The notes under the pieces were generated by a model. It had not been told where the DNA came from, did no database searches, and worked only from the letters and a program-made list of their open reading frames with translations. Shown here piece after piece: positions 1-64,000 of a DNA stretch of 64,000 nucleotides (position 1 is its first letter; the number at the start of each line of letters is the position of its first letter). The stretch covers positions 88,970,001 through 89,034,000 of the forward strand of contig OZ287750.1 in assembly GCA_965649765.1 (NCBI GenBank), given 5' to 3'. The DNA comes from Bispira polyomma. Its lineage: Eukaryota. The translations under genes and the position numbers were made by a program.

Positions 1-94
1 TAATTCCTTGTAGAATTTGTCTCTATTAATGCCAGTATGTTGTAAAATTGTGGTCTACGTCACTTTTTTCTGTTTAAAGATTATTGTGACATTT

Positions 95-250
95 CCCACA
101 GGTAATTTTTTTACTCAAAACTATCTCTTTGACTTTATAAAAACTTTTTTTTTACCTCTAGGACAGGCCGACCTGTGAAATAAATGACTCGACAGCTTCT
201 TATGAGGGTTTTTTGTCAGTTTGAGAGGAGTGGAATTATTTAGCTGACAA
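95..250 (+). repeat. Diverged direct repeat, copy 1 (copy 2 at ~6140-6290)
   Basis: Both contain cctc(t/c)aggacaggcc-gacctgtgaaataaatgac...acagctt.ttatgagggttttttt...tttagctga. Confidence 0.8.
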
Positions 251-896
251 AAGTTTATGGTTAAAAAATATATGTTTACAACAAAATCTTTGAGATGCAG
301 AGTACAAGAATATCTGTGTAGTAAGACAGAACAGTGATTGCAAGGTACTTTACATCATTCCACAATGTTTGTATTTGTTTAGCACCAATCTGATATTTTG
401 TTTATCTCAACATTTGAATAGATGGGTTTACTTTTAACTAAACTCTCCCATTGACAAATACAAATGTCAGTCATTTCTATTGACAAATCATAAGGTCCTG
501 TTGTTCCAACAGAGGTGAAATGTAATAGCGCTGTAAAATTTGTCAAAAATGGTCATTTGATATAATGTTAGTGTTACTGGGGTAGATAATTTGACTCCAT
601 CACTACATTTAGTTTATACAGAACCTAGATACAAATGACATATATACTAATCTTAGGTTTATCCAAATGTATTGTAAATGTTAACCAACCACAGTTCTCC
701 TTGGTGAAATGGGAAGGTCAAGGTTATGATAAGTTTCAGTTGAAGTAGTATAAGATTTCAGTTAATAAAATAGTTCTAGGTTTGAGGTATTTATTTTCTG
801 TACATTGTTAATCAGATATGTATGTACAAGCAGGGATAAAATAGGAAATTTTTTTAAATATTTACAATTTTTAAAAACACCCAAGCCAAACTAAAA

Positions 897-1864
897 CTAG
901 GGTATAGAGGAGGCAAAGGTGTGGGGAACAGCAGAAATGGCATCAGAATTTTGGTGAAGATAGGACCATACCTCAGATGACCTCCAAAGGCCATGGGCCA
1001 TTATGTTTTGAAGGGATACATTATTATTGAAGGCAAATATGGCCCCTGACCTTCTAAAAGTGTGAAACGTGTGTTCCTTAAGTGAAATACCTATGTGTGT
1101 AAGGAGTGTGGCCAAGGCTGAATGGACATGTGATTCTATAACTGGGAAATAAGGTGGTGATGAAGTAATAAAAAGTGGGGCCTCTGACGAAAGTGGCCGA
1201 GATTGTAATAGCTTTCTAAGGGCCCCTAATGGGCACAATGTTATATTTTTTAATGAAGGGATTAGTATCACATGGAATTGGGACCTATTTTGAAGGTTCT
1301 TTGCCCACTTCAAGATGAGGTGGGCGCCAGGGTGGCCAAAGACAATGTTCTTTCTTAAAAAGTGACGTGTTGGGTCAAATTTGGACCTTGAGTGTGGAGC
1401 TATATTTGAGATTCGGAGAAATCCGAAGAAAGCCACCATAAAGATTGCCCTGTATAGTAAAGGGTCACTGAGAATGTCACATGCTTTGGAAATAAGTATC
1501 AAATGGTGAATTTGGAAAATTCCCTTTGGGGAGGGAGAGAAAGGGGAGGTATGTGTTAGGCTTCTAGTGAATAGAGCCACAGTGTTATTCTGAAATATAC
1601 TAATGTCCCAGTTGAATTTGGCAGCCGTGTGTTTTAATGAAGCTATGTAATTGTTCACCATGTTCACAGATGAACCTGCCTGTATCAAATAATCTAGAAA
1701 AGAGATGAAAGAGTGAGTAGTGATGGTTTGTATTCCAGCATAGCAGTTAAAAGCAATGAAAGTTCTAAACTGGTTCTTGTAAGTTGCTGTGGTCTTAGGA
1801 CGAAGGGCACTGTTAATTCTCTGCCATGCTGATGCTGTGAAATTCTGAGTGACGTGGTTTTCAC
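897..1864 (-). CDS. Tyrosine recombinase of YR retrotransposon 1 (frame intact)
   Basis: AFFGFLRISN (catalytic R), HTFRRSGA (HxxR), AHGLWRS and WSYL (H/W and Y). The frame stays open upstream of the listed 1688 start (GENHVTQ...LRPKTTATYKNQFRTF) with no ATG. Confidence 0.93.
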
Positions 1865-1870
1865 CTGTAA

Positions 1871-2290
1871 TTATATGTTTAGACTTAGATTAAAATAATG
1901 CAATGGAATGTTCAGCCAAGTACATGAGTCCCTTATGATGTTAATCTGACCCTTGTGAGGTGGGTTGTCAGAGAATAACCGTGATAGCAAATCGGCTATG
2001 GTGGTCTTTTTCCCTTCAATATGTGTGATATCAATAGTGATGTCATAAATTGCTGAAATTAACCAAATGTTTTTCAAACAGAGTGCCAAGAATTCATCCT
2101 TAGTTTTGTTGGATTTAACTACTAGGACTACAGCCATGTTGTCACAGTGTAAGACTATGCGTTTATGGCTCCACTGCTCACCCCAGACCCTAAGCGTGAA
2201 AAGAATATTAAGCATTTCTATATGCACTATCGAAAGATTTCTATTATAAATGTTAAAAAATGGTGTGGCATACATTTGGTGAGCATATAT
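1871..2290 (-). pseudogene. DIRS-type RNase H domain of pol
   Basis: IVHIEMLNI, LHCDNMAVV and HIEGKKTTIADLLSR motifs. Confidence 0.9.
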
Positions 2291-2295
2291 TGCAC

Positions 2296-3140
2296 CTAAG
2301 CATGAATTACAGGTTTAATATATGTTATACCGTTATATTCCGGGAGAAATTTTACAAACCAAAGTAAATCCGCTTTCATATCTTCTGAAACCTTATAACG
2401 TTTGGCTCCGCTGTTGTTTCTGAATGCCATTAACAATCTGTTGATGAAAACCCTGGCAGGCTTAACACATTTGTGTATGTAAAGCAACTTGCCGAGTATC
2501 GACGCCACTGAGCCGTGGACCCAGCTGAACGCAACCGCAACCTGTTATTCTCAAAATGAATGCCTAATTTCATGGCGTCGACTGGGTCCACCCTCGGGTT
2601 TCGAAACGCGCGTGCCACGTCCAATTTGAAAATCTTGGGATTGTCTGTAATTCGAATCTGATCCACAATGTCGTCTATAGTGGGGAATTTTAAGACAAAT
2701 TCAATCCCGTCAAATTTCAGTTTGTCGACGTTATCATTCACCGAGCCATCTTGCGGATGTGAAAGGTTTAAAATAACACGCCTTTTGTCCTTATCTTTAG
2801 GTCTGGTCAGCAGTGGGGAGCAGTGAAACAGTTTGCTGTCTATTGTTGGACTAGGACGTAACATAGCTCCACATTGTTTCTCTTTATGTAAATATTTCTC
2901 AATAGCTTCCTTATGTTGGAGGGCCGAATGGTGATTAATTGTTTCCTTAACTTGTAAACTATCATTATTCTGTAGGGATAGAGGAAACCCAAATTTTATG
3001 TACTGGATGAGTAATTCATCTGGATAACCACTTAAAACCTCTTCCCAGGCCTGAACATTTAAACCTGAAACCAAAGGAATTCTAAATCTCCTATAATTAG
3101 GACATTCCGTGTCCTTAATTAAGTTTGCTATATCTGACAT
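2296..3140 (-). pseudogene. DIRS-type reverse transcriptase, internally deleted
   Basis: YIKFGFPL, CSPLLTRPK...RRVILNLSHP, FKLDVARAFRN and AVAFSWVHGS joined directly to SILGKLL...PARVFINRLL. The YxDD segment is absent. Confidence 0.9.
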
Positions 3141-4528
3141 TTGTTGTATAGACGTGATGTGTGATGTGTGATGTGAATTCGAAGTCAGTTTCTGAAGTGG
3201 TCAAGAAACCTCTAGTTTTATGGGGAAAGTTGACGTCCCTAACTGGGTAAGCATGCCTAACGTTGTCATATGAATCAATTTTCTGAAAGTTCTTGAAGTC
3301 GCATGACGCCGCCTTACCATTGTAACAGGGTTTAACTGTCTTGACCATTGCTGGTCTGTCATTACTGACTACATCAACTTTATTAACATTCAAATCTAGT
3401 AACAATTTGTCAATAATACCTATTATGTGTTCTGTGTAATTGACATTATGTTTATCCTTACAATTAATGTCTTTCTGGTAGTCATGCCAGGCATTTCTAG
3501 CCAACCTTTTGTCAACCTGGTCAACAAATTCGACCCCATAATTGCTATCTCTGTGTACCAGTAGTTGTATAGCATTCAATTATGTTGATGCAACCTGCTG
3601 GTGGATGGTCACATTTGAAATATTGGTTACATTGACCTATAATATTGTCCCCCAAAATATAAAATCCAGACAGTTCTGTCTGTTCACATTGTATGTGGGC
3701 CACAACTGAATTGTGGTTTCTTTCCGGTGTGTGATATAACCAATTGGTCACAGAGACAACAATTTCTATATTAGGCCCCTGAGGGCTACCATATCCAAGC
3801 TTGTGACTATCAACATTATTTAAACTTATGTAATGACTTTTAACTAGTTCCATGTTGTTACAATTACCTGCACCAGCAGTATAATTATCCGTTTGGATAT
3901 GCTCCTCATAACTCTAGTTCAGTTTATCTGTGTAAATACTATGGTTAGAATTATATTCAACCCCACTGGAATATTTCTTCCCCTTTCCCATAGCAGTGTT
4001 TTGAAAACCAGCCAAGTATTCGTCAGTATCATTACTGCACTCTGTGTTTGGGGAAAACCCAGACAGATCACTACTAGTGACTTTGTGCTTACAGAGCGTG
4101 ACAGCCCTGTTCTCCTTTCTGACCCCATCATTATACTGCCAGAGCTCAGTACCCATTACATTAGTGATGTCATTATGACCACAATCAGAATCACATTTGG
4201 TGTCAAATACAGTGTTAACTAAATTCTCTAAGTTAGTACCTTTTTCTACATGTATTTTAGCCGTACTTAACAAGTAAATATTGACATTTGAATCTAGCCT
4301 GTCATTAATCACTGTAACAGGTATTTGACTGACATTCTGTTCAGGTATATTATCCAACAAGTTCATATCAATACTAGCTTTAAACATGTTATTTACTGCT
4401 TTAACTGGTGATTTATCAGCCAGTTCACATTTTATTTCATTACATAATTTATTTGCATTTTCAACTACTAATAATTGATCTACTAATTTTACTTTTAAAC
4501 TTAAGCCTACTGTTAATAATTTGAGTTC
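3115..4528 (-). pseudogene. N-terminal extension of pol between gag and RT (unknown function, frameshifted)
   Basis: Chain of minus ORFs 3914-4387 (open from ~4528), 3545-3853 and 3115-3579 running into RT. No recognisable domain. Confidence 0.55.
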
Positions 4529-4553
4529 CTAGTCCTAGTAGTCGTCCTACGTC

Positions 4554-5750
4554 CTAGCGGTTAGACATCTGAGCCAGATCCGCCTGCTTGGCTGAATTAG
4601 CTTTGCAACATTGAAACTCCGGATGGTATACGTCTTTGTGTAAAACAGTGGCACAATGCCAGCAGATATGCTTGAAACCAGCATGATCAGACTTATGTAA
4701 ACACTTTCCCGAATTATACAATTTGCAGATCTTTGTAGCCCCATGTGTGCTGGGGGTCGAGCTAGTGGCCTTAGAGTTTGCCATAGCAAGTTGCGAAGCG
4801 CTGAGGCGATTGACAGCCCACTGTGTGCTATCACCCCACGCCAATCTTCCTTCTTCCACCTCCGTCATACTGGTGGCCCAGGCTGTCCCAGGGGAGTGAA
4901 GATGCGTCCCGAAGTGCCAAAATAACCTGTTGTATCATTTCTCTCGATATGGCGGTGTCCGTGACTTGTAGTGCATTGGCCAACTGGCCAGACGCCCACT
5001 GTGGTTGAGTTAAATCGTCAAAAATTGGTCACTTGCGTAAGGACCCGCCTGTCCACCCCTCATTCGCCCATCTTACTTTGGGATTACTTGTGGGAATGTC
5101 AGTGGCGTCAATGCCATCTGAGCTTGAAGGTTGTATTCGGCGAGTTTCTCATTCACCATAGCTTGAACGTCAGTGAGTGTCCGCAGTACATCGGCCTTCG
5201 GCACGATCCCGTCTGAGTTATAGGTTGAAGCACGGTGCAGCCCGGCTGCGTGTGCTGGTAGCTGAGCCGTGGTCCCTGTTGGCAACGCAAACTGAGGAGC
5301 AGTATGCTGTGAAACCATGCTGCTGACTGCACCTGTGTTAAGACCCATCGGGGCTACCGTAGGTAGTACTGGAATGCTGCTTGTTAAGGGAAATTGAGAA
5401 GCAGTACACTGCTGAGGCGCGTTTGAAGCCGACACCTGGATACTCGAGTCCCTTGCTTCTACACGGGCCAATCTTTGACCCAAGGCTGTGTTTGACTCTT
5501 CTAACTGTTTCAATATGGCCAACATCTGGGATGTACTATCGTCATGCACGGAAGGGTTGGTAACATGGATCCGAGTCGTTTCTGGGGATGCATGCTGTGA
5601 AGCCTGCGCGAACGGGATACTGAGGTCGGTAACTAAGCTGTCGTAGACATGGCTATTCTTACCCATTCTTTTAGTAGTGCTCTTCTTTGATGTCAACTTC
5701 TTAGCCTTGTTGTCTGTGGCTGGAGTTTTGGTAGTACGAGTTCTCCCCAT
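4554..5750 (-). pseudogene. gag-like ORF1 of YR retrotransposon 1
   Basis: Basic N-terminus, coiled coil (MLAILKQLEESNTALGQRLARVE), central VRWANE/FDDLTQPQW motif and C-terminal CKLYNSGKCLHKSDH..HICWHC finger. Frameshifted. Confidence 0.85.
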
Positions 5751-6139
5751 ATTGATACAATGAACACATAAAATATATAGTATAATATAAACAAACTAAA
5801 AACTAAAATACTAAAATCAAAGAAGCAATCAGAGCCTTCATTAACTTGGCAAAAAGATTTTGTGTGTTCATCTGTTGCTTCCTTATTCCAATATGGATGC
5901 CCAATGATACCCAAAGGTTAAACTTTTTTGGGGGGGAATGTCTCTGATTGGCTGCATGGTCACATGCTAGCCAAATAATAGTAATGCCCCTATTCGCCAG
6001 GGGTTGAGGTAGATGTTAATATTTCTGTTATGTGAACTGAATTAGCAGACCCCTTTTGGGTCGTGCTATACAAAGGCAATGTTTATATGTATGGCACATC
6101 CTTCAGACTCTTGTTCAAATATGTCATCACATCTTATTT

Positions 6140-6290
6140 ACCACAGCATTTTTATTTAAAAATATTACTTTGACTTCATCAAAGCTCTTCATTTCACCTC
6201 CAGGACAGGCCAGACCTGTGAAATAAATGACACAACAGCTTGTTATGAGGGTTTTTTTTTGTCACTTGGAGAGTGAAATAATTTAGCTGA
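6140..6290 (+). repeat. Diverged direct repeat, copy 2 (copy 1 at ~95-250)
   Basis: Same shared core as the 95-250 copy. Confidence 0.8.
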
Positions 6291-6379
6291 ATGATGCCTC
6301 CATTCTAGAAACAAAGTGTTATAATATCAAGGCTAAGTCATGGTACATAATTCTAAAATAGCAACCTAGACACACAACA

Positions 6380-6590
6380 ATGTACTAAATAGATGCCTCT
6401 TTTAAACAAAAGAAGCTTAAGGGGGTGTACAGAGGGGGAAAGCTAATTTAAAGAGATAGGTTTTAAGTTTTGTCTTTTTAGCCAAAAATTGTTTCTAGTT
6501 ATCTAAGCTCAACAGAGAGAGAGCTATAATGATTCCATTTCAAACGGGAAGAGAATAAGAAAGATATGGTCCCAGCCCTCTTGGGTGTAA
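6380..6590 (-). mobile_element. Degraded 3' end of an L2-type LINE
   Basis: Minus strand shows WN...LKTYLF, the ORF2 C-terminal motif also seen at ~11.7 kb and ~13.97 kb. Confidence 0.4.
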
Positions 6591-6613
6591 CAGAGATAAA
6601 AAAAGTTTCTCAT

Positions 6614-7071
6614 TAAGCCTACGCTTCCTTTCAGCATGTTTTTCTCGGCCGACGTTGGCCGATTTTATTGCTCTCTATATAATACAACCAAGTGCTTCCT
6701 TTCAGCATATTTGTATCAGATCCGATCAGACGTTGGCCGACGTCTGTTTGGCCAACATATTTTATTTCTCAGGGAGGGAAAAAAATCGGGAGGACTATCC
6801 GATTTTGAAACAAAAATGGCTACAAAATACTGTAATAGGTAAAGTTTTCATGCTATACATACTAAATATTTATTGGATTTTGAAGTTGAAAATAGCATGA
6901 CAAAGCTTATTTTATTGTGATAACTGTGCTTCTTTTTTCACCAAAATTCGTTGAGAAAGGGCTCAGATATTTAAGTTTATAGAGGGGTACCCTATTTAAC
7001 CTTACTATTCTGACGGCGGACACACACAAATCGGCCGATGTCAGAATATGCTGAAAGGAAGCGAAGGCTTA
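6614..7071. mobile_element. MITE family C, copy 1
   Basis: TIRs taagcctacgcttcctttcagcat / atgctgaaaggaagcgaaggctta, internal gacgttggccga repeats. Second copy at 60089-60420. Confidence 0.85.
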
Positions 7072-7734
7072 TAGTAGAATGCCAATTATCAAAATGTCTC
7101 CAGACACCGCTTTTGTTCGGACAAATGGAAATTTTCGGATCAGTGGGATATTAAAAAAGCAATACATGGTTGAGAGAAACAAATGGCCAAACATTGAAGG
7201 ATCCTTTGACATTTTAACCTCAACCATGATTGTAAAAAACTGTAGAGCAAACATTACTACATTAGTAATAGTTTGGGATAATTTCATTTAAATTAGTTAT
7301 TTTTCAAGTAAAGTATAAATAAATATTTAAAATATATTAATTATTCAGAAGTTTATTTTATAAATCTGCAATCTTTGCAGGATGCGATCTGTTATGTTTA
7401 ATTATAAGATCACCAATCTTTGCAACTGTTCCAAAACTGTTCTATATACTTTCGATGTATCAATATGAACTTTTTTCCAAATGCCAAAAAGAAAGTGGAT
7501 GAACTATATATCACTTAATTTTTTAATTGCTATTAAATAAATACACATATTGTGTCTAGTGAAAAGTTAGCTATGTGAAGGACTGTGAGCTTTATAAGAG
7601 GGCATTATGATACTCAGTTTGGCTTTAATTTATTTTGTTGAAAACTGTAGCCTCTGAAAGATTAGAGAATGAGAATTTTTCTTTTGTTAAAGAAGATTAT
7701 TTCTACAGTAAAATACACATACGCTGTATATACA

Positions 7735-8150
7735 AACTGACCGATTAGCTCATTGACCAAATTATTTACCCTCCCGCTCAAACATTAACACACTTACCCA
7801 CTTACTCCGTCATGAACAAACCCATTCAATCACAATTTACTAACTCAGTCACATATTCAGCCATGTACTCAGACACTCGCCAACCCACTCACTGAGACAC
7901 TCACAATCACTCATGAACATACCCATTTAATCAACCATGCACTCAATTACTCAGCCACTCAATCAGTTTTAACACTCACTCATAGCGCGTTTACCTACTC
8001 GGTCACTCATCCATTTACTCAGGCATTCAGCCACTTATTTACTCAGCCACTTGTCACTTGTTGACCTACTAACTAAATAACCTATCCGCTCATTCAGTAA
8101 CCCTCTCATATACTTGCTTACACATACAAATACCACAACCCACTTTACAG
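7735..8150 (+). repeat. Degenerate (ACTC)n-derived simple repeat
   Basis: Recurrent actca/cactca/actcagcca units. A similar tract lies at ~22615-22750. Confidence 0.6.
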
Positions 8151-11100
8151 TCTCAACAAGTAGCCTAATTAAAAGCTCCAACCACCAAATGATTGTGCTT
8201 TTTATTCTGTTCATTCTGTTCATTTAGAAGTCAAAACAGACGACCATCACCTGCGTCTTCAAGGCTTAGGGTATTGTATATGTATATATCTTCCAGACAA
8301 ATCTAATTAGACCAGGGTCTTCCTGGGATTAAATAAACTAAACAGGTCAAACCGTCCCCTTACTTACATTGTGTCCTTCACTGACACAAACAAGTTATTG
8401 CCCTCAAACTAAGTAAATTAGTCTGTCTGTTTCCTTATAAATAATGTATATGACCATGGTGTCACTTACAGTGATCTAGTCCACGTTGAAAAAATAATAT
8501 TAGCTGTGGATCTGTGCTTGTATAACTTATTGAAAGGCCACAGACAATTAACTGTATAAGTTATTGGAAGGCCAGAAACAATTAACTGAAAATAAATTGT
8601 TATTTGTTTAAGACCGTTCACAAGAGACCAGCTGTATTAGGTGAAAACTTTTAACAACAAACAGTCTCTATTAAGCTTTTCTTTAAAATTCTAATTTTTA
8701 AAAACTCTTTAGTAATGTTTTTTTTTACTTAATTACACATAAAGACCTGATGTCTACAAATACCAGTTAGGTGATACAATGAGGGGTCTTTTTAGCCAAG
8801 TTTGATTCGTGATTTTTGTGGATAAAGGTAAGAACAAAAATAAGAGTGAACATTTAAAATAGAGGAGAAACTCTTCGAAATTACATTGCATAATTTAAGG
8901 GAAAATAAATCTTTGAAATTACAGTGAGTAATTGAAGGGATAAAACCCACAAGGAAGTACCAAAACCTACACAAATGGCAGTAATAAATAACAAGAAACG
9001 GTAAAACCTTATAATTAGGCTTCGGCTAGCAATTTAAAGGAGTATTCCCCAGCACCACAGAAAAAAACCATTAGGTTAAACTGTTGTTCTAATGTAATAT
9101 ATTGTACAATAAAAAAAAACACTTCAATTCTTAGACGGTTTTCACATCTTGTGTTATTTACAGTTTCTGTAAAGTAATTTACAAGAAATTATCAGAAATG
9201 TCTCAATAAGTCAGGATTAGTAGCTCCACCACAAATAGTTTGAGCTAAACAAATATGTGACAGTAAAAATTTCGATCACGATTGTTACAGTATGTAAACG
9301 TTGCAGTATGTGGCAGAGGGTGTGGGTTTGTTTCCATAAGTCTAAAGGATTAGTGACCATAAGTAGCTAGTTCATGTACTTTTTTGCCGACATTTGTCTG
9401 TAAAAGTGACTACTAGTATCAAGTGTGCAGTCGTTCAATGTTTGTGATAGATTAGTGATAATAATTGTGTAGTTATGGCATGTTAGTGGCGTCTCCATGA
9501 CTTATTGTCAGAAGGTAATATAAACGTGACTTGAAAATTTAAGTGCGAAAATGTGATGGTCAGATAGGTCATTTTTCATTTTCAATCGTCCAACTTCCCG
9601 AATAGCCACATAATTGCATGTTAATGAGACCGGGCCATCACAACCTTTTTCTTAACCTTAATTATAGGTAAGAAATTCCTGTAACAATTAGTCTCTTAAC
9701 TTAAGATAGAGGCTTTGAGGATGACAATAGCAATTGTTCTGTCCCATGTTATATTTGTTATTGGCTTTTATGTGAGATCAAAATTCACTTGCATTCCTAA
9801 GTAAGTATATAACTCACAAGGCCACAGATAACTGGACCCAACCAAACATAATGTACGATAGATTAAATATGAATATTGTCATATCAAGACAGAACAGATC
9901 AGTGTGTCTTATCATTCAGTTGCTTGGCCTGACTCTATAGACCACTATTTCTGAAGCCAAAAAATGCCGTTTGAAGTGCAATAAAATAAACCCCATGACA
10001 GATTTATTGCTGTCCATATGGTAACTATTGTAGCAGCAGTGATTGTCTGCAGTTACATTGTCTTATGCTTAATAATTTGCACAATTATGGGAAAGTATTT
10101 TAGGTTACCTCTAACTGGAGGTAAGAGTGCCTAACCTGTTGAAAGTATTTTTTAAAGCAATTACAATTTTGGTATGACAAACCATAGTAGCCCAAAAACC
10201 GTTTAATATCTAAAATCTTTGCATTTTTTGTAGTTTTAGAGATAATTTTTATTAACTGAAAGTATACTCGAGTCCTTTTCAGTATTTACACCTATGATTT
10301 ATGTAATGAAACACACTATTCTATTTTCCAGAGAAACATACACTGTCTATAAATTTCTAGAATTTTGTGAAAAGCAAACAAAAGCATATACATGCCAGAA
10401 AAAATGTCAGATTTTGTGCAAGACAGCCTTTACATTCTCACTCGGGACAGAGGCTTAGGAATGGCCACTTACCCTATATAGTGGTTGGAGTAGGACCCAC
10501 TGGAAAACGGATGAACAGTTTAATTAGTTATTGGGAGTTTGTATGCTAAAAGATAACGTTAAGAACCCTGATCAATGCTCAAATGTGTTTCCAATAGGTT
10601 ACTGTGGCCCAGTGATTAGGATCTGGTGATGAGAAGGGCCCCTGTTCAACTCCCGGTTCTCGCAGAACAGGCACCTTACAGGATGAAAATAGCAATTTGG
10701 TGCTCTATATAAATTCTTCTAGCTTAAACAAAAAGCTAGAATGAAGGGGGAAAAATAAGCTCAAAAGAGTAATTTTGCCGACTTTAACTGCTTAAAAGAC
10801 CTCACTGAAACAGTTTTATATTTTTTTATTTGTAAAAACCTGCCACTTTCACTTGCGTGCAGTCTTCTTATATGGCCATGCTATTTTAATACATTTAGTT
10901 GTAAAATGGACTAAGTGATTAAAACGTCAGACCAAACTATTTAGATCGCACTAAAGATTTTAGGGTATTAAAATATCCTTTGGGTATGACTCTTACCGCT
11001 GATACTTTATTAGTGGATTACTTATTGCTATTTTGGATTATTCCCTTGGGCAAAGTGCACATTAATTCCAAGTGGCAATTAAATTATTAATTGTGTCTTA

Positions 11101-11559
11101 AGCTAAAATGATAACCAAGAAAATATAAAAAACAAAGGCATCCTTAAAATGATCACTGAAATGTTATTTTGGCTAAGATTTTACATTGATACAGTGTTAC
11201 TTAATGGTAGTGCAGGTAACAAACATTACGCCTGTCTTACCAACTCAGCACCCATTTTACATGACATTTGGTATTTACCCCTTTTAATAAAACTGGCATA
11301 AAGTAAATTCTGCTTAAGATATGACAAAGAGTCGTCCAGGTACCAAGACTGGTTAAGAGGGAACCTTTTGATAGATATTCAACCTTTTGATAGACATTCA
11401 TTATTAATGAATATAGGTTTTAATAATAGTGGACATCATACACTGAACTGCTTCATTACATTGAGAATTATAATTTGATGTCAATAAAAAATGTCTGTAT
11501 GAGGGGGGGGGGGATACCACCGTTACTATGGTTCAATTAAAACACTGCGTTTGACACTA

Positions 11560-11940
11560 ACAGATACAAGCTTTAATAAGACTGAACACAAAGTACCATT
11601 ATCAATTATTAACCAATCGAGAAGTAAAAAAAACCGAGCCATCTTCATCAGAAAGAATGTGGGAGTCTACTCGGAAGGAATTAAGGTGGGTAAGCTAGTT
11701 TTAAGAGATAGGTTTAAAGATTTTCTGAACTCATTGAAGTTTTTTTCTAAACCCATAAAGTCTTATAGTGATCTGAGCTCATTAGGATGACTATTTCATA
11801 ACATAGGGGCAGCAAATGAGAAAGTTCTAGATAAAGCCCTTTTGCTAGGTATCTTTCCAATCTTAAGCATAGACAGGTAGCAATGTGTAGCTGTTCTGAG
11901 CACATCTAATTTGATGTTGGGGATTAAAAAAACTAGAGGT
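11560..11940 (-). mobile_element. 3' fragment of an L2-type LINE
   Basis: Minus strand reads FSFAAPML...FRKSL-TYL followed by a 3' UTR. Confidence 0.55.
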
Positions 11941-12983
11941 CAAACTCTCCTCGTTCTTACGTTGTATCCCTGTTATTGTCCCACGTTATTTTTCACAAAA
12001 AACTCAGTTATGGCCTTAAAACTAAGTAAATTTATTATATATTTATAAATAACCTATGTGACCACAGTGTCATTATAGTAATGAAGTCTATGTTGACTGA
12101 TGAATATCAACTTGCATCTCTGATTATATTGGATATTGGAATACTAGGTTTGCTTTTTAAATCATGGCACCCACAAGATATCCAAAGAAAGAGTGATTTT
12201 GTTATGTTAACAAATTATTTTACAAGAGATATCATGCTTTCACTTTTTTAAGTGTTACTTACCAATGTTTTCTTTAATTTAATTTCATATAAAGACTACC
12301 TGTCGGCAAAGACCACATTTGTTTTATTAGACGAAGTAAATGTCAACCTACATCTGAAAGACTTCATCACAATAAGGGGAAAATACGTCCAGCTGTATTA
12401 CAAATAGGCTTTCCCAGTGTGACGCATTCTTACACAATGACTTAACTTACCTAACCAAGGGGAGGGGGGGAGGGGCTTATAAACTACAGAAAAAAAGAAA
12501 AGATTGCTTTGTGTTTACAAAAATATTTCTTCTTCCTCACATTGACCCCATTTTGCAGGCCAAATAATTATTCAAAGATACTGCTTTGAATTCTGAGAAT
12601 AAAAAAAAACTGTTCTGTTATTTTTAAAATATAATCTGTTTTCCTAAGAAAATAAGTTAATTATAATGTTATAGGAACATTTAAAAGGGTAAATGTTTTC
12701 ATTAAAAATAAACAATTCAATAACGTTTTAAAATCCTTTGTTTTAAAGTGTTTGGATTTGTGTATTGCATAGACATTTGGGGATTCTACGAGAGATGGGT
12801 TACTCAATTCTCCTGTACTTCTTTGTAATGTGAAAATTTATATTGCTTCAAGTACAAGATGTTCCACGATGGCTATTTGGTGACTGTATCATTTGTAATA
12901 AGCCAAAGGTCAACCATCAGGAAGTGATAGCTGCCCTAACCTGGACTTGAACATTGCTGCTTTGAAAGACCATCAACATGTCA

Positions 12984-13180
12984 TAACCCCTAAGTCAAAC
13001 TTTAAAACTTGTTAACCTTAAATTATAAACTCTTTAAGTTTGAATGTAAAAAATCTGGCAAATCTTCAAAATTAAACTCATTTGAGTTAAGGTGACCTTA
13101 TGCCCAAAATATTTTGCATTGTCTTACAACAGAATATAAACATTGCTAGTAGTAGATATTATATATAATAAAAATATTTA
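12984..13180 (+). repeat. ~200-bp direct repeat, copy 1 (copy 2 at 16180-16391)
   Basis: Shared gttaacct.aaattataaactctttaagtttgaa...tttgagttaaggtgaccttatg...cattgtcttacaac...cattgctagt.gtagatat...aaaatattta. Confidence 0.88.
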
Positions 13181-13393
13181 GGTTAGGTTATATTGGGACG
13201 GGTAGTTGGAAACGCTGGAGGAAACACTGCATACAGTTGATCAAGGTTCTGTACTGAAACCAGCGGCCCACAGTAAGGAACTACCGCCTTTCCCACATAG
13301 GCATCAACAGGATTCGAACTCACGCCGCCCAGAGGTGAGAGACCAGTGATTGTGAAGCGCAATGCTTGCTAACCACTAGGCCACCGCGGCCCC
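13181..13393 (-). mobile_element. tRNA-derived SINE family A, 3'-truncated copy
   Basis: Minus strand starts GGGGCCGCGGTGGCCTAGTGGTTAG (Pol III A box) and has GTTCGAATCC (B box). Near-identical copies at 45.4-45.7 kb and 60.75-61.02 kb. Confidence 0.92.
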
Positions 13394-13789
13394 ATAACTC
13401 GCTAAGTATCCATATAGCTAGTGAAGTATAATGATTGAAGTTTGAAAATAAAAGATACCAATTACAGAACCAAGTGGTTCAATTAAAAGTTTAAAGGAAG
13501 AGAGGTTAGGTGTGGGTGGGTGGGTGTCAATGCACTTTCCACCACCAACTTAAAATGCTAAAGTATGATTACATGTAACCATACACAGCCAAACACACAA
13601 CCTTGCTACCAACTATACACATAATAAGATTTGTGAGTTAAAGACAGTGGTTGAACTGGCCCCTGATTACTCATGACCTCCCTACACCAAGACACCTGAC
13701 CATACAAGGCCACACCAATCACCTGATGGTCAGACCATCCAAGCCATGCTTAAGCTACATACACATATTAAACACACTATTTTTAACAT

Positions 13790-14825
13790 TTATTAATATT
13801 ATAAATTTATTATAAATAACACGCTGTATTGATGCTAGGCATCTTCTAAAGCGCAATGGCAGAATCATTTATTCAATCGTAAAGTCCATGGCCATAGCAA
13901 AGTCGTAAGGAAAAAAGTTGGAGCATGTACTTGGGAAGCTAAGGTGGGTAGGCACCGTTAAAAAGATAGGTTTTAAGCTTTTTCCTAAAACTGATTAGTA
14001 TATCCACTGATCTGAGGTCAACTGGGAGTTTGTTCCATAACACGGGAGCTGCAAGGGAGAATGCTCTGGATCCCGCCTTTTTGATTGGTCTGACTGAAGA
14101 AACAGACCTCTCTTACGGTTACTGAAGGAGAGAAGGGAAGCAAGGTAGGAGGGCTGTTGAGTGACTACAGCCTTAAAAGTGGTAACATGAATCTTGAACA
14201 AAATACGAGAGCGAATGAGCAGCCAGTGTAGTTTTTTGAGGTAAGGAGTGACGTCTGTGCGACAACCCAGGCGAAAATAACCCTGCATAGATAGTTTTGA
14301 ATGGATTGGAGCTTTTTGGTGTGTGACTTGTATACTCCGAACAGGAGAGAGTTGCAGTAGTCAAGGCGGCTGCTAACAAGGACGCTATCGCTGTGTCCAT
14401 TGACAGGTGGTTTCGTATTCTTTTGATGTCGCGTATATGGTAATAGCAGGAGCAACAGATGTTAGTAATATGTGTGTCAAATGAAAAAGCTGAATCAAAA
14501 GTGACAACCAGGTTTTTTGGCATTTTCGGAAGGTAGTATGTCTTTTCCCAGAAGGGAGATGGAAAACAAAGATTTTAAGAATTCTTGTTTCCAATGAGAA
14601 TGAATTCCGTTTTGTCCAGGTTTGGTTTTAGTTTGAAGTAGTTCATCAGACAGTCTGCAAGTAGGTCAATACATGTGGTGTTTTATAATATGATTATTGA
14701 TGACAGTGCTGAGAGGATGTGTATAAAGGGTAGAGGCCCAAGGACGGATCCCTGAGGTGCTCCATATGGTAGGTTTATGGAAGAGGATAGGTGATCATCT
14801 AATTTAATTTTTTGTGCTCTATCCC
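13790..14825 (-). mobile_element. 5'-truncated L2-clade LINE (RT C-terminal part and 3' UTR)
   Basis: LPYGAPQGSVLGP, DKTEFILIG, SRLDYCNSLL, LKKLHWL and FRKKLKTYLF, frameshifted. Confidence 0.88.
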
Positions 14826-14945
14826 ATCCATCCTTACGACCTGGCTATATTTTTCATTTTTCTTTTGGCTGATTGATTCTGATGTTGCGCCTTAGAAGAT
14901 GCCTAGCATCAATAAGGCGCGTTAAAAATGTACAATACAATACAA
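14826..14945 (+). mobile_element. 3' terminus of the same L2 family in opposite orientation, with (TACAA)n tail
   Basis: ttgcgccttagaagatgcctagcatcaata matches the reverse complement of 13827-13856. It ends in tacaatacaatacaa. A similar tail lies at ~20030-20087. Confidence 0.8.
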
Positions 14946-16155
14946 AGTCTCTCCATCCAATGATACACTCCATAAGTGCTGTGGCTACTTTCAACTGGGA
15001 GTTGACCTTTATACTCTGGAGGGCGATATCTGTCTTAGATGACCAGTAAACATTTGTGGGGGAATACTTGAGTGTACATGTATGTACGTATTAACCCAAA
15101 TAGATTGTCTAGGTCGGCAAAGAGGTGAAGAAGGGTCCTAAGTTTATTCTTTAGCACCATCGCACGAAGTCTACCATCAAGAAAAGGTACTGAGGGCGAG
15201 TCACAGCAAATGGAGCTGTCAGCTTGCCAATCGTGTTTATGAGAGTTAACTCATTCATCGTCATGGACTGAGCTTTGATATATGGAAATATTTTGTTGGG
15301 AATGTTTTTCTCAGTGGCAACTTGGTATAGTGCATATTGAATGTGAGTTAGCAAAAGCCTCGTGCTTTATCAATTTTTGGCTCTTTCTCTTTGAACACAG
15401 CAACAAGGACTTCATCCTCAAGAGGAACAGAGTCAGTTTCCACTTTGTTTGTGACACCTTCCACTAAAAGTGACGTCATTGTAGAGATACCGAGGCACAA
15501 CTTTAGTCTCCAGTCGACTCCCTCAGGGAGGTCGTTTCTAATAAATTGCTTTATACTCTGTTGTTTCAAAGTTCTCGATAGTATAATTGCGGCCTGTCCC
15601 AACTGCCTTGTCGATTACTAGATCTGACCCCTCGACGAACATGTCAAAGTTCAACGTCTTTCCAAAAAGCAGGTTCTCAAAGTCTTTGGCTGACCAAACT
15701 GTGGAGCCTGGCTCATCCCATCTGTTTCTTTGCATAAAATCTAGGATATCCTGTCTCACAGGACCGGCCTTTTTAGTCTTAAGCCAAACTCGATGAACTC
15801 AATAATATTCCTTGAATACATAGCGGCCCATTGCAGACAATATAGAGGCAGCCTCAGGATCCACTTTTGTAGGCTTTTCCATGTATGTTATGAATGACTT
15901 ACAAGAGGTTCGAGAGTTGATCACTGGATAGCCCAAGGATTTCCAAAGCCCTGAGACCTCTAACCAGACATGGGCCTCCCAATTTGTGGCAACAGGGTTC
16001 AGCATGAACGCGCAGAGTTGAGACCACGTGAACTTACTTGCCTCCATCTCCATAGTAGAGACAAAAATGTTCTTTAACTCAACCTCTAGGTCTCTCAAAA
16101 TAACTGACGTGATGGCTGCAATGAGCTGACTAAAACATTTACACCAGTACATATT
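14946..16155 (-). pseudogene. Endogenous viral element: Mononegavirales L protein (RdRp) fragment, Nyamiviridae/Bornaviridae-like
   Basis: Consecutive L motifs across stops and frameshifts: SGLWKSLGYPVI; FGKTLNFDMF..SDLVIDKA; VFKEKEPKIDKARGF (premotif); LYQVATEKNI..KIFPYIKAQSMTM; VDFVRWC (motif A); DLDNLFGL..Y.YT..FP....I*DRYRPP...W-M-E (start of motif B). Confidence 0.9.
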
Positions 16156-16179
16156 GTACTCATGAATTTAAAGTTGGAC

Positions 16180-16391
16180 TTAACCCTTAAGTCTAACTTT
16201 AATATTGGTTAACCTAAAATTATAAACTCTTTAAGTTTGAACGACAACTTAAACATTTAGCCAATCTTCAAACTTAAACTCTTAAACTTATTTGAGTTAA
16301 GGTGACCTTATGTCACAAATATTTTACATTGTCTTACAACTGTATATAAACATTGCTAGTGGTAGATATCATATATATAATAAAATATTTA
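16180..16391 (+). repeat. ~200-bp direct repeat, copy 2
   Basis: Matches 12984-13180. Confidence 0.88.
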
Positions 16392-18024
16392 ACCGGATTG
16401 CTTGTCCTCTCTTGTTGGTTAAATGTATTCTGATCTGACCCTACACCGAGGAACTGTGTAAGCAAACGCACTAAGCATTCTCGGCCTTAGGTCTGGGGTA
16501 CCATTCTGATCAGTATTGGATGGATGGGTGAGTATATAACCCATTCCCCTTGGTGGGCTGCGTTCTCTTCAGATCTACGAGACATATGCTTGCGTGGTGT
16601 CCCCTTGTTACAACACAAATCTGGGTCCTGGCCGCTTTGTCTGCCTCTTTGTTAAGTGTTACCAGCTGATTGTTTATGAACAGTGATGGCAAACGATCAT
16701 GCCTGAGCTTGGTCCCTGTTTGTGTAGTGGTGTTGATATCTCTGGAGCCTCAGTATTGCTTTGGGCCTCGGTATCCCTTGGAGCCTCAGTATGTCTGGAT
16801 CTTGGATGATGTTTTCTCATGGAAAAGACCAAGACCTTATTGTATTGAATAGACTGTATGACTTAAAGACTATGCTACTCAAATTTCCCACCTAAGTGTT
16901 ATATCTAAGGTTAAGGGGTCATATTGCTCGACCATGTACGGTTTCTGGATAATTTTAGCTAGTAGGGAAATTGAGAACTTAAAACTCTGGGCTTCAGGAT
17001 GGCCGTCATAGTTACACAAGACGAATTAGTACCTGGGCTGAAGGCTGAATGTAATAAAAAGGCTGTACATATAAAAGTTTCTTTTAATTATGGTGCATTA
17101 TAGGCTTATATAGAAAGTACTAACGTCAGTCGTATTGATTTCTTTTCATAAGTGCAAAGAGTCTTATTCAGAAGGGAAACCAACCACTGATGAATTTTAT
17201 TTTACAGTATTCATAATGTTTTTTCAAAATTTTACAAATTAATACAATATAAGTTATTATGTACGTACCATGGTTATTGTATAAATCTTGTTATGAATAT
17301 ATACATTTACACGAATGGAGCTCGCATGCCACTACTGACGGGTTTGAGCCAAAGGGCATATACCCCACAACATCCAATAAATTGCAATTTCAAGTGCAAA
17401 AAGACAATCTTCATGCCACATTTATTTTACCCATATGGTAACTGTATTGGCAGCAGTTACAAGCAGCAGTTACAATTACATTATGATACTGTATATTATG
17501 ATATTTGAGATTATTTCAATATAATTATATACATATAAAATCTAACAGAGATATATATCACATAGGTCATTGATAATTAAACTGATAAAGCTATTAGTGG
17601 TTAAAATGTAAGTTCATCACAAATGTAATGTAATTGTAACAGGAATTTGGTAGAACTTGTTATTGCCATTGACCATTTTTATTAAAAAGTATTACACATT
17701 TCAAGTTTTACCAGGTATTTGTGTATTTAATTTTACTGGGTGAGCTGAAGAAGTGAAAACGGCTGAAACAAACTGAAATTGTTCGTGTGTAAATATAATT
17801 TTTTTTTTTATTTTATAATGTATGTGCAAAAAAGAACATGTTTTACAAATATAATTTCAATGACATGATATATAATACATTATATTGGTTCCTGTTCATC
17901 ATTTCTGATTACCATACAAACACAGATGCCATTGAAAGTACAAATTGAGCAGCTAGGCTGGATTATGGACATTATCAATGTTAATTAACCCATTTTCAGC
18001 CAAAATGTTATATTATGTTGTAAT

Positions 18025-18830
18025 GGACCATATTTAAAAATAGTCTTAGTCTTAACTTAGTCTTTAGCCAAAGATTTTTATTTTGGCCAAAAGGTTAACA
18101 TTTTGGTTATAGTCAAAGTTAGAGTAAGAAAACATATTTGGTCATGCCGTGGTCATACTGGCCTTACTTTTCGATTTCGAACAAAAAATGTCTAAAAATA
18201 GCACACGTAAGTGAAACGTAAGCATTTGCAACGTAGTGTGAACGTAGTGTACTTAAGTAAACATAAGCATGCGTGAGTAAAATGGTCCCTTAATGTAAAA
18301 ATTTCTAGCTGCACAAAATTTAGGCTCATTTGGGGCATTTTCGCTGATCTCAACTAAAACGGTTGTTGCGTTCACGGGTAACGTATGACACGTCTTCAAT
18401 GTGTATATTACTCAAAGTACGGCAGTAAGTTGTACTGTACAACCAAATAATATTCAAAATGAGGAGACAAGATCGAAACGTGTTTAGAAACGTGGCTAAC
18501 ATTTCAAAACGTGGCTAGCGATTCAAACATAATTAAAACGGCTATTAAAATGTGTTAAATGCATGTACAAATGTGTACATAACGTGTACAAAATGGCCCA
18601 TACATTAATTTTTTGTTATGTTTTCCAGAAGTTTTACTTCATTTATTTTTGTTTGCTTACGTTTAAAGCAAAGCAAACATAAACATGAACGTCCTCAGTG
18701 TGACCACGGCATTAGTGTTAACTTTGGACTTAACCCTAAGACTAACACTCAGAAGTCTTAAATATTTTAGACATAAATGTTAAGCTTCCAATTAAGTTAA
18801 GAATAAGACATTTTGTGAATACGTCCCCAG
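18025..18830. mobile_element. MITE family B (GTATTCACAAA-type termini), interrupted by a nested MITE
   Basis: Right end ttttgtgaatacgtcccc and a degenerate left end, with internal cttagtcttaac repeats. Relatives at 38259-38405 and 61374-61484. Confidence 0.55.
18144..18712. mobile_element. MITE related to family A
   Basis: TIRs atgccgtggtcatactg / cagtgtgaccacggcat, interior rich in aacgt repeats. Confidence 0.75.
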
Positions 18831-21800
18831 GTTTGTATTTGGAAATACTTTATTAGTATGGACAGCAGAGTATTTGTCAGATTCATCACTGACAAAGTAA
18901 TTTCTATTGTTTTCATCATTTTGTACATAAAGTTTGAAACAGATTATTAAACACTAAATTCTGGCTGCAGACTGGACCAGTGGGTAACACACTCGAGTAG
19001 AAACGCAGAAAACCTAGGTTTGATCCTATACATTGAGTCCTACCCCAAGGGGTAGACTGAAATATCTTGGGGATGTTGATAAATGGCAATCCATAATTCT
19101 TAAGGGCAGCATTCATAAAAGGGCTAAATCTAGAAGTTTGTGGGAATACCGCTCCTCGTCATTAGTTCAGGGAATGATAGTTACTTGTGCTAATTAGCTG
19201 CTGTACTTGTACAGCAAAGGAAACATTATTTAGTACTTTGAATATTATTACAAATCAGGCAACTCTGCATTTAAAACTAAGCTGGAGTAAAGATACCAGC
19301 AAACTTATTTTTTTACCTTTGTTAACTGAATGAGTCTTTTTTTATCTCTCTCAAAATCCCATATACCTAGCTTTCATCAAGACACCCATTTCTCCTATTT
19401 CAGTGCAGGATCTCTTATTGTGTTATACCTCAAGAATGACAAAGTATGCTCAGCACACAGCATAAGCAGACTAAAAGAGAAACATTGTCTGTGTTTATAA
19501 CAGAACTGTGGACATATTAGTGCAATGTCTTTCTTTAAAGCACAGTCTTGTTATGTCGGCCAGAAAAATTAGAAAAAATCAAATCAAGTAAATTGTTATG
19601 CAGACCTTCAGAAACTAAGTGCCTTTGTAACAGCAAATTATGTTTCCTCTGTTGTTTTTCCATTTTTTTCTCCTTTATCAAAGTGGTATTTTGTGCAGTG
19701 TGTGACATACATAACATGAAGGCGATATTTAATAGCAACTGGTGTGCCTCAAATGGGTTTGTTAAAAACTAGGGATTACATTTGACCATACTGATTATTA
19801 ATGTTAAAGATAACTTTGTTAAAAAATATGATCACCATAAAAGCCTTTTTTTTTATATAATAACTGTTAAATCTTGTATAATATTAACATAATGAACAAT
19901 TGAGATAAATAATCGTCATCTTAAAAGTCTTCAGTTTAAGAAATATTCCTGTATGTACACCTCCACATCCTTCCTTATGACTTTGTTTTTTGTTTTGTTT
20001 TTTTACTCTAGATCTGTTAATTGATTCTGTTGTTGCACTTTACAAGATGCCTCGCATCAATAAGGCACGTTAAAAATACAATACAAAATGTTAAATATAG
20101 TCTTACTTCATTATGTCAATAAAAGATATAATACCTTTCACCCCTGTCACACCCATGTTAAAATAATATGAATTATTAAACCATTTTGTCGCTAAATTAA
20201 ATTATCTATGTCCCAACAAACTATGCCCTAATGTGGGTAGGTTTAGTCTATGTGTCCGTGTGTGCAACTTGCTGATGCAGTAATTTACGAAATGCTTGTA
20301 CCATTTTAATAAGTACAATTTTAACAATTAGTACACCAATTAAGGTTATGTATTCCATGGAAACACTTTGTTGTTTTTTATGACAAATTTTAGACTTTGC
20401 AAGCCTAGCCAAAAGTCAAACAGCACTTACACAAAGCTACAACTAAGAAAGGTCAATGCTATTTTTGGTAAATCTCCTGTTTATTGAATGCGAGGCAACT
20501 CTAAAGTCTGGCAGAAACATGTCTTTCTCTATGAGATGACAAATGGCCTTAATGTTGCCATTGTGACCTGTTATTTTGATGTTATTGGAAATTGTAAATG
20601 ATGCAAACTTTTTGTTTTTAGTTAGATTATAAGTGAAAATCTCAAAATTTTCTAAAAGAACACTGTTTCTTTTTCCACCATCTGCTGGTCGTGCACCTAA
20701 GCTGTAGAAAGTGAGGTAAACCTAACTGTATTCAAATTCTACAAGATTTTATAAAATTGACTGTATCATTCTAATAGAGAGAAGTAACTATCCCACTGAA
20801 TATATGTTTATGTGTAGATATTAACCCATGATATATTAACAAGTAACTATGAAAGACTTTTCAGCAAACAAAGTAACTAGTACATATATATTATTGTGGG
20901 CATTTGTTTGTAAAAGTGAGGATTAGTGATTATAAGTGTCCGTTCATGGTATGTTAGTGATGCATTCGTGACTATAAGTGTACTTTCATTCCATATTAGT
21001 AAAGTCTCCTTGACGTGTTACTGTCAGAAATTAACAGAAATATGACTTAAAAATCTGGATAATAAATGTGACATCGGAGGGAAATCCACAGATGGATCAG
21101 TCACTTTCATTTTTGACCACATTCATTCGTTCATGAATAGCCACGTAGGTACATGCAAATGAGACCAGGTCATTAGAATCTGTTACTTGGCTGCACAAGT
21201 AAGTGATCTGGGCCATATTATATTTGTATTTGCTTTTATGTTAAAATTTTACAACTCTGAATGGGTTTATTGAAATTGGTGTGACCCATTTTAAGAGTAT
21301 ACAGTCTTGTACACCAGAGTCACCTGAGATGGTATTTTGAAGAACATTTTTCTTGTGATTCTGGTAAGTCAAAGCTGGTATTTTCAAAAGAAAATTCATA
21401 CCCGAGTATAGGCTTTTTGGAACTCCTTGTACAAGGAAATAGGCCATATTTGTAATTATTTAAATGAATGGAGCTTTCAACATCGAATTCAAATATACAG
21501 TCAGACATTAGATGTTTTTGCTGTATAGGGTTATAGAGAATCCAGCTTTACACTTTCGAGAATATGAACCCTAGCGTTTTTAAAAACAAAAAACGTGTCA
21601 GATACTAAAGATTTTTTTCAAAAATATTATTACTAATTACACAGCACTGAAACAACAAAGGCTTCAAGTTTTTCTGAATTTAATTAAAGTGCACCATTTA
21701 AGACACAAAGTCCTCTTTCAGGTGAAAGTTTTTTTATTTCATAGGTTGTGTGGTATTTAGGGGTACCTAACACCTTTACTAAATGCATATTAAGAGCATG

Positions 21801-24800
21801 TGCTGTTTAGTGACATACCTATGTATACGTATAATACAAATGCTTTATCACCACTACTTTATCGCACAACATATCAACTACAAGAGCACTCAGTAGAGTG
21901 CCTACCTCTGGCAAGGCACCAGTGTGCTAAAATAGTGTAAACAAATTTCTTGATCCGCCGTTCTTCCGACATTCCACCACCAAATTTTATGTAACTTGGT
22001 TAAACACTATGTGCACTCCTGGTAACAAACAAATTGAGACGGGTGATAATAGAGCATGCTTGCTGGTATTGTGTCACGTTAAAATTTAGCTATAATTGAA
22101 TGTCACAATTTTTAAATGCATGTTACACTGCCACTTAAAAGATAATTTAATTTAAATATTTTGGGAAAATTGGAGCCTTGAAAATTTTGTTTGAATCATT
22201 TCTATCATTTGAAATCAGTCATTTGAAATGCTCAGATTACATCAAATTTTATCAAAGTTCAAGAATTTCTTGAGTACAATTTCAATAGATTTGTGTTATG
22301 TGGCTTCACATTCTATAAAAGATTGACTTCGCTGAAATCTGTCCTATAATTGAAATGGGACGTCACGAGTGCAAAAAAAGAAACAGACTCGATTATTTGC
22401 CATTACTTATTCGCAACGGCTCCAAAAAGTCGTTAAATATTTTGAAATGTTTTCCAATCGCCACCAAATAGCTGGCTAGTCTTGACTGTCCTATAATTGG
22501 AGTGGGTTACAAAATTTTTCTTTACACTCAAAAATTGAAGCATTTTGGAAAATGGAGTTTGACAAATTATAAGAAATATGCTCTACATTACAATATATGC
22601 CAGTCGTGTATACTGACTGATGGACTAAATCAGTCAACCACTCTGACACCCATGTATTTATTGTCCCACTCAGTTACTGAGAAAATCACGGTTATCCAAT
22701 CAGTCATTCACTGAGCGGCTCATCACTCACTCAGCGACTCACTCAATACTCTATTTCAATATTTTGAACACTTACAGTTTAGATATTTTGTAGGGCTTCA
22801 ACGTCCCTGAAAGCTACTTTCATAAATGCTGTATCTTGTTCCCTGTCTCAGAATAAATAGTCTTACCTGCCGTATAATGTGGGCCAAATTGTTTACAAAA
22901 AGCTCAGTTGAACACAATAGAGACATGTGTTCTGTTATTGACCAAGCTGGTATTCACAGACTTTTTATTTTTCAAACAATCTGATTGAATGTTTGTTCAT
23001 ACAGCCCCTGGAGACTTTTATATGACAATGAGTACAAGTCAGCCTACTACTGAAATACTTCATCACAGTAATTGGAAAAGAAGACAAACTTTATGATAGA
23101 AATGTGAGCCTTTTATACACAAAGATCCTGCTGAAAAACTAAGGGATACATACGGCTTAAATTTTGTGGAATAAACTTATTCTGATATATATATATATAT
23201 TGTTAAAAATTGTTTGTTATCCCAAGTAAAGAAGTTTATTATAATATTCTAGGAACAGTTTTAAAAGGTAAAGGCTTTGATTAAAAAATTAAAAAAAACT
23301 AATTTAATAACACTTTAAATTTCTACATTTTAAATTGTGCAGATGTGTACATTGTGTAGACATTGTGGATTCTACAAGAGATAGGTTGTAAAGAATGATA
23401 TATATCCTGTACTTCTTTGTAATGTGACAACTTCTATTGCTTCAAATACAAGGTGTTACGATGGCAAACTATTTGGTGGCTGTTTCATTTGTAATAATCC
23501 AAAGGTCAACTAACAGGAAGTGATAGCTGCCCTAACCTGGACTTGAACATTGCTGCTTTGACAGGCCATCAACATGCCATGTCAAATTTCCACCCATTGT
23601 GTAAAGTTGACAGGCAATTGACATGACGAAAAACTTTCCTTTTTACATTAAATTCCTTTCAATCAAGACACTGGAAGGGCAACATTTTACAAGAGTGATA
23701 TTTTTTATACCGAAAAAACAGACTATATTAAATTACACTGAATCTTAGAAAAACAATCTTAGAAAAACATTTAAATGGTTTCAAATATTTTTGTTAAAAA
23801 CTTGAATATATATATATTATAACCTTGTGAGCAAATGTAAGTAAGTTGATGATAGCACCTTGTCACAGATATGTTCTACTGTTTCTAGAAGACTGACATA
23901 GACCCAAACATACTTATATTACCCCCAGCAATGAAATGCTTCTACCTTATGTATTATACCCCGTTCCTCCTATGTTTCTTTATACTGTCACGAATAGCAT
24001 TTTTTTCCATTGAAACAAATGTAATTAATGACATTTTAAAGAGATGTAAGTCATGACATTATAAAGGGCCATAGGAGGAATCTAATTGATATGTCATCTT
24101 AAATTTTAATAAAATAAAATAATTATGATATTCTGTATTGTCATTATGGATTCACAGTCTACTGAAAAAAAATTAAGCCGTATATTAAGGTAAACTGAAT
24201 ATTATTTAACGACAATAATTGTTTAGTCTAATTAATTAATATAGTTAACATTTATTATCAATAATATGAAGTACAAAAGAGCAAAATATATTAAATACAA
24301 CTTTATATAATTTGGGGGTTAAAACCCAGAGTTCAAAAAGATGTTTGTGAAGTTTGCTCCAAAATCATTTTTAAAAGCATATTGCTGATTCCAGCATCAA
24401 TGTTTCTTTAATAAACAATAAAGTGCATATTTGGCTACGTGCATCGGTTTCTTTGTCACCACAATTGTACACAAACTACTGAACAGATGTATATATAATT
24501 TGGTGCGGGGATGGAGGATGGGCTGAAACACAACTGCCTCCATGGAAAAGGGCATTATATACCCGACAACATTCAAAAAGGACAACAATCATCATGCCTG
24601 ACTTATTTTATCCATATGGTAACTAAATATATTTATATATGTTAGCAGCAGTGGCCATGTAGAATTACATCGTGTTTTAGATTATAATCAAACCTAAACA
24701 CAGCACACAGAGATATTTGAGATGATTTCAATATATATAAATATATTTAAGATGACCGAGGTCATTCATAATTAAAGCGTAAAAAGCTATTAGTTTTTAA

Positions 24801-25031
24801 AAGTGCAAGTTCATCACAGTCTGTTGACTTTGGTACACATTTACAACACATAAAATTTTGTGACACGTTTTTAAGATAATACTTTCTAACTTTACACTTG
24901 TCAAATATTTAATTATGTAATTTCATTGTTACACACCATATTGTTTCTTAAAACACTATCCTATTAGTAATGACAACCAATGGTTTGAAAGATAGAGGAA
25001 AAACTAGGACCAAATACCTTGTAATACATGT

Positions 25032-25245
25032 TGGGGCCACGGTGGCCTAGTGGTTAGAAGTACTTGCCAATAATCTCACCAATGTATGTTTGAATGCTGT
25101 TTGTTCCTTCATGTGAGAAAGTTGGTTAGGTACGTGCTATAGGTGGGTGGTTTAAAAAGCTTTAGCACTGGTTTCTTCCACCATTAAATCAGGTCATGTG
25201 GTATGACCTGAGCCATTAAAGCAACCTAACACCCAAATAAATTAA
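25032..25245 (+). mobile_element. tRNA-derived SINE family B (MetaSINE-like core)
   Basis: GGGGCCACGGTGGCCTAGTGGTTAG head and atgtgagaaagttggttag...ggtggttt...ggtttcttccaccattaaa core. A 3' half copy lies at ~31840-31955. Confidence 0.75.
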
Positions 25246-26199
25246 ATTGTAATACATGTAATTACAAGTGATGCCAATGCTGAACAGTTAGTGATAAGAT
25301 TAGTATCTCAGGGTCATATAGTATGAGATTTTAGATGAAATATAATTACACTATTTCCAATTTTTTAATGAATTTGATAGAACTTTCTATTAGTATTGAC
25401 CATTTTTTTTTTATTAAACTGTAATTTAGAAAATGGCCATCTTAATCCTCAAGTTCTGAGAATGATAGATACTGGTGCTAAATGGCTGTACTTGGGCAGT
25501 CAAGAAAAGATTTTTTGGCACTTTGAATATAAATACAAATCAGTATAAGGCAAATATACATTTAAAGCTGAGCTTGAGTAAAAAATACCACCAAACTTCT
25601 GCATTTTTGCTTACAGTATGAGTATCTTTTTTTCTCTATCAAAATAACCAAAAGCTAGCTTTTATCAAGACACCCCTTTTTTCTAGTTCCGTGCAGGACT
25701 TCTGGTTGTGTTATGTTTCTAAAATGCCAAAGTATTCTGAGCAGGCAGTACCATTTGTGTAAAATAGAAACATAGTCTGTGTTTATGACAGAACTGTGGG
25801 CATATTAGTGCATTGACTGTACCCTTAATAATGAAAATTTTCTCACTGCAAACAGGTCAAATAAAGGGTTTTTTTCCCCAAAAAGAACAGTTCTGCTATG
25901 TCGCCATGTAAAATGAGAACAAAATGAAAGAAAAATAGGAATTCTGGCAAACTAACAGCACTTCAACTGAAACAAATTTTTACGCAGATATGACGTTGGG
26001 AAACTAAGTGCTTTTGTTTGCTACTGCAAAATTATATTTCCTGCATTGTTTATTTATATTTTTCCTTTATCAAAGTGATATCTTGTGTAGTGTGTGGCGC
26101 ATATTACATGGAAGGTGATATTCAATAGCAACTGGTGCGCTTCAAATCGGTTTGTTAAAAATATAAAGTATAGATTACATTTGACTGTCTAGAATGAAT

Positions 26200-29100
26200 T
26201 AACAGAAACAACCATGCAGGTATATAACCATACATCTTAACGCCTTTAATTACAAATGTTAATGGATGACTTAGTCTAAGTTAAGAAGATACTGCACTAT
26301 TCACATGAAATTCAAAAACAGAACTAAATTATAACGAGGACATTTTAATAAAAAATGCCTTTCATCTTCAATTTCCTTAAGATTACACATTTCACAAATA
26401 CGTTCACTGACATTCAATTTTCTCATTTTTTTAGTAATACTGTCTTTTATGTTACAGGATATACCAGTTTCAACACAGAGGGGTAGGATCCCTGTTCTAA
26501 ACTGTGCAATCATTGATCTTTCGTGTTTATGCAAATAGGTTTCGACATAATGTTCTGTTTTAAATTCATATTAATACATTATATAGAGTCGTAATTTTGG
26601 TTTTGAAATCAGTTTTTTAGAGCATTCATTTTGATTAATTACCATGTATTTATTCAATACTTCACTAACATCAATGACTTCACGATTTACAAATTTATTT
26701 TTCATAATAATTTCAGTTAGAAGGCTTAAAATATGCGAGCACCAGTTTTTTTCATATTTAATATAGTCCCACTCAAAAATGTTCTTAGTTAACCTCTCAC
26801 TTGACAGTCTAATTAAGCGATTTCATAAACGTATACTACATAGTCGTTTTGTAAATTTTGGCTTTAACCAACCCCTATCACCAACTATGGCTGCAATGGG
26901 CGCACACCTTTAGACACCAAAATAAAATCGCATGGCTTTATTCTGGACAATATCAAATTATTTAGTTCTAGTATTACCCCAAATTCCAGCACCATAATTC
27001 ATTATTGGCTCTACCCCACTTTAGTACAGTTTGTGAATGTGTTAAAACCCAAATCTTTATTATTTTTTACTTTTGCTATGATGCTCCCAAGTGCCCTACT
27101 TGATAAGTCGGCTAATGTATTGATACAGTTAAGAAAGTTTAAATGTTCGTCCAATATGACACCCAGATATTTATAACTTGAAACTATTTCAAGACTGATA
27201 TTTTCTAATTCAAACCGAAAATTACTTCTGATTTTTTTGACTTTTTTGAAAATGAACAATTTTGGTGGGTTTTTTTTTTGTTAATTGATCAATGCCATTT
27301 TGACACCAATCATAACGTGTATTTAACATAATTTTCAGGTGTTCTTCAGTATCAGATAATAAAACCATATCTGCAAGCAGTAAAATAGGAAATTTTCTAA
27401 CATCTTTTTTAATACCAACTTGTAAGTTCAATATTTCGATGCCTAGATCATTCAGAAACAATGCAAATAATAATGGTGACAAATTGTCTCCCTGTGGTAC
27501 ACCAGATTTTGTTTCAAACCACCCTGTAAACAAATCATTTACACAACCGTACACAACTAAATGTTTTACTGTACAAAGACTTCACAGCTTCATATATATG
27601 CCCTTCAATGCCATACAACAGTCATTTGAACAATAAGATGTCCCTATTTACCCAGTAGAATGGTTTTTCCATGTCAACAAAGCAACAATACGTAGAAGTT
27701 CCTACCGATAATCTATTTCTTATTATCGAAGTGAGGCTATATATATGGTCTTCACATAAGCGTTTTTTCCTGACCCCATTCTGTTCATCAACAATAATAT
27801 GCAGTTCAGAATAGTTGCTAATGCGGTTGTGCAAAATTGTGGAATATGGTTTGGCTACAGCTGAGAGTAAGCAGATTCCTCTATAATTTAATGGGACTAG
27901 GGGTCCTTTTAGAGCACTTTTAAGAATTGGTCTAACAATAGCCTTTAACCAGATACTTGGTACATGTTTTAATTATGTTCCACAAAATAATTTAAATATC
28001 AATGTGTTTTTTTTTCAGGTTTACTATGACAGATTCAACTTCATCAAAATGGATATCTTCATTTAAACTTTCCATATTATTAGTCATGTTAGATTCAAGG
28101 AGCACTGTTTGTTTCACTGTATTTTCTTAAACATTTGGGTCAAATGTATTAGTTTTAACATCATTATATAACGATTTAAAGTCTGATTGCCATTTTTTCT
28201 TTTGCCTTATAAGTGTCTGAGATAACATTATCACCGTCTTTACACTTTTTAGCATACCTTTTGACTTCTTAGGACCTAATTTATTTAAATGTCTCCAGAA
28301 AGCTTTTGGATCCTATTGGTTATAGCTAACTATATCAAACATAAGCTGTTTTTTTAAATTACGTTCAGCTTTTTGGAATGCTTTTTAAAAGATTGCTGGG
28401 CACACGTAAATTCAAATCTAAGTTTATTCTTTCCTCTTTCTTTATATTTTACATATACTTTTTCCTTATCTCTCATTTCTTTCCAAAATTTGGTTAGATC
28501 ACCTGTGTAGTGTGGCTTAATGTTACAAAAAAAATTTCTTACACAATTTAGATGAGGTTGTGTAATTCAGATGCTGATCTAGCTTTGAAAATGTCTTATA
28601 TTTTAATTTTCTTGATTAATGTTAAGTGACTAAATAGTATTAATTATGTCTGTTACGGCCAATTTAAATTGCACTGAATTCATATATTTATGTGGTTTGT
28701 TTTCAAAATAACAATAACGACTGTTCATAGATGATACCTTGGTACTATGACTTCCTGTAGTACTTTGTGCTTTATTGAATAAAGTTATATTTATTACTGA
28801 TCCTGGCATTGAGATCTCCAGAAAAACACACACAGTCACAAAACGAGGACTGGTATAATAGATTTATAAGGTGACTGTAAAAAGTAATCAACATTTTTCC
28901 CGTATGGACTGTTATCAAGTGAAAGGTAACAGGCTACTAGTACAACATTAACTTCGGTGTATTTGTGTTTTATTTACAAAGCCAGGATGCCATCTACCTA
29001 TTTATAAATGATGAAAACATTAAAGTTCTCCAAAACATAATTTTTAACTAAAATAGCTGCACCACCCAATGGTTTAGGAGCTTTAAGATTTACAAATTGT

Positions 29101-29950
29101 CTGCTGTTAAGATAACTTTTATAACCAACAACTGCAAATAATTTTTTCTTCAAATGAGATAAATGAGATGAATTTATAAATGTAAGACAACAAATGTCAT
29201 TATCTTGAGAGTTTGTTATAGCCTGATGTAACGCTTTATTGTTATCTGTCCATCCATTAATATTCAAGCATATTACTTTTAAGTGAGAATTATAGTTGAA
29301 AATGGGCTGGGAGTCATTCTATGCACTTGAAGTAGTGTACGTTTTTTTTTCCTTGCACCAATTGAGCCATTGTTAGTAGAAGTATTTGGTAATGATTCAC
29401 CCATTGCAAGGTTTAAAGAACCGACTTTATCCAGGAGTGGTCTGTCTGCTAAGCTTGGTTGAGTTGCATTTTCCTGAGTTTGATTTACAGCATGGGTGTC
29501 TGGCACTTGTTTGGGGACTAACAAAGCATGAATAGTGAGCCTCAACTGACTACCCAAAGGAGCGTGTTATAAGATCACTTTCACATTTTGCTCCCGAGCA
29601 CGTTCGGAGTGAGTTTTGCTGGAGTATAAATACACTTTCTTGAAGAAACGATTGTCTCTCAAGTTCTTGAGCAGAGGTAGGTTTCTTCCTCGCGGGGGTA
29701 GTCGAGCAGATTTCATGATGTAAACCTTTTTCTTTATTGGTAATTATTGGTATTGGTAGTCTGCAATGTCCTTTTCAAATGTTACTTGCATTGCTTCCTG
29801 GTTAACTAATGTTTTTTTCTAATATTTCTATGTCCGTCAAAGCTGAAGCACCACTGCTGTTTTCAGTAACACTTTTAACTTGGTGTGGTTCAAGTGTCCC
29901 TTTCTATTTTAAAGGATTATCTCCATCACTACTAGTGTTTAATCCCCGTA
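26200..29950 (-). mobile_element. Near full-length decayed non-LTR retrotransposon (CR1/L2 group, Daphne-like C-terminus)
   Basis: APE endonuclease start (NINGW...GGAAILVK, 28998-29267). RT motifs YRGICLLS, DEQNGVRK, FVDMEK, GVPQGDNLSPLLFALFLND, YKYLGV. C-terminal GILPLCVETG..RICEMC..EDERHFLLKCPRY. ORF1 remnants at 29.3-29.9 kb. Confidence 0.9.
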
Positions 29951-30968
29951 CTTTAAGTTTGTCACTTCCAAACACCATACTGTAATAGCCAGGAGTACTT
30001 TTCAAATAAACAGCAACAGCAGCAGGGTAGTTCAACACACTGGTTATCGATTAATAACTGGACAAAAAGTCGAGTCACTAAATAGTAACCATGGGGTACT
30101 GTATTCACAGGTAGATAAGTAATACTTGCCCACTGAAGAGTAAGGTCCTTCCACACAGCATGTTTAATACAGAGAAAAGCTACAATTGGGTACTGTCTGT
30201 GTACAATTGGATACTGTTTATGTACAGAGTATTGACTGCAGCCAGGGACTCCCCTGTTTCCAATTTCGCCCATCAAGGCTACTATTTTAATAGTTACTAG
30301 GCCCTTTCACTGTGGTAGAATTATTTTATTGGAAGGCTGTTCACCATGTATTTTAATCACTACAGCATAGTACACTTTCTTTATGCATTGCCACGTAGTC
30401 TGCAATTATCGCCCACCAAGGCTATTACACATACTTCTTAGTGTTTTCAGTCAAATAAGATTAAAATGTTCACTTCACCTATTTTAAGGACACTTAATAC
30501 TTTGTTTCTAAAAGTGGTGAACACTGCACTTTTCAAAAGATATATTTGTAATTGTTTTGAAATTTTGTTGTTCGTTAGTACATACTTAAGAAGGAATTTA
30601 CCAATTACCAATTAACTTTACGTCCATTAAAGCAATGTGTATTCATATACTTTACTTTCAGTACGGAGATGCATCCTAAATTCTAGCTGGGCTTGGTAAG
30701 CTGTGATTGGCATACCAAAAACATGGAAACTCCACTTTTATTCCTTGAATTACAAAATTACAAATTTTAGACCTCGCAGGCCGAGCCAAAAGTCATGGTC
30801 GCAAGCTGCACTTACACAAACAAAAAAGGTCAATTCTATTCTGGGTAAATCTCTTTCTTCCTGAATGTGATGGAACAGTAATGTCTGGCAGAAATGTGTC
30901 TTTCTCTATGATATGACAAATTGTAAGCTGAACAAGTGACTTGGGGATCCAGGGGTCAGTACCGCAAG

Positions 30969-30993
30969 CCCCCCCCCCCCCCCCCCCCCCCCC
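30969..30993 (+). repeat. Poly-C tract (G-run on minus strand)
   Basis: About 25 consecutive C. Confidence 0.9.
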
Positions 30994-31839
30994 ATTTTAA
31001 ATAATTTTGGAGCTGCAACAAACAGGCAATATAGCAACTATGTATGTTCACCAGATATTCTGGCAATGCCAGTAACCCACATGTTTCCATAGTGAGGAGG
31101 AATAATTTATCCATACTCTTGTCAGCTAAAATATAATATGACATTTTAATCAGAGAATTCTGGCAGAGATAGGTAACTTGTATCCCAATATTTGGACTAA
31201 GAAATAGTTCAGTTACTGGTTCTTTATTAATCTGATCACCAAAATATTACAGGCCTTTAGATATCTATTCTACCTTAGAGAAACTGACTGTTGTAATTCA
31301 TCATTTTTGTGTAAAATATGTTTTTCGCATTATTTCAGCATGAAATTGATATGCACTTGTGCTGAATTTATGTGTTTTAGAATGTGTTTTAAGCTGTAGA
31401 ATAAATTTGAATGCTCCACAGTACATAATGTATTAGTCTATGTGCACTGTTTATTTAGGTTAATTGGAATCTCTTTGGTAGCCCCCATACTTGAAACAAG
31501 GTTTAGGTATTCATGTAAGTAACGGTTCAACAATTAGCCCATTGTCCAACGAATATATAGTTGATTTCACTAAAGTAGTTCCAACAAAAGTGCAATAGCT
31601 ATTGTTTGAGAATCACAAAAACATACAAGTGGTTTGTTGCATGCTTTGTGATATTGCCCCTAAGAATATTCACCGTGGGGCCCCACTCTAATGAATATTT
31701 GGATATTTGATCTTATATTCTTTAATGTACACAAACCCACAGGACCTTAAAAACATCCTATATAGAGCTAAATGCTTTGTCCATACTAAATATTGGGTAA
31801 GACTATAAACTAAAACTGATGATCAAAGTTTGCTAATAG

Positions 31840-31955
31840 GACTTGCCATAGGATGGTGGTTTACAGTGCTTAGGACAGGTTTTCTCCAACATTAAATCTG
31901 TTCGTTGTGATATGACCTAAGCTGTTTAAAGCAGCTTAAATCCAAACTAAATTTA
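31840..31955 (+). mobile_element. 3' half of SINE family B
   Basis: ggtggtttac...ggttttctccaacattaaatc...tatgacct matches 25140-25235. Confidence 0.6.
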
Positions 31956-32769
31956 ACTAAGAAAAATCATAGAAAACAAATCTGTGTGTGTTTTAATAGT
32001 CAAATAGCAATAAATAAATATCAAATAACAAAAACACCTCCAATTACCATATGGACAACTATTAGTTTCTCTCTTTGCATTATGTTGACTTTAAGGAATA
32101 GCTAAATATGACGAGTTGGTGGAACTGTCACTTATTAAGATACAAAAAATGGGTATAATCTATCAGTCCGAGGCGGATCCAGGGGTACACTTTTTTTAAT
32201 CGCTCTGGGAGTGGCCATCCCCACCGCCCTTTATAAAGTGCTGTATATACTTTTGCTATGCTTTCAGACACCATTCACTATATACATTAAATAAGAAATT
32301 AAAATCTTAAACTAGGGTTAAAGAAAATTCAGTAAAGAAACTATGGACAAAAGTTTTGTCTCCTAGACACTCTGTTATTAAAGACATTGCAAAGTCTGTT
32401 TTATTGTGTGTGTTGTTTTTTAATAAGTAAAAACCTATTTCAGTAAAAGCTTGATATCAAGATGTGATAGTGAGAAAAAAAAGCACACAAATGGCTCCAA
32501 AAATTTTAAGAACTTTGTCTTTTAGAATACAATTGATACCACACAAAATATCAATCATCAATATTCAGCCATCAAAGTTCGGAATAAATTGTTTATTTGA
32601 AAACAATATCCTTAGCACCTAGTTTATTTATTTTGCCTAACCTTACTTCAATAATGACCAATCGCAATAGCTTGGGTCCCTTCACATTTGATTGTTTATT
32701 TTTTGGTGTAATAAAAATAAGGATAAAAGACATTATGAAATTAATTGAATTAAAGGTGTGGAACTGTAG

Positions 32770-33070
32770 ATTTAACAAAGAGGCACATGTATTAACCGTG
32801 GCAACAGGTGTTAAATAAAAACTACAAAACAAATCAAAACAGTGGTATGACGTAAAAAATGCTTGTATGTGACAAGCACGAATACGTTAACATTAATTAA
32901 CCAGCATTACTCTGTAGTTTCAGTTAATATATTAAAACTACATCTTGTAGTGCCTCCAGTTACATCAGAAATATGTAGATGTATACCTATTTTTTTCTGT
33001 CATATCTGGTTCTTTCAGTGTTACCTCCATATTATATCAAAGAAATAAATTTATTAACAATGATGATACC
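32770..33070 (+). repeat. Dispersed ~300-bp duplication (partner ~59490-59770)
   Basis: Shared aaaactacaa..aaaacagtggt.tgacgt..gtatgtgacaagcacgaa..gcattactct..atattaaaac.acatcttg.agtgc.tccagtta. Confidence 0.8.
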
Positions 33071-34239
33071 ATATATAGGGAACAATGTTTGATAGCCACT
33101 GCAGAAAAACAATTGCCAATTCTAACTCAATATTTGCACTGAATATTAATCAACAATAAACTGCCTAAATGGTAACACTTATGGAGTATTGATCAAGTAG
33201 AAATGCATGAAGTAGTATAGAGAGAGATATTTTTTTTAATTTAAAGATAATGTCTTCAACGACAATTACCTGCAGCTACAAACCACTTGGGATTCTTGTA
33301 TTTAAGTGCCACTGCTATATCAATATTCACATAAACACACATAAGCAGCAATCCCTTAGCACTAGGGCTTATGAGACACATTCACTATACATAAAATTTG
33401 TCACAGTAAACATTTAGATAATCAATATCTGATTAATTATTTGCCAAAATGCTTGCTCACTAATACACTAAATTGATTATCAGATATGCCTAAACATGTC
33501 CTAGATGTATTCACAGTACATATATATTACATAAAAATTACATATTCATCAAAGTCCACGTGATGACATATATGATCTGTGTTTTCATCACACTTACATA
33601 AGAATTAATGAAGACTATGACATGAAATTGTACTTCTTGCATATATCCATATATCCTGATTTAAGAGAAATAATTAAAACGTGAGTATGCAGGTTAAAAT
33701 TACCATGAAAAACAGTAATATAATATAATCATAAAATTAGTTGAAGTACCAGAACATCTAAGTGTGGAAGGTAATTCTCCAAATGACTTTTTTGCAATTC
33801 TGGCAACAGTGAAACGATGGTCCTCACGATATTTATATATGTTAAAAATAGAATTTTTTCATAGATGATGTTAAATAACAAACGACAGGTTTGAACATAT
33901 AATAATGGATGGTACACTCGCTTTGGTCCAAAGTCCACTTTTCACACTATATGCCCAAATTATGGAACAACCTGGCTATGGAATATTTATAAAGCTCTAT
34001 TAAATCGTCCCTTCAGAACAAAACTAGAAAGCTATCCTCCTTAGCAATATTCTTTCCAGGCATCTCCATGGTTAATTTCACTCTTCTATTTAATAGCTGT
34101 ATTATTAGGGAACATTGCTGTTTTGCTGTTGTGTCTGAGAGTCTGCCGGTATGGAGGTCAAGCAACAAAGGAGTTAGAAAGATCAAATTTATAATTGGTT
34201 CATATATATATATATATTTATATGTAATGATTGATAATG

Positions 34240-36100
34240 ATTCTATGTTTATCTTTTCTAAACTAAAGGCATTTCAGACAACTTCCACTTTGTACAAACC
34301 ATTAAAATGATACTAATATTACCTAAGATAAAAGTCTTAGATTTATGTGTTAAGCCTTAGAGCTGAGCTAATTTCTGGTCATTAGTTTGGGAGGAATCTT
34401 GTTTTTACAATTCTAGATAACGCTGTAAAAAATGTCCGTCTGGAGTGTTTGACAAATTTAGTAAATCAGCTTTAATTATTGTATTCATTTTATTTATTTA
34501 GGGTTTAACATGATCTAAAAATATGTGTTACATCAACCTCTTCATAAAACATCAGTGTCAAATCAAACACTTTCATAATCCCTACTAAATCTATTTTGCA
34601 CAAAAAATAGTCATATATCAGCTGCAATATTATCTCTGAATTGAAAGACTGTTCGTGAATGTTCTCAGCCCTGAAGCCTCCATTAGTGGTTGTGTCCATA
34701 ATTTGGACCCATGTGTGTACTCAAAGTCAACACAGACATCATTTCAAATATTATTTATATTTTAGAGTCAAAACATTCGACAATTGTGTACTTTTTTATT
34801 TATGGTAGAGTTGATGCATTTCCCTCCCTGGTTTGATATATTTGTCAATAGTGCTGGGCTAAGGTATTGTTAGTGGTTTATTCAGTAAAAATATGTATTA
34901 AGTACGAGGTAGCCTGCTTATACTTTGTTTGCATTTTTTTAGATCTATTGTAAATTTTTACTGGGCAAGAGATGGTGTTAGCTTTGGCCATTTACTGAAT
35001 ACTGCACTATTCAAACAGTTCAACAGAATAACAAAATAGCACAGTTTTTGTTGCCATTAATGTTTGTTACCCCATCTTTGAGGATTGTAAAAGGATTTTA
35101 ATTTCAGGAATAAGAATGGGCTTTAAAGTATATAATATAAACAAGTAAGACATTTCTTTAATTACTCCGGAAGAAAAGATTGCCTTTGACAGGGAATATA
35201 GACAATAATTTTTTTTTTAAATTTTGCTCAGAGATCGTCTTTTTAAGAAATTTGACTTGTATTGTTTTACAAAATAATGTTTTAAAGTGATGGATATGTA
35301 TCAATATCAATCCATATTTAAGTAGTTCATTCTTAATTATGTAAGGCAAAGAAGTGTATTTTTTGTTTGTTACCAGGGGTATATAAATATTACTCAACTG
35401 AATTACAAAAATTTTGTGCATGGATGGGGCACGGGCCTAGAAAGAATCCAACACATTTTTGAGCAGATCCATGTTATTTAGTCTGCCACTGGAGACAGTG
35501 TCCAATGGCAGATGACTACCATTTTAAAGGATTATCTGAGTCAATTGGTATCTACCTGTATATAGCAGCCTCAGGTCAAGATCAAACCTACATTCTCTGC
35601 TGTTTAATGCCCAGTTCACATGTTGGCGTTATTGTACCATACGGTACTGTAACTTGTTATTCTGCATAATAAATCGGCTGTTAAACCTTACCCTGAACTT
35701 TTGCCTCATTACTTCTGTAAATATGACAATATACTCTATTCCTTACCTAATAAGAATATTGCGAATATTTTTACCAACAATATTCCTCTTTTGCCGACAA
35801 CTACAAATTCCACATTCAACCGTTAAGGTATCCAGACGGCTACTATCATACTTGTAGGTGTGACTTATGCATTAGGTTTTGTCTGTAACATGAGGTCTCA
35901 TAAATGTTATTGTAATCTTATTCAAACAAGTACTGAGTGTTGCGTCATGTATATTTTTGTACTACAATTGAAAATGTATAGACATATCCTTGGAACTTGA
36001 CCTCAAATCTAGGACGTTTTTTGACCTTGGTTAAATACTGTATCTGAACATGTGTAGACACCAGGAACTAGCTGTTTCACTAATTGCAGTTGTACAATGT
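34240..36100 (+). repeat. Second host duplication, unit 3 (paralogous to ~38160-43225)
   Basis: Collinear blocks 34240-34580/38160-38640, 34590-35345/39543-40285, 35569-35640/40383-40450, 35705-35930/42228-42405, 35975-36085/43105-43222. Confidence 0.8.
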
Positions 36101-36789
36101 GACGAAATGGAACATTCGCCAGTAAAGATTGTTATACCATTTAAACTGGCAAAGGGTTTCCTAAAATAGCTTTTGGTGTCATTTAAAAGAGATTTTAATT
36201 TACTAGAGGTGACATAAAGTGTGGAGTGATTTTAACTCTTTACACCAGAACAAAATCATAACAAACATTCCTCCAAGCCATGAAAAAAATCCTTCAAACC
36301 ATACTACAAAATTACAAGTTACAATAATTAAATGACAAATATGCAACAGTACTGCACCAGTTTCACTAATTACAGTTGGGAATTAATGATAACAAATGAT
36401 ACATTATAATGCACGGCATGACCCAAGAGAAGTCTGCTAGTTCAGTTATACCAGTAAAAGTTATTAGCTGCCTTGATCCCTGGTGGCAGATTTGACAAAA
36501 TGTTTCAGTCTGTCCATCTACCTAATACTGACCAATCGGATTACTTTTCCACCCACCTCCCCTTTACCACAGCATTTATAAAGGTTTTTTATTTCACATA
36601 AAAAGAGTAAACCTTACATTTGTAGAATAAATGTGAATTTTATGCACAGCCTTTGGCCTTTTATACACCGCTAGTTATGAGGAGAAATTTCCATAATATC
36701 AGCTTAAAGAGCAAAATGTAGTAGATTCCATTTCTTTAAATCTGATAAGATTTCATTTCCCAGACAGCAGCCTCTGTGTTTCAAACCTT

Positions 36790-36891
36790 AGGCCTTGTGG
36801 AGACAGGTCCCTTCTCGTAAACTACCCTCTGGTTTGGGCTACCGTAGAGACTTAGAAGCTCTGCTAGAAGGGACCTGTCTCTTCCAGGCTA
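36790..36891. mobile_element. ~100-bp hairpin / miniature inverted-repeat element
   Basis: gagacaggtcccttct (36800-36815) pairs perfectly with agaagggacctgtctc (36866-36881). Ends TAG...CTA. Confidence 0.65.
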
Positions 36892-37203
36892 CTAGGTGCC
36901 ACAGGCCCAGGGTTCTAACTGGAGTCTAGCTGCATTTTTTAATTATTCGTTGGAATTTAATTGTTTTGAAAGTTATAAAGTTTTCTATAAACTAGATAGT
37001 GTAGATTAAATTTCCGGGCCATAGAGGCAACGACTTGCTTAAGTGGTGATTTTTAGCTATTGGGTATCAAAGATGTTGTTTATATTCAATTGGCCAGTCC
37101 TTTGTTGTTGTCCTGATATTCTCAGATTATGTATTTGATATGTCATTTTTCATTTTAGATCACCTGTGTGATGGGTGTTTTAATATTATTACATATATTT
37201 AAA

Positions 37204-37208
<5 letters not shown>

Positions 37209-37268
<60 letters not shown>
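37209..37268. repeat. (TA)n microsatellite
   Basis: About 60 bp of perfect TA. Confidence 0.97.
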
Positions 37269-37271
<3 letters not shown>

Positions 37272-38258
37272 GAAACCCTTTGCCAGTTTAAATTACTGAC
37301 TGTTTTCATGTTATCAGGTATAACAATCTTTACTGGCGCATGTTCCATTTCGTCACATGGTACAACTGCAATTAGTGAAACAGCTAGTTCCTGGTGTCTA
37401 CACATGTTCAGATACAGTATATTACCCTAGCTGTATGTACTTATACACTGCTAACAAGTACAGTAATAAAGTCATCAAACCATAGTTTCACTGAATTCTG
37501 CTTACAATCTTACTTATCACCTTTGACCTTCAAACTCTACCTTCTTTGCTTTTCACAAGTTAGAACTGCATGGGTGATTTTAAACAGTGGATGGATAATC
37601 TAAAATCGCTCTTAAGCTACCCTAAGAAAACCGATTTTAAATAACTCTGGGAAACTTCAAGTGTGGGATAATTTAAAGTATTTACACCCACACAAAAACA
37701 CAGCAAGCTTTCTAAGTCGCAAACGAAATCCTTTAATCAATACCCCAAACGTTACAGTTATTATAATTAAAAGACCATTATAATTTTTTGTTTGAGTGAT
37801 TGCCAGTGTTTTGCTATAATTTTCTAGTTACAGTTAAACAATTATAACAAAGTATTTGATAACTTGTTTCAGTTTATTAAACTATTTCTTTTGTTTGTGT
37901 AATATAAAGTTCGTGTTTCATAAAATAAATATGACAATATAACAAACAAAATGTTGCACCAAGTTGCTCTATATCAGACAATTATCCATACAGAGGGAAA
38001 TGATGTAGCATTTCAACTAATAATTCTCTTACCAGGGATTTATGCCAAACACAATTATTCGGCTTTTGGAGTCAAACAAAAACGCTTCCAAAATTGATTT
38101 TAGATTTTCTGTGGTTGATATATATATATTTATATTTTATAAACTATTTTAGAAACCATAACTGCCCTAAATTACCCTTTGTACAAACCATGAAACTTAT
38201 ACTGGAATTAGCTCATAAAAGTCACATTTAAGACACACTTAAGGCTAAGGTAATCTAT

Positions 38259-38405
38259 GGGGTCATATTCACAAACATTCTTAGATTGCAATTCTTGAAA
38301 CTTTCTTAGGCTCAGCCAATCAGATTGTTAAAAACAATACTTTGACCTAATCAAATTAATTAAAATATAAATCTAAGAATAGGAATATTTTTGAATACCA
38401 GCCCA
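38259..38405. mobile_element. MITE family B copy
   Basis: ggggtcatattcacaaa ... ttttgaataccagccc termini. It appears as an insertion relative to paralogous unit 3 (~34375). Confidence 0.65.
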
Positions 38406-38759
38406 GGTCATTCGTGTGGGAGAAATCTTCAAAACAAAAGGATGTGCCACTTACCACTTACACAGAATGCCTTCAGATAACATCGCAAATATGTCCCTCT
38501 GGACTTTTTGACAAATTTGATGAATTTGCCTCAATGCTTGTATTAACTTTATTTATTGTATGTGTAGCATCACATTAAAAATGTGTTGACTCAACTCGTT
38601 CCTTAAAACGTGTCCAATCAAACACTTTCATAACCCTGACTATTATTGTCATTATATAAAAATGTCTATAGCACCATATTGATATAGCATCCTATAAGGC
38701 ACTGGTTGTCCAAATGGTAAGTCGGAGAACAGAAATGGGACATGGAACCATTGATCATG

Positions 38760-39300
38760 ATCTCTCAAATCGATTGCAATCTGTTAAACTGTCCACTCCA
38801 CTCAAAAGGGGATTTCCACAGACTCCAATGTATCCAAAACTCACTAACCAGAATAGTCATCAACCACTCTAAGTACCCTCATATCACTCCGGTCCTCCAA
38901 AGTCTTCACTGGTTGCCTATTGAGTTTTAATCTATATTCAAAACAGCTACTCTAGTGTATAAATTCCTTAACTATGGTCGTCCACTTTATTTGAGCAAAT
39001 ACTTTACACCTTAAATACGCAGTCACAACACTAGAAGGAATAATCCAGAAAAGGGATTCCTTGCTGTTCCGAGAATTGTCTCATCAGTTCATACAACCAA
39101 ATCTTACTTTAACATTAGTTTTGCTTATGATTCCCAATGCTTTGGAATGATCAAAGCCCAAAATCCTACCAGTGTCTCCACGTTGCTGACCCATGCCTGT
39201 CCCTACGGTTATTCAAATTTGAATAATGATTCTGCTTGCGCCTTAGAATCTCCTATTATAGAGAGATTAAGCGCAATAAAAGTCAGATTCGATTAGATCT
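38760..39300 (+). mobile_element. 3' fragment of an L2-clade LINE
   Basis: RLQCIQNSLTRIV...HITPVLQSLHWLPIE, then IFKTATLVYKFL. 3' end gcgccttaga...gcgcaataaaagtcagatt. Confidence 0.85.
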
Positions 39301-40532
39301 GATGACCAGAAGTGTATTCGTAGGGTAGATGGGCTAAGAGGTGGCTGAAAAGTCAGTCGTAACAGGTGTCTCTTGAGTTTGCGAAAATATGAAAATCTAT
39401 TTTGGATCTGATCTCAGCTGGCAACTTTTCACACAAATATGGAGCAGCAACTTGGTAGTTGCTTATACCCGTCTGGCCACTGTTCACGGGTTGCTGACAC
39501 AGATAATCAGTTACCATATGTGAGATTACTAGAGATGTCTAGGTCTATTTTGCACAGAAGCCATTGTAGTCCTATTTCAGCTTCAATAATCTCTCTGAAT
39601 TGGAAGACAGTTTATGATTGTTCTAAGCCCAAAAGCCTTTACTGGTAGTTGCTGCCTCAATAATTTGGACCCAGGTGTTTACTAATAGTCAACGCAGACA
39701 ACATTTTAAGTATTAGTTTCGTGTTGGAATCACAAAATCCGGCAATTGTGTACTTTTTATCCATTGTAGTAGGATTAATGATTTTTTTTTTTCTGTCTGA
39801 TTTGATATATTTGTCACTGTGGCTAGGCTGCTCTATTGTTAATGGTTTATTCAGAAAAGAAATGAATTTAGTAACAGCCTGAATTTATTTTCATTTTCTC
39901 AGATATATTGTAAATTTTTACTGGCTATAAGATTGTGATAGCTTTAACCATTTACTGAATAGTGCACCATTCAAATAGTTCAACAAAATGAGTAAATACG
40001 CTTTTTTGTTGCCGTTAATGTTTGTTACCCCATATTTGAGAATTGTGTAAATTAAAACTACTGGAACTAAATATGGCCTTTAAAGTCAAAACCAAGCTAT
40101 TAGTCTTTTCTTAAATATAAAGAATATTTTTTTAGTTTTTTCAAGAAATCATCTATTTTAAGAAATTTTACTTCCTAATAAATTATGTCTTTATCACTTT
40201 ACAAATTCATATCATGTTTTAAAATGACAGACATGTATCAATGTAAATCAATATTTGAGTAGTTCATTTTAAATTATATCTGTAAAGCAGTGGTATTTTT
40301 TTACCAATGTCCATTGGTTGGTTCGTTTGTTACCAGGAGAACACAAAAACCACTAAACTGATTTACACACAATTTTTTGGAACCTCAGGTCAAGATCAAA
40401 CCTACAGTCTCTTATTTTACTACCCCGTTCACATATTGACGTTACGGTATAAAGTATTTGTCATTATGCCTAGTAAATTGGCTGTTTTGGCCCAACCCAA
40501 ACTTTAGCCTTGCACAGCCGACTGCAGAATGA

Positions 40533-41118
40533 TAATGTCCTGGTCACACCTACACGTTCTAGAGCTACGTTTGTGTCACGTTGTGTGAATTTAGGAAACG
40601 TTTTGGAACGTAGTAGGAAGTGAGGATCCCTTCTGTAATCGTTTCTGTACGTTTTATGACGGATGATTTCGTTCTGGAAACGTCTCCGTTTCATCTTTTT
40701 TCTGTAGTGTTTCAAACTGTTTGAAACACTACAGAAATTGTTCCCGTTTCTCCCCGTTTCTCCCCGTTTCTCTGTTAGTCCGCGAACGTTTCCGAAAGTG
40801 CATAGACATATCAGTAAGTAGCACTACTTAGTAGTAGGTAGCGAGGAAGTAGCAGAACGAAGCAGAAGGCACCAGTAAGTAGATATCCGTAGCTCTACAT
40901 AGTAGTAGGTAGTGATATCCTACCAGTAAAGGGTCCGTTTTTTGCCCCTTCTTCGTGTGTACAAGTATCAACATCGTCACGAAACATCTCATAACGTTAC
41001 AATCGACTATCCCTTTATGGAAATGACATCAATTTGATACAATACTACCACGTTTTCAGTGTATATTGTTTAGGTACGTTGGGGGACGTTAGCACGTGTA
41101 GGTGTGACCAGGCCATTA
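40533..41118. mobile_element. MITE family A, long copy (possibly PIF/Harbinger-like)
   Basis: TIRs taatg.cctggtcacacctacacgt / acgtgtaggtgtgaccaggccatta. An internally deleted inverted copy lies at 58859-59130. Confidence 0.88.
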
Positions 41119-43396
41119 GGAAGGAAGCTAAACTGATGAAAAGATATTGATAGGATTCTACACTCTAGAAGGCAATTCTCAAAACATCTTATAGTTTTTT
41201 CATACCTTCATAGTGTAAACCCCCACATAAGTGAGTTTGTTTCCTGTTTAGTCACTGTGCAAATTGAAGAACAATTGTACAACGCAATATATTTCTGATC
41301 CAAAAACCATCTGGCTTTTGTAAATGAGCCAGTTTATTTTTTAGGGTTTAAATGTACTACCGAGGATGTATTCAGAATCATTAAAGCTAGAAGGCATCAT
41401 ATTTTATGAGGTCTGTAAAGTAATAAATACATGACTGTAGCCAATATGTATATATAAGTATTGAAGTAAGACTAATGATATTGTGCCTGAGGTTATTAGT
41501 CTCATCAGATATTGTTATTTATTGCCACATAAAAAGTAAGACCATTGGGTAATTTAACATCAGGAAGCATGAAAGTTTGCAATAAAAACACTAGTCAATC
41601 CTCTTGAAGTATATTTTTTTGGGAAATATACCACACTTTTAAAGCACAAACAAGTACAAAAATTTTTACGAATCTGACACTGCAACTATAACAAAATCAA
41701 ATCATCTTTCCATTTAGGCTGTGGTTGTATATTGATTAATACAATAGCCGTACACAATATTATAACTTATGGCCAACCTAAAAGTACTTGATTGATTAAA
41801 TAATCATTATTTGAAAATATTGCCATATATTTTGCAGAGAACAAAATAATGGTATCCACACTGTCCCTCATCATGCGTATGATCAGTACATCAAAGCTTC
41901 GTCGGGGACAGAAAATTTGGTCTAGTCTTAGCCTCAATATGATTGTGACAGTAGTTAGAAAGTTTTTGAATGAGAAATGTAAAAGTAGTAAAACCTTACT
42001 TCTACATCTTCAAATAAATCGGTATGATTGGGAACTTTTGTCAAACAATTATGCAATGTTTATGAAATGATGAGCCCTGCTGATGATAAAGCCACCACCT
42101 GGAACGATGATTCTGAAATGATGTGTAACACTTTCATCTGTTTTCGATTCTTTATTTCCAATTGCCGCCAAAGTGTCTCCTAGAGTCATAATGCTGTCCT
42201 GAGCTCTGTGATTGGGCGCAAGAAGATTTATTACTTTCATCAACATGACAATATATTTCTTATCCCTGCCCAATCCAAATTCCAATTCAACCGTCAAGCT
42301 ATCCAGATGACCACGAATAAATATGGTGTGTGTGAGTTACGCATTAGATTTTGTCTATAACCTAAGTTCTGGCATAAATCTTATTGCGATCACATTCAGA
42401 CAATGGCTAAGTCAAAAATTGTATTATATTATCCACTGTGACGTCAGTATGACGTTTTCGTGGGTGATACAGGCCCGGCGCCCATAAAAATACATATGAA
42501 AATTGTAGTAGTTTCAATGTCTTAAATTTCAATTATACACAATATTTCAGATAGAAAGTTGATAATTATTGTGCTTAACATAAAATATGGATCTTAAACA
42601 ATATAATGGTGTATTAAACTTGATTTTTAATGCTTTCTAAATACGCGCTTTAAGTTAATTATTTAGGTTCTTCTTAGCTTTAAGATCTGCATTGTTATGT
42701 AATACTGTAAGGTTTTGAAACGTTAAAAAATATATTTACAGGTTTAGGTTGTTTTAATATGGTAATGGTAAACAAATTGATCCGTAAACTGTTTTAAACT
42801 TTTCACATATACAAATTATAAGCATTATGCAATCTTATTGCATACAAATTTCTATTTTTAATGCTGTATAAGTTTGATTTAACGCTAATTATTTAAGGTG
42901 ATTGTTTGTATGATATAATTTGCTGGGAATATTCAATATTAGCAGGCTTTTTCTTACTGTTTTATCTTGTATTTTTACCTATATAAAAATAATAATTATA
43001 TTTTATAAGTGGATAATAAAAGTAAAACAATCCTTGTGGTGTATATTAAAAACATAAATAACTGCTGTATCAAGTATATTGTTGTACTATAATGGAGACA
43101 ATATATAGACAGCACATATACACCTAGAACTTTACTTCAAATCTAGGACATGTTTGTACTTGATTGGAGACTGTATCTACTAGTTATGTGTAGACATCAG
43201 GAACCAGCTCTTTCACTAATTACATATCTACACATTTATCTGAACAATGTTTACAAATAGGAGAGTTTGTTATTTGCCATTTCAAGAGATTGTATCTACA
43301 ATTTAATGTTCAGTTTATTACCTTGTATTCAAATGTTTGTAAATGTGGTTCTTTTGGTATTAAAAAAGTTCTCAAGAATATATCATTCCAGTTGCA

Positions 43397-44189
43397 ACAG
43401 TCTCTCCGCTGATAAGGTAATTTTTGATTGGGTAAATCAGGAGGCAGGATGCAAACAAGAGAAGAACAACATAGTGCACGTGTTTGGAGTTTATTAAAAG
43501 TACACATATTTTAACACACTACTATGTAATTCCCAGTTGAAGTTTACAATAAGTTTTACACATAAGTTGTGAACCATTTTATATAGAAGGAAATTACAGT
43601 AAAAAACAGCCTTGCAAAACCTGAGCCTTAAATAAGGCTGCTGTGCTCTAAAGAGCAGGCCTCATAAAGACCTGTACATTACACACACTGTCAACTGGTG
43701 AGACCAGAGAAAGAAGGAGAATATTACTGTTGTTACTTTCCAGCACCTGTTACTTCATGAAATGGGAATGATAACCAGATGTTTTCAGGAATTGTTTCTT
43801 TTTGAGCGAGGAGGCTGGGGGTTTCTGATCCACACCTGCCAAGCATTTATTTTAGAATGAATGTAAAAGAATGCTTGTGGCCAAGCCTTGGGCTTTTGGC
43901 GGGAGACATTGCCTGCTGGGTAATACCATTCATGAGTGGTGTTTACAGGGAGAGAGACTGACACCTGACGCTAGCCCTAATGGGCGGTGTTTACAGGGAG
44001 ACTGACACCTGCGCTCAACTTACAGTCTCTCTCCTAATAAGGTAATTTTTGATTGGGCTAATCAGGAGGCAGGATGCAAACAAGAGAAAAACAACATAGT
44101 GCACGTGTTTGAAGTTTATTAAAAATACACATATTTTAATACACTTTTATGTAATCCCCAGTTAGAGGTTACCATAAGTTTTACACATA
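43397..44189 (-). repeat. ~170-bp direct repeat pair (43397-43564 and 44022-44189), probable B1/B2 split terminal repeats of YR element 2
   Basis: acagtctct...ataaggtaatttttgattggg..aatcaggaggcaggatgcaaacaagaga...aagttttacacata occurs twice. Each copy has AATAAA on the minus strand. Confidence 0.8.
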
Positions 44190-45442
44190 CCTTTTTAAGG
44201 TCATCTTAATTTTGTACATGTCTTTTTAAAGTTACCTTAACTTAATGTGAATTTTCGTATTCTGTTTCGTAGGTGTCCTTCAACTGCATTTAAGGTGCCT
44301 TTAACTTGTGGCAGGCCCTTGCCTGGTTTTGTTTGAGGTGACCTCAAACTGAGGAGTACCTACACTACATCCTACGTGACTACAAGCTAAAACTATTCTA
44401 TGTACACTGAGTATGAAATGTAAATATGTATATGATTACCAAACCAATTGTAGCCATATGTTATGTTTATTTCTGTTGTAGGTGAGTATGGAAAGCCCTG
44501 GCCACCAAACCTGCTGCTTCGGGAGTCTTAACCAGGTACCTCTAATCTTCTGAGAGCATGAAAGCCATACTCTGATGTACGTAACCCTAGTTTCCTTATA
44601 AGGTCGGATAGGATCTTTCTTACCTGATAGGCTGTGACTACGGTAGTAAGGTGGTTAGTTTTAAATTGGAACAGGGGGGGGGGGCCCTGTCTGAAGAAGA
44701 GGTGGGTGGGGTGATTCTTCTAAGAGCCTAGACAGGACATAAGAGGGAGCCTGGAAGTGATGGAAGCTGCACTACCTAGACCTGCTCTGAAACCTGCATA
44801 TTTTTGGGCCATTTTGTGAGGAGATGAGCCCCTAGGCCCCCCAAATGACATCCCTGGGGGTTGGAAATCTGGATGGCTTGAACTGGGAAGCTTTAGTTGG
44901 GAACAGTGTAGCTAGCCTAAAGAACCTGAAGAATCCTAACAGTATGATGCCTTATAAACCTCAGCCCCTGGGAAGTCTGTAATCTGTTAGATGAGTTCTG
45001 TCAATTTATTAATAGAAAGTACCCGTTTTATGTTGTATCTGAGGGGGCATTTAAGCATGAGTGTGATATTTTTATGTGGGAACATCTGTGTAGGGAAGCC
45101 GTATATCTGGAATGAGTGCTTAAGGACTGTCATGTACCCCTGTATGGTCTGTGCCTTAAACCCTTGCTGAGCTAAATACTCTAGAAACAATAGTACCGAC
45201 TGTAAGTCAGGAGGTTGATCTCCAAGTGTGACAGAAACGTTGTATATAGCCTGAATTTGGAATGGTAAGCTGTAGAACTTCTTGGCCTGAAGCCCGTTTC
45301 AACCCTGCCTTTGACATCTCTAAGTAGGTCCCTTGCAACTGGGTTACCTGCAATAATAAAATTGAATAATTAGGAAACAACCTTTCGGGATCAATGTGAA
45401 ACCATTGACAAATCTTCAGTTACTGAACTTCAGCTTTTTGAG

Positions 45443-45698
45443 TTTGAATTTAAATTTGGATATTTAACGTCCACTCTAGTACCTTTTAGTAGGTTATATT
45501 GGGACGGGTAGTTGGAAATGCTGGAGGAAACACTGCATACAGTCGGTCAAGGTTCTGCACTGAAACCATCGGCCCACAGTAAGGAACTGCCATCTTTCCC
45601 ACATAGGCATCGACGGGATTCGAACTCACACTGCCCAGAGGTGAGAGACCAGTGATTGTGAAGCGCAATGCTTGCTAACCACTAGGCCACCGCGGCCC
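45443..45698 (-). mobile_element. tRNA-derived SINE family A, full length, 12-bp TSD
   Basis: A and B boxes. Flanked by cagctttttgag at 45431-45442 and 45699-45710. Confidence 0.93.
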
Positions 45699-46207
45699 CA
45701 GCTTTTTGAGAGTTACAATAGTGGCCCCAACGCGAGAGTATATCTGCATATGTGTTATCAACACCACGTACATGTTTCCCGAAAATTTCTAAGTTATAAG
45801 CGGCTTGTATGAGCCATAATGTTCTTGCGCATGCGTTAATAAATGGATCTCTACCTTTGAACTTATTTAGGATGTGCACTACTGCCATATTATCGCAATG
45901 CATGTAAATTCTACTATTGGCTCATTTGGGTGACTATAACCTAAATGCCACTAAGATATTAAACATTTCAAATGGACTATGGTGAGATTGTTTTTATATG
46001 TTTGGGGAATTTCCACTGTGTATACTTGGTTATCCCAATATGCCCCCAAACTTTGTAAGGACGCGTCCACATATACCTTGTGGGCAGGAGAATTAACTTT
46101 GTATATGGCTGTCACCCTGTTGTATTGTTATAGGAAAACGCAAAACCAATTGACATCTTTCTGAAATGTGTCAGTCAATGTAGTAGTGAAGTGAGGGGGA
46201 GTGCCCC

Positions 46208-47105
46208 TTAATAATAATAATAATAAAAACATTCATATAACGCAAAATTGATAAAAATCCTCTAATGCGCTGAATTCCAAAAAGGGATTTTCCAGTATCA
46301 AGGCAAAGGTTGTTACCAAGTGAGCGCCAACCAAGAAGTACCTAAGGTGGGGGATATGCCAGTCTAAACAAGTGAGTCTTGAGCTGGCTTCAAAAACCTG
46401 ATAGTGTCTGCTGGGATCTGACATTTTGTGGCAACCTGTTTCATTCTGCCGGTGCCGCGACAGCAAAGCTGCACCTTCCAATTTTTCGTTCAGGGCGAAG
46501 TGAAACAGTCTATTTCCACGTGTGAGGCTGCTGGACTTGATTAAGGAATATAGGTAGGGAGGTTGGGAATAGTTAAAAATCTTGAAGACAAGCAGGTTGT
46601 ACTTGAAAAGGATGCGCTGTTCAATGAGAAGCCAGTGGAGTTTTTAAAGGTAAGGGGTGACATGACTGAATCTGTCAAGCCTGTAAACAATGCCTGTAAG
46701 TTTGGCAATATTAGCCTTTCTGACCCCATATAGTAAAGAGTTGCCGTAGTCAAAGCGACTACTGAACATAACATTTGCCACCAGAACTGCAATATCAGCA
46801 CTAAGAAATTTGTTGCAAGTCTCGTAGATGATGGTAACAGGCATGGCAAATCTTGGCAAAATAGTTGTTAAAGGAGTTGTCGGAGTCAAAGACGACACCC
46901 AGGTTTTTTACCTCCGCTGATGGAGTGATATTGTTTTGGAGGAATGAAATAGGGAATTTTGGTGTAAATGACTTTGTGGTCGGTGTGTTACCTATAATAA
47001 TAAACTCTGTTTTATCTGGGTTGAGTTTTAATTTTGCACAATCCATCCACTCCTGGACTGATTTAAAAAAGTCAGTGAGCTCAGCAATACCTGAGTCAAA
47101 GCTCC
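46208..47105 (-). mobile_element. 5'-truncated L2-clade LINE inserted in pol of YR element 2
   Basis: KLKLNPDKTEFIIIG, VKNLGVVFDS, SSRFDYGNSLLYG, SHVTPYL and a (TTA)n tail. Confidence 0.88.
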
Positions 47106-49042
47106 TGGAGGTTGATCGACCTTGTCCTGGTTAATGGGTAGACCGAGTTCTATTATTAGATATTTTAGGGACAGGAAGGCATTGTTAGCCTTACCTGGAA
47201 GCGCAGTACACCGAGACAATCATCTAAATACGAGCATATCCAGTGCCCCCTAGTATGCATGAGAAACGTGATACAATCCATGGCCATCTGGCAGGCGCAT
47301 GCGCTCAAAGCTAAACTGAAGAGGATAATTACGTTAACGTAATAATGACCTTTCCAATTTAAACCTAAGACTGTATAATCTTGGGGGTCACTGCTAAGGT
47401 TTCTATAGGCCTTTTTAAAATCTATTTTAATAGTAGGGCCTCTGAGCCAAGCAGGGCTATTTTGTCTACCATATTGTCAATGGTAGGGTATTTTAACTTG
47501 GTATGGCAATGTTAACACTGTTGCCCTTTGGACAAGATAAATCTACAATAATCTGTCTAGTCCCATCCAACTAAGGTCGGGTCATCATTGGAGAAACCTG
47601 TCACTTGGGGAAGGGGCTTTCGCCTAAGGGCCCTATTATGGCCTTGTACCCAATCTCAGTGTTTAATTAATTTTTCACATGTTCTGGAAATTTAACAGCT
47701 GACACGTGGTTTTTCACCTTTGGGTTATATTGAAAGTTCTCATAGTTGGGTGATGGGGGAAGCCATATTCAAGACATTGGCACACTATGTTGAAATGATA
47801 ATCTTGTAAATAGTTGTCCCACGCTTTAATATTAAGCTGTGAAGGGACAGGGACTCTAGCCCCTTTATAGTTTGGGATTTGTTGAGCCTCTGTGAGGGCG
47901 TGAGCTTTTGTGATCCACTTAACCATGTCAGTTTCACTGACCCTCTAAGCCACTCCCTTAAGTTGCCTTCCGTAAGTGAAGTATTGACTGTGCAGTCTCT
48001 TTTAATTACCAGCTGGTTGTAAAGGCTATTGTTTTCCCTTAATTGATTAAAGTCTATGCAATGGGACCTTACTCTAAACTGGCCTTGTTGTAAGGCTGTG
48101 CTTATACAACACGACTGGCATGTGTGACAGTCTGAATAGCTATCCCCTAACTCGCTATGAATTGACATTAAGCTATCGTCGTAACTAAAGCCTCTTGAAG
48201 TAGCCATAGTGGCTGTGTTTGTACTAGCAAAGGCTGAGCTTTGCCCTAAGTAAATCTCGTCGGGTTCTATAGTAAAACTTGTTAACCCAAAATTTTGAAA
48301 ATTTTGGTGTGTTTTGCTTTACCTGTGGGGGTAAATTTGATGACCATACAATGTTCGTGGGACCATGACACGGCTACCTTAACCCTTTGGTCCCCCTGTC
48401 TATAATGTCCCGACTAAACAAGCTTATTTGTACTTGTACCTTGCAATTCCTCGCGTGACGTGCCCTTATATAGTTGGCCAAATCTGACCTGAGAAGGTCC
48501 ATAGCAGGCAGTCCGTGAGACGTTTGTAGCCATTCAGTACCAATCTTGTCCGACCTCCGTGAGCTGAGAGAAGAGGTGATAGCACCGAGTCACGTTTCTC
48601 ATCCTGGCGAAGCATCCGTTTCTCTAAGTCATCAAATCTGTCCATAATGGTATCCAGTTTGGCTGCTACATCCGAGTTGCTTACCCTCCTCCAGGCCTCC
48701 TCAACTGAGAGGCGGCTCCACAGCCGCACTCAACCATGGCACTCATTGCCGCATCGGTGGCAGTCAGTGGAGCAGTGGAGAGAGAGGTATGATGAAGAAG
48801 AGAATACTAGAGTTCCCCGTCAAAATATATTCATTTGCCTTATTCACCTTTATACCAAATATTCACCTTTATAGAGAATACCAGAGGATTCAACAAAGTA
48901 CTAACAAGGTAGTAAGAAGGTAGGTAGGAACAGGGTAATAACAACTTATACACACCCATAAGGTGAAAACAACACCACAACAAATGTACTAAACAGTCCT
49001 CCACCCCATTCCCTTCAAAAGGGAATCCACTAACACCATTCT

Positions 49043-49763
49043 CTATTTCAATTCCCCTGCCAATCTTAAAAATGCCTCCGCATTAAGACAAGTGGTCCGT
49101 ATCAAAATCTAATTTTGGCCAATCTCTCCCCAACAGAGTAAATGTCACATGGAGTATTCTTATCAGTGTCCACAGCGCGGTTAGGTTGATACAGGGTGTC
49201 TGATTCAAGAAGAATTTGTTTCAATGACACTTCCTGGAACACTTGATCGTCCTTATGCGTGTTTCCATACAATAATTTCGGTGAAGCACCAAAGTACATT
49301 GCGGGAAACTTTGCTAGCCAATTCTTACAAATCTGTTTTCCCCCTGTGAAACAATGCAGATAAATGGGATGTGCTGATGACAAATTTTCAGACAAAATCT
49401 GAAGGCAATCGTTGTAAGCCTCACTACGGCACGCTCTATCCCGGCAATGGATGACCACAGGCAAACGACGCTTGTTTGCTATAAATAACCTTTCTTTCAA
49501 CAAGTCCTTCTGACTTTTCCTGTTATGATTCTCACTAGAGTAATCCAACCCAACTTCTCCAATAGCTACACCAGATGAAAACCGACTTGTTGCATTAACA
49601 GCATTCAAAGCTTCTTGACTGTACTTGTTGCACGTTTTCGGATGTACTCTGAAATTCTGGAAAACACGTGAACTGTTCCCCACTGGCTGTTTAACAGCTT
49701 GTTAATCAGATGGAAACTTTTCCGATCAAGCCAATCTGATACATGAGCATAACTATCAATCAT
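49043..49763 (-). pseudogene. TatD-family metal-dependent nuclease domain in Gypsy ORF3
   Basis: MIDSYAH (HxH motif, one change), F.VHPK, VAIGEVGLDY, PVVIHCR, IYLHCFTG, ILLESD and C-terminal TTCLNAEAFL. Two frameshifts. Confidence 0.92.
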
Positions 49764-50900
49764 CTCCCCATGTGAAGATGAACCAAGCGTTGATGCGGAA
49801 GGGTCACTAGCCAATCTCATAATCCCCACAGCATTCATAATAGCAATAACCATGTGCCAATGAGTAAGACTTCCCGCGCAATTTGGTGGTGAAATGGTAA
49901 TCCTACATCTGCGTTGTTCTCATTCCAAGGTGTGATGAACATTGTGGTTTCCTGTGACGGGTATGCACTTTGATTTTGACAATATTTCAATAATCCGTCT
50001 ATTCCTTCTACATTCAAATGTCCAGACAACTTCAATAGATAGTTTTAAATTAACTTCATGTCCAAGCATTCTCTAGCAAAGAATGCTGGCAAATGAGCAT
50101 TTTCTGCATGTATTTGCATCTTCTTCATTACTAATGTGCACCCCTTCACGATGCATTTTTTTCTGGGAGATAAGTTTCTTGCTACAGTAGGAATCACTAC
50201 ACCCTGTGCTTGTGGAAACAGTATTCTTGCCCTCTTCCCTGGTGGTTGCCTTTCCATATCAACAGGCAAATATGGATCCTCTTTTCTGTAACCTGACTCC
50301 TACTGTCCTAACTTATCCACATAACACGCATATCTTCGCTCGTTGTCTGCACACTCCCTCTGGTGAATCACCGATGCAGCCTACACCCTTGGATCGTCCC
50401 ATTCTTATTCCTGTTCAAAAGCCACACTATCATTAGGAGTACCTGTTCTGTCTAAGGTCACTGTCAAACGCTGTTGTTTCTGTTCTACTGCACCTAAATC
50501 CTCACCCGAACGTCCTGTGGAGATCCTTGGGGTCGCAAGTATGGGAGAAATTATACTGTCTGTAGTTGAGCTACTACTCTGCACACAACTAGTCTGTACG
50601 ACACCAGTGGACACAAAGGTCATCAAATGAGAAGAAGATACCACTGGCGCGAGAGTTGTAGTAGGTGAAACTATAGACTGTCTCGGAGTGGAAGTGTACT
50701 CAAAAGCAGGCGGGTTCCTCACCTCAAAGGGTGACCCTACAGCAGCACTGACAGCTGCGAACTCGGGAAGGACATAACCATATTCAGGTCGATTCACCCC
50801 AAAAGGTGAATCAACTTAAGTAACTCCTAACTCCTGTCATTGAAGACGTAGGCATAAAAACCTCGCTAGGCATAGTTGGTACAGCCATAACTTTGGTCAT
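49764..50900 (-). pseudogene. N-terminal part of Gypsy ORF3: S/T/P-rich region and a C2H2-like motif
   Basis: Minus ORFs 50405-50797 (S/T/P/V rich), 50045-50269 (KKCIVKGC-x9-H-x4-HLP) and 49835-50035 lead into TatD with no intron-like gaps. Confidence 0.6.
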
Positions 50901-51094
50901 CACCCCAGAAGGTGATGCCATCCAAAATGTAGGCAAAGCAGACACTAGAGCTGGAGCAGCAACAGGTATAAACGGTATTATTAATTAACCATCACCCAAA
51001 CCAGGCTGATTAGCACTAAATTTTTAGAGCTTAGATAAAAAATTAAATAATTCAACCAAAGATTGAATTAATTATGCAAACAATTTAACTTAAT

Positions 51095-52300
51095 TAACTA
51101 CAAGTGCACCATGCTTATTCTGTGTGTTGAGTCTATCATGATGCACTACCAATTCAGATTTTCGATACATAATAGGTGAACGTACCTTAGTCACTAAATT
51201 TTGACCTATTCACACATTTTGAAGTTTTGAACTTTGACCTATTTTGGAACTGGAGTTTATCTGATACACCAAATCACCCACACAATACACTGTTTGTAAC
51301 AATTTGATGTCATAGTCTCTCTTTTGTCGTAAAAGTCTGGTCTTTAGATTGTCTCTAGCAAAAGTATGCACACTTTGTAACTTTTGCTGTAACTGTTGCA
51401 CATATTCAGCTGGATTTTGCTCTCTAAGTTTCTGATCTGTTACCCCTAACATGAGATCTACCGGTTGTGTAGTTTCCCCACCTAGCATCATCATGTTAGC
51501 TGAATAATCTGTATGTCTATTCTGGGTAGCCCTAATGGCACCTGCAAGTAAATGCAAATCCTAGTCCCACACTTTTTGATTATCTTCAATGTAACACATC
51601 ATTCTTTGCAAAAGCGTTTTATTATATCTCTCAACTTGTCCATTAGAACTAGGTCTATACGGAGTAGTCCTAGTCTTGGTGATTTGTAATAGTTTACAAA
51701 CTTGTTGGAACAGATTTCCCTCAAAGTTACGTCCCTGATCAGTATGAACCTGCAATGGGCAACCGAATCTAGCAATAAAATTATCTACAATTGTCTTAGA
51801 AACAGTTTTGGAAGTTTAATCCGGAACAGGGAAGCATTGAAGCAACATTGTAAACTGATCTACTATCATCAGAATGTAAGCATTACCTTGATCACTTCGA
51901 ATAAAGGGTCCCAACATGTCAATGTGAACACACTCCATCGGCGTTCCTGCATGAAACAATTCCAAGGAAGCCTTAGACAGTTTTTTATTCATGTTACATT
52001 GTCTACAAGTCCTAATAAAATTCCGACAGTCATTCTTCATTTTGTACCATACAAAATTTTGTTTCAATTTGTCCAATGTCTTGTCCAATGACTTGGAATG
52101 TTATGTGATAACTAAAGTACTGGTCCTTTTAAGGTCTGAAGTACCATTAGCACATATCTCACATTATCAAATGGTTCATCCGGTACCCATTTGTAATACA
52201 AAATTCCATCCAAGACAGTGAGCAAAGAACGATTCAACCAATAGGACTTAGTTGCTGCACTACTGATTTGTATATGATAATCTAATGGGTCCTTGTAAGA
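51095..52300 (-). pseudogene. Gypsy integrase
   Basis: CRQC (HHCC half), VHIDMLGP, IVDQFT, VHTDQGRNFE, TTPYRPSSNGQVERYN, VGDLV...SSKL...VVHHDRL. Confidence 0.93.
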
Positions 52301-52488
52301 TTTTAACCAATCAAAAACTGGCTGAAGGTCATTGTTATTTTCTTGAGCAGATCTATTCTCATCCTTAGACAATCCTGGAAACCAGGGTTCTATCTCTAAT
52401 CTACTAATAGTTAAAGGGTCAGTTTTCATAGCTAATGGAACTACGTCATCTACTTCATCATTAAACCATCTCCATTGATTCTGTGCTC

Positions 52489-53720
52489 TCACACAATAAG
52501 AACAACCACCACAAGGCAATTAACTACTGCCCGAATCACAAGGCAATTTACACCTGCCCATTGAATAATAGTCATATCAAATTGAACAAGGTCCTGAAGC
52601 CATCTGGCTAATTGACCCTCTATATATTTAAATCGCATCAGCCATGCCAGACTGCTATGGTCAATCCAAACTACAATTTTTCGACCTAACAAAAAAATCT
52701 GTACTGATTGGTAAATTTCACTGTAGCCAAAAGTTCTTACGAGTAGTACAATATTTCTTTTGCTCAGGAGTTAAAATGTAACTTCCCTAACTGATCACTT
52801 TTTCCTGTCCATCCTGTATTTGAAGCAATTCTGCTCCAATAGCTTCATAAGAAGCATCAGTGTCTAACACAAACAAATCATGGTCATTGGGATATGTCAA
52901 TAAAAGTGCCGATGTCAATTGCTCCTTTAACTTGTGAAATGCCTTACTATGCTCTTCCAGCCAACGGAAATTCATGGTATTGACCTTACTACCTGTCAGT
53001 TGATATAAACAACGCGCTGTTTCGGCGAAATCTTTTAAGTGTTCACGATGGTAGTTCACAAACCCTAAAAACTGTTTAACTTCCTTCTGGTTAACTGGCG
53101 TTGGCCATTTTTGGATTTTTTCTATGCTTTCAGGATTCACTGATATTCCTTTACTATTTACTATTTTCCCCAAGAACTTAACCTGTTTTTGGAACAAAAT
53201 GCATTTCCTGGGCTTTAACCGGAGGTCAAAACCTATTTGCACATGCTCTAATAAGCCAAACCAGGTTATAAAGGCGGTTTTGTGCCGGCCTTTCTCATCA
53301 ATCACTACCTGCCAATATTCGGAGGCCATATCAAGTGTACTAAAGAAAATGCTCCCGTTGAGAATAGTAAGACAATGATGAATGTTAGGTAAGCCAAACG
53401 AGACTTTCACAGTTAATTGGTTAAGCTTTCTGCAGTTGATTGCATATCTAACTGAACCATCCCTTTTCCGTATTAACACTGGTGGCGATGCCCACTCAGA
53501 AGAAGACTCTTGTATAACTCCCGACTTAATCATGTTTTGAACACAAGTCTCCTCTTCCCGCTCAAAATTGATTGGAACTCGTCTCATCTGTTGCCTAACT
53601 GGTTTTGAGTCACCGGTATCAATTTGATGTAATATTTCCTGAAAACACCCTAGGTCATTATCATGTTTGGCAAACACATCAGAATAATCACCAAGTAAAT
53701 GTTTCAATTTATACTGTTGC
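52489..53720 (-). pseudogene. Gypsy reverse transcriptase and RNase H (RT lacks YxDD)
   Basis: SSEWASPPVLIRKRDGSVRY, FSTLDMASEYWQ, KTAF, LKPRKC..VKFLG, FLGFVNYHR, LDTDASYEAIGAEL, IDHSSLAWL..EGQLARW. Confidence 0.93.
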
Positions 53721-54199
53721 TCCTGGTTCAAATTAGAACATGAGTTTTTGTATAAATCCACTAGCTGTGGTGGAAGTTTTGATTCATCTAGCATTATTTG
53801 TCTTACTTGTAGAACTTTGCTAGTAGTCAAAGTCAGGTTGTCATTGTCAATGTCACATGAAGTGTCTTCAAATATACAATCTACTTCACAAGCAACTCCC
53901 CAAAGGAGTCCCTTTTTCAAATATACATACTTATCTAAGTCATTAACTATTTGTACAACAACTGTAGATGATCCATTAATCAAGCAATATGGTGCAAGCG
54001 CTTTTTGCTGAAAATTAGTATAAGCCGGTTGCAACACAAAAGTACTACCAGGACTATCCAAGTCAGTAGTTACACCCACAATTGTAACTGAACATGGTTA
54101 CAAAACAACTTTCTTTGCTAAACATACATGACTAACTTTAAACTGCTCATTCAATTCATTCTTAATCAAACTTATCGGTAACTTTGTATCACTAACACA

Positions 54200-54577
54200 A
54201 GTTTTTTTCCAAGCCTATTGTTACCTTGTGTTTCAACAAGAAATCCAATCCAAGCAACAAATCATCATTAATATCAGCGACATATAAATCATGCACATAA
54301 TTTGTTGTCCAATTCGCAACGGCACTTTTTCAATTATATGAGCTGACATATATTAATTTTTTCCAGCATATTTCAAACTCACCTCTTTACTCAGTGTTGG
54401 TAACCCTTCTTTTATCTTTATGTACAAACTTTCACTTAATACTGTTACCTGTGCGGCACTGTCTACTACTGCATGAAACTGATATCTACCTATTTTAATA
54501 GGTATCATTACATTATTTACAGATTTACCAGTTGTGTATTGCACTTCCTTAATACGCTGTTCTGATTGATGGTTCAT
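54200..54577 (-). pseudogene. Gypsy aspartic protease
   Basis: AVVDSAAQVTVLS active site, with DDLLLGLDFL downstream. Confidence 0.88.
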
Positions 54578-54588
54578 TTTTGGATCAT

Positions 54589-56450
54589 TTACTCATGACT
54601 GGGTGAATTCCTGACCCTCGAATTGGACCCGGTCCCTTTTAAATCATCAAATGTTACCCTTGGACTATTTGACGATCTATCTACACGTGCTGGACTTTTA
54701 TAACCCTCACTTCCTCTCCTCACAGGAGAAACATACCTGTCAAAGCGATTGTTATTTGTGGAAGTGGATGACCCTGACCTAATTCTTCTATCATCACCAT
54801 CACTGGAATGCGGACTTCTACCTGATCTATAATCATAACTAGATTCTCGTCCATACCTGTTTGGTAAGTACCTATCTCTAGGAGAAAAGCATCCAGATCC
54901 AGATCCATAACGCCTTGGTGACTGTCTACAATCTCTATGCAAATGACAAATTTGCCCACAACCAAAACACTGTAACAATCTATCTGGTGAATTTCTTGGT
55001 GACGGACAATTCACTTTGATGTGCCCAGTATTCCCACAATTGAAGCATTTACCAACAGAACTTCTACTTGGTGATGGGCAGTTTGCTTTCAAGTGTCCTT
55101 TGTTCCCACAGGTATAACATCTATAAGTTCTCTGACTGTAATTGGTTTAGCAACTTCAGTGCGGGATTGTCATTTGATTTCTGCGGGTTTCTATACAAGT
55201 TCCTAACCATCAGATCTTCTGTATCACTAGGATTCATTGAAACCTGTTGCAAGTCCTTGACCACCTTCTCCATAAATGGCCTGTTTATGCTGTACGGAAT
55301 CTTTCACTCGGATCACGGCTTTTCTTAAGGTCTGCCGTCGAGTATGCAATATCTGGAATGCAGCTTTCTTGTCCTTGCATCCCTTCGAAAAGTATTCAAC
55401 AGCAAACAGTTCTGTATTAACCATTGCGGTCTCAGGATAACCACGCAACATAAGCTTCTGTACTCTGTCTGAGAAATCTTCTAGATCTTCATCTAAATTC
55501 TGTCTAATGCTAAGTAGCTGATTCCGTGCAGTTCCTAGCAGAACTTTCTCTTTCAACTTAGCTGCAAACCTGTTTTTGATTTCTGTGTAGTTGGTTCGTG
55601 TTGTCTCGGGGAAATCTCTGAAAAATTACATTGCCTTACCGCGCAATGAAACAAACAATCGCTGGATCTTTTCTTTTTCTGTCCAATTGTACTGAATAGC
55701 TAACAGTTCAAATTGCTGTATAAAAGCTTTCCAGGCTACTCCCTCAAAGCTGGATACCTTCGGCCATGGCATTCCTACCTCCCGTCTTGGTGGAAGTGGT
55801 ACGTATGCACTTGCTGTCGCCACTGGTGTTGGTGTACTATCTGTCATTGAAGTAGGCGGCAGTAAAGAAGTAGCGGACATTGCTGTACCTGCGGTAACGG
55901 TTACACTACTTGACAATAAAACCAGTGATACTTACATAACAGTGGACATTATGGCGCTTGTGGTCAATGGTACAGGTGTTACAGATGGCGGTGCAACACT
56001 TGCAGATATAGCAAATACATTTGTCATTGGAGCACTATAAGATGTAGACTCATCTAATTGTAGACTGTCTGGCGCTGTAGGCGATACTAACATTTTCCAT
56101 GTCGTACTTTCTGACATCCCAGTTACTTCAGGTGGTGGTACAGTCACGGTAGTGAAAAACACTGCTACATCACCTGGCATTCTGTGACTCATCAATGATT
56201 AATCACTGAAGAATCACGGTATCCATGATATACTGATCCCAAACCTCCCATTTCATCAGGTGTTTTAACAATTGTCTCAGTATTTCTGTTCATTTCATTC
56301 GCATTTCTATCCATTGACGCCATACGGTGTCTGGATTCATCAACACTAGCGAGCATCATGTTAGTGGCTTGCTTCATTAAAGTGATAACCTCAGCAATAT
56401 CACCCTCTTTTCTATCGAAGGCTAACTGTTGTTTAAATGTTAACAACCTT
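54589..56450 (-). pseudogene. Gypsy gag
   Basis: Coiled coil, S/T/P-rich stretch, capsid-like WKAFIQQFELLA..NW..LRGKA, three CCHC knuckles (CYTCGNKGHLKANC, CFNCGNTGHIKVNC, CFGCGQICHLHRDC) and an RS-rich tail. Confidence 0.9.
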
Positions 56451-58858
56451 GAGTTACTATTGTGTCCTTGCCATCCAGAGGAATATTCGGCAAAAGAAAG
56501 AATTGTCTCTCTGTTAAGTCACCTCCATTTGCATTCATTGCCTCTATAATAATTGCAGCTCTTTCTGGACCAATACCTCTGATTTAAATTAACTGATCCC
56601 ATAACTCAACTTCCATTTCATTCTGACTACCACTTTGCAATACATTCAAATCATCCTCGGATCTGCGGCTTTCCATATTTACATACAACACTTAACACAA
56701 TAATTTTACATTACCATCTCCACCTCCTTGCAACAAAATCACCCATGAAGCGATTTACTTTATTACGTACAAGCATGGGTAAACTTATGCAAAGGTAATG
56801 CTGGGTAGTAAGTAATTTTTTTTTTCCAAGCAACATGCAACATTTAAGAATACAGTATATGTCAATGCAATATATTCAATATCGATATAATCAACTTCTC
56901 CACACAATGTATTTTCCTATATGCAATTGTTTCTATTGTTTCATAACCTTCTCTTCCAGTTACACTTCGTTTCCAATGACATAAAGTAAAATATTATTTT
57001 TTCTTTTTTCAAATTTTAAGTTCAATCAAATTGTCAATTATTGATTCCAATTTCAATTCAATTTCCAGTAAAATTGTTTTAGATTAATTAAATGATCATT
57101 TTCTTTTGCTTCCAAAATTTCACTGAATTATTTTACTTTCCAATAATTCGGGCAGTACTGGTCAACATATATAGCATACATTGCAACAAAATAATATACA
57201 ATCACGGTCAATGAATCACATAATACGCGGTGGCAGTACACATAAAATAACAATTCACATTAACACTATGGTACCGAACCGGGGATCTAATTGTTTGTTT
57301 TTTTTAAAAGTTGTATCCCTCCAAAGTACAACAAAATAGTATGTTAGAAATGCATTTCGGTAGTGCTTCAGTAATTTACTGAAGCAATATATATAAATTA
57401 TAAATAAGAGATGATGGATTTTTCCAAAATAATGTTTTTTTTTCAGAATGGCTAACTCACGTGTATTCGATGTGAGTGGACAATTTCACAGTTGGTTGAA
57501 TTAATTATCAAAGTTTTCATGTAATTTTTCACTGACAGCTTTACCAAAGTATGTAATCACATTCTATATTATACTAGCTAACTTTTAATGGCAATACAGT
57601 ACTTTCTGGATGGTTATTATGGTGACATTTATGAATAATAAATCATTTATTTATTTTCAAAAGTTACTCACCCAAAGGACATTGGACAAAGGCTATTTGC
57701 CTTGTCTGCATTTTCAGATTGTACACATTTTCGAAAAAATAGTTTCTTCTAAATCTTATTTTTTCTTCTGGGAATACCCCACTTCTGGTACCAATGTTGT
57801 ATTCTCATACAACGAATACATTAATATACAGGTTCAATGCACAGACACATAAATATATACTGTTTAACAAATAAATTACTGTTGTAATGATTTCAAAGCT
57901 CAGACTCTGTCTTCATATGCCACGGCTGCGTTTTTGTTAAATTATTCTTCATATTTACAAATATAAATATCTATGTGCATGGAAAATTACCATCTTTGTC
58001 TTACGTGAGACGTCACAGCTGACATCATAATTTTTTATGTTACTCACAGCTAATTACTGTCACTGCATATGAAATAAGCATGACCTATCAGTCACTAAAA
58101 TACAGAGCCTTACGGTAATTGTTGCTAGTAAATTTGTTTGTTTGTGTTAGCCAATAAGAGACTAGAAAAATAGCAAATTTTGCCGCCCTTTCTAAGGAAA
58201 GGTCATTCTCAGCCTAAAAGTTTAATAGGCAACAAGTAAAAAATATTAAAATTCTAGATATTTAAGTAAAATAAAAAAGTGTAAATAAAAAAACCATCCC
58301 AAACACCATCACATATTTCCTTATCAAACCTACAAGAAATATATAATAATATGACCTTTAGAATGTATGACCTTGCTATATGAATATGACCTTGAAAATG
58401 TATATGACCCTATTCAAATCAGGCTGAAATTTTAGGGACTGCGTCATAATTTACATTTTATTAACCTCAGCGTCTTTCACCTTCAAACAATAAATAACTG
58501 GTTACTATTTAGTTTACTTGACAACCTGAGATTTATAATCGTGCTTCCTTAGAGAACAGCAAATGTTTTCAGTCTCTTGAAATATTGATAGCCTGACCAT
58601 GAAGGTCAGATTTGGGGAATGTTGACTCTCTGGGGGTCATAAGTGATGAATATGTAGTGTAATAGGAAAGTCGGATGCAGTTTGGGATACTTTATTTACA
58701 AATTACTTTGCTTCAGTATATATATCTGTACAGAAAAAATTCAAATTTAAAATTTTTAAAATGCCATACATAAAGACTAAAAATATATATATACCGATAT
58801 ACACAAAATAAGGGGAGGGTGGTTTCGGTAAGTTTTTAGCTGTTATTTGGTCAGCTTC

Positions 58859-59130
58859 TTATGACCTGGTCACACCTACACGTGTTAACGCCCCCCAACG
58901 TACCTAAGCAATATACACTAAAAAAGTGGTAGTATTATATCAAAGTTTGAAACACTACAGGAAACGGAGACGTTTTCGGAACGATATCATCCGTCATAAA
59001 ACATCTCAAAACGTAAAGAAACGATCACAGAAGGGATCCTCACTTCCTACTACGTTTCAAAACGTTTCCTAAATTCACACAACGTGACACAAACGTAGCT
59101 CTAGAACGTGTAGGTGTGACCAGTACATAA
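58859..59130. mobile_element. MITE family A, short deleted copy
   Basis: ctggtcacacctacacgt TIRs. The interior is the reverse complement of parts of 40533-41118. Confidence 0.88.
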
Positions 59131-60088
59131 AGTTTTAATGCCCACATAATAGAAAGGGCGCCAAAACGATTGACTCAGCCTGCTTATTGGCTGTAGCTAA
59201 GTGTTAGCTATGCATTCTGATAGGCCAAGCCCAGTAAACAACTTGTCTTGTAAGTTATACAGTAAAGTCCTATATTTCAGTGACTGAGAAGCCATGCTTT
59301 TGCAATGACTTACAAATTTCACTGGCATTATTTTTGTCAACTTAAAGTCAGACAATGATTGCTTTGTTGTGTGTATTAATTCATATCTTTACAAGGCTAT
59401 GGTAAGTATGAAAACCATTATAAAATTAATTGCATTAAAGACATGGAGCTGTATATTTTACAAAGACGCTTAGGCACATATATGAACTCTGGAAACAGAG
59501 GTGTTCAATAAAAACTACAAATTAAATAAAAACAGTGGTTTGACGTCAACAAATGTCTGTATGTGACAAGCACGAAAACATTAAAATTTGATAGCAAGCA
59601 TTACTCTCTAGTTTTAGTTGATATATTAAAACAACATCTTGCAGTGCTTCCAGTTAAGTTAGAAATATATAGGTGTATACAATTTTTTTTCTCATATAAG
59701 ATTCTTTTAGTATAAGCTTCAAATTATATCGAACAAGTCAATAATTTAACAATGATAACAACATATATAGCCACCATCTACAGAACAAGAATAGCCTTTA
59801 AAAGGCAGGTCAAAGGCAGGTGAGTCTATGATACATACACTAACACTTTTACGTGTCTATTCTAATCATTTAAAAAGATTTTTTAACGTATTTTCTCCCT
59901 TTTGTGCCACCTTGTAATAACTATTTTTTTTTTTTTGAAATTTTTGGACTGCCAGCCAGGAATAGCTTACAATACACAGCATGCTTGCAAGAGAATTTTG
60001 ATCTAACATGTACATGCAGACTACATCATCACTCAAAATCATTCCCACTCATTATTCATAAAATGGGAATATATTTTTTATACGTGTA

Positions 60089-60420
60089 TAAACCTGGGTT
60101 TCCTTTCGGCATGTTTTTCTTGGCCGACATTGGCCGAATTTATTGGTCATTATTTAATATAAGGAAGTGCTTCCTTTCAACATATTTTCCTCAGGTCAGA
60201 TCAGACGTTGGCCGACGTCTGTCACCCCATCATAATCTATTGGTCAGGCAGCGAAAAAATCAGGAGGTCTGTCCAATTTTTGAACAAAAATTAAGAAATG
60301 AAAAAAATTCTCACACTAATTTACAAAATAGATATCGGAAGCCCTACATTGGCTGATGTCGCTGGCTGATTTTAATAAATTGGCCAACATCGGTGAATGC
60401 TGAAAGAAAGCCCAGGCTAA
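60089..60420. mobile_element. MITE family C, copy 2
   Basis: cctgggtttcctttcggcat / atgctgaaagaaagcccagg TIRs. The interior matches 6614-6830. Confidence 0.85.
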
Positions 60421-60754
60421 GTGGTCAGTTTGAACATTAACATAATGTATAAGTAATGTTGGTTTCTGATATTCGAAGACATTTTCAATTGTAGTTGTCA
60501 CAGTTACAGGGAACTAAAAAGCATATTTAACAAAGCATAAATTCTCACTTTAAACCTAAGCTTAACAAAAACCAAATTTGGGTTCAACTTTGGAAAACAA
60601 ATCAATAATATCTGTTAATCAAACTCATTCTAATTTATTTTCACAGACATTTTACTGTAATTTTTTTTTGTAAGTATTTAATCTGAAAGGCTTCTGTCCC
60701 ACACAATAGCTGCCGTACTTCGAAGCATGGTCTGAACAACGGTCAGTAAGGAGT

Positions 60755-61018
60755 TTTTTTGTTTTGTTTTTTTGAATTGGGATATTTAACGTCCACTCTA
60801 GTACCTGTTTAGGCTATATTGGTACAGGTACTTGAAAACGCTGGAGGAAACACTGCATACAGTTGATCAAGGTTCTGCATTGAAACCAGCGGCCCAAAGT
60901 AAGGAACTACCACCTTTCCCACATAGGCATCCACGGGATTTGAACTCACGCCACCCAGAGGTAAGAGACCAGTGATTGTGAAGCGCAATGCTTGCTAACC
61001 ACTAGGCTACCGCGGCCC
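60755..61018 (-). mobile_element. tRNA-derived SINE family A, full length, 15-bp TSD
   Basis: cggtcagtaaggagt at 60740-60754 and 61019-61033. A-rich tail on the minus strand. Confidence 0.94.
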
Positions 61019-61373
61019 CGGTCAGTAAGGAGTAAATATTTGGACTAAATTGCTCCAATCTTCCCGTAATGTGTGTTCCAGTTCAATCCTGCTTTTTTAT
61101 CTCTTGATGAAATGACATCGCTGCCTTTTACGACACTAATCTGATCAATTTCATAATGGCGCTTATTCTCAATCTTCATAGTGCAACAGCCAAAATCATT
61201 GTTCAGTAGTCGTATTGTTGTGGACATAAAAAAAACTGCCATTGCCAGAGAGGGAGCCGGTGGTGGTGGGACCGCGTCAGCGGGGATAAGCTATTTGATA
61301 GACAAAAATGTAAAATGAAGTTAATTCAATGTCTCCTCAATTTCAGAGCATATATTTAACATTTGTAGAAACC

Positions 61374-61484
61374 AGGGGGTGGTATTCACAAAGAGGATAA
61401 GCTGAGACTTTGTTTTAGATCTAGTATACTATTGTGCTGCTTTAGAACAATGTCTAGACTAAGCCCTTTTGTGAATACCTCCCC
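61374..61484. mobile_element. MITE family B, short copy
   Basis: gggggtggtattcacaaag / cttttgtgaatacctcccc TIRs. Confidence 0.75.
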
Positions 61485-62307
61485 TATCTTCAAGATACCA
61501 TTTTATAAGGTCTCATATCAGTACTATGCCAGCCAGTTTTAACTAGCAGCACAATGGACCATTATACAGCATCGTAATATTGCACTATTATAGCTATTAT
61601 AAGCATTATTGACTAAGGTTTGATTGATTACATGAAATCATATAAACTCCGACATAAATTTATTTTTGATTTAGAAACATATTCATCCTTATTTGATACA
61701 ATATTGCGGAAAAAACTCAAAATGGTTTTTATTTGAAAACATATTCATCGCTGTGTGATAAAACAAGCAATAAAAGCTTCAAATGGGTATTTTATAATGG
61801 CTACTTCTCATTTAGACATATGAGCTATATCTCTCCATACATCTGTAGGGTCTAAATGGTAGTCTAAATGGATCTAAAATAACTACTTGAATACTTTGTC
61901 AACAAATTTATCGTTGAAATTAGTTTTACAATGAATTTTAGTGTGAGTTTGAAAATTTTGCTCTGTTGTTGGGTTGTCATAGTTTGCCGATATCAATACC
62001 TAATTTATCTAAAGGCAGATACGTTGGTGTGAAAACCAATTACAAAGGCATCAAATAATCAAGTCATAATATGTTTCTGTTGTTTACTAAAATTGATTTG
62101 CAGTCACACATTTTGTAATGTATATATGGATAATGCACTATGTCAATATGGAATGATGATATTTTAAAGAGCAGTTTAAAAGAGTTATATTCATTAAGAG
62201 GTCCTTACAAACGGGGTAGTATAGTGTTTTCATAACAACCAAATCATTTTAGTGGGCTGACGCCTCGGCGACAGCCCCCTCAGTACTGGTGTCAGGTCAC
62301 TGGGGGG

Positions 62308-62375
62308 CCAATTATGCCACCTGGGGTCACGGGGGCAAGTATAAAAGGGTTTGCCGCCAATAGGTGCCATCATTA
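62308..62375 (+). promoter_or_regulatory. Candidate Pol II promoter of YR element 3
   Basis: CCAAT (62308-62312), TATAAAA (62340-62346) and Inr-like TCATT (62370-62374) at canonical spacing, ~100 bp before the gag ATG (62471). Confidence 0.55.
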
Positions 62376-62470
62376 ATTTCAAAAGTATTGATAGATGAAG
62401 AGTGTTTTTACAATTGGAGCTTTACTGCCCCTACTTATTATTTTTAGCCTCATTTTATATCTGTGTAATC

Positions 62471-63476
62471 ATGCCTAGGAAAGAATATCAGTGTAGTACA
62501 TGTTTGGGCAAGCACGAGCGCCCTGTTGGGAAAAGGTGTCAGTTTAACTTGGTGGACAGCGTCGCCGATGAAGTGCCTGCCGTTGGCCATGCTACTTCTG
62601 ATGCAATTCCAGATTCTATTTCCGGGCAGATCCTGCAACAATTACAGGCAATGAATGAAAAAATTGGATAGCATGGACCAACATGTGCAGGCTACAGAGG
62701 CGGCGCTGTGCACACCCAGCGCCAGTAAGGCATGTACCCCTTCTATTTCCTCAAGTCATAATGTAGCTAGTGTCACTGAGCCAGTAGTCGAGGCCGTCGT
62801 GCCATCCCTAGCATTTTTGTGTTCAAATGAGAGCTTACAGTCTCAGGTTGATTAGGGCCTGCTCCAACTACAGCACCTTAATGACTTGACTGGAGGTAAA
62901 ATTAAATCCCAGAGAGGTGGAGTCGAGGCCCCCATTAAGAGAAATGTAGACTGGCCACAAAATTTCGTTTTGTCTGGTGTCAAAAAGGTTAGACCCACGT
63001 ATGATGACCTTCCCATAGTACAATTTACCTTGGGCTTTATTCGATGCGTACAAGAACAAAAAACACCCGCTGTGCGGGAAGCTATGCTCAAGTACTTAGC
63101 AAACTTGATGGATGACGTCCATGATTTTTCGTGGGATGCCGCCAAAGCGTCACATGCCATTTTGCTAACTAACATGGAACTTGACCATCTCAATTGGACA
63201 GACGTGGATAAGGTTGACCGAATCCGTCGTGCACATGCATAACGTCATTTACCTTCTAGTGCCAATGGGTCTAGCGCTTCCAAAACCAGTAGTAACAGTA
63301 AAACTAAAACCCAAGTCAAAACACAAGGCGTAATTTGTCATTTCTATCAGGAAGGGACATGCAAGTTTAACGCTAGTCATCGCACTTCTGGCCAGTTATT
63401 CAGGCACAACTGTGAAAATTGTGATGGTGCCCATCAAACCAAAGTATGTCCCAAGAAGGGGGCCACAAAAAACTGA
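62471..63476 (+). pseudogene. gag-like ORF1 of YR element 3 (one frameshift, two premature stops)
   Basis: N-terminal CSTCLGKHERPVGKRC; KSQRGG..VDWPQNFV..TYDDL..QF..GF; LMDDVHDFSWDAAKASHA; C-terminal CHFYQEGTC..H..HNCENC..H..C; ends KN-stop. Confidence 0.85.
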
Positions 63477-63503
63477 GTGGCCACTGCAGCAGTGCAGTGG
63501 CTA
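63467..63503 (+). promoter_or_regulatory. Candidate -1 ribosomal frameshift signal (slippery heptamer plus hairpin)
   Basis: A_AAA_AAC in the gag frame right before TGA, then stem tggccactgca-gcag-tgcagtggcta. The -1 frame is open to 63904. Confidence 0.7.
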
Positions 63504-64000
63504 GAAAAACCCAGACTAATTCTAGAATTGTATATAACTCTAAGTTTACTGATTTTAATTTGTATGACAATGTGTGTTTTAACCCCCATACATGTATTAA
63601 ATCAAGTGTGAAACGTTCCTACCGGGACGTGTGTGAACAAGGGACAGGTAGTATTCCAACGAGTGTTACCAAAAAACCCACTGTGGGCGAAATTGGGAGA
63701 ACTAGTGAAGTGACAAAACCCCCTGTTAAAGTTACCACCAAAACATTCTCACGAATGCGGGTCATTGGAAAAAGTAAGAGGGGCCCAAATTGCAATGTAA
63801 ACAAGCCTTCACTTTCTCCTAAACCACTTAGTAGCAAGGGTTCGTGTCCAGCAAGACAAAGGAACTTTTATTGTTATTGGACGTGTCAAAAACAACTCAA
63901 TTAACTTGTTCCACAAGAATCATTCCCCCCACTTGGTAAAAAGGGGGCCTGCATTGTCCTCCATTGTAAAACCACTTAACTGGGGCGGTGGCAGAAAGAA

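Follow-up and report, generated by a model that had tools for sequence, protein, structure and literature searches.

A decayed nyamivirus L-gene fragment of the Berhavirus clade in an annelid genome

Introduction

Members of the Nyamiviridae have a negative-sense genome of 10–13 kb with N, G and L genes, whereas the locus described here holds an L fragment alone. Nyamivirus-like endogenous viral elements (EVEs) are known from the isopod Armadillidium vulgare (PMC4231630) and from Lepidoptera (PMC12548735), and they share features with the case described here, namely the same viral family, stops and frameshifts, several independent insertions and the lack of obvious target duplications. The isopod elements were grouped with nyaviruses and a nematode virus, at a time when berhaviruses did not yet figure in that paper (PMC4231630). 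Those hosts are arthropods; the host here is an annelid with clear retrotransposon chimeras at other copies. The words "annelid" and "polychaete" are absent from the main text of the Lepidoptera paper (PMC12548735). No published EVE of the nyamivirus kind from an annelid or polychaete was found in a literature search that covered mainly paper listings, largely from non-subscription journals, supplementary tables of large virome surveys aside.

EVEs captured by LTR elements in Aedes aegypti (10.1101/127498; PMC7161354) resemble two companion loci of our fragment, the L relic on contig C9 and an N-like locus on contig C3, in that viral sequence lies in a same-strand Gypsy element. Unlike those of the mosquito, our fragment adjoins an opposite-strand DIRS repeat and a LINE tail and is not part of a dense EVE cluster. 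Endogenous bornavirus-like L elements (EBLL; PMC4865735) are likewise L-gene relics of a related mononegaviral family. Our fragment differs from them in not being bornaviral (19–22% identity; approximately unbiased (AU) test, p = 0.001) and in its broken reading frame.

The best named match, Beihai rhabdo-like virus 3 (Berhavirus sipunculi), is of the same clade as our copy, which is endogenous and broken. Sipunculids are annelids. Together with echinoderms, they are hosts of berhaviruses (PMC10010136), and free-living flatworms are included among the hosts in two further papers (PMC12282299; PMC9241645). Nuclear replication has been reported for Nyamanini virus, not for berhaviruses (PMC10010136).

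Results

The L fragment and its decay

The window, i.e. the whole analysed stretch of 64,000 nucleotides (C3:88970001-89034000), lies on a 104-Mb contig of an assembly of 1.035 Gb in 75 contigs. This genome is that of an annelid and probably of a sabellid polychaete (fan worm). Among the named matches to its cytochrome b, a sabellid polychaete ranked best with 75% identity; of the 120 matches listed out of 8000 scored, most other named ones near the top are annelids with 63–69%, interspersed with a beetle, gastropods and fishes. Its mitochondrial genome (C75, 15,503 bases, invertebrate code) carries genes on both strands, which is unusual for annelids.

A sequence-only reading of the window had described a nyami/borna-like polymerase fossil at 14946..16155 with ordered L-protein blocks across stops and frameshifts. 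A decayed piece of a mononegaviral L gene of ~1.2 kb is indeed present on the minus strand (Table 1). It ends at ~16139 and not at 16155, since a host repeat begins at 16140. All motifs named in that reading were mapped by six-frame translation, in the order of an L protein and in three minus-strand frames. The four frame pieces are separated by three frameshifts (near 15465, 15331 and 15154) and contain 5 stops in 384 codons. The codon before DRYRPP is a stop, in line with the brackets that had been put around the Q there. The motif map gave no match for the catalytic GDN motif in the fragment, which stops at the WME block, ahead of GDN. As it ends before this motif, which the C9 copy keeps, the fragment is unable to encode a polymerase.

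Homology was verified by profile and translated searches, as had been proposed. Frame piece 1 matched PF00946 with an E-value of 2.1e-7 (profile positions 324-468), and two later pieces gave weak but colinear matches (542-576, E 0.094; 619-674, E 0.085). The 50-residue piece alone and three frames of the left flank showed no Pfam match. In tblastn, the best alignment to the L protein of Beihai rhabdo-like virus 3 reached 176 bits, whereas none of 200 shuffles exceeded 32 bits. The L protein of a bornavirus scored 41 bits and that of a lyssavirus 22 bits, the latter inside the shuffle range. In the coordinates of the L protein of Beihai rhabdo-like virus 3, the fragment covers residues ~228-630, with the tblastn alignment extending to 643.

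The fragment had also been called GC-richer than its flanks. This is correct for the right flank (0.43 against 0.365; window 0.36), but the contrast is modest, as the left LINE has 0.408 and 21 of 314 sliding 1.2-kb intervals are equally GC-rich.

Table 1. Viral relics, L-protein motifs and flanking repeats. Plain positions refer to the window, positions with a C prefix to the contigs of the assembly
Feature	Position	Strand	Basis or remarks
Endogenous nyamivirus (Berhavirus-clade) L fragment, pseudogene	14946..16139	-	tblastn, Pfam, tree, motif map
Frame piece 1, GYP and DKA blocks	15472..16139	-	stops 15801, 15540, 15525
Frame piece 2, KEKE.K and ARGF	15339..15458	-	stop 15350; bounded by the frameshifts near 15465 and 15331
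Frame piece 3, LYQV, SMTM, DFVRWC	15154..15330	-	frameshift near 15154
Frame piece 4, LDNLFG, DRYRPP, WME	14951..15145	-	stop 15037
GYP	15933-15925	-	motif map
DKA	15612-15604	-	motif map
KEKE.K	15392-15375	-	motif map
ARGF	15365-15354	-	motif map
LYQV	15330-15319	-	motif map
IFPYIKAQSMTM	15291-15256	-	motif map
DFVRWC	15171-15154	-	motif map
LDNLFG	15112-15095	-	motif map
DRYRPP	15034-15017	-	motif map; stop codon directly before
WME	14959-14951	-	motif map
3' end of high-copy LINE with short TACAA-type tail	14825..14945	+	abuts the truncated 3' end of the fragment
Decayed, 5'-truncated LINE reverse-transcriptase end	13801..14830	-	tblastn with LINE proteins; adjoins the plus-strand LINE tail in opposite orientation
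Terminal-repeat region of a DIRS-group retrotransposon	16140..17318	+	at least 79 matches (40 of 350 candidates scored)
Second partial copy of the DIRS-associated repeat	12984..13180	+	83%; left of the LINE pair
L relic, ~residues 446-1660	C9:5618342-5621972		GDNQ and capping domain; same virus clade as window copy
L relic, capping region onward	C1:82858915-82860603 (L009:1336-3237)		634-codon stop-free frame; 67% nucleotide identity to C9
Complete Gypsy LTR element with N-like gene	C3:82664756-82672237		LTRs 98.0% identical; 4-bp target duplication
N-like relics in near-identical 20-kb blocks	C2:345924, C10:57628768, C13:34541140		near contig ends, each beside a Gypsy integrase
N-like relic	C4:3290215		40% identical; adjoins an LTR of the family of the C3 element

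Viral family and clade

With frame piece 1 as query, a word-based search returned no homologue among 558 candidates and a PDB sequence search returned just two weak, unrelated matches. Relatives were therefore reached with the better-preserved C9 relic, which has a 466-codon open frame. Nyamiviruses ranked first among its 111 matches (best: Beihai rhabdo-like virus 3 with 45% identity), and Logan proteins were also found. When searched back against the window by tblastn, 38 proteins from a first set of 111 and 137 from a later set of 257 matched, all of them at the fragment locus. Beihai rhabdo-like virus 3 L was the best named match (E 1e-55 in a small database) with 38.9% identity over 378 columns. 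The Logan/ENA proteins are closer to the fragment than this virus, with 40.4% for P0248 and P0112 and 50.5% over 220 columns for P0255. Identities were 25–34% to most other nyamiviruses, 22–23% to named tapwoviruses and 18.9–21.7% to three bornavirid L proteins.

The main tree was calculated under LG+G4 from 32 of 50 rows and 1147 columns, of which the window row fills only 33%; 18 rows with long branches or near-duplicates were dropped, and named crustaviruses are absent. The fragment was placed inside the Nyamiviridae with a support of 97/98 and the Bornaviridae lay outside. It grouped with the C9 copy (100/98), then with P0255 (100/99) and then with two Logan proteins (99/97). A clade supported by 100/99 comprises the fragment, Beihai rhabdo-like viruses 3, 4 and 5, Girado virus 3 and Macroli virus. 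All five viruses are listed as Berhavirus species in the 2024 ICTV update (PMC12282299). In AU tests, for which 31 of 50 rows were dropped, forcing the fragment together with the bornavirids lowered the log-likelihood by 68.9 (p = 0.00114). Grouping it solely with P0248 and the three Beihai viruses was compatible with the data (p = 0.086), which leaves room for more than one branching order within the genus. In a quick tree from the fragment's own 400 columns, the bornaviruses fell within the Nyamiviridae at an open fork, while the nearest relatives of the fragment were unchanged.

The fragment thus belongs in the Berhavirus clade of the Nyamiviridae, an assignment made for a fragment, while formal ICTV demarcation uses the complete genome. 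Of the nyami/borna-like affinity suggested before, the first half was retained; a bornavirus origin is rejected by identity, by the tree and by the AU test. The suggestion of an undescribed virus lineage in an invertebrate was borne out, because the fragment is only ~39% identical to Beihai rhabdo-like virus 3.

Outside this genome, the nearest relative of the window and C9 relics is P0255. P0002, P0253 and P0255 are nyamivirus-like L fragments on ENA contigs of 69-743 kb and probably EVEs in other genomes.

Flanking repeats

On its left, the fragment abuts the 3' end of a high-copy LINE, which we take to be L2-like. This end was recognised by an inverted self-match (13817-13867/14874-14924) and by matches in L104; behind 14945, contig depth is very high and contig ends are loose. 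The decayed LINE next to it is 79–83% identical to its closest other copies among those compared. The repeat on the right is presumably of the DIRS group. Both labels are drawn from element anatomy, with support from tblastn to window proteins that have Pfam reverse-transcriptase/integrase matches. In 3 of 7 copies, remains of a DIRS reverse transcriptase and recombinase directly precede the repeat in the same orientation. In 5 of 6 other copies compared, similarity extends further to the left than the 16139/16140 junction, so the viral fragment joins the repeat internally.

With 9 queries, the 6 kb on each side of the fragment showed no continuation of L (best E 0.11), which leaves the idea of a LINE splitting a longer L relic unsupported. 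The stretch 16400-16860 was considered as viral or Penelope coding sequence and rejected, as it is part of the DIRS-associated repeat. Rfam gave no match in 12000-18500. A very high-copy short repeat of ~210-250 bp at 13183-13393 is SINE-like by size and copy number. Further DIRS-type remains occur in the window at 897-5795, 44987-47476 and 62856-64000, the first fairly intact with a tyrosine recombinase frame. At 49102-56518 and in the C9 region (L005:2476-8813), Gypsy sequence is followed by a TatD DNase gene on the same strand, which suggests a TatD-carrying family.

Companion loci

Searches with two full L proteins, the second stricter at first pass, revealed three L loci in the genome, namely the window, C9 and C1. 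At C9, the L sequence is fused in frame to LINE sequence comprising ORF1 and the initial 20 codons of ORF2, and at its 3' end the relic passes into same-strand Gypsy sequence with a gag knuckle, a protease and a reverse transcriptase. The relic and ~30 bases of the LINE junction are carried by read contigs in both of two runs. The LINE is 95–97% identical to 39 other copies among those listed, and the C9 insertion is therefore young. The C1 relic adjoins a tandem repeat and is bracketed by an exact direct repeat of 56 bp, with one copy immediately ahead of the relic and the other 1.2 kb beyond it.

Five loci with N-like relics were detected with Pfam PF06407, the bornavirus N family (E 6.5e-11), and a follow-up search. 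They may stem from the same viruses as the L relics. The cleanest capture in the genome is the C3 LTR element, in which the integrase precedes the reverse transcriptase and the N-like gene replaces part of pol while keeping the frame; copies free of N have ~300-350 bases of pol at this position. The C2/C10/C13 triplet was considered as a transposing N-carrying element, which was rejected; as its similarity spans nearly all of the 20 kb fetched, near contig ends, it fits segmental duplication. A protein atlas search with the N-like protein gave no usable match. The search for glycoprotein (G) relics gave no match, and its positive control likewise matched nowhere.

Route of entry

The fragment is a dead, single-copy L piece of a Berhavirus-clade nyamivirus. 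It was likely copied into DNA by the reverse transcriptase of a host retrotransposon, passed on in the germ line and then eroded. A berhavirus-like virus would have infected germ-line cells, where a host reverse transcriptase would have used retroelement RNA and viral RNA as template by switching from one to the other. The chimeric cDNA would then have integrated, and a later LINE insertion or deletion would have removed its 3' end, with stops and frameshifts added by neutral mutation.

Capture by a reverse transcriptase is likely at the window because both ends abut retroelements, the LINE tail and the DIRS repeat. The latter has the polarity of the viral genomic RNA, and a change of template to this negative-sense RNA would agree with that. 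For Aedes chimeras, the accepted explanation is that the reverse transcriptase of a retrotransposon switched templates (10.1101/127498), and such chimeras occur elsewhere in this genome at the C9 L relic (LINE/Gypsy) and the C3 N-like LTR element. By analogy with both, the same process is likely at the window. It is less certain here because the neighbouring elements lie opposite to the viral coding strand, so that genomic RNA would have to be the template. In this they differ from mosquito LTR–EVE pairs, for which that study gives a same-polarity rule (10.1101/127498). As no target-site duplication was found at the window locus and the original viral ends are not identifiable, the locus does not by itself establish the entry route.

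These same features would suit a repair event, in which viral cDNA was ligated into a break in a pre-existing DIRS repeat and the retroelements are mere neighbours. The junction is internal to the repeat, a target duplication was not detected and the elements on both sides run against the viral coding direction. Moreover, transposable element (TE) remains make up 7.5–29% of control blocks, so adjacency is common, and isopod EVEs likewise lack obvious target duplications (PMC4231630). Against repair stand the two other viral relics, which are precise chimeras within retrotransposon reading frames, and a host reverse transcriptase is required under either route. We regard repair capture as possible but the less likely course.

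Orientation of neighbouring elements and small-RNA function

The fragment is expected to have no protein function and could at most be the source of putative antisense small RNA. In 264 kb around it (C3:88870001-89134000), coding TE remains detected with a query library drawn from the three EVE regions were strongly skewed, with 23 on the minus and 6 on the plus strand (binomial p = 0.002). Eight control blocks of 50 kb contained 15 plus and 21 minus in total, and one of the eight was skewed (1:6). The C9 region (2:7, p = 0.18) and the C1 region (5:3, p = 0.73) lean to the strand of their relic, but not significantly. Coding-TE cover around the window was 16% and thus not raised compared to the controls (7.5–29%). 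No second viral match was found in the window by tblastn with the L relatives.

The skew, whose majority strand is that of the fragment, is what would be expected if the locus were a working antiviral memory, i.e. a one-strand piRNA cluster whose antisense products would act against berhavirus-like infections, in the manner of Aedes. Co-oriented TE–EVE hybrids mark the flamenco-like cluster of Aedes (PMC7161354). Earthworms possess somatic TE-derived piRNAs and a probable EVE of the dog whelk yields antisense 5'U small RNAs (PMC6085071). However, TE coverage lies within the control range, one control is skewed too, the C9 and C1 regions are not significant, and the region yielded a single viral relic. 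The strand skew could also stem from a long host gene and its introns. The ~31% nucleotide distance to the nearest related copy would, in addition, make for a poor target match to a current virus. Antiviral memory at this locus is thus improbable. Equally doubtful is its broader form, in which the berhavirus-like clade would have been captured repeatedly and in part recently by LINE, Gypsy and DIRS elements and the relics used as heritable piRNA memory.

Separate captures

The window and C9 relics are sisters in the tree and overlap by ~556 aligned bases, with 68.5% nucleotide and 74% amino acid identity, and the N-like triplet demonstrates that viral relics do get duplicated in this genome. 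A single capture followed by host duplication could thus be imagined. The differences between the two, however, are distributed over the codon positions as 41/26/108, with a pS of 0.83 and a pN of 0.17 (180 codons), and this pattern already contradicts duplication. Third-position bias together with synonymous saturation indicates divergence under purifying selection in viruses and not decay in the host. The LINE at the C9 junction is too young for synonymous saturation to have been reached within the host, and the flanks of the two relics share nothing beyond one common short repeat. Duplication is therefore very improbable, and the window and C9 relics come from two viruses that were captured separately.

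The C1 and C9 relics differ by 37/19/139 over the codon positions (204 codons), and by this pattern the source of C1 is different from that of C9. The window and C1 relics could share a source virus, since they do not overlap. With a terminal branch of 0.35 compared to 0.15 for C9 in the main tree, and with more breaks, the window copy is probably the oldest.

Presence in the host chromosome

The 1.2-kb fragment is single-copy in the assembly, and all of its sampled words were present in three public sequencing runs, none of them recorded as RNA. In each of the three, one contig spans 14919/14921-16692 with zero differences. The depth of these contigs was 17.9, 13.6 and 72.8, compared to 13.7–18.1, 14.3–14.4 and 47.8–97.4 for adjacent unique contigs. 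Junction-spanning reads had been named as a check on the earlier reading. At the right junction, ~550 bases of host repeat are bridged at single-copy depth in all three runs, whereas at the left the contigs cover 25–27 bases of the high-copy tail, below the 31-base threshold. The fragment sequence was identical across runs of two sample codes from one study. As all runs come from this study, possibly including the source of the assembly, the read support is not independent.

That the assembly is chimeric here, or that a live virus contaminated it, for which the left junction without a formal bridge and the single study leave some room, is scarcely credible given the stops and frameshifts, the difference-free entry of the contigs into 550 bases of host repeat in three of three runs and the position on a 104-Mb contig. 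With viral homology within chromosomal DNA and decay of the pseudogene type, the fragment is a non-retroviral EVE.

Discussion

Berhavirus-like nyamiviruses are known mainly from the sequencing of marine invertebrates and flatworms. The relics described here are genomic proof that they infect polychaete annelids and reach the germ line, and they reveal a clade not described before, which comprises two related viruses at the least and probably three. Taken alone, the window fragment is an ordinary dead relic; its weight comes from the new host group and from the companion loci. The latter are unusually clean cases, from a host that is not an arthropod, of RNA-virus genes captured by retrotransposons, and through them it becomes testable whether annelids have a piRNA defence derived from EVEs. 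If the fragment and its companions did act as piRNA memory, EVE-based immunity would extend to annelids.

Follow-up and report, generated by a model that had tools for sequence, protein, structure and literature searches.

The window, that is, the whole 64,000-nt stretch of Bispira polyomma DNA that was analysed, carries on its minus strand a decayed Gypsy element whose third open reading frame (ORF3), placed in the env position, ends in a TatD domain, recognized by Pfam TatD_DNase with E 3.5e-34 and 118.8 bits, the cut-off being 27. The element starts with the 3′ part (~135 nt) of its 5′ LTR, which ends in ATACAACA (57795–57929, minus strand) and was recognized by blastn to the LTRs of the sister copies L033, L039 and L047; the initial ~80 nt of this LTR are unrecognizable. 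The LTR is followed by an 18-nt primer-binding site (PBS; 57776–57793, minus strand) complementary to the 3′ end plus CCA of the host tRNA-Leu(TAA). The PBS pattern occurs at 12 places in the source genome (G000), and all three of the loci scanned were tRNA-Leu(taa). A tandem cluster of tRNA-Leu(TAA), tRNA-Ser and tRNA-Ala genes was also observed at G000:C3:12385513-12415801.

Downstream of the PBS, on the same strand, Pfam and translation revealed a decayed gag with the capsid region and zinc knuckles (54590–56620, the 5′ limit being approximate), in which zf-CCHC was matched at E 2e-11 and Retrotrans_gag at E 5e-4, below the cut-off. The reading frames place a candidate gag/pol –1 frameshift site, TTTAAAA, at 54634–54645 (minus strand), where most of the sisters have TTTAAAC (nine other copies viewed), and –1 frameshifting may be expected at this position. 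The decayed pol (51127–54640, minus strand) preserves the order protease, RT and RNase H followed by integrase, as determined by Pfam (RVT_1 and RT_RNaseH_2) and tblastn, and the C-terminal tail of the integrase was deleted at 51127/51126, by a loss of ~330 nt relative to the sisters.

The original prediction had described a decayed ORF located 3′ of the integrase on the same strand, and this ORF was indeed found, extending on the minus strand from 50975 to ~49048. Based on the reading frames and on sister comparison, it corresponds to an ORF3 remnant (49048–50975) from which the start codon and the N-terminal motif were deleted. The S/T/P-rich stretch and the cysteine/histidine motif reported for this region are both present, the latter as C-x4-C-x9-H-x4-H-L-P at 50158, and an 11-copy alignment defined here a domain named MID (49850–50160, minus strand), composed of the zinc finger C-x4-C..H-x4-H-L-P and a helical domain ending P-P-N..H-W. 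The TatD domain (49048–49760, minus strand) was assigned to group II (HxH) and related to TATDN2 by means of Pfam, the fold matches of a natural relative and the tree. The TatD motifs previously listed were all recovered, DSYAH at 49757, GEVGLDY at 49560, VIHCR at 49455, LHCF at 49359 and LESD at 49209; the domain itself is broken and not complete as had been stated, with ~120 nt missing at 49723/49722, inside TatD, relative to three sisters. The same comparison revealed the absence of ~37 nt near 49919 and of ~320 nt at 50976/50975, the start of ORF3 being lost with the latter, and the window copy has no intact HxH. The claim that ORF3 decayed to a similar degree as gag-pol agrees with the DNA identities to the sisters, mostly 85–88% for the former and mostly 84–92% for the latter.

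A candidate PPT-TG junction proposed at ~49016–48993 is not the LTR boundary and proved to be part of the 3′ untranslated internal region (48680–49047, minus strand, by sister comparison), whose sequence is common to the sisters and is cut off here at ~48680. The true PPT and the start of the 3′ LTR are located ~930 nt past TatD in L033 and ~1090 nt in L039, and both are absent from the window copy, in which sister homology stops at ~48680 and a DIRS-like element begins. Because PPT and 3′ LTR were lost, the placement of TatD inside the LTRs is not demonstrable on the window copy and was demonstrated on its sisters; the window copy is a broken member of a TatD-bearing Gypsy branch. The DIRS-like element found in place of the Gypsy 3′ end (44700–48680, minus strand) is also decayed, with RT (RVT_1, E 8e-4), RNase H and tyrosine-recombinase-like stretches recognized by eye, and it is interrupted by a LINE fragment at ~46230–47130.

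The source genome contains at least 150 intronless TatD matches (151 per search), and this count is a lower bound because 150 candidates were scored. Twenty loci were chosen first, 10 close to the window copy and 10 with long open frames, and 60 further loci were taken by rank, 59 from the best 73 matches and one a few rows lower. Among the rank-chosen loci, gag, RT or integrase was found upstream on the same strand in 57 of the 60, 37 of them having integrase at an upstream distance of no more than 5 kb, and only L110, L113 and L125 had none of the three upstream. The possibility raised with the original prediction, that TatD might not be linked to Gypsy elsewhere, is contradicted by this gag/pol linkage. 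The TatD loci were sorted into 11 families. Flanking direct repeats were present in 30 of 81 loci, many of the stretches being too short for both LTRs, and identical 4-bp TSDs accompanied 17 of the 24 pairs having a TG start and a PPT. The window's own family is represented by L033, a copy of 10.8 kb that has TG..CA ends together with PBS, PPT and the TSD CTAT/CTAT, and whose LTR-to-LTR alignment reaches only 73% and whose 3′ LTR has 207 bp. Gag, pol and ORF3 were also found within one LTR pair in L045 (98.4%), L067 (97.6%), L073 and L063; thus, in the intact copies TatD lies inside the LTRs and not outside them.

Concerning the features that define Ty3/Gypsy (Metaviridae), the pol order protease-RT-RNase H-integrase was recovered by Pfam, including in L242, an element from another organism. 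An LTR pair with TG start, PBS, PPT and 4–6-bp TSD was observed on relatives, including L033, the window copy being devoid of a 3′ LTR, and YxDD was present as YIDD or YLDD in 6 of 11 RT stretches and not shown in the other five. Pol also carries RNase H motifs, all three of them in 6 of the 9 copies checked, and TatD is not an RNase H substitute because these motifs persist. As additional observations, the LTRs of several families (L055, L059, L063, L067 and others) end in TA and not in CA, and the TSDs are strongly biased to ATAT/ATAC. L059, L074 and L077 constitute an F1 subfamily without gag and most of RT that kept integrase and ORF3 within LTR pairs with TSDs, and L259 (G000:C10:18490604-18492971) is an F4 copy in which TatD is inverted relative to integrase.

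The ORF3 open frames reach 650–855 aa and, from a basic/disordered start, lead to a helical motif of ~55 aa, then to MID, and lastly to TatD at the C-terminus behind a variable linker. As read from its sequence, the ORF3 protein is a three-part fusion of a short N-terminal motif, a zinc-finger/helical domain and TatD. The N-terminal motif was CUE-like in one of five copies, with an E of 0.004 that is below the cut-off, and its CUE identity is a lead only. No Pfam domain other than TatD was above the cut-off on ORF3, and a DEDDy exonuclease was not found by the same means. The predicted model of a natural MID-TatD relative had a pLDDT of 89.7, with MID mostly at 78–96, and its best Foldseek matches were the TIM barrels of YcfH, TatD and TATDN3 (E 3e-13 and up). 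MID folded alone (11 sequences) reached a pLDDT of 51, and a wide structure search gave a best Z of 3.8; other structure searches returned unnamed clusters at 0.90–0.91 from the ESM Atlas and one TatD-like giant-virus match from BFVD. The active-site HxH, E, H, H and E-x-D are invariant or near-invariant in a 40-sequence alignment, and each of the catalytic motifs was retained in 63–75 of 81 copies. The ORF3 TatD is a predicted metal-dependent nuclease of group II type.

A simple hydropathy scan of 15 ORF3s or parts of them detected no env-like hydrophobic segments, such as a signal peptide or a transmembrane anchor would give, the best 19-residue values being 1.1–1.8, and the three highest peaks (1.67–1.82) fall within the MID or TatD domains. 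Between three and seven basic residues precede the finger in all 13 proteins where the pattern was found. Regarding expression signals, a polypyrimidine-YAG was located directly before an ATG, just past the pol stop, in families F0, F1, F2, F6 and F9, and in F5 the acceptor was placed 33 nt before an ATG; the exact acceptor, with YAG adjoining ATG, was not seen in F3, F4, F8 and F10. No GT..AG leader-to-ORF3 joint was present among the 15 joints viewed out of 33, which came from three runs of unrecorded kind that consisted of contigs across all 30 bins and are uninformative about expression. We infer splicing from the acceptor motifs, which are present in some of the families, and it is likely that ORF3 is made as a separate protein from a spliced RNA.

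Beyond this genome, the first proteins obtained with a profile search over 1.84 billion representatives and with word searches were TATDN2-like and MID-bearing ones, and a word search with the whole ORF3 gave only two relatives because low-complexity words crowded the search. The MID profile matched 57 of 158 collected proteins. Most of the 30 MID-TatD protein clusters looked up were unnamed, and the named proteins came from Mya arenaria (one cluster of 13, whose contigs differ in length), Diadema setosum (two) and a Sedimenticola MAG (two clusters), two more having a generic TatD label. In Mya and Diadema, the ORF3 protein is present again, as recognized in protein records. Moreover, a contig of the Sedimenticola MAG (L242, JBEVXV010000729.1) contains an intact gag-pol-ORF3(TatD) Gypsy element with 96.8% terminal repeats, which is probably animal host DNA within the MAG bin. 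The C-terminus of its pol carries a PHD finger. Collection scans added 80 metagenome and 14 viral loci that match the TatD part only, at 23–33% identity.

The comparison between the TatD and element trees suggested in the original prediction resulted in the same topology for TatD and integrase in 16 copies from 9 families. In both trees 12 of the 13 branches were starred, and the TatD branches were ~3× longer than those of integrase for the same copies. The dN/dS analysis suggested along with it was based on variants counted against the commonest codon of each column, those present in at least two copies being considered shared. In six families, shared TatD variants comprised 135 synonymous and 131 nonsynonymous changes vs 272 and 535 among singletons (Fisher p 1e-6), and the same test gave p 0.003 for MID and only p 0.06 for the integrase control. 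The shared dN/dS was 0.58–0.70 in the linkers vs 0.09–0.35 in TatD, and a dN/dS of 0.11 was observed at dS 0.93 between subfamilies of the window's family. The values of the two-copy families, 0.46 and 0.63, do not fall below those of singletons (0.41–0.66), a baseline that lies under 1 in part because transition bias is not considered in the counting. TatD is under purifying selection in the element lineage, and no sign of positive selection on TatD was seen in these counts. An element-encoded, selected accessory nuclease is, very probably, what ORF3 supplies.

A particular arrangement was observed in a 10-locus pol-less derivative of F0 (L091, L101, L105, L112, L118, L119, L120, L123, L127 and L129), mostly 6.2–6.7 kb long and exemplified by G000:C4:54563791-54573790, in which a TTTAAAC-TAG slippery site connects gag with a TatD lying in the –1 frame. 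LTR pairs flanked by TSDs occur in six of the 10 copies, and only two of the 10 keep this frame open throughout. The derivative is probably a recombinant with the 3′ end of a sister subfamily because its gag equals that of F0 at every commonest codon tested and its TatD differs (dS 0.17). The presence of TatD in the –1 frame of Gag, in copies with TSD-flanked LTR pairs, fits particle packaging better than nuclear action, and would be expected if TatD were packaged in the particle and assisted reverse transcription, with RNA primers, displaced strands or the ends of the cDNA being trimmed by it. Such a function is improbable, however, considering that the shared TatD variants of the derivative are as unconstrained as its singletons (dN/dS 0.53 vs 0.48, p 1.0), that so few of its frames remain open, that autonomous copies retain the RNase H motifs and a separate ORF3, and that human TATDN2 barely acts on plain RNA:DNA hybrids (PMC10711561).

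In order to place the TatD-bearing elements among other Gypsy families, 20 additional integrase loci were taken, and in the integrase tree of 29 rows these elements constituted one clade (100/99), L242 of another organism included. TatD was found in none of the 16 integrase loci outside this clade, in the stretch taken (~6 kb downstream). The suggestion that TatD may define a Gypsy lineage is therefore borne out, since it marks one integrase clade and co-diverges with integrase. Many of the families outside the clade have zinc-finger ORF3s, and a profile of the H-L-P-W finger built on 18 MID-TatD proteins scored 25 and 21 bits on ORF3s of the sister clade, compared with a maximum of 6 over 1000 shuffles. 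Because the 16 outside loci have no TatD and the finger is present in the sister clade without TatD, the zinc-finger ORF3 is probably the older part, to which TatD was fused later, and the simplest history would be a single fusion of a TATDN2-derived domain onto a pre-existing zinc-finger ORF3. As to the outside families themselves (L243–L258), the ORF3s of these TatD-less elements contain coiled coils and disordered stretches as well as C2H2-like fingers. One of the families, which includes L243 and L244, is young, and its pol and ORF3 are long open frames.

The origin of the nuclease domain was approached with a 45-row mixture-model tree, in which the bootstrap was not fully settled. The element TatDs formed one clade (100/98), and TATDN2 monophyly excluding the elements received 36/68. 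Of the tree proposed earlier, with TATDN1, TATDN2, TATDN3 and bacterial proteins, the TATDN2-like and bacterial proteins were sampled here, and element TatDs and TATDN2-like proteins grouped together against bacterial TatD (99/99). The host TATDN2 is a separate spliced gene with at least seven TatD-coding exons (G000:C4:31114985-31133632, minus strand), whose exons are 45–71% identical to gastropod TATDN2, and the element TatDs have just 26–52% identity to it per exon. A TATDN2 origin of the element TatD is highly plausible. The view of TatD as a captured accessory gene was supported, with the modifications that its relative is TATDN2, a described R-loop RNase, and not a generic DNase, and that the protein is a fusion of three parts. 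In the same tree, the proteins P0147 and P0080, with a MID-like sequence plus TatD, were nested inside TATDN2 (with P0068, 84/92) and may represent a second TATDN2 capture. The idea that TATDN2 is itself a domesticated element gene, which came from an unrooted tree, was set aside, as the rooted tree gives one element clade; the occurrence of Glomeromycota fungi among the TATDN2-like proteins is also against it.

Two other readings of the TatD domain should be weighed against these relationships. The domain could be carried along neutrally, or could have landed in the element as a processed pseudogene of the host TATDN2, the latter having been contemplated in the original prediction, and the broken state of the window copy and of most copies seen is in keeping with such a reading. 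It is scarcely credible, given that 11 diverged families carry TatD congruently with integrase and under purifying selection, that the identity to the host exons is so low and that the domain is intact in an element of another organism. On the other hand, TatD could be a DNA 3′–5′ exonuclease/AP endonuclease repairing the gapped integration intermediate or protecting cDNA. TATDN1, TATDN3 and the TatD paralogues of E. coli have such activities (PMC10085689), and the best structural matches of the predicted model were bacterial YcfH-type proteins, a ranking that is silent on TATDN2 because TATDN1 and TATDN3 were the only human paralogues shown. The nearest sampled family by sequence is TATDN2, however, whose human member barely acts on DNA and has very weak AP activity (PMC10711561), which leaves DNA repair with a low probability.

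Human TATDN2 was characterized as a Mg-dependent ribonuclease with 3′ exo and endo activity, which degrades the RNA of R-loops and whose binding needs its disordered N-terminus (PMC10711561), and in medaka the R-loops of primordial germ cells are limited by tatdn2 (PMC12709183). The reading favoured here, which on balance is reasonably probable as a whole, is that of a Gypsy clade with an inherited, selected and spliced zinc-finger-TATDN2-like ORF3 that would clear R-loop RNA at the element's own DNA. According to this proposal, a host TATDN2 message would have been captured once, in ancient times, onto a zinc-finger ORF3, and the protein would be produced from an env-like spliced subgenomic RNA, as the acceptor motifs suggest. 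It would act in the nucleus, as the basic stretch before the finger and the lack of env-like hydrophobic segments would indicate, and its substrate, by analogy with human TATDN2, would be the RNA in R-loops at the DNA copies of the element, whose removal would allow the production of full-length element RNA to continue. The suggestion of a nuclear action on R-loops comes from the RNase H motifs in pol, the separate ORF, the nucleic-acid-type finger and the basic stretch. By itself, the clearance of R-loops or nascent RNA as the main role is a tentative assignment, and the substrate of ORF3 may differ from that of TATDN2 because the element TatDs are long-branched and evolve ~3× faster than integrase. 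The resolution of R-loops in germ cells by the donor family makes two questions testable, namely whether retrotransposon transcription is limited by R-loops and whether the elements counteract this limit.

The same anatomy would also suit an anti-silencing RNase, in which the finger would target element chromatin or RNA and TatD would trim small-RNA guides or nascent silencing-scaffold transcripts. The fast evolution of TatD vs the slow evolution of integrase fits a host conflict, and rotifer elements took another 3′–5′ exonuclease into ORF3, for which a silencing role was entertained (PMC5408684). Nevertheless, the shared variants are under purifying selection and positive selection was not seen, and no tie between TATDN2 and small RNAs was found in the portions of the literature consulted; hence, this function is considered unlikely.

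The element TatDs resemble TATDN2 in the HxH, in the long disordered N-terminus followed by a C-terminal TatD and in their joint clade against bacterial TatD (PMC10085689, PMC10711561), and their glutamates match E593 and E705 of human TATDN2 (numbering checked on a 761-aa TATDN2-like protein). Unlike TATDN2, the element genes are intronless, multicopy, located inside LTRs, provided with MID and long-branched. In the literature searched, Repbase, subscription journals and supplements aside, no description of TatD in an LTR retrotransposon was found, and a squid paper matching TatD and LTR terms names TATDN2 only in a figure legend. The closest likeness is provided by the Juno and Vesta elements of bdelloid rotifers (Rodriguez, Kenefick and Arkhipova 2017, PMC5408684), which likewise have an enzymatic, non-env ORF3 in the env slot, in their case a 3′–5′ exonuclease with intact catalytic residues whose role is also putative. 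That enzyme has a DEDDy fold, whereas the one described here is a TIM-barrel TatD fused to a zinc-finger/helical domain. The Juno/Vesta ORF3s showed no significant departure from neutrality, and TatD is unmentioned in the accessible text of that paper (PMC5408684); the TatD elements, unlike Juno/Vesta, form a single integrase clade of old age, with TatD and integrase trees in agreement and with purifying selection.

A second, unrelated nuclease fold can be included in the short list of env-slot enzymes of LTR retrotransposons, here together with evidence of selection and co-divergence, neither of which was reported in the accessible text of the rotifer paper (PMC5408684). The route by which the accessory gene was acquired can also be traced, from the zinc-finger ORF3 of sister clades to the fusion with a host enzyme. 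Moreover, multicopy invertebrate TatD annotations, such as the Mya cluster of 13, and TatD hydrolases of bacterial MAGs can be retrotransposon genes. A broader picture, more doubtful than the assignment of the R-loop role and at most a possible one, would be that of an ancient, animal-wide Gypsy superclade that docks via its zinc-finger ORF3, one branch of which was armed with a TATDN2 R-loop RNase for germ-line transcription, with at least two captures, and to which many invertebrate or MAG genes annotated as 'TATDN2-like' or 'TatD hydrolase' would belong.

Env-bearing Gypsy elements, such as the errantiviruses (PMC13524379), resemble the TatD elements in having, between integrase and PPT, a third ORF whose start is preceded by a splice-acceptor-like site; they differ in that the TatD elements have a nuclease and no env-like hydrophobic segments, and the main text of PMC13524379 has no mention of TatD or a nuclease. 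Among molluscs, a named Gypsy clade is the C-clade, with MolGy1-16 (PMC6238403). Troyka and Kuafuorterviruses (PMC12440569, PMC11673190) are similarly LTR elements widespread in marine invertebrates, with CG..CG ends, 3-bp TSDs and xADD, in contrast to the TatD elements, which present TG..CA or TG..TA ends, 4-bp TSDs and YIDD or YLDD.

Follow-up and report, generated by a model that had tools for sequence, protein, structure and literature searches.

A conserved candidate −1 frameshift signal between gag and reverse transcriptase in one clade of likely Ngaro-like retrotransposons

In the gag–pol −1 frameshift signals of retroviruses and LTR retrotransposons, gag ends with an in-phase X_XXY_YYZ heptamer, followed by a short spacer and a 3′ stem, with pol in the −1 frame. 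One such heptamer, A_AAA_AAC, is used by MMTV gag-pro. In the part of a frameshifting review covered here (PMC5009743), A_AAA_AAC ranks with the heptamers that shift mammalian ribosomes most readily, and a 2003 survey found pol in the −1 frame in 28 of 51 LTR elements of animals; a text count of the review yielded no mention of DIRS. Tyrosine-recombinase (YR) retrotransposons encode a tyrosine recombinase and have neither a DDE integrase nor a protease (PMC3783388, in part). By the definitions in the portions of PMC3266345, PMC9210276 and PMC13465315 covered, Ngaro-like elements carry ORF1, a reverse transcriptase (RT) plus RNase H (RH) without a methyltransferase, and then the tyrosine recombinase; these portions give ORF order and overlaps, and no route for the translation of ORF2. 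A putative gag, RT–RH and a tyrosine recombinase are also the parts of DIRS1-like elements such as Dictyostelium DIRS-1, and the word 'frameshift' is absent from the covered text of the two sources on it (PMC7192593, PMC5633606). Across the DIRS-order literature covered in part, 'frameshift' stands for decay or for the frame of the recombinase ORF, or does not occur (PMC3266345, PMC6681497, PMC3783388, PMC8547959, PMC7192593, PMC5633606, PMC12440569, PMC13465315, PMC9210276). No description of programmed frameshifting turned up for DIRS, Ngaro, PAT or VIPER elements; an earlier mention may exist in Goodwin and Poulter 2004, Poulter and Goodwin 2005, Poulter and Butler 2015 or Repbase, which lie outside this coverage. 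An earlier sequence-only reading of the locus had called the translation route of DIRS-order pol poorly established, and the literature covered indeed leaves it unaddressed. The mechanism proposed below is a familiar one, in a retroelement group that is new for it as far as these partly covered sources go.

The window, meaning the whole stretch of 64,000 nt that was analyzed, is AT-rich and full of repeats (GC ~0.31–0.44) and appears animal-genome-like. The element in question lies at its 3′ end (Table 1). Its ORF1 has 70 close homologues and, with E up to 0.001, 3,510 representatives at 50% identity, the best 150 of which were examined; it is 54% identical to the intact P0003 over 277 aa (tblastn). 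The query protein received no named family in the protein atlas. Its zinc-finger region matches Pfam zf-CCCH at an E of 0.008, which is below the Pfam cut-off, and the Cys and His columns are invariant among homologues. The whole-protein ORF1 model (pLDDT 80) gave no clear match to a capsid fold in searches of PDB and viral structures (best Foldseek E 1.4 and 0.09, respectively; best Z 4.4), and 'gag' is used for ORF1 as a name by position.

Table 1. Features of the element at the 3′ end of the window
Feature	Coordinates	Strand	Basis or remark
Probable 5′ terminal region of element, TATA-like box 62340–62347	62250–62390	+	inferred from sequence
ORF1 (putative gag), broken, ending Lys-Asn-TGA	62471–63476	+	homology
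C-terminal Cys/His zinc-finger region of ORF1	63330–63449	+	CCCH-like finger, then C-x2-C-x-H-x4-C knuckle
Sole overlap of gag frame with −1 frame, 49 nt	63425–63473	+	−1 frame stop TGA at 63422–63424
Slippery heptamer A_AAA_AAC	63467–63473	+	X_XXY_YYZ phase of gag; kept in relatives
ORF2 N-terminal region, −1 frame, 143 codons	63473–63904	+	aligns to −1 part of P0098
gag stop TGA and spacer	63474–63477	+	TGA at 63474–63476; 4 nt, or 6 nt to 9-bp stem core
Stem-loop, predicted 3′ stimulator	63478–63503	+	11 bp (one G-U), 4-nt loop GCAG
Conserved ORF2 N-terminal motif R-I-V-Y-N-S-K	63524–63544	+	upstream of first AUG

The RT and recombinase of the window copy lie beyond the window end at 64,000, and the class of the element was assigned at the family level. 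ORF1 is followed there by RT and RNase H: the family ORF2 P0182 matches RVT_1 (E 5e-9) and RNase H (E 1e-3), and P0284 and P0307 have both gag and RT. A tyrosine recombinase on the same element is likewise found at the family level, in P0417, in which a K-N-E-type ORF1 is joined to a tyrosine recombinase C-terminus scoring above the Pfam cut-off, and in a second element of the window. DIRS1-like elements usually have a methyltransferase after RH and inverted terminal repeats, whereas P0182 and P0200 end after RH and match no methyltransferase family. Because ORF2 ends in this way, Ngaro-like fits better than DIRS1-like, and the domain content suggests that the element is likely a decayed Ngaro-like (DIRS-order, tyrosine-recombinase) retrotransposon.

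The window copy itself is dead. Its ORF1 carries three lesions, namely a frame change near 62660, a TAG at 62853–62855 and a TAA at 63240–63242, so that ribosomes would be unable to reach the slip site in this copy; the breakage of gag is a point missing from the sequence-only reading. Contigs of the same species, which come from three runs of one study and possibly from the source sample, differ from the window copy by one-base indels near 63670 and 63841, and the end of the −1 ORF at 63904 is therefore probably decay. Among the 40 of their 347 differences listed, no substitution falls in 63330–63558; their summed depth is higher at 63420–63541, and two joints resume at 63466 and 63467. We take this pattern as a weak hint only. 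Over the probable 5′ terminal region, the summed contig depth is ~35,000 vs 500–2,500 on either side (run X1; a depth that is not a copy number).

At the junction, the gag frame ends in GCC ACA AAA AAC TGA. The sequence-only reading had placed A_AAA_AAC in the gag phase, an 11-bp stem with one G-U pair and a 4-nt loop 4–6 nt past it, and a −1 frame open for more than 140 codons, and each of these proved correct. The stem is predicted at −19.6 kcal/mol (z −4.5), with 0 of 200 shuffles equally stable, and the −1 frame runs 143 codons past the heptamer, up to a TAA at 63902–63904. Since the gag and −1 frames overlap only in the 49 nt given in Table 1, any shift must happen there, and the heptamer lies inside this overlap. 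The usual spacer range is 5–9 nt, and hence the 4 nt to the full stem is short; it becomes 6 nt once the outer U-A and G-U pairs open. Unlike in retroviral and LTR signals, the gag stop of these elements comes either immediately behind the heptamer or one codon further on. Of 473 heptamer-plus-hairpin candidates on the two strands of the 64-kb window, the junction is the strongest. An in-phase heptamer occurs within the last 10 codons of 8 of the 199 stop-to-stop ORFs of at least 60 codons; only in the junction ORF is the hairpin strong and the −1 frame long, the other seven having hairpins of −5.2 or weaker and −1 frames of at most 23 codons. A simple pseudoknot through the hairpin loop was ruled out, as the loop has no downstream partner up to 63620. 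Rfam returned no frameshift family at the junction and one chance snoRNA match at 61813–61902.

We then asked where the −1 frame leads. In the genomic copies P0098 and P0137, gag runs in frame into K-K-L-G-N-H, and the −1 frame of the window reads K-K-L-S-G-H. Over 42 aa, the −1 ORF of the window shares 43% identity with the −1 part of P0098 (pairwise E 1e-5), and the −1 part of P0137 is 80–81% identical to the N-termini of the RT-bearing P0181 and P0182. In P0284 (1,010 aa) and P0307 (1,050 aa), gag, K-K-R-I and RT are unbroken in one frame; these fusions may be real insertions or homopolymer assembly errors, and they reveal the frame relation either way. In relatives, the −1 frame thus leads into RT–RNase H, as the sequence-only reading had expected of the −1 ORF. 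Against a profile built from the −1 peptides of nine relatives, the −1 frame of the window reached 10.7 bits, whereas its other two frames came to −1.8 and 2.1 and the top score among 500 shuffles was 6.5; leave-one-out gave p<0.05 in 7 of 9; as a homologue-search query, the −1 ORF of the window itself had no match among 105 candidates.

These relatives bear on whether ORF2 is instead translated apart from gag, from an RNA that is spliced or internally initiated, with the A-run and hairpin serving packaging, priming or RNA stability. In 6 of 10 −1 reads, an AUG indeed falls within 17 codons of the junction (one short read has none), and a sister clade manages without the signal. However, the position of the AUG is unconserved, and the first one lies past the conserved motif in the window (at codon 97, the only AUG of the ORF, at 63755), in P0284 (codon 153) and in P0062 (codon 156), with none in the 99 codons of P0441. 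As the motif precedes the first AUG, translation must enter from upstream, at least in these four families. No AG in 63425–63530 has a polypyrimidine tract (5–9 pyrimidines of 18), and separate expression would leave unexplained a tRNA-slippage heptamer fixed in phase directly before the gag stop, making it an unlikely source of ORF2 compared with a frameshift.

To see whether the heptamer is kept, the letters of the relatives' junctions were inferred from the predicted proteins of decayed copies. No junction DNA of relatives was returned by gag alignment scans of metagenome, viral and genome contigs or by RT protein and alignment scans of viral and genome contigs, and the RT scan of metagenome contigs gave one 1.5-kb RT-only contig (L003), again with no junction. 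A heptamer-plus-stem pattern gave two matches in viral contigs, both rejected as chance for want of gag-like context. Counting gags with an intact terminal knuckle, an end in K-N-stop or K-N-X-stop is found in 36 of 43 first matches, in 64 of 75 and in 63 of 72 members of clusters, which are near-copies and not independent, and in 28 of 55 representatives at 50% identity. Left out were proteins lacking a matching knuckle (27, 34, 34 and 94 in the four sets), P0239 and P0240 (listed as cluster members yet unrelated proteins) and P0046 (a gag–RT fusion that has lost the junction). The residue X is E in 92 cases, D in 4, V in 3, K in 1 and N in 1. In a tree of 55 rows, whose root is the midpoint only, all 32 K-N rows fall inside one 42-row clade (support 99/85), while the 13 rows outside it and the second element of the window, on a long branch, have no K-N end. 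Five members of one gag cluster (P0022, P0168, P0170, P0171 and P0173) end T-Q-K-T-G-stop, five residues before the usual K-N, whereas their relatives run on to K-N; these members either have a lesion in common or form a family in which the stop has come to precede the slip site.

Copies read off frame across the junction tell the synonymous letters apart. In the +1 frame, A_AAA_AAC reads (Q/K)-K-T, and AAG or AAT would yield R or I/M. Of 26 +1 reads, 20 have (Q/K)-K-T and four more have x-K-T, shifted inside the A-run, the exceptions being P0060 and P0436; K-K-(L/R/Q) is found in 12 of 13 −1 reads, the exception being P0437. Together, 36 of the 39 off-frame reads spell the heptamer with its synonymous letters fixed (AAA not AAG, AAC not AAT, A before), which means that it is kept beyond protein constraint in this hand-picked set and answers, indirectly through proteins, the conservation check proposed by the sequence-only reading. 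The 39 reads, chosen by eye such that reads without a recognizable motif would be missed, fall into 23 families at a 70% identity threshold and into 9 at 60%, and many probably share one assembly, given recurring contig sizes.

Some genomic copies have their frame altered within the A-run (P0098, P0137, P0284, P0307 and the four x-K-T reads), as would also be expected if the frame changed in nucleic acid, i.e. if RNA polymerase or the element's own RT slipped on the six A's and added a base to give in-frame gag–pol RNA or helper copies. Such copies may, however, be assembly errors or decay, and slippage of this kind would give no reason for a fixed codon phase or for a hairpin 4–10 nt 3′ of the run, so we hold it to be very unlikely. 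Less probable again is that Lys-Asn is conserved as a protein C-terminus, with heptamer and stem as by-products or chance. K336 and N337 are invariant protein columns, and AT-rich DNA favors A-runs, but the synonymous letters are fixed in the off-frame reads, some gags carry one variable residue past K-N, and the hairpin lies outside gag. A slip of the ribosome on the heptamer accounts for the evidence better than either.

The conservation of the stem was likewise assessed from proteins. Within the window subfamily, the +1 reads P0025 and P0154, at ~50% gag identity, repeat the window's +1 peptide W-P-L-Q-Q-C-S-G across the stem, with changes in the loop and at the stem base. At the third pair, P0098 implies a change from G-C to A-U, which second codon positions fix. 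In other families the letters are unrelated and yet permit an 8–12-bp helix 6–10 nt past the heptamer (e.g. P0384, P0389, P0414 and P0443). In a test based on back-translation and perfect Watson–Crick helices, 12 of 32 reads reached p<0.05 and 20 failed; the Fisher combined p over 20 families is 8e-6 with the median member of each and 2e-4 with the worst, and the controls gave 1/15 at 17 codons downstream and 5/32 at 34 codons upstream. The enrichment of hairpin-compatible letters past the heptamer is thus real by protein back-translation, which is not DNA covariation, and hairpins of other sequence appear to stand in this position in other families. The sequence-only reading had looked for a conserved stem with compensatory changes; the part that appears to stand is the recurrence of a hairpin with different letters, whereas the compensation did not hold throughout, as P0137, the sister of P0098, shows just one side of the change (leaving an A-C mismatch) and the outer two pairs are lost in P0021 and P0345.

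Readthrough of the gag stop, or termination and re-initiation there, is scarcely tenable: a stop directly 5′ of a strong stem, as here, is a feature of some readthrough signals, but the conserved peptide and RT lie in the −1 frame and not in the gag frame, which largely refutes it, the gag frame closes again 50-odd codons later, no AUG overlaps the gag stop, and the stop itself, judged from the off-frame reads, appears to be TGA, TAG or TAA by family.

We thus consider it probable that a −1 frameshift by tandem slippage on A_AAA_AAC, stimulated by the hairpin, yields a minority ORF1–RT–RH fusion. In active copies of the clade, most ribosomes would terminate at the codon next to A_AAA_AAC or at the one beyond it, giving the ORF1 protein. 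Some would be held up by the hairpin 4–10 nt downstream while tRNA-Lys occupies AAA and tRNA-Asn AAC, slip one base back and read Lys-Lys/Asn-Leu; they would then cross ~300 residues of poorly conserved linker before reaching RT and RNase H, and the outcome would be an ORF1–RT–RH fusion at a set ratio to ORF1. What the sequences show is the layout of the junction, that it is conserved, and how the −1 frame connects to RT in relatives; the slip, its efficiency and the fusion protein in cells we infer. Taken together, the signal is conserved, of textbook design and very probably functional. Unlike retroviruses and LTR elements, the host element has a tyrosine recombinase and neither a DDE integrase nor a protease (PMC3783388, in the part covered), so the fusion would be without element-encoded processing and probably remains uncut. 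The proposal of the sequence-only reading that this family makes a Gag–Pol fusion by programmed frameshifting is supported by the kept heptamer, a hairpin that appears to recur and the −1 frame leading into RT, with its scope narrowed to one clade and not the whole DIRS order: as far as the sequences indicate, the signal is a trait of that clade, and the sister clade, including the second element of the window, does not have it.

That second YR retrotransposon (~880–6050, minus strand) is nearly complete but decayed, with homologous gag (ORF1 E 1e-7), RT–RH and recombinase. Its gag ends in Q-M-S-N-R-stop at 4554 with no slippery heptamer; short TAGGAC-like repeats follow the gag stop, and the long ORF that comes next lies in frame +1. 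It groups with the sister clade that lacks K-N and likely uses another route to RT. At its RH/recombinase junction (~1875–1860, minus strand), TTACAG and then GTG at the start of the recombinase frame resemble a splice acceptor, and its recombinase may come from spliced RNA. A direct repeat, 81% identical, lies on both sides of it (108–247 and 6149–6290), which is suggestive only and could be either the A1/A2 pair of the split direct repeats (A1 ... B1-A2-B2) that Ngaro elements have or a host repeat of other origin. The window also holds a third YR retrotransposon (~44500–48800, minus strand), heavily decayed (RT–RH, recombinase), whose ORF1 is unmatched by the gag profile and which has a LINE-like fragment inserted near 46200–47100, and a decayed Ty3/gypsy-type LTR retrotransposon (~50400–56500, minus strand) with CCHC knuckles, Retrotrans_gag, RT and integrase-like pieces. 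Two minus-strand ORFs were noted by eye, one of 199 codons resembling a TatD-type nuclease (49102–49701) and one of 122 codons resembling a fragment of a negative-strand RNA virus polymerase (15799–16167), the latter possibly an endogenous viral element. A 250-nt dispersed repeat in two copies ~90% identical (45449–45699 and 60771–61019) is probably a SINE.

With somewhat more confidence than doubt, we take frameshifting at A_AAA_AAC with a family-specific hairpin to be the ancestral, previously undescribed RT route of a deep Ngaro-like clade, giving an uncut ORF1–linker–RT–RH protein whose ORF1 has no recognizable capsid; as the sister clade would use another route, gag–pol recoding would have switched within the YR retrotransposons. 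If the signal works as proposed, annotation needs correcting: gene callers begin ORF2 at an internal AUG or GUG, as in P0181 and P0182, and curators of transposable elements may take the junction for a frameshift caused by decay. Across the families, one heptamer is followed by many natural variants of the hairpin, and the compact conserved signal makes the question of how DIRS-order elements express their RT a testable one. If true, gag–pol −1 frameshifting would extend to a retroelement order with neither a protease nor a DDE integrase.
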